Below are positions 1-64,000 of a DNA stretch of 64,000 bases, in pieces. Below the pieces are notes generated by a model. That model did not search any database, had not been told where the DNA came from, and saw only the letters and a program-made list of their open reading frames with translations. The stretch's first letter is position 1; each line of letters opens with the position of its first letter. This stretch comes from Eledone cirrhosa (lineage: Eukaryota), in NCBI GenBank assembly GCA_964016885.1, contig OZ024740.1, forward strand, positions 257,300,001-257,364,000. Reading direction: 5' to 3'. A program made the position numbers and the translations under genes.

Positions 1-33
1 TATATATATGTAATATATATATATATATATATG

Positions 34-96
<63 letters not shown>

Positions 97-123
97 ATAT
101 ATATATATATATATATGTTATAT

Positions 124-154
<31 letters not shown>

Positions 155-371
155 TATGTGTGTATATATATATATGAGTTAAGGCTCTACTGTTTTTTCC
201 CTGGATTTCACTAAATTCTGTTGGATGAATCCATATTCTGATTCTTTTTGAATTGAGTTTGAATTATTTTCCCCACATCTTACGTTAACTATTTTCCCAT
301 TTTGACGCTATAGTCACTTATATATTATGGAATACTGTTGGCTTCTTGCTACAATCATTTCTATAATTTTC

Positions 372-454
<83 letters not shown>

Positions 455-460
455 TGTATG

Positions 461-531
<71 letters not shown>

Positions 532-555
532 GTATATATATATGTATATGTATAT

Positions 556-626
<71 letters not shown>

Positions 627-722
627 TTATATATATATATGTTATATATATATATATATGTTATATATATATATGCAATATATATATATATGCTACATAT
701 ATATATATATATATATATATAT
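1..722. repeat. (TA)n microsatellites (1-176 and 374-722)
   Basis: Long TA arrays with TG interruptions; source of the spurious IYIY ORFs. Confidence 0.95.
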
Positions 723-1346
723 AAGGAATTTATATCTAGTAACATTTATATACACACAGATGCATATCAATGCTAGCAAATATATAGGTTTTGTCTTATT
801 AACAATGAGGTTCAATGCATGGGGTTGCAGAACAATAATATGAGAGACGTAAAATAAGAAAATTATAAAATTAACTTACTTACTAAAAAATCACTTCCAA
901 CTAATTAGTTTCTGGAATGGAGTAAATATATTTTCCTGAGAAACATATGGAAAATCATTCCGTCATCAGGAAAGTCTTTTTCCGTATAGGTCTCCAGGCA
1001 TAGCGAGGACACTGGAAACTTATTAAAAAAAATAATTCAGTGGAATGGAAATAGCGAAGCGTGGACTGGATTCCAAGCCATTGAGAAAATCACTGCCTCT
1101 ACGTCTGTGGCAAATTCAAAAAGAATCAATCACGTGACATCGAGGTCAATCAGTGGAAAGCGAGTGGTTATTAAGACAGCGGCCAGCTTACTACCATAGT
1201 AGCAGTCATGGCCAAATATTGCTCGACAAATGAATTGGAGAAAATTATAAGGAATTTATATCTAGTAACATTTATATACACACAGATGCATATCAATGCT
1301 AGCAAATATATAGGTTTTGTCTTATTAACAATGTGGTTCAATGCAT
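721..1346. mobile_element. Non-coding element with 100-bp terminal direct repeats in (TA)n, PLE-like non-autonomous unit
   Basis: 721-820 matches 1247-1346 with one mismatch. A degenerate CTGATGA/stem-II motif lies on the minus strand at about 930-975. Confidence 0.55.
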
Positions 1347-1414
1347 ATATATATTTATTAAAATAACAGATTAAAGTTTAAGGAAAGAATATATATATAT
1401 ATATATATATATAA

Positions 1415-2352
1415 CTGGTCTTGACGTATCCGCCACTCATTCACCTGCACATCCACCCACGTTGTCTATGCCCTGGGGTGTTACATTTGCGGGTCTTTAT
1501 ACATTGGACAAGCGGAACGCCGTTTGGCGGACCGTTTTGCCGAACATTTGAGTGATATACGACTCGGTTGTGTTACTCCTGTCGCCTGTCATTTGTGTTA
1601 TCGTGGTCATTCTTCCCAACATGTTCAGTCCTGGGTGTCCGTTTACATCATGGATCACAGGCCTCTCATACCTGGACTGAACAAAGTCTGATTCACCGCC
1701 TTGGGTCCTATTCCTCTCTTGGACTCAACTCACCTCCCCAATTTATCTAATACCCCGTCCATTATCACACCCCTAGATTCCTATCGATTTCTCTTGATCA
1801 TTAACATCTTCTCTTACAACTAATACATGCCGACTATATATGCTCACTCCACTTTTCCCTTCACTGCTCTGTACACACACATACACACACTTATATTAAC
1901 ATACTTTTGCTCATAGCTTCGTACTTACATGCACACACACTCTTTTACTCACATATACACACACATTTCTTCTTAGCTTCGTACGGACGTATAATAACAC
2001 GCACACACACGCTGATGCACATGCACAAGTATAGCTCTTTTTACAAAACGGTTCTTTTTTCCATTTCAGGTAGACGCGCTCCATTATCTACTTTTCTAAA
2101 AAATATATCATACTCAAACGCCAGCACCAGTAGTTTTGCCCGAGATGTGAATATGAAAGGACCTGTTATTTTTATCTAAAGACATTTTTTTTCTAATTCC
2201 ATCCCGCCGTCCCTTCAATTTATCTTATTTCTCATTCTTTCATCTGATGAGGGACTAGCGTCCGAAACGTTAAGACCCTCTTCCTGCTATTTCAATCGTT
2301 AACCTAATATATCCCTTCCATATACTGTACCGATTGTGTTGTTATTTCTGTT

Positions 2353-2360
<8 letters not shown>
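1415..2360 (+). mobile_element. Penelope-like element (Neptune-type), 3' fragment: GIY-YIG endonuclease plus pLTR
   Basis: Translates as IRHSFTCTSTHVVYALGCYICGSLYIGQAERRLADRFAEHLSDIR...(frameshift)...EQSLIHRLGSYSSLGLN*. Followed by an HHR motif and flanked by (TA)n. Confidence 0.85.
2236..2275 (+). ncRNA. Minimal type I hammerhead ribozyme motif in PLE pLTR
   Basis: CTGATGA (2244-2250), G-GGAC-TAGC-GTCC stem II, GAAA (2264-2267), palindromic AACGTT stem III. Stem I is weak. Confidence 0.7.
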
Positions 2361-2402
<42 letters not shown>

Positions 2403-3426
2403 CAACCTGATTAGTTCTATCCTTCCTTTGGTATATATTGTGTGTTAGCTTAGCCTGCCACAATGTTCGATTTGTCAAGCTATTTAAACGTATGTTATAA
2501 TTCTGAGAGCTATCTTATCGAGTGCTTTGCTAACTCATCACTTCATATAAGTAGGCCGAATTTACTTGCAAACCGCCAGAGATTCGATTTTACTGATTTC
2601 CAATTATATATATATATATTTATATATGTGTGTGTATATATATATATGTATATATGTATATATATATATAGATGTCTATGTATATATAGATGTCTATGTA
2701 TATATATATGTATATGTATATATAGATGTCTATGTATCGTCTTTCGTCCAGCGTCTAACACACTCAACAAATTTAGTGAATTGCAGTTATGCAGCTGCAA
2801 TCACCTGTTCAGAGTGCACATATTTAATTTTAGTGTAGAAGCGATGGATGTGCTTTTAATAAAAGATGCATGTTGTGCGTATCGTAGTAATCCTATCTAT
2901 GTGGGTAGTAATTCATTCCGTGTTTACAATGTGTGTGTCTATACACACACACATTGTCTTAGATTTGTGAGTAGTGCTCCAGACTGGGTGTATTACTTTA
3001 GTGTTTTAAAGTAGTTTGAACTTGAGATTTGTAGAGGAACAGCAAAGAGATAAGTGTTATATTATTTCATGATCCTTAACAACAAGCCCACTTATCGGCT
3101 TGCATACGACGATTGCTTGTTCCTAAGTGTAAATACGTATGTGTGTCAGTTTTTGTGAGTGCATGCGTGCGTGCGTGTGTGTGTTGGATATGTGATAATC
3201 CCACTGAAAAGCCAAACACTACAGAAAAATAAAAAGAGACGATTTGCTCCAAATAAACGAGCATCCTTCACGAGAAACAATGACAGTAATAACAACAAGA
3301 AATGACATGATAATGAGGACGAATACGTTCTAAATACACAATACTATTGGGGGGGGGGGGGAGTGAAGAGAGAAACAAGTTTTATGAATGAAATATACAA
3401 CCAATGACTTTTTGTAGATCTCTTGA

Positions 3427-3982
3427 CTTACATGGTGCAAGCTTAGGTTTTTCTTTGAACAGAAATATCTTGATCACATATATGGCCTTAGCTATCCAAT
3501 GAGCCTGGTGGTAAGCTCCTTGGATCAAAGAGGAGAACAGAAGAGATGGATAGCGACGAAGATAGTGAAGGGAATGCGTTATGTAGTACAGTCAGTAGAT
3601 ATTCAATCATGTCCTCCCCCTTTTGCTTGTAAAAATCTTCCATGGGCTCATCATCACGCAGGATAGTGTGATGATAAGACTTATTGATGTCATGGAACTT
3701 TTTGAAAATTGTTATACAAGGACCAGATGTTGGGAACAATATCCTGAAAACTTTCTGCAAAACCAGTTAAAGAATGGGATAGGGGCAAACCTGCCACAAG
3801 AGGCATTTTTTCAGAGCTGATTCAATGTTTGTATTGACTCTTTGGTGCATGCCGGTGTTACTGACGGTGATGGCGAATGTCATATCAATGATTTAAACCT
3901 CAAATGTGAGTAGTTGGATTTACTTCAAAACAAATTCAGCGACTTGTCGTCCGGTTCCATCTTGCGCAATATGAAGACATAA
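3427..3982 (+). pseudogene. Possible degenerate protein-kinase-like (TKL/pseudokinase) C-lobe
   Basis: Stitched across two frameshifts and one TAG: WIATKIVKGMRY..IQSCPPP, GLIITQDSVMIRLIDV, WEQYPE, RADSMFVLTLLV, ..KFSDL..ILRNMKT*. The order resembles kinase subdomains VIa-XI. Motif resemblance only. Confidence 0.3.
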
Positions 3983-4114
3983 GAGCCCTTTTTTTCAGAA
4001 CCTAAATCATTTAGAAATAAATAATTTTACATACAAAAACAAAATTTGTTTTCGTTCTTAAAATACCTTAATCTATTCGCTCGGTATGCAAATGAGGCTA
4101 ATTAGCAGATGTAT

Positions 4115-4320
4115 AAATTTGAGAATACTATGTATTTTCAGCAGTTCCAGTGGGTGACAGACAGGAGACTACGCAATCTAGATAAGGAGCAAAGATTCCG
4201 AAACAATATTGTCGATTGTTTTCTCTCAGCTACCGCTAGAACAAACGGATGAAGTTGTTCATCTACCAAGTGGTGTTTTATGAGGCTAGTAACTCGTAAA
4301 CAAACCAAATATTAGTAATA
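4115..4320 (+). mobile_element. PLE pLTR remnant with degenerate HHR, homologous to 18148-18340 (minus)
   Basis: Shares ccgaaacaat..tgtcgatt and gtgttttatgaggct..gtaaacaaacc with the reverse complement of 18148-18340. Confidence 0.7.
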
Positions 4321-5453
4321 TCATTCGAATATTATTGTTATTTACTCATGAATACCATAGTACATATGTTCTGTCAAAGAAGGGAGAGAGAAAGAAAGAG
4401 AGCAAGGAAGAAAGGGAGAATGAAAATTAAAGCTTTATTCTATGTTTTGTAACCTCCGCAAATTTATTGGAATAATTTAATTACACTTTGTAGATACTTG
4501 ACAATAAATTGCACCTCAACCATTGGTATATCTTTTGAGTCTAGTGTCTGTCTGAGACTGTGTAATTTTACTTTGGAACAAACAATGCCATAAAATAATA
4601 GTTTACTGTTTTGCTCATAAAGTTGATATCAATTTGAGAGTAAACTGCTAACATATAACGAGCAGATTAGATATCAAAGGGACTACAGTTAGAGCCAAGA
4701 ACAGTATGGAATGAATAGTATGGAGGTAATAAGTAAGTGCGCAATGATAAGTACATCGGGAAGACAGGATATTGCACGTTGTGAGATGAGAAATATGATA
4801 GTAGCCAAAGATAAGACGTTTAATCAATCTTGAATCTTGTAGTATTTCTAAAGAACTAATACTGCCATATCATTCACAATCTTATCCACACATATACTGA
4901 CTGATTCACAAGCTCTGTTACACATAAGTTCCCCCGCCCCTCAAAAAACCTTAAAGAAATCTCAACAACACATACACCTACACAAAAACACCGATCTACA
5001 CAGGAGTACACAAACACAAACAAACAAGATGTTTCAGCACGCACGGAACCGCCAAAAATACACACAAATGTACACATATACACAGGAACACACCAATAGA
5101 CACACACGTGTTTTCTCTTTCTCCGTATTAACTCTTTCTTATACATATGGAGAGTATTATATATTTATATATAAATTTATAATTTCCAGATTTTTGTGCT
5201 CATAATACTACAGCCACTCCCACATGCTTAAGTGTGTATATGGGCACGTATGTGTATGTGTGTTAATTTAATCATTATTTATGTATGCACTCATATATTT
5301 AGGGGTATTCACCAACAAACAATTAACACAACCATATCAAATCTCGTATATATTTCTACCTGTTACTGATTTCAGTCATTGAGATGTCGCTGTGTATATG
5401 TAATATTTAAACAAACATGTATACTGGTGGTTACTGCCTTGTACCTGTATGTT

Positions 5454-5512
<59 letters not shown>

Positions 5513-5516
<4 letters not shown>

Positions 5517-5913
5517 GAAATTTCGTTTCATTCTTTTCCATTTATCATTTTCGGTGCACCCGGCCGACTAACTCACTCGATATGCAAATTAGGCTGCTCA
5601 ACCGTTAATATGCATAAGGAAAGTATATACTTTCAAACGTTCAATCATCTGACAGAAAGGTATACGATGCTGACGATAGCTTGAAACTAGTACATCGTTC
5701 CTGTGTCAGTGTTGAACAAAAGGGCGACGATGGTTGCCAAGCACTGTACGGCGTAATCCGGGCTGTTTGTTTACAAACAAACCGAGCATTATCATAAATG
5801 TTTGGTAAACCCATACGTACATTTATATATATGTGCATGTATGTATATATATATATATATATACATAATACTGTACGTCTGTACACATATATGTATGTAC
5901 GTATAAATACTTA
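5513..5913 (+). mobile_element. HHR repeat family A (retrozyme-like), one monomer
   Basis: Same unit as 7337-7857 and 23060-23857. The HHR at 5664-5698 has a deletion in stem II. Embedded in (TA)n. Confidence 0.75.
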
Positions 5914-5974
5914 TATATATATATATTTATATATATATACATATTTCTACCCGCCGAAATGCGATTCTCTCTGA

Positions 5975-6040
<66 letters not shown>

Positions 6041-6043
<3 letters not shown>

Positions 6044-6549
6044 CAATATAGAGAGGAAAAACACAGGAGAGAGTGTTTTCATTTACAGGATATTAACCAC
6101 CAGCGTGTAGAGAATATAAGCTAAGAGAGTGTAGGAGTAATATAATAATTAAAAGGATAAATTAAAATGAAAAACCTACCTCATAACTAAATCGCACTAA
6201 GGGCGGCTTATTCTGTTCATACTACCGGTCACAGCCACGCGAGCGTATTTCGCTCTATTCGCACGTGCCACAGGTCAGTTACTATAGTTATCTTTAGTAG
6301 TGAGGACAATATCAGCTCAAGCACTTGGTGATTATCCACAAAGCTGAACCCACTATACGGTGAGAAACTCTCCAGGTGAGTCTGTACTAGTGCTATTTAG
6401 TTATGAGATAGGTCTTCATTTAAATTCACCCTTTTAATTATTATATTTTTCCTACACCTCTCTTAGCTTATATTCTCTTCACGCTGGCGGTTATAAATCC
6501 TGTAAACGAAAACACACTCTCCTGTGTTTTTCCTCTCTATATTTTGTAT
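6041..6549. mobile_element. Foldback element with about 160-bp imperfect inverted arms
   Basis: 6041-6199 is the diverged reverse complement of 6388-6549. Confidence 0.75.
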
Positions 6550-6631
6550 TTTAAAGTGCCCATGGAAACTCTGTCCTTTGAGCTCATTGAATTACAGGAT
6601 TATACGCGAGTCCTTTACTCCGTTATTTTAC

Positions 6632-6659
<28 letters not shown>

Positions 6660-6678
<19 letters not shown>

Positions 6679-6805
6679 ATGTGTGTGTATATATGTACAT
6701 ACATATATGTGCACAGACGTACAGTAGTATGTATATATATACTTATATTTAGGTATCAGCCGTACTAAGAGTGAGAAATAAAATTTCGTTTCATTCTTTT
6801 CCATA
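6660..6805 (+). mobile_element. HHR family A, 3' fragment
   Basis: ...acttatatttaggtatcagccgtactaagagtgagaaataaaatttcgtttcattcttttcca matches the family end-to-start junction. Confidence 0.6.
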
Positions 6806-6819
6806 TATATATATATATA

Positions 6820-8073
<1,254 letters not shown>

Positions 8074-8130
8074 AGCTGTGTTCTATAGACACCGCACTCT
8101 TTTTTCCTTTGCTTTTTCTTCGGAATTACC

Positions 8131-8239
<109 letters not shown>

Positions 8240-8249
8240 TAAAGTCTAT

Positions 8250-8355
8250 GAAGGCGCGTGGTTGAGTGGTTAGAGTATTGGATTCGCAATCGTGAGGTTG
8301 TAAGTTAGATTACCAGACTGTGTCCTTGGGCAAGACACTTTATTTCATGTTGCTC
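8250..8355 (+). mobile_element. tRNA-derived SINE head (second family); copies at 13113-13220 (+) and 44735-44841 (-)
   Basis: ggcgcgtggttgagtggttagagtattggattcgcaatcgtgaggttgtaagttagatt (A/B-box-like) followed by tgtgtccttgggcaagacactttatttcatgttgct. Confidence 0.7.
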
Positions 8356-10341
8356 CTTCTACCCGGATTTGCGATTAGAAAGACCAACGGAAACATTGTG
8401 TCCGCGGTCCGATTTGACGATCGGCTGTCGATATATATTTATGAATGTATGTATAGTATATTTGGCAATATACCGTATGTGTAATTAAAAGCATTTAGAA
8501 GACCATTTGCTATGACTTTTAAAGTAGTGACTATGTCACTTACTTATTTTCTACAAAAAAAATATATATATATTGATTAATTAAAGGTTAATTAGTCTTA
8601 ATATTTAAACATCTCAATGAGTGGAATCATTCAGAGAAGCAATATTATATATTAAATTTAAGCGAGAAAAAAACTCTCTTTATGGGAGTACAAACCAAAA
8701 TACACAAAAACAATATTTTATCTAAACTCGTTTATATACAGATCTCCCTGCCATGATTCCGTTTTCGGAAGAACTCATATTGAGCCGCCAATAATTGAAG
8801 AATCCGCAATACTCTCCAGTGGAGTTTAAATTCTTCAATAGCTAAGAGACAATAAGTTATACTTATTGTTTCATTTGCCGATGTAGCATGCTGAACAAAA
8901 CACCACGATGCGTAGTAGAAATATTACGATATAAAAAATCCCTTAACATATTAGAACTATGCTTAGTTCGATAAAATAAACTACCAGTAATGCACTGGGT
9001 AATTGCTGGCCTTGTGCCTAAAGTAGAAACAAGTATTATTAGGCTTATGATGCCGCTAGAAATAGTAGTGGAATCACTCAGAGTAGATTATTTCGGATTC
9101 TTCAATTATTGGTGGTTCCAATAAGAATTTAGATACAACTAATGTTGACTGGCTATCGTCAATTAAAGTGTCTTGCTCACAAGCATACAATCATAAATTA
9201 AACAACCTTATAATCATGAGTGCCCCCTCATTATACAATACCCAAGCGCCTTCCATATTGCCTAGAAATGTCACAAAAACATAATCACAACACGTATCAC
9301 GAAAGAGAAATCGTGCCCTACACAACCAAAACGCCCAAAGCTAAAACGCCCCAAACGACTACAAATACAAGATCATAGAACCACTGTGGGTCTCCCCTAG
9401 TGGGAAGATCTGCACCACAAAATGTTTATTAAGCCTGCTATGAGCCCTGTCTGAATATTGTTGATCAGTGGGAGGTTAAAGTAGAAGACAATAATGTGTT
9501 GTCCATGTGGTGTACTATTTAAGTAGTAGCGTTTCGGAGTTCCAACTCTCATGCGTTGCTTTCATAGCCCCCTGAAGTAACATTTCTGAAGCAAATGACT
9601 GGAGAAGGTCACTTATGACCTACCCAGGCTAGTGGTAGGTTTCGATATATTTACAAGAAGTTAATTTCAACATATCTATAATTACTCATCATATCGTCCG
9701 TACACCTGTAATGTGAAGATGATCACAGCTGAATTCGAATTCAGATCTTAATCTTCCCATCATCGTATCATATAGCGTTATATTTGACGTTCTAACGACT
9801 TTTAAAGATACATCCACAATTTAACATGAATTATTTCACCTATATTCGACATGACTTTGAGTGATATATGAAGAGATATAAAATAGGATTCCTAATTTAG
9901 ATGTACAAAAAACATGACCATTCCTCTGCGTTAGGTCACCCTGACAAATATCTTACAAGGTCTACAGAAATTTGAACCCATATTCAGCGAAATTCACTGA
10001 TAAGGGAAATACACATACAAAATATATAGAGATAATCTGCTAGTGCTTATTTTTCTTTGGTGCTGGTAAGAAAAGGTTTTTAACATTGTAGATCATTGAG
10101 AAAGGAAATCGTCTGTTGTCTCTTCTGGTAACGTTTTGAAGGGTTATTGAGATAATGGGGAATTGAGAAATAGATAGACCGAGAGAAAGAGAGAGAGAGA
10201 GAGGGGGAGAGAGAGGGAGAGAGAAATAATGTAAGTGAGAGTGGATGAGTGTAGGGGAGAGATATTTAAAATGCAATTTTACATTTAGATTTTAGTAACA
10301 ACGCATTGAATTACTTCTTTCATAGTTCCGCACTATATGTA

Positions 10342-11275
10342 TATTTTTCGTAATCTCCCATTCAGTAAGGACTCAAGCTTTCCAATGTCTTTTCTCATTT
10401 CCTTGATTTGAGCATTCAGCCGTTTCTTCCACCAAGGTTCTGATCTTTCTTGTTTGTTGTTTCCTCTCGTTTTTATGCCAAGTAATTTCTTCACCGCATT
10501 TGCGGTTTCTTTGAGGATATTGTTGCATTGGTGAGGGTTCCTCGCCACAAGGTATGGTATGACTTTGTTTACCTTAGCTGTTTCTTTTAACTTTTCCTAT
10601 CTACAAATCTTAGGTTCATAGGTTTTCCACTATCATTGTTCATTTCATCTACCACTAAGTTCAGGATGTTAACCAAATATTGTCCTAGCCCGTCAGCATT
10701 CCTTTCCTCAATGACCGTATCTTTGTTCCATATCTTATTTATTTCAGTATTCAGATTACTTCGGATGCCTCCTCCGGTCTCTCAACCTCTACACCTTCAT
10801 TTCCCGATGGCTCCTTTGCCTGACATACTCCACTCTCCATTTCCAACTTAATCTCTCTGCTCAGTTCTTCCAGTTCCAACTCGCTTATCCATCCATTAGT
10901 TCTTATTACCCGAGCCTGCCCGGCCAATTTTTGTTCATCTAATTTAAATAGACCATTCTCGTTTCAGATGTTATGCATCCGTTTCCTATAGCCTTTTTCA
11001 ATGGGGTTACTCTTCAGGTAGCATTTCATGACAGTTCTATTCAATTCTTTCGTCCAGTTGGTTCTTGTCCCTTTCCTTCTTCTTCTTCCTCCAACACCAG
11101 CAGTATTTGGATGAAAGCCAGATCTCTGCTGTTGGGCCAGGGAGCACTTGCTGGACGAGAGTCTTTCACATGACGTTCCAGTCTCCTTTTCACCGTTATT
11201 CGAACTGTTTAGTTTCGAGAGTTAAACACTCATATCGAGGATTGGTGAATATATGGTTACATAACCACCGGTGAT
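10342..11275 (-). mobile_element. R4/Dong non-LTR element 5' part, truncated by the duplication junction
   Basis: EPWWKKRLNAQIKEMRKDIGKLESLLNGRLRKI is identical to the ORF at 47406 but is cut at 10342. Confidence 0.85.
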
Positions 11276-11624
11276 TTCATCACCCCCCCCCCCGGTGATT
11301 TTAGCGTGGCACCATCACACTGTAGACGAACATAAATAAATCAACAAACAAGTAGATAAACACTTTAAAAAATAAACATGTTTCATTGTAATGTTTGAAT
11401 GTTTGACATAGTTTTTTTTTTTTTTTCCTTTTTGTTTTTTCAAGGCCAGTAACATCGGTTACTAGTGTTGATGTTGCTGCTGCTGCTGCTGTTTTTGATT
11501 TTAGCTACGAGGGAAGTAGAGGTTGTTGCGTTCAAAACTTTTGAAATTTGTTTTTCTTTTGCTCTTGCGTTTGTTTTTGTCTGTGTTCTGTTCTGTTTTT
11601 TTTACGACTTGTTGCTTATCTGGT

Positions 11625-11832
11625 AAAATAAAGTACCAGTAATGCACTGGGTAATTGCTGGCCTTGTGCCTAAAGTAGAAACAATTATTTACGCAGTAAT
11701 ACACTGGGTAATTGCTGGGCTTGTGCCTAACGTAGAAACAATTATTTACGATCTGAGTTCAAATCTCGCCAAGGTTAACTTTGCCTTTCATCCATACAGA
11801 GGTCGATAAAATAAAGTACCAGTAATGTACTG
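11625..11832 (+). mobile_element. SINE fragments with reiterated 3' tails
   Basis: Two copies of ctgggtaattgctgg.cttgtgcctaa.gtagaaacaattatttacg followed by a B-box body. Confidence 0.75.
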
Positions 11833-12400
11833 TGGGGTTGCTCTTGTGCAGCCATTAACATTCCTTCTGTAGCTTTTTAAAGGTCTCCTCTTTTTAACCA
11901 GCTCCATGTCTGTGGATCTCTGAATTCTGTTATCTTAAAAAAGGTGCTATGAAGGGATTTTTCATGAAAGTTGTTCTTCTTCTACGTTGTTACTTCCTCC
12001 TTGGACATCCCCTGGTCTATTGTCTACTTTTTCAGTACAACTTTCAGCATTACCTCCCTACTCTAGACACATATTAGTGCAGACTACTATTCTCCATCTG
12101 AACACAGTCCTCTACGGTGAAAAGACCTCTTGCACCTTCAGATATCTTTAAGTAGAGTCTATCAAAATCACTTCTCTTGTGGAATATGCAGTAGGTAGTC
12201 ATTAGCTTCCTAGTCTTTCTATCCATTTCTTTGTGTTCAGTAACGTTCCATTTAAGAATTCCCGCACTGTGCCTAATAATGGACAGCTTGGGAATTTACT
12301 GCACTTATGACATTCCTACTATTTAGATGTGATTTTAGCATGTTTCTTACTCTCCTTATGCATTCGGATCTTATCAGTTCCTTCATTTTTTTGTTCTTGA
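11833..12400 (-). mobile_element. Degenerate R4/Dong RT C-terminal fragment (copy at 45560-46110, +)
   Basis: ECIRRVRNMLKSHLNSRNVISAVNS; similar to 48430-48790. Confidence 0.8.
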
Positions 12401-12589
12401 TGTCAATTGCCACCTGACCGCCGAAATTGTTATATATATTCAGTGTCGTATCACAATGATTGCATAAATACACAAATGATTGTGTAAGCATCTGACGAAA
12501 TCACATGAATAACCATGTAACTGAAATATATACAATATAACAACAATTATGGTGATTTAATCACGTCTTAACTACTATTATTTGATAAA

Positions 12590-12775
12590 GGGCGGTGGAT
12601 TGGCAGTATCGGTAGAGGGTCGGACGCCATGCTTTCCAGCATAGTTACGTCCCTTTACGATCTGAGTTCAAATCCCGCCGAGGTTGACTTTGCCTTTCAT
12701 CCTTACGGGGTCGATAAAATAAAGTACCAGTAATGCACTGGATAATTGCTGGCCTTGTGCCTAAAGTAGAAACAA
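12590..12775 (+). mobile_element. Full-length tRNA-derived SINE with TSD (copy at 45172-45360, -)
   Basis: A box TGGCAGTATCGG, B box GAGTTCAAATCCC, TSD attatttgataaa at 12577-12589 and 12775-12787. Confidence 0.9.
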
Positions 12776-12864
12776 TTATTTGATAAATGAATACTCCATC
12801 TTTTATTATCACCTACCTGGCATAATCTACTGATGTTTAGTGTTTATTATCAGGAAGTATACAT

Positions 12865-12920
<56 letters not shown>

Positions 12921-13112
12921 GGGAGAGAGAGAATGACATAAGGAGATGGTAACAATTAGGAAAAGGTAAAATGAGCAGTACACTAGGAGAAATAAATAGT
13001 TAAATAAATAAGATTGAAATGCTCTCACACACACACACACACGCACACGCACTCACACACGCACACGCACACACACACACACATACACACACATATATAT
13101 ATAGTGTGTGTG

Positions 13113-14328
13113 TGAAGGCGCGTGGTTGAGTGGTTAGAGTATTGGATTCGCAATCGTGAGGTTGTAAGTTAGATTACCAGACTGTGTCCTTGGGCAAGAC
13201 ACTTTATTTCATGTTGCTCCTTCTACCCGGATTTGCGATTAGAAAGACCAACGGAAACATTGTGTCCGCGGTCCGATTTGACGATCGACTGTCGATATAT
13301 ATATATGAATGTATGTATAGTATATTTGGCAATATACCGTATGTTTAATTAAAAACATTTACAAGACCATTTGTTATGAGTTTTAAAGTAGTGACTATGT
13401 TACTTACTTATTTTCGACAAAAATATATATATATATATTGATTAATTAAAGGTTAATTAGTCTTAATATTTAAACATCTCAATGAGTGGAATCATTCAGA
13501 GAAGCAATATTATATATTAAATTTAAGCGAGAAAAAACTCTCTTTATGGGAGTACAAACCAAATACACAAAAACAATATTTTATCTAAACTCGTTTATAT
13601 AAAGATCTCCCTACCATAATTCCGTTTTCGGAAGAACTCACATTGAGCCGCCAATAATTGAAGAATCCGCAATACTCTCCAGTGGAGTTTAAATTCTTCA
13701 ATAGCTAAGAGACAATAAGTTATACTTATTGTTTCATTTGCCGATGTAGCATGCTGAACAAAACACCACGATGCGTAGTAGAAATATTACGATATCAAAA
13801 ATCCTTTAACATATTAGAACTATGCGACAGGCTTATGATGCCGCTAGAAATAGTAGTGGAATCACTCAGATTAGAGTATTTCGGATTCTTCAATTATTGG
13901 TGGTTCCAATAAGAATTTAGATACAACTAATGTTGACTGGACTAACTTGAAATAAAGTGTCTTGCTCACAAGCATACAATAATAAGTTGAACAACCCCAT
14001 ACCTTGGGTATTGTACAATGAGTCCCCCTCATTGTACAATACCCAAGCGCCGTCCATATAGCCTAGAAATGTCATATCAATATTGTCCTATTTAACAACG
14101 CAAAAACATAATCACAACACGTATCACGAAAGAGAAATCGTGCCCTACACAACCAAAACGCCCAAAGCAAAACAATAATGTGTTGTCCATGTGGTGTACT
14201 ATTTAAGTAGTAGCGTTTATATAAGTAGTGGATTAAATGTTTTAACACTAGGAGTTCCAACTCTCATGCGTTGATTTCATAGCCCCCTGAAGTAAACTTT
14301 CTGAAGCAAATGACTGGAGAAGGTCACT
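13113..14328. repeat. Older diverged paralog of 8249-9613 and, inverted, of 43478-44841
   Basis: First 175 bp are identical; after that, scattered substitutions and indels. Lacks the SINE tail present at about 8965-9040. Confidence 0.9.
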
Positions 14329-14536
14329 GATAATGAGTGCTAGAAGGTAAGGCGACACAAGTAGTAAACAGCTGACGAAGGGAAACTGTCCATCTCTTGT
14401 TTGTGTCGCCTTACCTTCTAACACTTGTTATCAATAACCACACAGCTTCGCCTTCCACAATCCATTTTTTTGTATTAACTATCTCGCTCAATTTGTTGTT
14501 CCTGGTCGGACTTATATCCCGCCACGCTTTTGGATC

Positions 14537-14615
<79 letters not shown>

Positions 14616-15160
14616 ACGATTGGCTTCTTTGTCCCGGTTGCACGTGCGTCGTACACCTTTTTTATTAACTCCCTTTGCCTTCTCCTCGCTCTCTCTCTCT
14701 CTATATATATATATATATCCCTCTTACGCACCACCTCTGCCTTCTACCCCGTCTCACTTCCGGTTTCTCCATCTTTCTCTCACTCTGCACTATACTGAGA
14801 ATAATAGGCATGGATTCACCTGCTCCTCTTTTATTATGGCCCTCGGACTTAAACCCAATGGCTTTGTTTAACTTGATCTATCTTCTCTTCGGTTACTCAC
14901 TTATATGTGTCATTGTCCTGTGTTCCCCTTCTATCAGTATGTTTACTTCGCCCCTTTTTTCTTCGCCCCTTTTTTCTTTCTTTTTCTCTCACCTCGCTAT
15001 CACTTCTTTCCCCCATAGCTTTTTGATAGATAAAAGGCTATGGGCACGCTATAGATATATATTCTGTTTATAATGCGTCGAAACATCCATGACCCGTAGT
15101 AAACAGCTGACGAAGGGAAATTCTCCATCTTTTGTTTGTGTTGCCTTACCGTCTAACACT
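14329..15160 (+). mobile_element. Degenerate Neptune-like PLE with pLTR direct repeats and an inverted 5' tail
   Basis: gtagtaaacagctgacgaagggaaa..gccttacc at 14361-14425 and 15096-15160. 14329-14360 is an inverted copy. FIMALGLKPNG resembles a GIY-YIG C-terminus. Confidence 0.55.
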
Positions 15161-15512
15161 ATATATATATATTTGTGTGTATGTATATATATGTGTTTGT
15201 GTGTATGTATATATATATTTATATATATCGTAATCCACCTAGTTGCGATGTTAGAACTCAATGTGTCCTTGGAAGGATGGTTGCGGCGAGATTTGGCAGT
15301 GTGACCATTAGTTTTTGTTGTAGGTGATTGCCGCTTAAGGTATACTCGAAGAAAATACGGCCGGGATACAGAGTCATTTTCATATATGTGTTTGTGTATA
15401 TAACAAAAAAAGTCATGTGTAGGTAGATAGTTAGTTTATTGTTTTGCGATCGTTTCAGAGGGTCAATTGATCGATGGAGATCGATGTATCAACTAGCTTG
15501 GTAGTGGGTAAT

Positions 15513-15624
15513 TTACTACCTATTTATTATCTCGAAATCCCTGATCAATCGGCCGTCTTTCTCAGAAATATCCCGAGTAAACAGCGGACAGAAGTGGGAT
15601 TTCGAGACTAGAAATAGGTAGTAA
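15513..15624. mobile_element. Small MITE-like foldback with 29-bp inverted ends
   Basis: ttactacctatttattatctcgaaatccc ... gggatttcgagactagaaataggtagtaa. Confidence 0.55.
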
Positions 15625-15716
15625 CTTAACCACTACCATGCTTATCGATACATCCGTTTTTCACTCTTCGCGGGTGGTCTATGTACGTAACCCCCGCGAA
15701 TACCTTAGAGCAACTG

Positions 15717-15822
<106 letters not shown>

Positions 15823-16104
15823 AACGGAGAGAGTGAGGGGGAAAGAGAGAGAGGAAGGGAAAATAAAAGATAGATAGATAGATAGATATGGGGGGAATAG
15901 AGAAAGAGAATGTTAGTGAGAGAGAATGCGATAGAGAGAGAGATGAAGGGGAGGGGTATTTCTGAGTTCTCCAACGATAATTGTACCAATAATTCTGCAA
16001 TATTAATTCATCAAATCGAAATATTTTATCTCGTTCTGCAATCTTTTCATTAGATATTTTTTTTAATTTCTGGTTTTTGTTGTTGATTTTGCGTACCACA
16101 GTCA

Positions 16105-16545
16105 TAGAGATGATGATGATATTAATGCTGAAGATGGTGGAGGTGGTGGTGATGGAGATGTGGGTGATGATTATGTTGATATTTATGATAGTGATGTTGA
16201 CGTGGTAGAAAGCGATGGTGGTAGCGATAATGATAATGTTCCTGATATTAGTTGTAATGGTGGTGGTGGTGGTGTTGGTGTTGGTGTTGGTGATAGTAGT
16301 GTTAGTGATAGCTGTGTTTTTATTGGTGCTGATTTTGTTGTTGGTGGTGTTGGTACTGTTTCTGGTGGTGATGTTGGTGATGTCACTGATGGTTAAGTTT
16401 ATGAAGGTTATTGTAGTTGGCATGGTAATGGTGACAATAATGATGTTCATGATGGTTCTTCTGATGTTCATAATCGTGATGATAATAATGGTGGTGTTGA
16501 TCATGATAGTGGTGATTATAATGTTGTGTTGTTTATTATGGTAAT
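16105..16545. repeat. Degenerate (GAT/GGT/GTT)n low-complexity tract
   Basis: Trinucleotide mosaic that explains the long I/T/N-rich and V/M-rich ORFs. Confidence 0.9.
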
Positions 16546-18065
16546 GCTAATGGCGGCATACTTGAAAACAGAACATTGATAAAAGTGATTAATGCTGATC
16601 TTTTGTAGAGGTACAAAAATTGAGTGACGAAGAAGTGAAATGATGAGAAAGTGAATCTTTTGTAGTATGGTAGAAGAGAAGTGAGAGTTAGTCTACTAGT
16701 GGTTAGAGCCTCATTCATGAGTCGTTATCAGTCATTTAAATAGTTTTCTTTTGGAATCGGTTTTGTATATTTGCGGATTAAACATGAGCGAAGTTTCAAT
16801 TAGTGAGAGCTATATTTTAAGTTGCAGGAAACTTTAGCATTTTTAGATCAGAAAATACCTCAGCTTTTCTATTTTGAGCTATTTTCTGCCATCCAACAAA
16901 ACCTAGGATCGGCCCCTGGGTACTTATTGCCATATGCTAGTGCTACAATGGGCACCCTCTCCCAGTTACCCAAAATAAAATAATTTCAACTTACAGTTTG
17001 AGAAGTTAAAAAGAAAACACTTGTGATACATTTTCCTTTGACCACACAAACTTTGCCATGCCTGCTTTTTCTACTACAGAATTAAAACGCGAATCCTATG
17101 TCAGCGCAAAACACCATACGACCTTCACCACAGCTTTAGATAAATCTACGAAGCACACGCACCTGTTCGTTTTCATTTCAATTTTTTTTAAATTAAATTA
17201 CCCAGTCGCTTAGTTTAATAACCGGATGGTTGTTTACTTGTTGAGTGTCAAAGCGCTTTTATCACACATTGCGAATTCCTCATTGACTACTTTTGTTGTT
17301 ACTTTGAGTCTCTCATTTGTTCCTTTTTATACCATCTTATATATATATATGCATTGAATGTATTGTATTATAGTAGATTCCCATGACGCCATATAGTGAG
17401 TGCATAGTTAAACGACGGAGAGTGTGGAGCTTGTGATATTGATGTCATAATTTTGACAGGACAGTCATAACTCCCATGCTCATATTGATATTTATATATC
17501 AAATTATTCATCTGCGAAACTTTGTTATTTACCAGTCTGTGCACTACTACTCTGTACATGTTAATTCTGAAGATGAGGATGTGAAAGCCTCGAACCTTAA
17601 TGCACACACAGATTTAAGAGCGTTATTGATACAGACTAACCAAACAACTTCAAAGGAAATATGAAACATCCTTAATAAAAATGATCAAATGCGAGTATAA
17701 TTTTTCAATATAACATGTTTGAAAGAAAATATGTTTTCTATATACTCACATACAAACAGAGACATCGAGGTACATGCAGGGACACAAACATATATGTGGG
17801 TGTGTGTTGTGTATATATATATATATATATTTCATTACTACAAGTATTGAGAGCTCTTTCAATTAATGAAATACATATTCCTAAACTTTTCGTATTTATC
17901 GTTGTTTTTCTATTCGGTCGTATTTCTTGGTGTCGCACTTTTTAACTGTTGGGTTTTACTCTGGACGATAATGTTTAGCTTCTCGATCCATTGAGTCCTT
18001 TATGATTGCTCCAAACAACTCGATTAGTACCTGCTATATGGCGGCTACAATTTCGATCCATACCC

Positions 18066-18098
<33 letters not shown>

Positions 18099-18147
18099 GG
18101 GGGGGGGGCGTTAGTGAATGAATAATAATAATATAATAATATCATAA

Positions 18148-19000
18148 AATTATTAATATTCGGTTTGTTTACAAGTAAACAGCCTCATAAAACACTACGT
18201 GGTAGACGAAAATGTCCTGAGAGCAAAAATCGACAATTGACAATTGTTTCGGAGTGTCTTGGTCCTTGTCAAGATTGTGTATTCTGATTTTTACTGCTAA
18301 TCGCTGGAACTACCGAGAATACAAAGTGTTTTCAAATGTAAGCATACCAGGCGATTTTACAGCTGGCCTTGCCTAAAAAAAAAAATGTGTTTTCGCTTTT
18401 AACGTGGTGGATACCTAAATGAATTCTCCTAGTAATAATGTATATAGTTTCAGTGGTGCAAAGATCGCAGACGCGCTAAAAAGCTGGAATCACTTATGGA
18501 AACGATTTTGTGAACGTGCGCCAAGACAGAAAATATTGTACACGGTCAGATTTAAGCCTCAATATGTGTTCGGATAGTACCGTGTTTCGTCTCCTATCTA
18601 TCCGGTTAAAGGAGTGGCGATGATTGTACCATCTATCCTTACAACTAGTCCTTGTTACGCCGATGTAGTTATACGTTTCATCACTAGTGTTAAATCTATT
18701 TTCATACATTATATTTCTATGGAGTCATTTATATTGCATAGGGCAGTTGGCTGGAATCCTGCAGTTACAGTTGATGTTACTATCGCGTGTTGTGTTACGG
18801 TTATATCTGTCTGTTTATTTCGCTCTCTGCTGTGGGTTACTGGAATGGTGTCTATTTTGTCTATTATTCCATGTCCTTATTATGTTTTCGTAATGTCCAG
18901 GGTTATGTTCCGTAGTGTGTGCGTTTGCGTTATGTTCAATCTACAATTTTTAAAAGTTAATCCTGGCTATGTTTTGGGCAAGGTTTTTGGTGGTAGAATA
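18148..19000 (-). mobile_element. PLE (Hydra-clade-like) 3' fragment: CxCx4CPx4C linker, GIY-YIG, pLTR
   Basis: CNCRIPANCPMQYK*LHRNIMYE..YNYIGVTRTSCKDRWYNHRHSF..LSEHILRLK..W..CDLCTTE. Degenerate HHR at about 18225-18275. Confidence 0.8.
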
Positions 19001-19494
19001 TGATAGATTAACTGTGTGTCTATTAAATATCATGCTGTATCAACAAAGTAATATTCATATTCATCTGAAGCACTCCAACAATTATATGATTTAAAAAAAG
19101 ATATATTTAATGCAGACCTGATGTTATATTACAAATCATAACATTTCATACAGAAAAAAAATATATGTGTGTGTGTGAGAAAGAGAGAGAGAGTAAAAGG
19201 TAAACAGAAATAACAACACAATCGGTATAGTGTATGGAAGGAATATAAATATTCTACCTACTACATTTATTACTAAATAATCAATAATATTTAATTATAT
19301 ATAATAAAGATATATTATTAAAAACATTAATAAATAATTATTTTAAAGAATATAAATAAATAATTATGCTTCAGCTTATTATTTCGGAAGTTAAAGGAAG
19401 GTGATTTGATGAGTTAAGTCTGTGTTAGATTTAAAGAGTAGATAATTGTTTATCGGGAGTAAAGGAGGATTTGAAATAAGTAGTAAAATATCAC

Positions 19495-20720
19495 ATGACA
19501 GGTGCAATGTGTCCGAACACGAAAGAGCCGACCTCCCACTGACATCACCTCACCCTCCCGAAGGCGGCGAGCACTGTGGCGACAGGAAAGCGGGCGGAAG
19601 CCGAAAGAGTGCACGGTGGATCCGCAGTGACATTTGTGTAGCTGGCAGATCCGGAGGACAAGTTTCAGGGAAACGCCGGTGCGCAGGCGTCGTTGTCCAG
19701 CTGCGTGCCGGTGGAGAAGGGGGGTAAGGCATAGAGCCAGTCACTACTGTGAGGTTTGGATGCCGGGCGAAAACAGGCAAGGCGGTGCTGGTCGAGCTTG
19801 TGCGTTAGCCTATCTGAGGCCAGGCTGCACTGAATGGCATCCCAAATACTTTGGGGGACTTGACTTCAGCAGGCGGAGAGGAGGAGGGACGTTTACTGGG
19901 CTAAGTCCCACGTCTCGCAGGGCGGCTTCACGTTCCTCGATCACAGAGGGTTCCATTGCGTTTAGGAGAACCCTGCTGACGAGAATGCGGCATGAGGTTA
20001 CCGTTAAAGAAACGCCGGCAAAGCCAGCGAGATCGGGGACCGGAGACCAAGGCCACCATATCTAATAGGTAAAGTGGCCTGTTGCCATCTAATGTCGTCA
20101 AAGCTGACGTTGCATATCTCCGAGCTGATACAAGTATGAAAACCAGCGATGAGAGATGCGTGGCTGTAAGACGGGGCGCTGCGAAGGGTATAGAGGAGCT
20201 TCGGCATGGCGAAGCAGTTCCTCAACAGGAAGAGGGCTGGGTGGCCGTCAATCATGCCCAGTCGGCTCGTGAGGTCTTGAGTTGCTGGAACCTGAACCTG
20301 ATGGTGCAGCGGATGGCCTGCGGGTGGATCGGTGACCCGATGATGACATCCTCTTTGGGATCACCTGTACCTGGAGAATGGACCGCACGTCTGAGACGTA
20401 GGCTGCAAAGATCTCAGCATCGTGGTTGACATTCACCACCTCCGACTTGGACGAGTTAATCTGGTGGCCAATTCACACCAGAGCAGGAACCATCAATTGC
20501 AGGTCGTGGCAGACGGTCTCTTCGGGCCCGCCCAACGTAACATCATCCAAGTACGATCCGCAAAAAAGAGGCCTCGGGTGTGAGGGTCCAGGGCGCCATG
20601 GATAAACCTATTGATGAGTGTCACAATTGCAATAAGAAGGCGGCGCCCGGCTTCAGTGGAGAGGGGAGATAACAACTCCATGAGTAGGCCAGGTCGGAGA
20701 TTATCAGCACCTCCGCTGTT
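19495..20720 (-). mobile_element. CRE-clade non-LTR retrotransposon, internally deleted remnant
   Basis: SGGADNLRPGLLMELL..AGRRLL; HPALFLLRNCFAMPKLLYTLRSAP..WQQATLPIRYGGLGLRS..LALPAFL. GC-rich island. Confidence 0.8.
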
Positions 20721-21169
20721 TATCCAAATAATATTGATGGGTGCATATATTTGAATTAATATGTTAAGTATTTACATTTATTTAAGTGGTAATATATATA
20801 TATAGCCACTATCTATAATTTACTCAACTGAGCCTTTATTATGGCAATGAGACTAAGTAACCTTAATAGATCCGAAATACATATCATTTCAACAGCTCGT
20901 AAGACTATAATCGAATTTTATCGGTGCCTACGGACACTTCAAAATACACCAAATAACTTTGATATCACAATGGGATCCAGTTACTCAGCCAAGCCACAAA
21001 TCTTGTCAGACTATATCTAAGAGTAATTAGCATAAATATATCATACCTAAAAGGTGGTTTGTACCGAGATGATTCTCTTGTTGTCCCTGAGTATAAGAAA
21101 CACAGCATAGAAAGAACTAGAAAAGACTTACATAAACTATTTAACAAACAATAACCTAGGTATAACTAA

Positions 21170-22140
21170 AGACATAAATATTAAAATGGTCAATTCTTTA
21201 GATGTAAATTTAGACGTTACCATAAATGAGGGAAGCACGTCTGGTACGTAGATAAAATCAATCTACCCGAAAACAATATTTAAGTCAATAGTTGAAGATA
21301 TATCTAATAGAATTAGCACCTTTTCTTATAATGAAACTAACCGAAATGCACCACATTATAATAAAGCTTTATTTCGATCAGGCCACACTAATAAAATTGG
21401 ATATATAGATGGTAGTATAAATGAGGGTAGACCAAATAATATAATATCATATAATATGGCAATGAATAAATACAAATTAAAATACCATAATGATAATCTA
21501 AATAACCGTACAATAGATAGGAATACACAGACAAATACCAATATTATAGAGAATAATAGTAAGAAACATATTAAGAAAAATAAAATAAACACACATATAT
21601 GCTTACTCTTTAAACCCCGCATAAAACCAGCAACCCAAAATATTATGACCATTAAATCTAAACAACCAGAAACCCCCACAGATAAATCTACATACACAAT
21701 TAAGCAGCATAATAATATAAACATAAGCCAAAATAACAACAATAAAAGAAATTGCAGACGATTAAACACATTTTGAACCCACCATTTAATTTTAAAATAT
21801 TTCTAATATACGTAAGCTCTAATTCTCTATAAAAGTTAGGAAATTCTCCCCTGGGCATAGATACCATAGACTAATTAATAAAATACAATTAAACAGTTTC
21901 GCAACTACACCTAATATAGCCGCAAAATTGGCTTTTTGGAACGCTAGAAAATAAAAAAAACACATCAAATCATTTCAAATGAATATTAGCTCTCCGCGAT
22001 TGAATTTATCCAACAAAAATAACGTTTCAAATAATAATACTAATGACCTAATACCTGATAATATAAATAGCATACAAATTACAGCTAACTCATCAAATAA
22101 TATGAATCACAACACATATATATATATATACTATCACAAA
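21170..22140 (+). mobile_element. PLE (Hydra-clade-like) RT thumb remnant with Asn-rich insertions
   Basis: MVNSLDVNLD, ISNRISTFSYNE, APHYNKALFRSG, PPFN and GHRYHRLINKNTIK motifs occur in the expected order. Confidence 0.7.
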
Positions 22141-22272
22141 AATACTGCATCTCTATGATGTAGTGTTTGTGCATAGTAGCCACGAAACTGCGCAGTCGAG
22201 GATGTTGAGAATATTGGGTATATATATATTTTTATTTAATTTATGTTTAATGTTTCTTCTTTCTTTATAATG

Positions 22273-22312
<40 letters not shown>

Positions 22313-22349
22313 TTATATATAAATGTGTATGTGTGTGTATGCATAAATA

Positions 22350-22425
<76 letters not shown>

Positions 22426-22954
22426 TTGTTTAAATATATAGGCACCCGTTTACGTGTGTTTTACTGAGATACAACCGGTCCTGGCATTGATAAATATGCT
22501 GGGTCCGTCAACTCCTTATTATATATATGTATATATATTTAAGGTAAAAAGAGTATTAACACAGATAATCAGTACCGTATAAATATATATATAAACAGAA
22601 GAGGTGTACGGGATAACATTTTGGGTTACCTTAGCAAAGGTTAAGATTAATCTGTACCGAGGAATTCTACAGCGTATGGTAGTAGTAGACTCAACAAATT
22701 ATTTACTTACTTCGGTGTTTTGGAGGGTAGTTCCTGAAAGTTCCGAGATTAGTAGATTTTGGAATAGTAAAAACAGGTGAAATGTATTTGAATATATTAA
22801 GTTTCAACAAGGTAACATTCATATTCATCTGATGCAATCCAACAATTATTGATTAAAGAAAAAAAAATGTACTGCAGAGCTGGTGTTTATATTACAAATC
22901 ATGAAATTTCACACAATGTATATATATATATATATATATATATAATTTAAGCCC

Positions 22955-23012
<58 letters not shown>

Positions 23013-23059
23013 GCTTAAATTCTATATATATATATCGGCTTAAATGATATATATATATA

Positions 23060-23851
23060 AATTGTAAAAATGAAACGAAATTTCATTTCTCACTCATAGT
23101 ACGACTGTTACTTAAATATACATACATATATGTATACAGACGTACAGTAGTATGTATATATATATATACATACAAGCACACACATATATATGTACCTATG
23201 GGTTTACCGAACATTTATTCTAATGCTCGGTTTGTTTGTAAACAAACAGCCCGAATTAAGTCGTACAGTGTCTAGCAACCATCGTTGCCCTTTTGTTCAA
23301 CACTGACAAAGGAACGATGTTCTAGTTTCAAACTTATTAGCTATCGTCATCATCGAATACCTTCCTGCCAGATGATTGAACGTCTGAAAGTATATACTTT
23401 CCTTATGCATATTAACGGTTGAGCAGCCTAATTTGCATATCGACAAAACATTTGCATATGTTCAAAAGGGCAACGATGGTTGCTAAACACTGTACGGCTT
23501 AAATCGGTCTGTTTGTTCCTTTTTTCCATTTATCATTTTCGGTGCGCCCGGCCGACTAACTCACTCGATATACTTTCAGACGTTCAATCATCTGGCAGGA
23601 AGGTATACGATGCTGACGATAGCTAATAAGCTTGAAACTAGTACATCGTTCCTTTGTCAGTTTGAACAAAATGGCAACGATGGTTGCTAAACACTGTACA
23701 GCTTAATTCGGGCTGTTTGTTTACAAACAAACCGAGCATTATAATAAATGTTCGGTAAATCCATACGTACACATATATATGTGTGCTTGTATGTATATAT
23801 ATATACATACTACTGTACGTCTGTATACATATATGTATGTACGTGTACATA

Positions 23852-23857
<6 letters not shown>
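23060..23857. mobile_element. HHR family A, head-to-head pair with patchwork centre
   Basis: Minus copy 23060-23443, plus fragment 23460-23518, plus copy 23519-23857. Confidence 0.8.
23582..23667 (+). ncRNA. Intact type I hammerhead ribozyme (family A)
   Basis: ACGATG-CTGACGA-T-AGCT-AATA-AGCT-T-GAAA-CTAG-TA-CATCGT (23607-23649). Stem I extends through AAGG/CCTT, CTGGCA/TGTCAG and GTTCAA/TTGAAC. Confidence 0.85.
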
Positions 23858-23921
<64 letters not shown>

Positions 23922-24304
23922 TGTCTCTCTTCCTCTTTATGGTACAGTCTATGAACAAAAAAAGCAGAAATATCAAATCAAACAATCCTAAATATTTGTT
24001 GTTTTTCTTGTCTGTCACGAGGAGTCGTCAATGATTTTGGGATGTCATGTACATGGTTAAATCCCTTCATAGCGGCGGGGCATGAACTGGCCTGTAAACA
24101 AGGGGGACAGAGTAAGAGGACGGTTTGACCTGTAGGTGCCAAGCCGGTAAGGCGTTAACAGAGAAATCTTTACAGCTATCTTTCATTTATAGAGGCGGTA
24201 ACCTACAATTCAAAGAAGTAAGAAAGTAATTTAAGCACGTAAGAATCATGTAAGAATCAGTTGCTAATCTTCCTTAGGTTAACCCGGAGTACTAACACGG
24301 ATAA

Positions 24305-24637
24305 GCGATATAATAGTGTTTATTTCAAGCGTTAACACATGTTTCATCGCCTGATTATAAATTAATTCTTGTCTTGAAACCGCTATCATCAATAATGGAT
24401 TGACAATCGTGATATTTTATTTTAAATACATAACGTAATATAACTATCAGGTGAATTTTTAAAATACTGATACGTATTTTGAAAATTGACCTGGTAGCTA
24501 TATTATTTTAGGTATTTAATATCGAATTTCACAACTTTCAATTGATTATTGATGACAGCGGTTTCTAAACAAGAATCAATTCCTAATCAGGCGATGAAAC
24601 ATGTGTTAATGCTTGGAATAAACCCTATCATATCGCA
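24305..24637. mobile_element. Foldback element with about 100-bp diverged inverted arms
   Basis: ttaacacatgtttcatcgcctgatta (24332) versus taatcaggcgatgaaacatgtgttaa (24584). Confidence 0.7.
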
Positions 24638-24901
24638 TTTCACAGTCTGTATACATATATGTATGTACGTGTACATACTTATATTTAAGTAACAGCTGTA
24701 CTAAGTGTGAGAAATGAAATTTCGTTTCATTTTTTCCATTTATATATATATGATTTAAGCCGATATATATATATATATATATATAATTTAAACCCATATA
24801 TATATATATATTTATATATATATATATATATGGGCTTAAATTATATATATATATATATATATATATTTAAAAGAATAGAGGTGTAACACACGAGTTGTGA
24901 T

Positions 24902-25709
<808 letters not shown>

Positions 25710-26266
25710 TGTGTGTAATTTCATGATTTGTAATATAAACATCAGGTCTGCAGTAAATATATATTTTTTTTAATCAATAATTGTTGGATTGCATCAGATG
25801 AATATGAATTTTACCTTGTTGAAACTTAATATATTCAAATTTATTTTAGGAAAACATTTAATACAAATGACACCATTTTAAAAAATATAAACTCACTCTA
25901 AGAAACATAAATCCTCTCTAAGAAACTAACAATCTATATTATTTTCGTAACTACGATATTTTTTTAACTACGATGTTTTCGAATTGTATTCTTAACTGTA
26001 AACTTAAATCGTGATACTTTGATGAGTGATATATATATATATATAATCTTTTCTATTTGTTTTTTTCTGAAGTGACTTGTATTGGTATTTTAATTAAACT
26101 ATGACGACACCCACAGTCTATGATCACAAATGGTTAATTGTTAAATAAAATGATTTGATATATGTAACATAACCCAGGTAGAAACAATTGTCAGTTATAA
26201 ATGTGCTAAACACTTAAATTCTTTGGTTTGTTAACAAACTGTTAATCTCATATATATATATATATA

Positions 26267-27357
26267 TATTGTTATACTTGGGGAGGGTCATATTTGTGTA
26301 CTATTGCCAGAATTAATAACAGAACACACTCACTGTTTGGTTGGTTTTCGCTTTTCGCTTCTGTGTCTTTTATATCGGTAATCTAATTTATTCGGTCCTC
26401 AATGTTGCCATTGACTGACCAACGGTCAAAAACACAGATAAATATAGACACAAACACATATATATAGTTTATCAAAGTTCTTTCGTTGCACATCTGCAAC
26501 ATCGTCAGTGGTGCTATTGTTTCCTCCAGTTGCATTGTATTTTCTACGCCATCTTTATTTAGTCTGTTTATATATTTATTTATTTGTTTATTTTATTTTG
26601 TCTTCTTTGCGCATACGTTTGCGTGTGTGTATGGTGTTTTATTTGATGTGTATTCGTGATTGGGTGACTGTGTATTGGTTAATGTATTCTATCTTTACTA
26701 GTGTGTGTTTATATGTGTTTGTTGTTATTGTGCTTGTGTAGCATTTATTTATTTATTTAACTATTTATTTATTTATACTTCTCTTAAAAAATGAATGGAA
26801 TAACAACAACACCCAAACAAACAACACTGACCTAAGAGAAGTATAAATAAATAAATAAATAGATAAATAAATAAATACATACACAAGCACAATAACAAAA
26901 AACACATATAAACACACACTAGTAAAGATAGAATACATTAACCAATACACAGTCACCCAATCACGAACACACATCAAATAAAACACTATACACACACGCA
27001 AACGCATGCGCAAAGAAGACAAAATAAAATAAACAAATATATAAATATATAAACAGACTAAATAAAGATGGCGTAGAAAATACAATGCAACGGGAGGAAA
27101 CAATAGCACCACTGACGATGTTGCAGATGTGCAACGAAAGAACTTTGATGAACTATATATATGTGTTCGTGTCTATATTGTATCTGTATTATTTTTGACC
27201 GTTGGTCAGTCAATGGCAACATTGAGGACCGAATAAATTAGATTACCGATATAAAAGACACAGAAGCGAAAAGCGAAATCCAACCAAACAGTGAGTGTGT
27301 TCTGTTATTAATTCTGGCAATATTACACAAATATGACCCTCCCCAAATATAACAATA
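26267..27357. repeat. Large palindrome, arms about 520 bp, spacer about 46 bp, one HHR motif per arm
   Basis: 26267-26786 versus 26833-27357. Near-identical ORFs on opposite strands in the ORF track. Confidence 0.95.
27103..27156 (+). ncRNA. Minimal HHR motif (mirror copy at 26464-26517, minus)
   Basis: CACCA-CTGACGA-T-GTTGCA-GATG-TGCAAC-GAAA-GAACTT-TGATG. Perfect 6-bp stem II; stems I and III are imperfect. Confidence 0.65.
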
Positions 27358-27830
27358 TTTGTTTCGACACACGATTTCATATAAAAAACCTCGCAAAACT
27401 AATTCATCGCCGTTATGTGTGTGTGTGTGTGTGTGTATTTGTGTGTGTTTGTGTGTATGTATGTGATATTTTATAATTCATTCGCTACATAACTTAATCC
27501 TCTATTTCAACAATATTCCTAGGTTCCACTATAGTCTCACCACCCTCACCACATTGACAACTAAATTACCCCATTATCTCCCACTTCCTTCCAACCACAA
27601 CCGCCTATATATCTCCTCTTGTACACCCCATCCACGATAAAAACACCACTATCTATATTTACGTGTACATCACCCAGTAAAAAAAGCAGTCGGAAGTCAG
27701 GGAAGTGATGTGAGGGTTATTTCATATATTTTATCTTACCTTACATCCGCCATATTTACATTTTTACTTTGAAGTTTTGCTGTTATTCTTATTTTGTCAG
27801 TAATTCTTTCCCTCCTCTCTATATTTCTCT

Positions 27831-27905
<75 letters not shown>

Positions 27906-28160
27906 GTATATATATATATATATATAATGTATATATATATATATGTATATATGTATATATTATACACAGAGAGAGAGGGGAGGAGAAAGAGAGAAAGAGA
28001 TGGACTAAGAGAGAGAGAGAGGGAAAGAGACAGAAAAGAATGTATATACATATATGCATCTATATATACACATACATATAAATATACATTCATACATATG
28101 TATTTTTAAGCATGCATACATATACATATGTACACACATACACCCGCATACACACACTCT

Positions 28161-28463
<303 letters not shown>

Positions 28464-28689
28464 TATATATATATATAATGTAATTAATTTATATTCATAC
28501 ACGGAATAAGAGCCCTACGTAAGTATTGAAGGTACAACTATGACCATCTATCGAGATTGTAAAAGCGATCAAATGTGTGCCCTAGTCATCAGACGCTTGG
28601 ACGAGTCTGAAGGTGCCGTTAACAATTGTGGTGTATAAATGCTTCATTATGAAAAACAAATATTTATATATTAACGTAGTATAACAAAA

Positions 28690-28995
28690 GGAGATAACTC
28701 ATGATGTTATTTTTAAATGGCTATGTTCTTGTTCGTGTGTAGTCAATATAGTGGATGTTTGGTATTATGTGCTGGTATGTGATATATAGATGCTTTTATT
28801 TATTAAAGTTATTGAATATCTTCTATCTCGTTCAAGCCCCTTATAACTAGGTTATAGTTATTTGATCGTTCCTACATTGTGTGGAGATGTTCATAATTGA
28901 ACGTTGAAACCTTAGGGAGTGGTTTTCTTCCTTATATATGTTTTAGCTGAAGCTAGTTATGTGACTATATTTGCTACCTTAAATTCATAGTGAAA
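28690..28995 (-). mobile_element. Highly degraded PLE GIY-YIG remnant
   Basis: YEFKVANI..AKTYIRK resembles the VYEFKC..TYIGK consensus. An isolated CTGATGA lies downstream at about 28586-28592 (minus). Confidence 0.35.
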
Positions 28996-28996
28996 G

Positions 28997-29002
<6 letters not shown>

Positions 29003-29060
<58 letters not shown>

Positions 29061-29160
29061 CGTTATATTATATTATATTATATTATATTATATTATATTA
29101 TATTATATTATATTATATTATATTATATTATATTATATTATATATTATATTGTATTATAT
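29003..29160. repeat. (TA)n followed by (ATTAT)n
   Basis: Direct observation. Confidence 0.95.
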
Positions 29161-30323
29161 TGTCTTAGGTTTCTTTAAACCTCACAGAAACTATATCATG
29201 TGCATAACACAAAGATGGAGCGGTATAGAAGTCCCTGAATTGATGTAACTGATAATAATGCAGGTTGTCAGATGTGACTTGCACGTCTGGTCATTCTTAT
29301 ATAAAATTGAACCTACACACCATATAACAGGCCGTAATTAAAATGCCACACCTTATGAACATTATAAAGTTGTTTCAATCTTGCATAACACCGCTTAATT
29401 TGCCGGTGAAATTCAATTTGTTTTGATAGCAAGCACATGTCCATAAATGTCTTTTTTACTGAAATATGTTTGAGGAAAAATATAATAGTATATACGAAGC
29501 CACTTTACATTTAGATACAGGATTAATTTGTAGTTTAATTATTTACCTATAATAACTACTTTTAGATCAGGTAGTTTAAATTAATAACAGTTATTATAAC
29601 ATTGTAATCTGATATGTATAATTTTATACAGACTTTCGCTGAAAATTTTAATGTATAAATCTAGCTAAGTCAACGAAAAATAATTGTTTAATTATGTATC
29701 TTTCTATATTCATTTATTGATACCTCACTGTCTTCTATCATAATATAAATAAGATTAATACCAGTGTTTTACCGATAATTTGTGTGCCGTTGAAATCTTC
29801 TGATAAAGAAGAATTAATTTTAAACTTTAATTCTTACAAAATTATTAATTCGCTTTTCTCTTTTTTATTTTTTTGTTTATGTTTAGTATTTTTTATATAT
29901 TGTTACGAATTAATCTTCATAGTTTTTCCTGTGGTGATACACCGTCGGTACTAAAAGTAATAATTCATCGAGTATTTATATAGAAATTCCAAAATTACAG
30001 GGCCAATATTTATGAAATAAATTGCTCGTGTTTCATTTACATCTAGAATCGCTAATCCAATTTAGATATCGGGATGAATCGACTTCAAATATGCTGTATC
30101 ATGATTTCACATATAAATACTCCATGGCTTATCACTTACAGTACCTACTTTTGAACAATACAGGAAAAAATATGAAACAAAATTCGTACGTTCGGTCAAA
30201 AACCATTATATGTTGACATCATCTTCGATTACATGTTACACACATTCACTAATTCAGCTAATCGAAACTGATTACTACTATAATCTGTCTGCCTCTCTGT
30301 CTTTCTCTATCTTTCGCTCTCTC

Positions 30324-30369
<46 letters not shown>

Positions 30370-30377
<8 letters not shown>

Positions 30378-30779
30378 TGCATATATAGTGTATTTTGTAA
30401 TACACTGTATGCTTAATTAAAAGCATTTTGAAGACCTTACCCTATTGTTTTAAAGTAGTGACTATGTCACTTACTTCTTTTTTTCAGTAAACAAAGGGAG
30501 ATAAGCTGACAGATCTCTGTTTCGTACTGTTAGTACTCCTCAGAGCTTAGCACTCCCTTTGCCTGCTGAAAATTATGAATGTTGGATTCTTATAGAATTC
30601 CAGTAATAATCAGTAACAGATCATACAGAGCGGTTGCCGGTCTAGCAAAAATTGAAAATTAGAATTGGTGCTCAGAAATAGCGATATATATATGACCCCA
30701 ATTTATCTCCCTTTGTTTGCTGAAAAAAGAAGTATGTTACATAGTCACTACTTTAAAACAATAGCGTAAGGTTTCAAAA
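30370..30779 (-). mobile_element. HHR family B element with an inverted 3'-tail copy
   Basis: 30426-30503 versus 30703-30779 inverted. The tail is homologous to 8440-8550, 13305-13415 and 44540-44650. Confidence 0.75.
30481..30572 (-). ncRNA. Intact full-length type I hammerhead ribozyme (family B)
   Basis: AAAGGGAG-TGC-TAAGCT-CTGAGGA-GTAC-TAACA-GTAC-GAAA-CAGAGATCT-GTC-AGCTTA-T-CTCCCTTT. All core bases present; GUC cleavage triplet. Confidence 0.9.
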
Positions 30780-30792
30780 TATTTTACACATG

Positions 30793-30833
<41 letters not shown>

Positions 30834-32545
30834 GGATTATTATAAAAGTGAGAACGGTGCTGTGTGGTCACCAATAAATACTATTTAGAATGCATGAGAG
30901 AAAACACAAACACAAGGACAATTCCAGCTCGTTAGCTATCCTCAGTGGATCGTTAATGTTTCGAACGCATTGAAAACAGTACCTTTCACCACATTGCTTT
31001 AAGAGCTAAAATGGATAGCAATCCGGGAAGAAACACAACGGACGATCACGCAGAGACCGACTAAAAAAAAAGCAAAAAAGAAAGAAAGATATACTGATAG
31101 AGAAATGACAAAAGACGACGACAGCAGTACATGAAAGTTGGATAGTAATGTACTGTCTTTTAGACTTTTCTACAAGGTATTCTGGTGAATGTTAAGTTCG
31201 TCAGGTTATTAATTTTTATTCTTGCTGTTTTTCAAAAATGTCTTTAGATTACTTCAAATTAGTTAGATAATACTATGATTGTCTCCAAATTTACCCATTT
31301 TAATGTAGTTATTTTAAGAGAAGTGAATAAAGAGCTTTGCAGCATTCGTTCCGGTTATATGCCTTGAATTAAAATCCTGCTGAAGCCAATTTTGCCGTTC
31401 TTTCATTCAGTGTCTGTTGTGTATTCCTTTCTCTTTCTCTGTTGAAGAAATCGACTGTGTTCAAACCTAGAGTAAGAAGGACTGCGCCAAATTTAAGTTA
31501 CGACTCTATTAGTCTATATATGTACCCATGAGTGTATATGGTTATTAGTATGGGGAAATCTAGACACAGCTCAACTATCTCAAAGCTGATAATATTAGTA
31601 TTCTAATTATTTTCAAGAATAGTTTTTACAAATTTATAGTATCATGCAGGTGATCTTTCTTCATCTTCTTCCCCAACTTATTCCTGAGAGGGTCGTGGGA
31701 ACAAAGTCCTCAAACAACCTTTCAAGCTAGTCCTGTCAGAGCAACCGTCTTCCACTGATCCGTCTGCATCCCCAAGCGAAACCGGACACGCTCATGGATG
31801 TTATCCAACCATCCTGCTCGGGGTCTAGCCCAGTGTCTTCGGTCGGTTGGTTTTTCCCGTAAAATCTATTCAGCGACTCTTTATTGATACATTTTTACCA
31901 CATGTCTCTAGTATCGCAGCTGTGATCTCACAATTCAGAGGAGGAGTGGCTCTACTTGGAGTGACTCTCTGATCTCTAAGCTACGAATTATATCGAGTAA
32001 TGTTATTCCAAAGACCCTTCGGAGGAACCTCATTTCGGCAGTTTATATTCGCGATCGAATGCATTCAGCCATTACACAAGATTTTTTACTATAAGCAAGA
32101 GTTGGCACGAGTACCGAATTGAAGATTGTGAGTTTGGCTTTTACACCTACCTCCATTTTTCTGATTACTAAATGCTGAAATTGGTGCTTTACTGGACCAG
32201 CTCCTGCAATTTTTGCACTTAATAATTCAGCCTCTTGCATTTCATCACTCGGGGGAACACGACTCCGAGATACTCTATTTGCTTCAGTAGAACTCCGTTT
32301 GCACGTAGACTGTACAGCGCAGGCTTCCCTGAGAGGACGAATGTCTCAGTTTTCGAAGCACTGATTTTCATAACAGTCATGCAACGTTCGGCATCAAACC
32401 TATCTAGTGCATGTCGGAGATCACCTTCTGTCGAATAATGTATCACCATGTCGTCTGCAAATTGCAGACAAATGATTTTACACCCACCTGTAATGATACC
32501 ACTTCCAACCTGGCTGCGCATGTTAATCCTGTTCATGTAAATAAT

Positions 32546-32960
32546 TGTTTATACTTTTGGCACAAGGCCAGCAATTACCCAGTACATTATTTTATCGACC
32601 CATTATTTTATCGACCCCGAAAGGATGAAAGGCAAAGTTAACCTCGACGGGATTTGAACTCAGACCGTGAAGGGACGTAACTATGCTAGAAAGCATGGCG
32701 TCCAATCCTCTACCGATACTGCCAATTCACCGCCTGTAAATAATGTTTTTTTTATATAGGCACAAGGCCTGCAATTTGGGGGGAGGGGAAAGTTGATTAA
32801 ATCGACGCCAGTGCGTGACTGGTACTTTATTTTATCGACCGCGTAAGGATGAAAGGCAAAGTTAACCTCGGCGGGATTTGAACTCAGATCATAAAGGGCC
32901 GTAATTCTATGCTACAAAGCATGGCGTCCGAACCTCTACCGATACTGCCAATTCACCGCC
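32546..32960 (-). mobile_element. Two tandem SINEs nested in the RTE RT domain
   Basis: SINEs at 32546-32734 and 32745-32960. tgtaaataat occurs at 32536, 32735 and 32961. Confidence 0.9.
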
Positions 32961-34064
32961 TGTAAATAATGAGAGATGATAGTACGCACATTTGGCGGAG
33001 TCCGACTCATTCATTGAATAGTTTCGATTTAACACAATTTATCCGATCACAAATACTCGGGCATTCGCCTTTTCAAGTTCAACAAAACGAGAATAAACCT
33101 CTTAACAATGCTCCCACGGTTTCTCGAAGACCTGCCGCAGTATAAATATTTGGTCGACTGTACTGCGTCCGAGACAAAAGCCACACTGTTCATCAGCTAG
33201 CTTGGCATCGACAATCTCCCTGCATCTCTTTGCCAGGCATTTAGAGAAGACTTTACCGGGGAGGCTTCACAAGAAGATCCCTCGGTAATTAGAACAATTT
33301 CTCTTGTCTCCTGTTTTGAAAATTGGAATTATCGTTCTCGATTGATATTGCTTAGGGGCCTTCCCGGATATTAAGTCCACATGGCAGAGAATGCCTTCTC
33401 TAAAGCCTTTATCATCCCGGGCCAGATTTCATCTTCCCCAGTGGCCTTGCCACATTTGAGCTCTTTAAACACTTTTCTGATCTCAACTTATGAGAGATTA
33501 ATCACCGCTCCCAGACGCACAGCGAATACACTCAAAGATGCTATTGTGAGCTGGTTTAGGAGATCAGCAAAGTATTCTTTAAAACTCGTGAGGGTGCACC
33601 TTTCTGAAGAGAGGACAAACCCAGACGCGATCTTGATAGCTGATTTGGAAAAGGGCTTCTTATTTCCAAGTCACTGAGTTTCTTTGTGCATGCTTGTATC
33701 GCAAGTGTAAAGAATGAGGACTTATTTCCAAGCCAAGCTTTGTAAGCCACCTACTTTGTTCGGATGACATCTTTGACATTTTGATTCAAGGGTTCTCCTG
33801 CCATCTGGCGCCACACCCAGCCTATTTGCTTGCAGCATTCAACAGCTGAAGTAGAAACTGATGAGCTAAACAATCTCCACTCTGTCTCAAAGTTCTCAGT
33901 TTGCTCAGAGAGTTTTCTGAATTTCCATGCAATAGTATCTGCATACCTAGGCGTGATTTTCTTATCCACCAATACACCCCACTTTATGCTGAAGGTCGCC
34001 CTGTATCTATCAGTTTTGTGGGCTTCTTTGATTTTAGGTAGTCTGAAGTTGCAGTTAACTAGAT

Positions 34065-35205
34065 CTTCTTATCGTATCCACAAGAGTGTCTACAAAGCCT
34101 GGCTAGATGTGGTTCCGCCACAGCTGAACGCATTACTATTCTTTCTCATTAAACTCTGTCAAGTCCAGTGCTGTGTAGGGGTGTCCCAGCAGGAGGAATA
34201 TCATGAATATCGTAGTCTGTGGTTCGATGCCGCAATCACACACAACGTCTCCATCCTTTGAATATCCCCATTTTTCCAGATTGGCTTTTGCACGACCAAC
34301 ACCAGATCTTAATCTGTTATACATTTCCACACTGCAATGTTTGTATCTGCTCCGAAGGGTAGTGCCTCGTTCGGCTTTAACTCCATTGTTATTAAAGATG
34401 GGAGGTTGTTAAATTTTTCTTCCCAGTAAGTGATTATTTCATTACTTATGCTTGATGTTCCAAGGAAACTTTTCTTGGATTTAAGGTGGCTTTTGTCTGG
34501 CACACAGCCAAAAAGAGGATGTGTTTGATCTGTTGTCTGTTTTTGACGCTCTTTCTTGCTTGCTGCACTTCGTCTTATCTCTGGTAGGGCTATGCCTGGC
34601 AGCATATACAGACAGTCCGTAGGTGTAGATTTCAGAGAGCCTGTGATGAGGCGGCAGCTAGCATTGAGGGCAGCATCTAGCTTCTGGACATGGACAGCTC
34701 GCTCCCATGCTGGGCATGTTCACTCGGCAGATGAGTAGCAGAGAACTAGTGCAGTTGACTTAAGAATCTGTGGGTTTGCACCCGTGGTTGTGCCAGTGAA
34801 CTTGCAATTGATGTTCCTTGAATTGACTTTGCACTTGGTCTTCTTAATGTGGATCTTAAAAGGGAGACACCTGGGTAGACTGGATGCTCAGTGTTCAAGG
34901 AGGGTTCCTGACCAGTTAACCTTCAGTCGGCATTTGGCTTCACGGTTTCGCAGGTAGAAGGCACACACCTGCACCCTGGATGAATTTGCACGCAGATGGT
35001 TCTCTTCATAATAAGGTGTTATCTCTCCCAGAGCATTGGAGAGTCTATCTTCCCCAGATTTGAAATCAGTGTCTTGTGCACATATGACAGGATCGTTTTC
35101 ATAGATGAAGCGGCGGATGTCTGCACTTTTTAGTTGGTCGTTGGAGCAGATGTTGGAGAGAAGTGGTGCAAGCACACTTCCTTGTGGGAGGCCATTCTTG
35201 AGTCC
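34065..35205 (-). mobile_element. 5'-truncated Vingi-like LINE nested in the RTE
   Basis: LKNGLPQGSVLAPLL, NHLRANSSRVQVCAFYLRNREA, NRLRSGVGRAKANLEKWGY..CDCG. 8-bp TSD aactagat at 34057-34064 and 35219-35226. Confidence 0.8.
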
Positions 35206-37580
35206 CTCACTTAACACGAACTAGATGTGATCAGCCACTCACTTAACACGAACATCAAGCACAGAATCGAAGGGATCAGAGACAATAACAAAATCAATTA
35301 TTGATCTCTGTCCATGATTCCCCTTATACTATGTATATTTATGGATGTCTCTGTACTGATAGGCGGTGTTCATAATAGAGAGTCCATTGTAATAAGACCT
35401 CTCCATTTATATTTTGATCGGGGTCTCTATTCCTTCCAATCACTCGTTTCCATGCCAGGTGGTCAGTGTCAACATGCGCATTGAAATCTCCTATCAGGAT
35501 ATATGACTCAGTCTTAACTACAGCTAACGCTACAGTGACTTCATCTAGGAAGGACCTGCATTCGGACTCTTTGTTTGGTGTATAAATTTTCACCACCCAC
35601 AGATGCAAATCTTCCCTCCTAATGAGAACCATTCCATAAAAAATTCGGACAGCCGGGGGCTTGTAAGTATCACCACTCCCGCCTATGCAGTCATTTCTGG
35701 CGCCACACGTGAACAGTGGAGTTTCCATCGTCCATCAAAATTTACAGTATCTGAGCCATGGAAATTTGTTGAGGAAATTCAGACTACCTCTATCCGGTAG
35801 AATCTAGCCTCCTCCACTAGGTCCTGCTCCTTTCCTGTAAAGGTTGTGATGTTCCAGGTTCCAACTGTCACCCTTCCAAACCGTCTTTGTGTTCTAGGTA
35901 TACGCAATCTATGTGCGTTCACACCACGCACATAGATTGCGTTCACACCACGCCTCCCAAGGCAGGTCACAGGCCCATTGCCAGTTTTTGCAGCCTGAAA
36001 TGGAGACTGCAACATAATTTTCGAACAGGTCCCACTAGGTAAGGCCTAAACGCGTCTCTTATTAACCTATGCGAAGGACGATGTGGTATGGATCTTCTTT
36101 GTTTTCCTTATCATATTGCAGTTTTCGTGGTTTTATTCGCGCTGGTCACCAATCTGTTACTTTATCAACCCGAGATGACTAGGCTTTTTCAGAGTTGACC
36201 GTTAATCGCCTCATCATAGCTACGTCACTGGGTCGTGAGAGTTTTCTTGGGAGCTACAAGTGTCACTCATTGTTCCCTCTCCTCAATAAGTTCACCACTT
36301 TTGTCCGGCACTGCTTATTCGTCCGGCAGTTATCGGCTTATATCGCAACTAGCCATCACACCTGCAGGTGATTATCTTTAAAATTTAATACCTAATTCGT
36401 CAATAAACAAATGTTGAATATTAAAAGGAATCAAGTATATGTAGAAAAGAGAGAATGTTACTTCTTAGCGAGTATCCTCCACCTCCAACTTACTTACCCT
36501 CCAACTCTGGGTCCTGACCGACAGGATGAAGAATACACTGTCTGCCATTTTTACAACCCACACCTTAAAACACAAGGAAGTTCTGCGGCGTTATGTTTTG
36601 TCATCGACGTTGTTTCGCTGTACGTAAGAAAATTGAATGAACGATAATTAATTGACACCTATATGTAAATTACGAATGATACATTAGTAAAAGAAAGTAT
36701 CGCAACATGCACAGGACATTGCATTATCCTCTTTTCCACACATCTGAATTAATATTGTATATGTAAATTCAGGAACATATTTTTAGCAAAAGCAAATGGT
36801 AAAAATTAAATTATATTTGATTAAAACAAATATATATATATAAAAGAAAAAACATGATTAAAACAAATATATATATATAAAAGAAAATTACAGCAAATGA
36901 TTTAAATAAATGGAAAATGATATGACTGATATTTGACTGCTGTCATATTCTGTTCCTGCGACCATGGTCGCAAGAACAGAATTAAAAAAAATTGTTAGTA
37001 CGTCGGCTTAACTTACTCCGATACTTTGCGATTTGAGTTCAAACTTCGAAACACTAAACCATGCAGTTGTAAAGCAATCTTCTTAATCAGAGTGCTATTA
37101 AAAGCCTTATGAAATAAACGGTCACTGTAGACTGTAAATACCAACTTAGAAAGTAAATGAAGTGTGATATGTATAAAAGGCAAATTATGATGCAAGGGTT
37201 GGATTAATTTGCTATGGAAAGTATTAGACGTTGGAAAGAAATAATAATAGATTGACATGAACATGATAAATATTATATGAAAGAGCAAAGATGAATAAAG
37301 AACAGAGAAATGATGTGGGAAAATTAGAAGGCAAACACAAAAGAACCAAGGTGCGCTCCCACTTAAAAAAAAACCCAGTAAAATCCCTGAGCAAATAAGA
37401 AAAAAAATGAAAATGGAATGTTTTTGGCACATGACCTTTGAGATTTGAACTGTGAAAAACAAGGGGAGATAAATGGTGGAGAGTCTTAGTTTAAAGGTTC
37501 CTCTATATCTCTCTCAAGATCTATAGATAGAGGTGGGATACTATATGGAATGGAATTAACCAATCAAAGAAGATATTGGA

Positions 37581-37597
37581 TGAGAGAGAGAGAGAGA

Positions 37598-37674
<77 letters not shown>

Positions 37675-37947
37675 AAAGGAACATAGGTTGAAGAAATGTG
37701 GATCTGTATGAGAGTCCAAAAGATAAAATAAAAAAGAAGACACCCATGGGAAATCAATTAGTGATGAAGAAAATGGACAGAATTTGCAGCTCTAATTGTG
37801 TTTAGAGAGAAAGGGGGAAGGATATAGGGGAAAAGGAGATATAGATAGAAAAGAAGGGAGAGAGATATAGGAAAGGTAGAGTAGAGAATGAAATAGATTC
37901 AAGCTGAGTGACATTACAGATTTGTTAAGATAGGTCTCTTGTTAGAT

Positions 37948-37999
<52 letters not shown>

Positions 38000-38070
38000 G
38001 CAGCTAAAATAATAATAATGGTAATAATAATAATGATAATGATGATGATGATAATAACAACAACAACAAC

Positions 38071-38106
<36 letters not shown>

Positions 38107-38438
38107 TAATAATAATAATAATAATAAGAGACGTAAATGAATAAATAAGGGAATATGTTACCAAAAAATATAATAGTATAGAAAAATGGTAGATAATTTG
38201 CCATATTGGTGATAAGGTGGAAGAAAGTAAACAACATAGGAAAAAATATTAATTTAATAAAACTAGTGTTATCGTAATGATGATGACGATCATCATTATG
38301 ACTACCCCAACACTATTATCAGCACCATCATCAGTATCACCAACTTCATTACCAACATCACCTTCATCATCTGTATCATCATCATCAACAGTAATTTCAT
38401 CATTATCGATACCATCTTTACTTTTATGTTGTTGTTGT

Positions 38439-38480
<42 letters not shown>

Positions 38481-38490
38481 GAGGAGGAGG
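37581..38490. repeat. Microsatellite cluster: (GA)n, (AAT)n, (ATC)n, (GTA)n
   Basis: Direct observation. Confidence 0.9.
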
Positions 38491-38748
38491 AGGACTAGTA
38501 TAATTTGGACCATCAAGTCATATGAAAGTCCCCTTTGCCTTTCACCTTGTCGGGAATGAAATGACTTTAACCAATGTTGACACATGACGACCACCAAATA
38601 TTTGGTTCTGTCACTTAAGACTCCATATCCTTTATTCAAATAATAATTTGAACTTTGCAGCTTTAATGTTTATATATAAACCGAAACATATCGAACCAGA
38701 CTCTCACCCATAGCCGGTAGTAATGAACTAACGCAATCTGCCTCGAAT

Positions 38749-38925
38749 ATCTTCTTCTTCTTCTTCTTCTTCTTCTTCTTCTTCTTCTTCTTCTTCTTCT
38801 TCTTCTTCTTCTTCTTCTTCTTCTTCTTCTTCTTCTTCTTCTTCTTCTTCTTCTTCTTCTTCTTCTTCTTCTTCTCATCTGCCCACCTATTCCTGGGAGG
38901 GTCGTGGGGACAGAGTCCTCAAGCA
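38749..38925 (-). mobile_element. About 50-bp RTE 3' stub with expanded (GAA)n tail
   Basis: cctattcctgggagggtcgtggggacagagtcctcaa matches the RTE 3' end at 31677-31713. Confidence 0.85.
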
Positions 38926-39429
38926 TACCTAAATATAATATATAAAATCATTGCCTTCATCACAATTGTGACAGACAAGAGGAAATAGGAAAGGAGAAAG
39001 GAATTTGTTTTCCATTTTATATTATGGAATATATTAAATTTTATTGAGTTAAAATTCCATATCCACTCGTATATATTTATTAACAGGAAGAGTATAAAAA
39101 GGGAGGGGGGAATTATTAAAAATAGTGTGAAAAAAGGGGAGGAAATCTTACAGTTCTGGCTGGACAGTACACTTCACCAGCTTTCCGTAGACAATATGGT
39201 GAATGCATATGATATCTCACTATAGATACAGAGAAAGTGATGTACGTGACCAGATGCACGAACTGTCTTTATAATCCTGCAATATACATTAATGAGTCGG
39301 CTAGTTATAAGTAATTATGAATCACTACCTCCTTACGGGAAACTGATGCTGCATATTAGGTCCAAACACAGAAGAGCCAAACTTCCATTATCATCACCTC
39401 CATCTCTCTCGACCTCCCCATATCTCTCT

Positions 39430-39650
39430 ATTATGAGCAAATGGATCCCACGTGCTGCCGCCCCATGGCCCCGGCGGACAGAATGGAGAAGGCCTTTCCC
39501 CGGAGGATGGTAAGGGAGATGCTGTGGAAGAGATATTCCATCTCGTGAGGCTCACACCTGCGGCTAGCAAGCTCAGCGCCCATGGTGATAAGTAGGGACA
39601 ACGACACCAGAAGCATTGCTGACAATACCAGTGGCATCAGATCAGCCATT
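39430..39650 (-). mobile_element. CRE-like restriction-like endonuclease C-terminal remnant
   Basis: MGAELASRRCEPHEMEYLFHSISLTILRGKAFSILS resembles the G.RL....GEPRE..FLFQRISLAIQRGNA.SIL consensus. Confidence 0.65.
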
Positions 39651-39702
39651 TCAAATCTGATGAGATAGCTTCCTCTCGATTTTGCAAAGGAAAACGAATT
39701 GA

Positions 39703-41417
<1,715 letters not shown>

Positions 41418-41433
41418 ACACTGTATATATATA

Positions 41434-41464
<31 letters not shown>

Positions 41465-41469
<5 letters not shown>

Positions 41470-41750
41470 GGTAAACTGAAATAACAACAGAATAGGTACT
41501 GTATATTGAAGGAATATATTAGTTTAACGCTTGAAATAGCAGGAAGAGGGTCTTAACGTTTCCGATGCTAGTCCATCATCAGAAGAAAGAATGAGAAATT
41601 AGAAAGATTGAAGGGACGGGCAAAGTGGAATAGGAAAAAATGTTTTTAGGGTAAAATAACACGCCCATTCATGTTGCCATCTTTTGGAAAACTGTTTATG
41701 CTGGTGATTCATGTATGATATACTTTTTTTTAGAAAAGTGGATGATGAAG
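41465..41750 (-). mobile_element. Neptune-like pLTR with HHR motif, same family as 2080-2360 (tail fragment also at 19195-19253)
   Basis: Minus strand reads TCTT-CTGATGA-TGGACTAGCATCG-GAAA-CGTT-AAGA at 41551-41586. Confidence 0.8.
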
Positions 41751-41862
41751 CTAGATTTTCAAATTGGATTTTCACTCTGAAACTGTATCTCCAACCGGAA
41801 TTTACCTGAACTTACACCAGGAAATCATTTCGTATCACTGATATTTCTTTTTGCTTCTTTCA

Positions 41863-41949
<87 letters not shown>

Positions 41950-41994
41950 TTGTTTTGTTTCAAAAAATCACTTACACTATATATATATATATAT

Positions 41995-42026
<32 letters not shown>

Positions 42027-42261
42027 GCACCATCACTCTTGCTTACATACACATATACATATATTCATATATATGTGTGTGTGAGTGTGAGTAACCAGAG
42101 TCACATGCGTATGTATGTATATGTGTCTGTAACCACAAGCACATGCGCATAAATGTATAAGTGTGTGTAAGCAAGGGTGTTTGCATATATATTGCATATA
42201 TGTATATATGCACGGGTGTTTGCTTATGAATGTATATCTATTTGTACATACGTATGGTGGC

Positions 42262-42307
<46 letters not shown>

Positions 42308-42469
42308 GTATATGTATGTAGATTGAAGGAGAGCGCCTTCATAATGACGTGTTGAAGAAATATGTAGGATTATGCCTGAATAATTATATTATATGCAGGC
42401 GTGTAAATATATATATATATATATATATATTCACGTGTGCAAATATGTTGTGTACATGCATATCAATAA

Positions 42470-42544
<75 letters not shown>

Positions 42545-42745
42545 CATATATAGTCATAAACACATACTCTCATATCCGTCTGTATATCATCCCTTCTATT
42601 TGGCCACTTGTGCGATATTATGAGTACGAATATATACACACACATGTATATATATATGTGTGTGTGTGTGTGTGTATGTGTGAGCATGTGTGTGAGTATG
42701 TGTGTGTGAATGTCAATGTGTGTGGGGGGGGGGCGTGCTTGTGTT

Positions 42746-45035
42746 TACATATAGTGCGGAACTATGAAAGAAGTAATTCAATGCGTTGTTACTAAAATCT
42801 AAATGTAAAATTGCATTTTAAATATCTCTCCCCTACACTCATCCACTCTCACTTACATTATTTCTCTCTCCCTCTCTCTCCCCCTCTCTCTCTCTCTCTC
42901 TCTTTCTCTCGGTCTATCTATTTCTCAATTCCCCATTATCTCAATAACCCTTCAAAACGTTACCAGAAGAGACAACAGACGATTTCCTTTCTCAATGATC
43001 TACAATGTTAAAAACCTTTTCTTACCAGCACCAAAGAAAAATAAGCACTAGCAGATTATCTCTATATATTTTGTATGTGTATTTCCCTTATCAGTGAATT
43101 TCGCTGAATATGGGTTCAAATTTCTGTAGACCTTGTAAGATATTTGTCAGGGTGACCTAACGCAGAGGAATGGTCATGTTTTTTGTACATCTAAATTAGG
43201 AATCCTATTTTATATCTCTTCATATATCACTCAAAGTCATGTCGAATATAGGTGAAATAATTCATGTTAAATTGTGGATGTATCTTTAAAAGTCGTTAGA
43301 ACGTCAAATATAACGCTATATGATACGATGATGGGAAGATTAAGATCTGAATTCGAATTCAGCTGTGATCATCTTCACATTACAGGTGTACGGACGATAT
43401 GATGAGTAATTATAGATATGTTGAAATTAACTTCTTGTAAATATATCGAAACCTACCACTAGCCTGGGTAGGTCATAAGTGACCTTCTCCAGTCATTTGC
43501 TTCAGAAATGTTACTTCAGGGGGCTATGAAAGCAACGCATGAGAGTTGGAACTCCGAAACGCTACTACTTAAATAGTACACCACATGGACAACACATTAT
43601 TGTCTTCTACTTTAACCTCCCACTGATCAACAATATTCAGACAGGGCTCATAGCAGGCTTAATAAACATTTTGTGGTGCAGATCTTCCCACTAGGGGAGA
43701 CCCACAGTGGTTCTATGATCTTGTATTTGTAGTCGTTTGGGGCGTTTTAGCTTTGGGCGTTTTGGTTGTGTAGGGCACGATTTCTCTTTCGTGATACGTG
43801 TTGTGATTATGTTTTTGTGACATTTCTAGGCAATATGGAAGGCGCTTGGGTATTGTATAATGAGGGGGGACTCATGATTATAAGGTTGTTTAATTTATGA
43901 TTGTATGCTTGTGAGCAAGACACTTTATTTGACGATAGCCAGTCAACATTAGTTGTATCTAAATTCTTATTGGAACCACCAATAATTGAAGAATCCGAAA
44001 TAATCTACTCTGAGTGATTCCACTACTATTTCTAGCGGCATCATAAGCCTAATAATACTTGTTTCTACTTTAGGCACAAGGCCAGCAATTACCCAATGCA
44101 TTACTGGTAGTTTATTTTATCGAACTAAGCATAGTTCTAATATGTTAAGGGATTTTTTATATCGTAATATTTCTACTACGCATCGTGGTGTTTTGTTCAG
44201 CATGCTACATCGGCAAATGAAACAATAAGTATAACTTATTGTCTCTTAGCTATTGAAGAATTTAAACTCCACTGGAGAGTATTGCGGATTCTTCAATTAT
44301 TGGCGGCTCAATATGAGTTCTTCCGAAAACGGAATCATGGCAGGGAGATCTGTATATAAACGAGTTTAGATAAAATATTGTTTTTGTGTATTTGGTTTGT
44401 ACTCCCATAAAGAGAGTTTTTTTCTCGCTTAAATTTAATATATAATATTGCTTCTCTGAATGATTCCACTCATTGAGATGTTTAAATATTAAGACTAATT
44501 AACCTTTAATTAATCAATATATATATATTTTTTTTGTAGAAAATAAGTAAGTGACATAGTCACTACTTTAAAAGTCATAGCAAATGGTCTTCTAAATGCT
44601 TTTAATTACACATACGGTATATTGCCAAATATACTATACATACATTCATAAATATATATCGACAGCCGATCGTCAAATCGGACCGCGGACACAATGTTTC
44701 CGTTGGTCTTTCTAATCGCAAATCCGGGTAGAAGGAGCAACATGAAATAAAGTGTCTTGCCCAAGGACACAGTCTGGTAATCTAACTTACAACCTCACGA
44801 TTGCGAATCCAATACTCTAACCACTCAACCACGCGCCTTCACACACACACTATATATATATATGTGTGTGTATGTGTGTGTGTGTGTGCGTGTGCGTGTG
44901 TGAGTGCGTGTGCGTGTGTGTGTGTGTGTGAGAGCATTTCAATCTTATTTATTTAACTATTTATTTCTCCTAGTGTACTGCTCATTTTACCTTTTCCTAA
45001 TTGTTACCATCTCCTTATGTCATTCTCTCTCTCCC

Positions 45036-45085
<50 letters not shown>

Positions 45086-47612
45086 ATGTATACTTCCTGA
45101 TAATAAACACTAAACATCAGTAGATTATGCCAGGTAGGTGATAATAAAAGACGGAGTATTCATTTATCAAATAATTGTTTCTACTTTAGGCACAAGGCCA
45201 GCAATTATCCAGTGCATTACTGGTACTTTATTTTATCGACCCCGTAAGGATGAAAGGCAAAGTCAACCTCGGCGGGATTTGAACTCAGATCGTAAAGGGA
45301 CGTAACTATGCTGGAAAGCATGGCGTCCGACCCTCTACCGATACTGCCAATCCACCGCCCTTTATCAAATAATAGTAGTTAAGACGTGATTAAATCACCA
45401 TAATTGTTGTTATATTGTATATATTTCAGTTACATGGTTATTCATGTGATTTCGTCAGATGCTTACACAATCATTTGTGTATTTATGCAATCATTGTGAT
45501 ACGACACTGAATATATATAACAATTTCGGCGGTCAGGTGGCAATTGACATCAAGAACAAAAAAATGAAGGAACTGATAAGATCCGAATGCATAAGGAGAG
45601 TAAGAAACATGCTAAAATCACATCTAAATAGTAGGAATGTCATAAGTGCAGTAAATTCCCAAGCTGTCCATTATTAGGCACAGTGCGGGAATTCTTAAAT
45701 GGAACGTTACTGAACAAAAAGAAATGGATAGAAAGACTAGGAAGCTAATGACTACCTACTGCATATTCCACAAGAGAAGTGATTTTGATAGACTCTACTT
45801 AAAGATATCTGAAGGTGCAAGATGTCTTTTCACCGTAGAGGACTGTGTTCAGTTGGAGAATAGTAGTCTGCACTAATATGTGTCTAGAGTAGGGAGGTAA
45901 TGCTGAAAGTTGTACTGAAAAAGTAGACAATAGACCAGGGGATGTCCAAGGAGGAAGTAACAACGTAGAAGAAGAACAACTTTCATGAAAAATCCCTTCA
46001 TAGCACCTTTTTTAAGATAACAGAATTCAGAGATCCACAGGCATGGAGCTGGTTAAAAAGAGGAGACCTTTAAAAAGCTACAGAAGGAATGTTAATGGCT
46101 GCACAAGAGCAACCCCACAGTACATTACTGGTACTTTATTTTATCGACCTCTGTATGGATGAAAGGCAAAGTTAACCTTGGCGAGATTTGAACTCAGATC
46201 GTAAATAATTGTTTCTACGTTAGGCACAAGCCCAGCAATTACCCAGTGTATTACTGCGTAAATAATTGTTTCTACTTTAGGCACAAGGCCAGCAATTACC
46301 CAGTGCATTACTGGTACTTTATTTTACCAGATAAGCAACAAGTCGTAAAAAAACAGAACAGAACACAGACAAAAACAAACGCAAGAGCAAAAGAAAAACA
46401 AATTTCAAAAGTTTTGAACGCAACAACCTCTACTTCCCTCGTAGCTAAAATCAAAAACAGCAGCAGCAGCAGCAACAACAACACTAGTAACCGATGTTAC
46501 TGGCCTTGAAAAACAAAAAGGAAAAAAAAAAAAAAACTATGTCAAACATTCAAACATTACAATGTAACATGTTTATTTTTTAAAGTGTTTATCTACTTGT
46601 TTGTTGATTTATTTATGTTCGTCTACAGTGTGATGGTGCCACGCTAAAATCACCGGGGGGGGGGGGGGGGGTGATGAAATCACCGGTGGTTATGTAACCA
46701 TATATTCACCAATCCTCGATATGAGTGTTTAACTCTCGAAACTAAACAGTTCGAATAACGGTGAAAAGGAGACTGGAACGTCATGTGAAAGACTCTCGTC
46801 CAGCAAGTGCTCCCTGGCCCAACAGCAGAGATCTGGCTTTCATCCAAATACTGCTGGTGTTGGAGGAAGAAGAAGAAGGAAAGGGACAAGAACCAACTGG
46901 ACGAAAGAATTGAATAGAACTGTCATGAAATGCTACCTGAAGAGTAACCCCATTGAAAAAGGCTATAGGAAACGGATGCATAACATCTGAAACGAGAATG
47001 GTCTATTTAAATTAGATGAACAAAAATTGGCCGGGCAGGCTCGGGTAATAAGAACTAATGGATGGATAAGCGAGTTGGAACTGGAAGAACTGAGCAGAGA
47101 GATTAAGTTGGAAATGGAGAGTGGAGTATGTCAGGCAAAGGAGCCATCGGGAAATGAAGGTGTAGAGGTTGAGAGACCGGAGGAGGCATCCGAAGTAATC
47201 TGAATACTGAAATAAATAAGATATGGAACAAAGATACGGTCATTGAGGAAAGGAATGCTGACGGGCTAGGACAATATTTGGTTAACATCCTGAACTTAGT
47301 GGTAGATGAAATGAACAATGATAGTGGAAAACCTATGAACCTAAGATTTGTAGATAGGAAAAGTTAAAAGAAACAGCTAAGGTAAACAAAGTCATACCAT
47401 ACCTTGTGGCGAGGAACCCTCACCAATGCAACAATATCCTCAAAGAAACCGCAAATGCGGTGAAGAAATTACTTGGCATAAAAACGAGAGGAAACAACAA
47501 ACAAGAAAGATCAGAACCTTGGTGGAAGAAACGGCTGAATGCTCAAATCAAGGAAATGAGAAAAGACATTGGAAAGCTTGAGTCCTTACTGAATGGGAGA
47601 TTACGAAAAATA
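42746..47612 (+). repeat. Donor segment of the permuted duplication
   Basis: Sequence continues naturally on both sides; the Dong ORF reads through 47612. Confidence 0.9.
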
Positions 47613-49513
47613 GATACTAAAGATAGATTGGAAATAAAATACAAAACTAGGGGCAAAAAGCTAAATATTATCATAGAGGAACTGAAGCAACGCATTGTAG
47701 CAAAAAGTGCAAAGATTAGGCGATACGAGTGCAGAGTCAGTCAGTATAGAAAGAACCGCATGTTTGACAACAACCAGAAGATGTTGTTTGGATAGCTTGA
47801 AGGGAAAGAAAGGGGCAACGACGTGATCCCTGAGGCGGAATAGACTAAGACATTCTGGAGAGGAATATGGGAGCAGGATGTTGAACAAAATGGTCAGGCA
47901 GTGTGGATTGAAACAGTTCAAAAGGCGATTAGTAAACAGGCACACCAACAACCTGATTTGAGTATCACAGTTGAAACTCTTAAATGGCAGGCCAAAAAAC
48001 TAACCAACTGGAAATCATCAGGTGTGCAAGGGTATTGGATTAAAAACATAACATCCCTCCACCCGAAACTGACAACCATGTTCAATGACTGCTTGATGTC
48101 GGGTGAGGTACCAGAGTGGTTGACAAAAGGTACCACAGTCTTGGTAATGAAAGACCGAATCAAGGGTAATGATGTTACCAACTATAAACCTATCACATGT
48201 CTATCCGTAATGTGGAAACTGTTAACAAGCATTGTCTCTTAGGAAATCTACCATCACCTCCACACAAACAACTTGTTACCGGACGAACAGAAAGGATGCC
48301 GAATGAAGTCCCGTGGTACAAAAGACCAGCTACTTATTGATAAGATGGTAATGAGGAATTGCAAGAGGAGACACACTGGTCTTGCCATGGGATGGATAGA
48401 CTACAAAATGGCTTTCGACATTCTATTGACTATCTACAACATGTTCCACAAGAGGAGTGATGTCGATAGACTCTACTTAAAGAGATCTGATGGTGGAACA
48501 GGTCTTATCAGCATAGAGGACTGTTTTCAGATGGAGAAAAACAACCTGCATAAATACGTGACCGACAGTAGGAAGCCAATGCTCACAATTGTACTGAAGG
48601 AGAGAACAATAGACCAGGGGATGTCCAAGGAGGAAATAACAACAAGGAGGAAGAGCAACCGTCATGAAAAATCCCTTCATAGTACCTTCTTTGAGAAAAC
48701 TGAATTTAGAGATCCACAGACATGGAACTGGTTAAAAAGAGGAGACCTTAAAAAGGTACAGAAGGAATGCTAATGGCTGCGCAAGAGCAGACCCTCAAAA
48801 CGAAGTGGTTGAAACACCATATTTACAAGGAGGAGGCTAGCACACTGTGCGGGATATGTGGAGAGAGGAGACTGTGGCTCACATTGTATCTGAGTGTAAA
48901 CACCTAGCCCAGACTCACTATAAAGGCTGGAGACATGATGTGCTGGGAAGGGTGATCCTATGCAAAATAAACAATTTACCACATTCAAAGAAGTGGTATG
49001 TGCATAAGCCAGAGTCGGTGATAAAAAACGATCAGGTGAAGGTGCTATGGGATTTTAGGATACAGACGGACAAGAAATTAGAACACAATAGGCCTGACCT
49101 TGTGGTTTTGGATAAGGAAAAAAGATCGTGCCTGATTGTAGATGCAGCCTGCCCATTTGACACGAGAGTGCAAGAAAAGGAGAGGGAGAAAATTAACCAA
49201 TACCAGGACTTAAAGTGGGAGGTAAAAAGGATGTGGAACTGCCATGAAGTCAAAGTGGTCCCGATTGTCATAGGCGCACTAGATACTATCTCAAAGAGTT
49301 TCCAAGGATAGTTAAAGAAGATTAGTCCAGCCCTGCTTTTTGGAACACTTCAAGGGCATGCTTGCTGGGAACAGCAAGAACCCACTGATACGTCCTGAAT
49401 ATCTGAGGCTGCAGGTACCGGCTTGATATTCATTTCAACAAACTTTCCAGTTAAATAATATCAATGACTGAGACTCAAAGAACAATAATAATAATAATTA
49501 TAATAATAATAAT
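46680..49513 (+). mobile_element. R4/Dong-clade non-LTR retrotransposon, internally deleted, (TAA)n tail
   Basis: [78 protein letters not shown]. The RT core is missing at about 48420. Confidence 0.92.
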
Positions 49514-49582
49514 GATTTCTTTCTTTATTTATTTATTTATTATTTATTTATTTATTTATTGTTTATTTATTTTATTTATTTA

Positions 49583-52500
49583 AATAATAATAATAATGTT
49601 TTCTTTATTAACCACAAGGGTTTACATAAAGTAGACATTAAGGACAGTACAGGACAATAAAGGACGGTACAAATGGGCATTTCTGCGTGTAAAAAACAGA
49701 GGATGTAATAAAATAACAAAGAAAAATTCCCCAATAGGGGGGAGACTTCCGAGGGACATTTGTGGAGAAAGCCCATTAAAAGACCACAGTGACCCTGACC
49801 CCCAGGGCATTGCCTTCTCCCAGTTTTCCACCTTTAATTTACAGACACATACTCAGAGAAGGCCCATTCATTCGGGATATTCTTGCTTCTCTCACCCATC
49901 TTTCAACAAAATGCTGGGAACAGAGCACTTCCATCTCTACGCTGATTTTCCTTTTCAAATGAAATTTGAAAAAGTTAGAGGTAAGTACTCATCTTCAACC
50001 CTTTCAAACGTGTCCACCATACTATCTCTTTCGCCATAGCCACCAGACAGATAAAAACTACCTGCCCTTCCGGTCAGGCGGTAGCAGATGATGAACGAAA
50101 TGTACGCGTTAGCCACCTCCGCTCGACCTTTCAGGGATAGCTTCCTCTCCGCCCCTTTCTGGGTGAGAGAAGCCACCCTGCTTGCCACCACGTCCCAGTT
50201 TTTGTCCGTCTGGAGGTCCGGACCGAATCAGACACCTAGCAATTTAACCGGTCCGTCCGTCCAGCGCCCGATGACGCTGTTTGACGGCATGGACCTGCCT
50301 CTCCAGGTGCCGAGCTGCAGGCCCACTGACTTTTCCTGGTTGATCATTGCTCCTGTCACCGCTTCGTATTCTCTTAGTGTAGTGCCGATCGCCTCGATGT
50401 GTTTGGCATTCGACACCACTACGGTGACATCGTCCGCATATGCTGACACGGATCTTCCGCTTCCTAATTCGCGCGGGACGCCCCTCAACGCCTCCAGTTT
50501 GTGCAGTAATGGCTCAAGAGTCAATACGTACAAGAGGGACGAGAGAAGACATCCTTGTCGGACCGAGCGCATGATGTTGTACGGTTCTGAAAGGTGACCG
50601 TTCACTCTCACAACGGAGCAGATGTCGCGATGCCTTTGCAAAGCGCCTCGTTTAATTTTCTAACTAGTTCACGCTCTGCTCTATTTTTCTCTATTGCTAA
50701 AGCCTTACTAAACCTAATGGACGCTATTCTAATCGCTCTTTTCAGGGCAAACCACCACTTGTTGTTGACGATGGCCCCCGTCAACGCCCGCTTAACTAGT
50801 TCGCTAATCCGGTCTCTGTAGGCCTTGCGCGCTGGTAAGGACGCGTTTAGCTCCAGTGGCCGGGTCCTCGTCAATGAAGCCTATCTAAGTCAAGCACACA
50901 GATCACGAATTTTTGGTCCGTGTAGCTGACTATCTTGAATTGTGGACAGACTATGCTAGACATATATATTTCCCTACAAAATACTCTATCTAGATATGAT
51001 CTGGATGACCCTATGCGGTTTGTCCAAACCACATGGCACAATCGGGAAATCCAATCGGTACCTGTCAGACAGTTCAAAACGCCTGAGCAGGTTGGTGAGC
51101 CTTTTGCACCCTCCTCCCCTATCCGCTAATCCCACACAGTCCCAGCGTGCATCTATGATCCCGTTCTAGTCGCCCACTAACACTAAAGAGCGGGACGTTC
51201 CAAGAAAGGTCTCCAGACGCCGGAAGAAATCAGGCCGCCCTGCTCCTGTCGGGCCATAGACGGCCACTAGCCAGAAAGCTTGCCCGTCTCCGCTGGTCAC
51301 GTCCAGCACCACCAACTTACATTCTGGGTCCAGGAAGATGGCCTGTATGGCGATATCCAAAGCTCGCCGAAGAAGCACAGCAACCCCCCCCCCCGATCCA
51401 GGACGGCTGGGAAATGCGTACACATCGTAGCCGCCGATGATCGGTGCGAAGGCCCGTGCTCCGGAGATTCTGACCTCGCTGATGGCCACTACATCTATGT
51501 TTAGTGACCTGAGGTCGTTGAGTAGGTGGCCCTGCTTCCATGACGACCCCAAGCCACGCGCATTTATGCTGCCTATTCTGAGTGAGGTCATGTTGAAATG
51601 GAGATGACAAGATGGGAAAGACCACTTACCTTACTTTTCGTAGAGGAAGGATGGTTTCTCCATCCCTTTTCACTTGATCGTCTGGTGAAGGGACCGTTGA
51701 ATTGTCCCTTCGGCTGGTCGTCGGCTCTTCTAAACTGTCCGAATATACTCTCCGGTTGAGAGTCCCTCCTAGGTCTCTGAAATCACCAACTGCGTTGGGG
51801 AATTTCGTTTTAATGTTTGTGTATTGTTTCTGTGCTATTCCTACCAGTCTTATGTTCGTTGGTGTTTTGATTGGTGCTGATATTATGTAGTCGTGCTGTG
51901 AAATGTATGTGTGTTCAATTATGTAAGTCATTAGTTTCTTGTTGTGTGTATTTATTGACGTGCATTTGTTTTTCTGGGTGTGGGGTGTGGTTCTGCTATT
52001 TTCTTGTCGTTGTTGCTGGGTGTGTGTGTTTTGTTGTTGTGTTTGCGATGTTGGTGCTTTTGGTGGTGGTGTTGAAGGTGTTGTTGTTGGCGGTGGGGTT
52101 GTCGCCGGTAGTGATGGTGGTGCTAGTGTTGGTGGTGATGGTGTTGGTGGTGTTGCTGCTGTAAGTCACTTTGCAGTAGCCTTTACCCTTTTTTTATTTC
52201 TTCCCTCCCTTTTCAATGGCGACGATGCGCTGCTTCTGCGTTTGTGCCTTCTTGCGACCTTTTGCCATCCCTTTCCCACCTCACGCTCCATGTCTGATTC
52301 TGTGAGCTCGAGGAGGGGTACCACATCCACTCTTTCACTTGTTGTTGTTTGTGATGTTTGCAGTGGAGTCTCTATTTCAGCTGCAGTTGGTATTACTGTT
52401 GTATTTGTTAATACTTCCACTGCTGCTGCTGTTCTTGATTTCCGTGTCGTGGGTATGGGTGGCACATACCTATCCTTCCTGCTTGCCGCCTGTCCTGTTG

Positions 52501-53950
52501 CTGGTAGCAGTGGAACCGGTTTCGGAAGGAGGGGGGTTTTCTCCTTTCTCAGGGTCTTCTCATTGCAGAAGGCCCTGAGGTGAATCTTCGATCCACAGCG
52601 AAAGCATTTCAGGCGTTTGCCCTCAACAGTTATGGGCAGTTGAGTGCCGTTATCGAAGTCTATCACATCCGGGATAGCTTCGATGCACTCCTGGTTGGTT
52701 TGGATTAACATCTCAATGGAGGTGCCGACCCAATCTTCTCTTACTTTTTTCTGTACTTGTAGTACAGTTGTTTTGTCCTCGATTCCGACGAGGACAGACG
52801 CGGCCAGCCAAGAAGGAGCCATCCCGGGAGGGGGGGGGGGGTTACTTTGACCCTCACAATTTTTTGCCCGCAGTAGGAGGGCACCAACACCATTTCCTTG
52901 CTTCTTAGGGTCACTAAGGATTTAGCCTTTGCCTCCTGGGGTGTGGCAAAAATAACGTCTAAGGTGGCATATTTTTTGCCTCGGGTGATATGCGTTTTCC
53001 GCTGCTACACAGACCCTAAGGCTTTTTGTATTTGAGCCTCTGTGGCTCTTTCAACCCTCCAGGATTTTGTGCTTACTGTACGGTACGTGACCGTACAGTG
53101 CTGTTGGGTTTCGACAAATTTTTCCGCTGCCTTGCAGATTGCTCGGTGTCCAGTTTTTGTCACCATCTTCTTCGCTTCCTCTAATTCCTCATTTGTTATG
53201 AGGATTGTTTCCAGGTTCTTCGCGATACCTGCAAACGAGATTGGTTTTTCTTTGCTGTTGTTGTTGTTGTTGTCGTCGTCAGAGCTGCTGTTACTTTTGG
53301 TGTTGCTGCAGGTACTGCGACTACTGCCGCCGCCGCTGTTGCTGTGGTTGTTGTTGTTGTTGCTGCTGCTAATGCTGTTGTTGTTTATGCTGCTGGTGAT
53401 GCTGTTGTGGCTGCTACTGTTGTTTTCATTGTCACTGTTGCTGTTGTTATTACGGCTGCTACTGCTATTATTCCTGACGTCAGACGAATGAAATGGGTTT
53501 TCGTCTTTCCCGCACACCTGTTTCGTCGTCGTTGTCGTCGTGGAGAAATCTTGCACGCTTTGCACGAGACTTTTCTTTTCTGTCGTCGCCTGCGAAAGAG
53601 AAGGGAGGGAGAGAGACACATTTAAAGAAGGGAGGGAGAGAGACAATCTTCTCTCTGCTGTAGTGACGATTGAGGAAGAAGAAGACGGAATGAGTGGGAG
53701 TGACCTATGAAAATTCTTTTTCGTAGCCATGATGTTTTTTTTTTGTTTAAAATAAATATTGGGCACAAAACCCCCAATAAGCAGTTATTTAACCCCGAAG
53801 GGCCGAATAATGGGCAGAAAGACCCCTCTCACGAGGAGGAGGGTGTTTTTGTCTACAAGTTGGTAAAAGTTTTAAACAATTTACAATTGTTATAGCGTTC
53901 AAAATTTACAATACCTTACAGAGCCGAGCCTCTGTCAACCATAGCATTCA
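49583..53950 (-). mobile_element. Tx1 (L1-clade) element 1, both ends present, ORF2 internally deleted
   Basis: ORF1 pieces at 53766-51626 with a CFRCGSKIHLRAFC knuckle. APE MTSLRIGSINARGL; RT SVRQGCLLSSLLY, AYADD. Deletions near 50628 and 49980-50070. Confidence 0.9.
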
Positions 53951-56900
53951 ATAATAATAATAATAATGATTTCTTTATTGGCCACAAGAGCTGACATCAA
54001 GAAAAACATTACAGACGGCACAGGACGGTACAGGGCGGTACGATGTGGTTTTTGTGCGTGTAAATATTTTTATTATTTATATAAGAAAAGAAAAAAAAGA
54101 ACATAGAAACATATATATATATAAACAATAAAAATGAAAATTGAAACAATGAAAAATTCCCCAATAGGGGGGAAACCTCCGAGGGTTACTCGTGGCGAAA
54201 ACCACACAAAAGACCACGGCCACCCTGACCACCAGGGCAAGCGCCCTCTCTCAATGTGTCCATCCCTCAAACTACAGACGTATATTCAGAGCGGTCCCGT
54301 TCACTCGGACCATTCTCGCTACATTCACCCACCTTTCAACAAACTTGCTAGAAGGCATCACTTGCCTCTCCACCCTGATTTTCCTCTTCAAGTGAAACTT
54401 GAAAAAGTTAATTAGGGATTCGCCGAAGAGGAAAGTGTCTGTCTTTAACCTTTTTAACCTTGTCCACCACACAATCTCTTTCGCCATGGCCACCAGGCAG
54501 ATAAAAACCACCTGCCCTTCCTCCTCGAAGGAAGACGGCGAGACCATCTGCACAATGGACTCAGTCGAAAACCGGATCAGTCCTACACGCGAGAGCAACT
54601 GTTCGGCATAGCTCCACAAGTCAGCAATACTCCGACACTGAAAGAGTGCGTGCACGATGGTTTCGTTGCTCTGCGCGCATCTCGGACAGGCTCGGCTGAC
54701 GGCACTTCCGTGCCTGTAGAGCTTATCTCGAACAGGCAACGCTCCCCGGTAGCACTGCCAGGACAGGGATTTTTGGAAGTTATCCATAGGTCCTGCTCTA
54801 AAAGTTCTCCGGAAGAGAGCAAACAGCTGACCTTCTTCGACGCCCAGGATCTCTCCAAGAACGTCGTCGCTCTTCTCCTCCACTAGTCCTCTATAGAAAT
54901 CCGAGGTCGATGTTCCACCGATACTGGTGCCCAGCTGGCAGTGAGCAGTGAGCGCCTGGAGACATTCCAGCTTCCAAGCGCTATCCCTCGCTCTTTTCCT
55001 GACCCAGGACTGTAGCTCCGTCAAGGAAACGAGCTGTGGGAAAACGTGCCTGGCGGACGGCGACCACACCTGTTCACCGTCAAGGAAGCACCAGAGATGT
55101 CGCAGCCTCAGCGCATGTTTGCGCATCATCAGCCATGGCATGAACAGTCCTCAACGCAACGGGTGGTGACAGCAGATGGATCGTCTGACCATGGGAGCGC
55201 GTCCCTCCTGTAAAAAGCGGAAGAGGAGGCACTCCATTTTGGTGAGAGTTGGGCCGGGGCAAGGGACGACGGTGAGGCGGTAGCAGATGATGGATGCGAT
55301 GTACACATTCGCCACCTCAGCCCGGATTTCAGGGACACCTTCCTCTCGGCCCATTTCTGGGTGAGGGAGTCCACCTTGCTCGACACCTCGCTCCAGTTTT
55401 TCTTCATCTGGAGGTTCGAACCGAACCAGAACCCGAGAAATTTAACTGGTCCGTCCGTCCAACGCCCTTCGACGCTGCCGGGCGGCATGGACTTCCCTCT
55501 CCAGGTGCCGAGCTGCAAGTCCACCGACTTTTCCTGGTTCATCTTTGCTCCTGTCACCGCTTCGTATTCCTTGAGAGCGGTGCCGAGCATCTGGACGTGT
55601 CTGGTGCTCGACACCACCACGCTGACGTCGTCGGCGTAAGCCGATTCGGATTTCCCGCATCCTAGTTCTCGTGGGACGCCCCTCATCGGCCCCAGTTTGT
55701 GCAGTAACGGCTCGAGAGCCAATACGTACAAGAGGGACGAGAGGGGACAACCCTTGCGGACCGAGCGCATGATGCTGAACGGCTGCGACAGGTGACCGTT
55801 CACCCTCACAACTGAGCAGATGTCGCTGTATATTGCAGCGATCCAACCCCTGAAAACGGGCCCGAAGCCGGCTTCCTCGAGGACTGCCGCCAGGTACCGA
55901 TGGTCGACCCTATCGAATGCTTTGGATTGATCCAAGTTTATCAGGGACCCACCCGTGCCAGGTTCCTTAACCACCCTCTCTATGATGTATCCCATGAGGT
56001 GGAGGTTGACGTGTATGGATCTGTCCGGAATGGCGCATATCTGCGCCTCTCCCACCAGACCCTTGACGAAAAGCGCCAACCTCATTGCTAACACCTTGGC
56101 CAACATCTTGAACTGTGCGTTTAGCAGGGTTATGGGCCTGAAGTTATCGACAACATCTCCTTTGTTCGGGTCTTTTCTCAGCAGCGCCACCGCTCCCCGG
56201 CTCAAAAACTGCGAATGCTCCCGTTCTACCGCCAGTTGCAGTTGACGTCTGCCAAGAGGTCTCCGAACAAGTCTGGCATAAATGCATAAAGCTCGTAGGG
56301 CAGACCATCCAAGCCTGGCGATATACTCCTCGTGCAGTTAGCCATCGCTTCCCATATTTCACAGGCTGTTATTGGCTTTTCGCAACACTGTGATGCGGTC
56401 GTCGAGCGCCGAGGCTGTCCGTTGAGATATACACTGAAGTCCATACTGCGATCCGGCCCGCCGCTGCTCCCGAGCAGTTCAGTAAAGTGCTGCTGAAAAG
56501 CTTCAGACATCTGCTCGGGTTCGAGCAACCCGCGCCCGTTTTGGTCAGATAAAGACCGAATTGTGGCTTTGTTGCCACGACGCACCTCTGTCACCCGGGC
56601 CTATTGGATGGCTTTTGCTCCCTCGTGTTTCAGAGCACGCGCTCTAGCTCTGACAACGCAGCCTTCGTATTTTGCGTTGAAGAATTGGTCGAGTGCCAAT
56701 CTCGCCGCAAGCACGTCGGTTGCGAAGGCTATCCTAAACGCTTCTTCTAGCTTTCTGACTAGCTCTCCCTCTACTCTATTTTCCTCTATCAATAGTCCTT
56801 TGCTAAACCTAATCGACTCGACTTTAATTGCCCATTTCAGGGCGAACCACCATCTGTTGTTGACGACCGCTCCCGTCAACACCCGCTTAACTAATACGCT

Positions 56901-59850
56901 AATCCGGTCTCTGTAGGCTTTGCGCGCCGGGAAAGACGCGTTCAGCTTCCAGTAACCGGGTCCTTGTCTATGAAGTCTGTCTATGTTGATCTCACAGATC
57001 ACAAATCTGTGGTATGTGTAGTCGACTATTTTAAATTGTGGACAACTTATACTAGCCTTATCTAGTTCTCTGCAGAATACCCTATCGAGGTACAATCTGG
57101 ATGACGCGATGCGGTTTGTCCATGTCCTCATTGGCATATTCGGGTGATCCAGTTGATACCTGTCAGACAGTTCAAAACGTTTGAGCAGGTTGGTGAGGCT
57201 CTTCCACCTTCCTCCCCTATCCACTAGCCCCACACAATCCCAGCGTGCACCCAAGACACCGTTCCAGTCGCCCACTAGCACTAAAGAGAGAGACGCTCCA
57301 AGAAAGGTCTCTAGACGTCTAAAGAAATCTGGCCGCCCTGTCCCTGTCGGGGCAGAGACCGCTACTAGCCTGAAAGCGTTGCCTTCGGTGCCGCTCACGT
57401 CCAGCACCACCGACTTACCTTCTGGGTCAAGGAAGATGGCCCGTATCGCGAGATCCAAGCCTCTCCGAAAAAGGACCCCCCCCCCCCCCCCCCACCCCAA
57501 TCCTGGACGGCTGGGAGATGCGTATACATCGTAGCCGCCGCAGATCGGTGCGAAGGCTTGTGCTTCGGAGATTCTGGTCTCGCTGTTGACCACCACATTT
57601 ATGTTTAGTGACCTGAGGTCGTTGAGCAGGTACCCTGCTTCCAAGATGACCCCAGGCCACGTGCATTTATACTGCCTATTCTGAGTACGGCCATGTTGGA
57701 TGAGAAACGGGGCAAGTGACAAAGGGTCACTTACCTTGATCATGTGGTGAAGGGACAGTAGAATCGTCCCTTTGGCTGGTCATCGGTGTTTCAAAGAGGA
57801 TGTCAGTGTATATCCTCTTGGTAACTGACCCTCTGAAGTCTCCAACTGCGTTGGGGAATTTTTGTTTTAAAAGTGTGTACTGATCTATTGAGATTTCAAT
57901 TATGCTTATGTTTGTCGGGAGAGTTCTTGGTGTTGGTGGGGTGTAGTTGTTTGTTTCTGCGATGTCTGTGTGCTGCTTTATATATTGTATGAGTTCTTTT
58001 TTTGCCATGTTTATGGCTGTGTACTTTTTGCGGGGAGGGGTGATTTTGTTGCTGTTTTCTTCTTGTTGCTGTTTGGTGTGTGTGTTTGTTTTGTTTGCGC
58101 TGTTGATGTTTTTGGTAATGCTGGTGGTGGTGTGGTTGATGTTGGCAGTGGTGCTTGTGGTGCTTGTGGTGGTGATGGTGATGGTGGTGGTGTTGCTGCA
58201 AGTTTCCTTGCTTCCTTTACCCCTCTTTGTGTGCCTTCGCTTTTAGAGGGCGAAGGTAAGGGATTTTCTTGTTTTTTGTTTTTGTGGCAGACCGTTTGCC
58301 ATTTCACTCCCGCCTCAAATGTCATGTCGGATTCCGTGGTATCTGGCACGGGTATGTGCTCCATGGCTCTTGATGGTGGTAGTGGAGCTCTCTCCCGCAA
58401 TTTTGTTGCTTGTGCAGTTACTGCAAATGTAGCTATTAGTGTGCCGCCACTGATGCTGTTGCTTTAGTTGTCCGTGACCATGGTAGGGGTACCACGGACG
58501 TTGCCCTCCTACTAACCGTGGAAGGGGCTTCTGCATTTGTTGCCTGCCCTGCTCTTGGGACGAGCGGACCAGATATTGGAAGGAGAGGGGCCTTCTTCTC
58601 GCTGTGTTCTGCGAGCAAAAGACCCACAGAGATAACAATTTGGCCGTCTCCCTTCTACGCTTATAGGGAGTTGGAGTCCTTCCTCAACGTCTATGATATC
58701 GGGGATAGCGTCGAAACATTCCTGGTCAGTTTGCATAAGCATTTGCATGACTATACCCGACCAGTTCTCTCTCCCTATTCTCTCTACTTGCAGCATGGTC
58801 GTCCTATCCACGATTTCAGCAAGGACAGACGCGGCCAGCCAAGGTATGGGCACTTTGGGTAAGACCTGGGTCACTTTGACCCTCAAAATTTTCTGCCCGC
58901 AGTAGGAGGGCACCAAGAATATCCCCTCACTCTTTAGGGTTTCCAAAGAGTGAGACTTCGCTTCTTGGGTGGTGGCGAAAAGTACGTCTACTGTGGCGTA
59001 CTTTCTGCCTCGGGTGATTTTGGTTTGCGTCCCCAGACGCACTCCAAAGCCTTTTGGATTTGAGCCTCCGTGGCTCTCTCCATCCGATGTCAGATTTTGC
59101 TTACGGTGCGGTAAGTCATCGTCTGTAGCTGCTGGTCCTTGAAAAAATTGGGTGGAGGTTTCAGGGAGACTCTATTGGCGCTTCTTGTCGCCATAGCCCT
59201 TGCAACTGCCATCTCCTCCTCTGTGACTAACTCTATCTCGATATTTCGGGCGACACCTGCAAAAGAAGTGGTCCATTTTTCAGCAGCACCACCATTGCTG
59301 CCGCTACTGGTCTTGCTGGTGGTGCTGAGATTGCTGTTACAGGTATCGATGTCGTTGTTGATGTTTTCGTTGGTACTGTTGTTGGTGTTGTTGTTGTTGT
59401 TTTCGTGGATACTGTTACTGTTATTACTGTTATTGTGGCTGTTGTTATTATTGTTGTTTTTGTTGATACTGTTCCTACTATTATTGTTGTTGTGGCAGTT
59501 GTTATTGTCATTGTTATTGTCGTTCTCGACCTTACCGCTGTTATTTTTGTTTTTCTCCTTCTCGACTTTACCGCTGTTATTGTTGTTGTTGCTGTTGTCA
59601 TTGATGGTGTTGTTGTTGGTGTTATTGATGGTGTTGTTGTTGGTGTTATTGTTGGTGTTGTTTGTGTTAGAAATATTTGGTAATTTTAAATTTGTAACAA
59701 TATCATTAAAAATTATATTGTGCCTCTTTTCCTTCGTAATATTTTCTTTTATATTTACCTCCGCTGGAACGCTGTCTTGTTAACATACTGATAAAGTCTC
59801 CCTGTCTCTGTGTTGTCTGACAGCGCTCTCTCTCTTTCTTGTGTTATACT
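53951..59850 (-). mobile_element. Tx1 (L1-clade) element 2, near full length, frameshifted
   Basis: ORF1 at about 59785-57727. APE, RT (NFRPITLLN, LDQSKAFDRVDH, AYADD) and zf-RVT (CPRC..ETIVHALFQC). AATAAA followed by an (ATT)n tail. Confidence 0.93.
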
Positions 59851-59861
59851 AATAATAAGTG

Positions 59862-60320
59862 AAACATCATATTGACAAGGAGGAGGCTAGCTCACTGTGT
59901 AGGATCTGTGGAGAGAGAGGAGAATATGGTTCACATTGTATCCGAGTGTAAACACCTATCCCAGGCTCACTATAAAGGCTGGAGACATGATGTGATAGGC
60001 AGGGTGATCCACTGGCATCTATGCAAACTAAACAATTTACCACATTCTGAGAAGTGGTATGAGCATATGTCAGAGTCGGTGATAGAAAACGATCAGGTGA
60101 AGTGCTATGAGATTTTAGGATACAGACGGACAAAAAATTCGAAAACAATAAGCCTGACCTGGTGGTTTTGGACAAGGAAAAAATATTGTGCCTGATTGTA
60201 GATGTAGCCTGCCAATTTGATACGAGAGTGCAAGAAAAGGAGAGGGAGAAAATTAACCGATACCAGGACTTAAAGTGGGAGATAAAAAGGACTCAAAGAA
60301 CAATAATAATAATAATAATA
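59862..60320 (+). mobile_element. R4/Dong 3' fragment (CCHC plus RLE) with (AAT)n tail
   Basis: EENMVHIVSECKHLSQAHYKGWRHD; paralog of 48815-49230. Confidence 0.88.
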
Positions 60321-60495
60321 ATTGTTTCTACTTTTGGCACATGGCCAGCAAATAACCACTATATTACTGGTACTTTATTTTATCGACCCGGTAAGGATGA
60401 AAGGCAAAGTTAACCTCGGCGGGATTTGAAATCAGACCGTAACTCTGTGCTGCAAAGAATGGCGTCCGACCCTCTACCGATACAGCCAATCCACC
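60320..60495 (-). mobile_element. tRNA-derived SINE inserted in the (AAT)n tail
   Basis: Same family as 12590-12775. Confidence 0.85.
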
Positions 60496-62499
60496 AATAC
60501 TGCCAATCGATTAGACGAATCAGAGTGACACAATATGTGATAAATCCGTGCCTTTTAATTACATACAACGAATATCGACAGTTTCTTTTTATCCACTTTC
60601 ACTCCCTAGGCTTGGATCAGAGGATGTGACAAAGACGCTTGCCTAAGATACTACGTAGTGGCATCGAACATATAATTCTTGATTATGAAGTAAACGTTTT
60701 AACCATTCATCCATGGCTGTGTTCAGACTGGGATTAACCATGTCATTGACACAAATGAGATTTGAACCTAAATTTCAGAGCTCGCTAAATACATCAAATT
60801 AGATTATGTGACGTGACCGTACCATTTCATTTTTCTTTACATATGTTAGCAGGTCTTCGTAGTTTACTGCGTTGAGCAATAGCCGTGCAAATACTTCCGT
60901 TGTTTACGTGTTCCTTGTAAGCAGATGACCATAGGTTTTTTTTTTTAGCATCACATTTCGAATGTCTGTATTTTCCTATGTAATTTCGCTGCGAGCGAAC
61001 GCTCGCAGCGGAATTAAACTTTATGTCTCGTAGGCATAATTAAATACATTTGGTTACGTAGCGATTATCAATTGATAAATAGATCTTTGACCCTGTAAGT
61101 GTTTTTAACACAATTGAAAGTACAATTTGTCTGTACAAGTTTAAGTACTGGACACAGATATAATATAGTAAGATCCTTTGTGACAGTTATCTAAATTGCT
61201 CAACAACACCTATGCTGAGTATTATTTTATATCTTATTACTTTTATAAGATATGATCAGTTCAATCGATAGATGGTATCAACTATATATAAAAACATGGA
61301 CATAAAAAGGCAAATAAATAAGATATCACAACCGAAATAATGTTGCCAAAAGCACAAAACAATATGGTGGGCATTCGTTTGAGTAGTGCTGTAAAATGAC
61401 AAGCTGCCTCTCAAACATTGACAATTTCATAAGCCAAACCAAATTCCCCATCTATATATTTTATTCATATTAATTAAACTTCGCAGTTTAAGACGACAAA
61501 TATTTTTTTCTCAAGTTATCATGGAACTAAATCCTGGCTCCTTGACCGAATTTGATTGGTTTAAATGTCACTATTTGATCCGTTTCCGAAGCAGTTCTGA
61601 TCCTTAGTCAGAATTAAATATTTGCTATAATTTATAAAAATCATACATGCCTTATTCTGTGACTGACAAAAAGATCTGAGTTTCATTTATTTAAATATAA
61701 TTTTTTAAAGTTTAATTTAATTTTTTAAAAGATATAAATTTTTCTTCACCCTAAAATTCATCGTACTGATGTTTTATTTAAATTGTTTTCATTGATAAAT
61801 GTGTTGCATTTATGTCATCGATTTTTACTTCATTTTCAAATTCTAGAAGAAAACTGTGGGTTAGGAGGAAGTTCTGGTAGAAGATGAAGAAGAAAGAAAC
61901 GATAGAAATCAGAGAAAAAGATAAGAGATATGTATAGAGAGAGAAGATTGAAGGGGGAGGACTAGTGATGGATTACTGGAGGGAAGAAAAAGGCAGAAAG
62001 AGAAAGACAGGGATTGGAGCGAGAGAGAGAGACAGAGCGGCAGGGAGAAATAAAGAGAGAGGTGTGTAGAGAATGAGAGGGAGGAGAGGGAGAACGAGGA
62101 GAAAGTGAAAGAGAGGAAAGAAAAAGAGAAAAAAAGAGAGAAATGGAAGGGAAGAGAGTGAAAGCGATAGGAGAGGAAAATACTGAACAATATAGGAAAG
62201 GAAAAAATAAACAATATTCAAGGAAAATTTAATGGATGCAAAACCATTCCGAATTTTGAAATAAGAAAACCTAGAAAGGGTGAAGCTGAAATGATGGGTA
62301 GGGAATGGAGTGGGTTGAAAGATAACATCCTGATGTGGAAAGTGGAGGTGTAATTGACAGGTAACATGATGGTTTGTAGGAAAACAACAAATATATATCA
62401 CTTATAATATGGAAATATAGAATAAAATAACAAAAATATATATATTTTAATTTCAAGCAAAACTCATGGTGTTTGGTTTCTATAATAGAGCAACAACAT

Positions 62500-62635
<136 letters not shown>

Positions 62636-64000
62636 CCACCACTAACCTTCTATCGAACTCAAGAGTAGAAGTTCCACTGACTACATTGCCTACCTGGTGA
62701 AGGTCAGTGAGCGTCTGGGAACATTCCAGATAACAGACAACCAGTCTCGGCCTATTCTTGACCCAGGACTGCAGCTCAGTCAAAGAGACCAGCTGCGGAA
62801 TGGCCTGTCTGTCAAACGGAGCCCACACCTATTTACCGATTAGGCAGAATATCTGGAGATGCTTCAGCTTCAGTGAAAGTTTGCGCATCATTAGTCAGGG
62901 CATGCCCAGCCCTCCACGTAGAGGGTGCTGGCAGTAGATGGACCGCCTCACCAACGGAACATGTTCCCTCCACAAGAAGTGGAAGAGGAGCTGCTCCAAT
63001 TTGGTGAGGCGTGAACGGGGGCAAAGGCTGACGGTCAGGTGTAGTAGATGATGGACGTGATATACGCGTTCGCCACCTCCATCCGACCTTTCAGGGAAAG
63101 TTTCTTCTTGGCCCATTTTCGGGGGAGACTGGCCACCCTGATCATCACCTTGTACCAATTCTTATCCACCTGCAGGTCTGGTCCGAACCATACCCCTAGC
63201 AACTTCAACGGTCAGTCTGTCTAGCACCCAACGACGCTATTGGACGGCATGGACTTGCCTCTCCAGGTGCCGAGTCGGAAGCCCAGCGACTTTTAGGGTT
63301 TAGTTTCACTCCTGTCAACTTTTTATATTCTTCCAATAAGTTGCAGACCACCTTGATTTCCGAGGTGTCCGACACCATCACGGTGATGTTGTCCGCATAA
63401 GTCGACACAGCCTTTCCGGGTCTTGGTTTGAGCAGGATGCCATGCAACAGCTCCAGCTTCCGCTGTAAAAGCTCGAGAGTCAATACGTAAAGAAGGGAGG
63501 AGAGAGGGCACCCTCGACGGACCAATCGAGAGATCTGAAACGGTTCCGAAAGGTTGTCATTAACTTTGAGTATATGACACTGTTCATTGAGGTGATCAAG
63601 TCTCTGAAGACGGGACCGAAGCCAGTCGTCTTGAGGACATCAAGCAATCGTTGGGTGACCCTATCGAAATCTTTTGATTAATCTAAAGTGATCAGACTAC
63701 ACCCTACGCTCTCTATGATGTATCGCATGAGATGGGGATTGTCGTATATGGACCTGGTTGGAATTGCGCAAGTTTGCGCCTCCTCAAATAAATCCTCGAC
63801 GACAAGCGCCAACCTCTTTGCTAACACCTTGACCAAAATCTTAAACTCTGTGTTAAGCAGAGTTATAGGCCTGAAGTTATCTAATGTATCCCTCTTGTCC
63901 TCGTTTTTCCTCATTAACGTCACTACTCCTCGGCCCTCAGTAATGGAATACTACCGTTCTGTTGCCAGTTGCAGTAAAGAGTTTCGAGGAGATATGATAA
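62636..64000 (-). mobile_element. Tx1 element 3, degenerate ORF2, runs off the window end
   Basis: DNFRPITLLNTEFKILVKVLAKRL, VRRGCPLSSLLYVL, QHPLRGGLGMP. Confidence 0.9.

Follow-up and report, generated by a model that had tools for sequence, protein, structure and literature searches.

A permuted, inverted duplication in Eledone cirrhosa that is likely to be a repair scar of two duplications flanking an inversion

Does a duplicate whose parts stand in swapped order record the re-integration of a circular DNA intermediate? The question is raised by a locus of Eledone cirrhosa within a stretch of 64,000 nucleotides (the window, that is, the whole stretch analysed). Here a retrotransposon-rich segment of ~4.9 kb is present twice, ~30 kb apart, inverted and with the order of its parts swapped. 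The locus does not prove a circular intermediate, and the circle reading is not established; the locus is likely to be a further case of a known DNA-repair scar, in which two duplications flank an inversion. Its value lies in teaching, as a clean example: a permuted copy is widely taken as proof of a circle, while a two-switch inversion yields the identical sequence at an inverted paralog on the same chromosome. The features are as follows.

8137..8248, plus strand: end of flank U, a (CA)n tract and a short left-specific tag abutting the first 175-bp block (sequence)
8249..8423, plus strand: H copy 1, a SINE-like 175-bp head (identity of three blocks)
8424..10341, plus strand: X' left copy, inverted twin of 42746-44666 (alignment; two genome copies; contig depth ~2x that of P')
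10341..10342, unstranded: blunt junction, far end of X' joined to the cut LINE, where Y starts (alignment of the assembly)
10342..13112, plus strand: Y left copy, inverted twin of 44842-47612, holding the 5' part of a minus-strand non-LTR retrotransposon, a SINE and other LINE fragments (alignment)
13113..13287, plus strand: H copy 2, direct repeat of 8249-8423 (identity)
13288..14331, plus strand: P', an older paralog that matches the first 1.2 kb of X' at 96.7% identity with 10 indels and ends at a fold-back repeat
14332..42745, unstranded: middle segment, single copy, without a long self-match
42746..44666, minus strand: X' right copy, running on into flank F at 42745 (alignment)
44667..44841, minus strand: H copy 3 (identity)
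44842..47612, minus strand: Y right copy, running on into the remainder of the LINE past 47612 (alignment)
46330..49311, plus strand: decayed non-LTR retrotransposon interrupted by stops and frameshifts, with position 47612 inside an open frame (47358-47795)

Global alignment gives a left unit of 4,864 bp and a right copy of 4,867 bp. Positions 8249-10341 are the reverse complement of 44841-42746 with three substitutions and two simple-repeat indels (1 bp and 4 bp), and 10342-13287 are the reverse complement of 47612-44667 with eight substitutions, one of them within a TA run, and five indels, all in homopolymers or microsatellites. In total 11 substitutions separate the copies (~0.2% difference), where the preliminary description had counted about a dozen. 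The 175-bp blocks at 8249-8423, 13113-13287 and, as reverse complement, 44667-44841 are letter-for-letter identical in all three places. The assembly contains two copies each of H-X' and Y-H and a single copy of 13288-42745; the duplicated segments measure 2.1 and 2.9 kb and lie around a 29.5-kb middle. In the genome, exactly two of the 68 matches listed for the unique part of X' are full length (40 of 149 candidates scored), and no further long recent duplication belonging to the same event was found in 144 kb around the window. The repeat family upstream of H copy 1 runs into a CA- or TA-rich tract in all five copies fetched.

The older paralog extends to about 14328-14331, with 38 substitutions and 10 indels over 1,147 aligned bases (96.7% identity). 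H-P' and H-X' are old paralogs in opposite orientation, and the longest identical run between them is the 175-bp block, followed by runs of 155 and 106. Under uniform divergence, the chance of a 175-bp identity is 0.07% at the first block and 3% anywhere. Alignment reproduced the lengths, the 175-bp repeat, the blunt junction and the older diverged paralog of the preliminary description; alignment and block comparison likewise bear out the permuted order, the end-to-end blunt joining and the homology-bounded landing site.

Under every model 10341/10342 is the sole new non-homologous junction. It shares no base, since the base after X' and the base before Y both differ in the assembly sequence; a 3-base match that is shifted by two bases is no more than chance would give and does not count as microhomology. 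The junction sequence matches full length only at this locus (40 of 1,336 candidates scored). We rejected a mobile composite element: with 40 candidates scored for each, the junction is found full length once and unique X' twice, these counts being lower bounds. At the position corresponding to 47612/47613, other genomic copies of the LINE run through like the right copy in eight cases out of eight (one printed one base out of register), and therefore the left Y is the cut one. Continuity of the LINE had been said to fix the direction of copying; this holds for Y but was overstated for X.

The mechanism is decided by the ancestral orientation of the middle, as exactly two new junctions result only if the middle was inverted. 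By block bookkeeping, the inverted ancestor requires two new adjacencies, X'/Y and Y-H-X', and loses none, whereas an ancestor with the middle unchanged requires three, X'/Y, U-H-X' and Y-H-P', and loses U-H-P'. It is the position of the landing site, in an inverted paralog at a distance of 30 kb, that allows the inverted-middle ancestor to give an identical product. This ancestor would read U-H-X'-F ... [middle reversed] ... rc(P')-rc(H)-rc(Y)-rc(D), and in it the old 1.2-kb paralogs would point towards one another. A broken fork from the LINE side would copy Y and H and then invade the inverted paralog within the 175-bp block, producing Y-H-X' and reversing the direction of copying. Copying would continue through X', F, the middle, P', H and Y, and would end by blunt non-homologous rejoining to the left arm at the end of X' (10341/10342). 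H copy 3 would then be a chimeric homology junction, with Y from one paralog and X' from the other. A search for the original flank of H (target-site duplication, split repeats) gave nothing decisive, and either answer would fit both ancestors.

This paired-duplication inversion (DUP-NML-INV/DUP), made by two template switches in break repair without a free circle, is our tentative choice, at somewhat under an even chance. Against it, the inverted ancestor is reconstructed, not observed, and the old H copies must already have matched over 175 bp, for which earlier conversion or inversion toggling has to be invoked; a break inside H with gene conversion would explain that identity directly. A blunt join also suits the end joining of free ends better; among human copy-gain join-points blunt ones are rare (9 of 159; PMC6902434, excerpt). 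One such alternative, which we consider rather unlikely, places a break in the left H with the middle not inverted: the left end would copy X' and the right end Y from the donor before the extended ends were joined bluntly. The product would be the same after a triple template switch, or if a short-lived tandem duplication of the donor had served as template for conversion. The 175-bp identity would then be a conversion tract and the blunt join the work of end joining. The two ends of one break may each copy from templates before they are joined again, and 20 chimeric acceptors were found in a set of 1,136 duplicons (PMC2671141, excerpt); kilobase tracts of homologous recombination can be terminated by end joining in a repair that, as here, leaves a nearby donor intact (PMC5104497, excerpt). 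However, three new junctions would be required, and both ends would have to invade one donor in opposite directions, while none of the nine cloned breakpoints in the excerpt of PMC5104497 is blunt or suggests dual invasion. Repair duplications are also short, those of the distant class not exceeding 3,424 bp (PMC2671141, excerpt), and most fall below the tract lengths seen here. The preliminary description was right that a triple switch gives this product; the two switches from an inverted-middle ancestor had not been considered.

Its main claim, the footprint of a circle, holds in so far as a circle recombining into the old paralog gives the product, but the pattern is not proof, as the inverted-middle ancestor gives the identical sequence. 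A circle of 4,867 bp whose ends were joined bluntly at 42746/47612, and which entered the old paralog within H by a single crossover, accounts for the permuted order, the exact unit length, the blunt closure and the homologous direct repeat at both ends, and crossover-associated conversion would explain the 175-bp identity. Blunt closure has a precedent in human cSDP1 (PMC7450558). Yet this route, which we regard as unlikely, calls for three junctions and two independent events, homology is lacking where human cSDP integration sites have been resolved (PMC7450558), and no feature of the sequence distinguishes it from chromosome-templated routes, whose products are identical. Only if the middle lies in its ancestral orientation would there be an empty allele that joins 8248 to 13113. 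If such an un-inverted allele exists, the locus becomes a candidate for homology-directed circle re-integration or two-ended repair in an invertebrate germ line. With a true circle, the locus would be a natural example, resolved to the nucleotide, of homology-directed re-integration in the germ line of a large-genome invertebrate, the acceptor being a 3%-diverged paralog at 30 kb from the source; the human cases, by contrast, are homology-free (PMC7450558).

The depth ratios in one public sample (S2) fit a real duplication, as the two-switch inversion supposes. Pooled X:P contig depth is 2.2:1; relative to P-only contigs, the depth is 2.29, 1.68 and 3.04 times as high in X-only contigs and 3.39 and 2.75 times as high in shared ones. 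P-specific contigs are present, and Y depth is swamped by repeats. These values fit two X' copies per old paralog, although a single-copy baseline is absent and a hemizygous P' without duplication would also give 2:1. Misassembly is improbable: an inversion between the old paralogs would have been heterozygous and its two haplotypes merged into one contig, so that X' and Y only seem doubled. Two alleles could also look like this pair, which differs by 0.2% and has changes in both copies; the junction was not seen in the contigs; and S2 carries right-copy alleles alone at 9163 and 9222. Set against this, the 64-kb window holds no N gap and the depth ratio is not 1:1. The S2 contig ends at 8994 in three of three runs, one base short of a left/right difference, which the presence of both alleles would lead one to expect, although the stop could also reflect a repeat boundary. 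The missing junction is uninformative, since over 9045-10378 two runs show no contig of either copy at 10170-10304. In a RAD run of 21 reads, the local alleles at 10349 and 10355 occur in 2 of 6, and bin depths fit with or without junction-spanning reads. Private changes since the duplication number four on the left and six on the right (p = 0.75, no excess on either copy), with derived alleles found on both. No U-H-P' joint was seen among the 15 joints listed out of ~4,000 at 88% likeness, a comparison swamped by repeat contigs, with H-flank phasing unreadable. A second-species run (share 0.07) gave short repeat pieces only, with no ortholog seen. S2 may be the assembled individual.

The two-switch inversion resembles DUP-NML-INV/DUP (PMC6902434, excerpt) and the dupINVdup class (PMC5338099) in having two duplicated segments around a copy-neutral one. 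As far as the excerpt of PMC6902434 goes, one junction there links the distal ends and one the proximal ends, the middle is inverted in one of three allowed structures, and in both cases one junction is mediated by oppositely oriented LINEs or Alus; here too, one junction would use oppositely oriented repeats, and the other is non-homologous. According to the same excerpt, the patients differ in that the second junction is microhomologous where ours is blunt, the PLP1 cases have megabase spacers against 2.1 and 2.9 kb around 29.5 kb here, and a reference supplies the ancestral orientation that we infer. Human cSDPs (PMC7450558) and eccDNA-mediated duplications (PMC7188851) share the flip from A-B/C-D to B-A/D-C, with donor ends fused bluntly or nearly so. 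In contrast, cSDPs are at least 22 kb and lie 0.09-58 Mb away or on other chromosomes, and the resolved ones integrate without homology (PMC7450558), whereas the landing site here is an inverted paralog of 1.2 kb that lies at a distance of 30 kb and shares an exact 175-bp block. Among the papers searched there was no direct precedent for a homology-integrated permuted duplication or, by title or opening of the abstract, for cephalopod eccDNA, which does not imply absence from print.

In the duplicated or inverted DNA Pfam returned retrotransposon domains only; no host gene turned up, which makes a phenotype unlikely and leaves the middle without a gene to orient it. Pfam matches occur in 3 of the 118 frames tested (1-46.7 kb), all to RT or endonuclease; Rfam gave six matches, all below the gathering score, and ARAGORN no tRNAs. 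Four frames of the decayed LINE gave no RT or endonuclease Pfam hit. This element has weak R2 matches (E 0.07-0.1) and atlas neighbours that are either unnamed or zf-RVT. The motifs of the LINE at 46330-49311 look Dong/R4-like, a clade marked by a single ORF with RT and a C-terminal restriction-like endonuclease. The H block is presumably a SINE-like head, and copies of its family are found at 70-84% identity.

The left copy, which spans 8249–13287 with both of its direct repeats, and its inverted right counterpart at 42746–47612 are the products of a recent, well-resolved and probably real rearrangement. With H denoting a 175-bp SINE-like head, X' and Y the duplicated blocks, P' an older paralog (13288–14331), middle the unduplicated 14332–42745, U, F and D the flanks, and rc the reverse complement, the window reads in left orientation U-H-X'|Y-H-P'-middle-rc(F)-rc(X')-rc(H)-rc(Y)-rc(D). 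The units measure 4,864 and 4,867 bp, and the spacer from 13287 to 42746 is 29,458 bp.

Duplicated blocks of the recent pair
8249–10341, forward strand: H-X', paired with the reverse complement 44841–42746; 3 substitutions and two simple-repeat indels
10342–13287, forward strand: Y-H, paired with the reverse complement 47612–44667; 8 substitutions, of which one lies within a TA run, and five indels in simple repeats

All three copies of H agree at each of their 175 bp, and no base is common to both sides of the join 10341/10342; together with the block alignments this bears out the preliminary description's inverted, permuted copy with its 175-bp repeat and blunt junction. P' is an older paralog of the first 1.2 kb of X': the two differ by 10 indels and by 38 substitutions over 1,147 aligned bases, which makes them about 16 times as diverged as the recent pair. 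In the 3.0-Gb genome the unique part of X' has at least two full matches and the join at least one (40 candidates scored for each). A mobile unit, which had been anticipated should the same junction recur at many loci, is therefore rejected on two full X' matches and one junction match among the candidates scored. The non-LTR retrotransposon (LINE) crossing the right-copy edge is continuous across 47612 in eight copies elsewhere, as in the right copy; left Y is therefore the cut one, as had been proposed. Derived alleles number 4 on the left and 6 on the right (omitting the TA-run site, with polarity resting on one comparator at 9222 and two at 12798); the left and the right copy have thus each accumulated changes, without an excess of repair mutations on either.

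That the join is an assembly artefact seems very unlikely. Roughly half of the words sampled occur in the contigs of the public sample S2 (runs X2–X4; possibly the assembled individual). Weighted by length, depth over the contigs listed there was 12.7, 9.8 and 10.5 where they match X alone (8 contigs), 5.6, 5.9 and 3.4 where they match P alone (8) and 18.8 and 16.1 in stretches common to X and P (4). The resulting X:P:shared ratio of about 2:1:3, a relative measure without a single-copy baseline, is that predicted for a homozygous duplication. The two-copy depth expected earlier is thus approached, but a hemizygous P' without duplication yields the identical ratio. Only right-copy alleles appear at 9163 and 9222, which is weak either way because such contigs lose one side of a bubble; the S2 contigs shown represent neither copy at 10170–10304, next to the junction.

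The rearrangement is of a known class. The first reading, a circular DNA intermediate recombined by single crossover into the older paralog, starts from U-H-P'-middle-rc(F X' H Y D); by symbolic block comparison it has to create U-H-X' and Y-H-P' as well as the blunt join, three new junctions in all. The permuted anatomy on which it was built stands, but it overlooked an ancestor that would differ solely in that the middle, lying between the old paralogs, is inverted. That ancestor reads U-H-X'-F-rc(middle)-rc(P')-rc(H)-rc(Y)-rc(D), and two new junctions suffice from it (the blunt one and Y-H-X') with no adjacency lost. Until it is settled which way the middle originally faced, the permutation does not count as evidence for a free circle. 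Under the inverted-middle ancestor the right-hand "donor" would itself be chimeric, so LINE continuity, earlier taken to fix the direction, identifies the cut Y but is silent on which X' is original.

Paired-duplication inversion by two template switches is the route that we tentatively prefer, at somewhat less than an even chance. It has the smallest junction count and a documented precedent: in DUP-NML-INV/DUP, as described in PMC6902434, one switch joins distal ends and another proximal ends, in its two cases one junction runs through repeats of opposite orientation, either LINEs (93% identical) or Alus (89%), and one of three compatible structures has an inverted middle; dupINVdup is listed as a standard subclass in PMC5338099. 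Starting from the proposed inverted-middle ancestor, the rearrangement here would follow the same two-junction scheme with a similar sort of repeat junction. Moreover, the paralogs have no identical block longer than H (175 bp, the next one measuring 155). However, both old H copies must have matched exactly beforehand, for which uniform divergence gives a chance of 0.07% at the first block and 3% at any block, and blunt joins are scarce (9 among the 159 join-points of the PLP1 cases in PMC6902434). Both points speak rather for a break within H that was repaired by conversion and end joining. With two-ended copying, each end of a single break would copy the donor, one in either direction, before the ends were joined to each other; this would explain H identity by conversion and the blunt join by end joining. 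Templates may be copied by both break ends (PMC2671141) and end-joining termination is demonstrated (PMC5104497), but none of nine clones described there was a blunt or dual-invasion product, and we regard this route, or triple-switch copying, as possible though unlikely. The free circle, which a break inside H would also suit, we place lower, as rather improbable: PMC7450558 reports blunt closure in one human case but integration sites without homology, and three junctions are needed. Three human circle-derived duplications are described in PMC7188851, whose authors leave other scenarios possible. These rankings are judgements made without computation.

Among 118 complexity-filtered stop-to-stop frames of at least 62 aa in 1–46.7 kb, three had Pfam matches, all to reverse transcriptase or endonuclease; no host gene that could orient the middle was found among them, though short exons would escape. 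The LINE at ~46.3–49.3 kb is decayed; the Dong label given to it earlier was not borne out, weak R2 matches being all that appeared. The repeats of the window presumably resemble octopus repeats. Dong-R4 is counted among recently active Octopus vulgaris LINEs in PMC13282606. The LINE family in Y (10325–11379) has a summed contig depth of ~5e4–1.5e5 in organism B versus 26–77 in organism A (likeness at least 88%), a hint of lineage-specific expansion. Yet another LINE-like family of high copy number is represented by a fragment at 45503–46124 (and 11835–12450), 85–89% like 38 other places and 83% like 48423–48794 of the neighbouring LINE. Broken minus-strand LINE fragments with RVT_1 and Exo_endo_phos_2 matches lie at 32222–35734. 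Another LINE family is clustered as diverged (62–85%) copies at 49700–64000 and in the flanks (~-27 to -15 kb and 68–75 kb), several within ~100 kb, with an RVT_1 domain at 55129–56334 (E 1e-24).

P' stops at a fold-back copy of a common repeat, the two being imperfectly similar over the ~10 bp where they meet; this suggests that, within the old pair, P' is the end that was truncated or derived. Within this fold-back (14322–14433), 14322–14360 copies, in inverted orientation, a part of the repeat beginning at 14361. The CTGANGA...GAAA motif of that repeat (14372–14386) seems reminiscent of hammerhead ribozymes of the minimal type in Penelope-like elements; the only Rfam matches were to hairpins, below threshold. 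A high-copy repeat at 7920–8136, which we take to be Penelope-like, has an internal inverted segment, a similar CTGATGA...GAAA motif and CA- or TA-rich tails in 5 of 5 copies compared. The tags preceding the left H copies (8240–8250 and 13100–13114) agree by eye at 8 of 11 bases, and a (CA)n tract comes before each of them; the start of the old paralogy may thus lie in the microsatellite, upstream of the SINE head. Long imperfect palindromes lie at 26266–27358 (92.7%), 24305–24636 (83%) and 7284–7915 (78% self-complementary).
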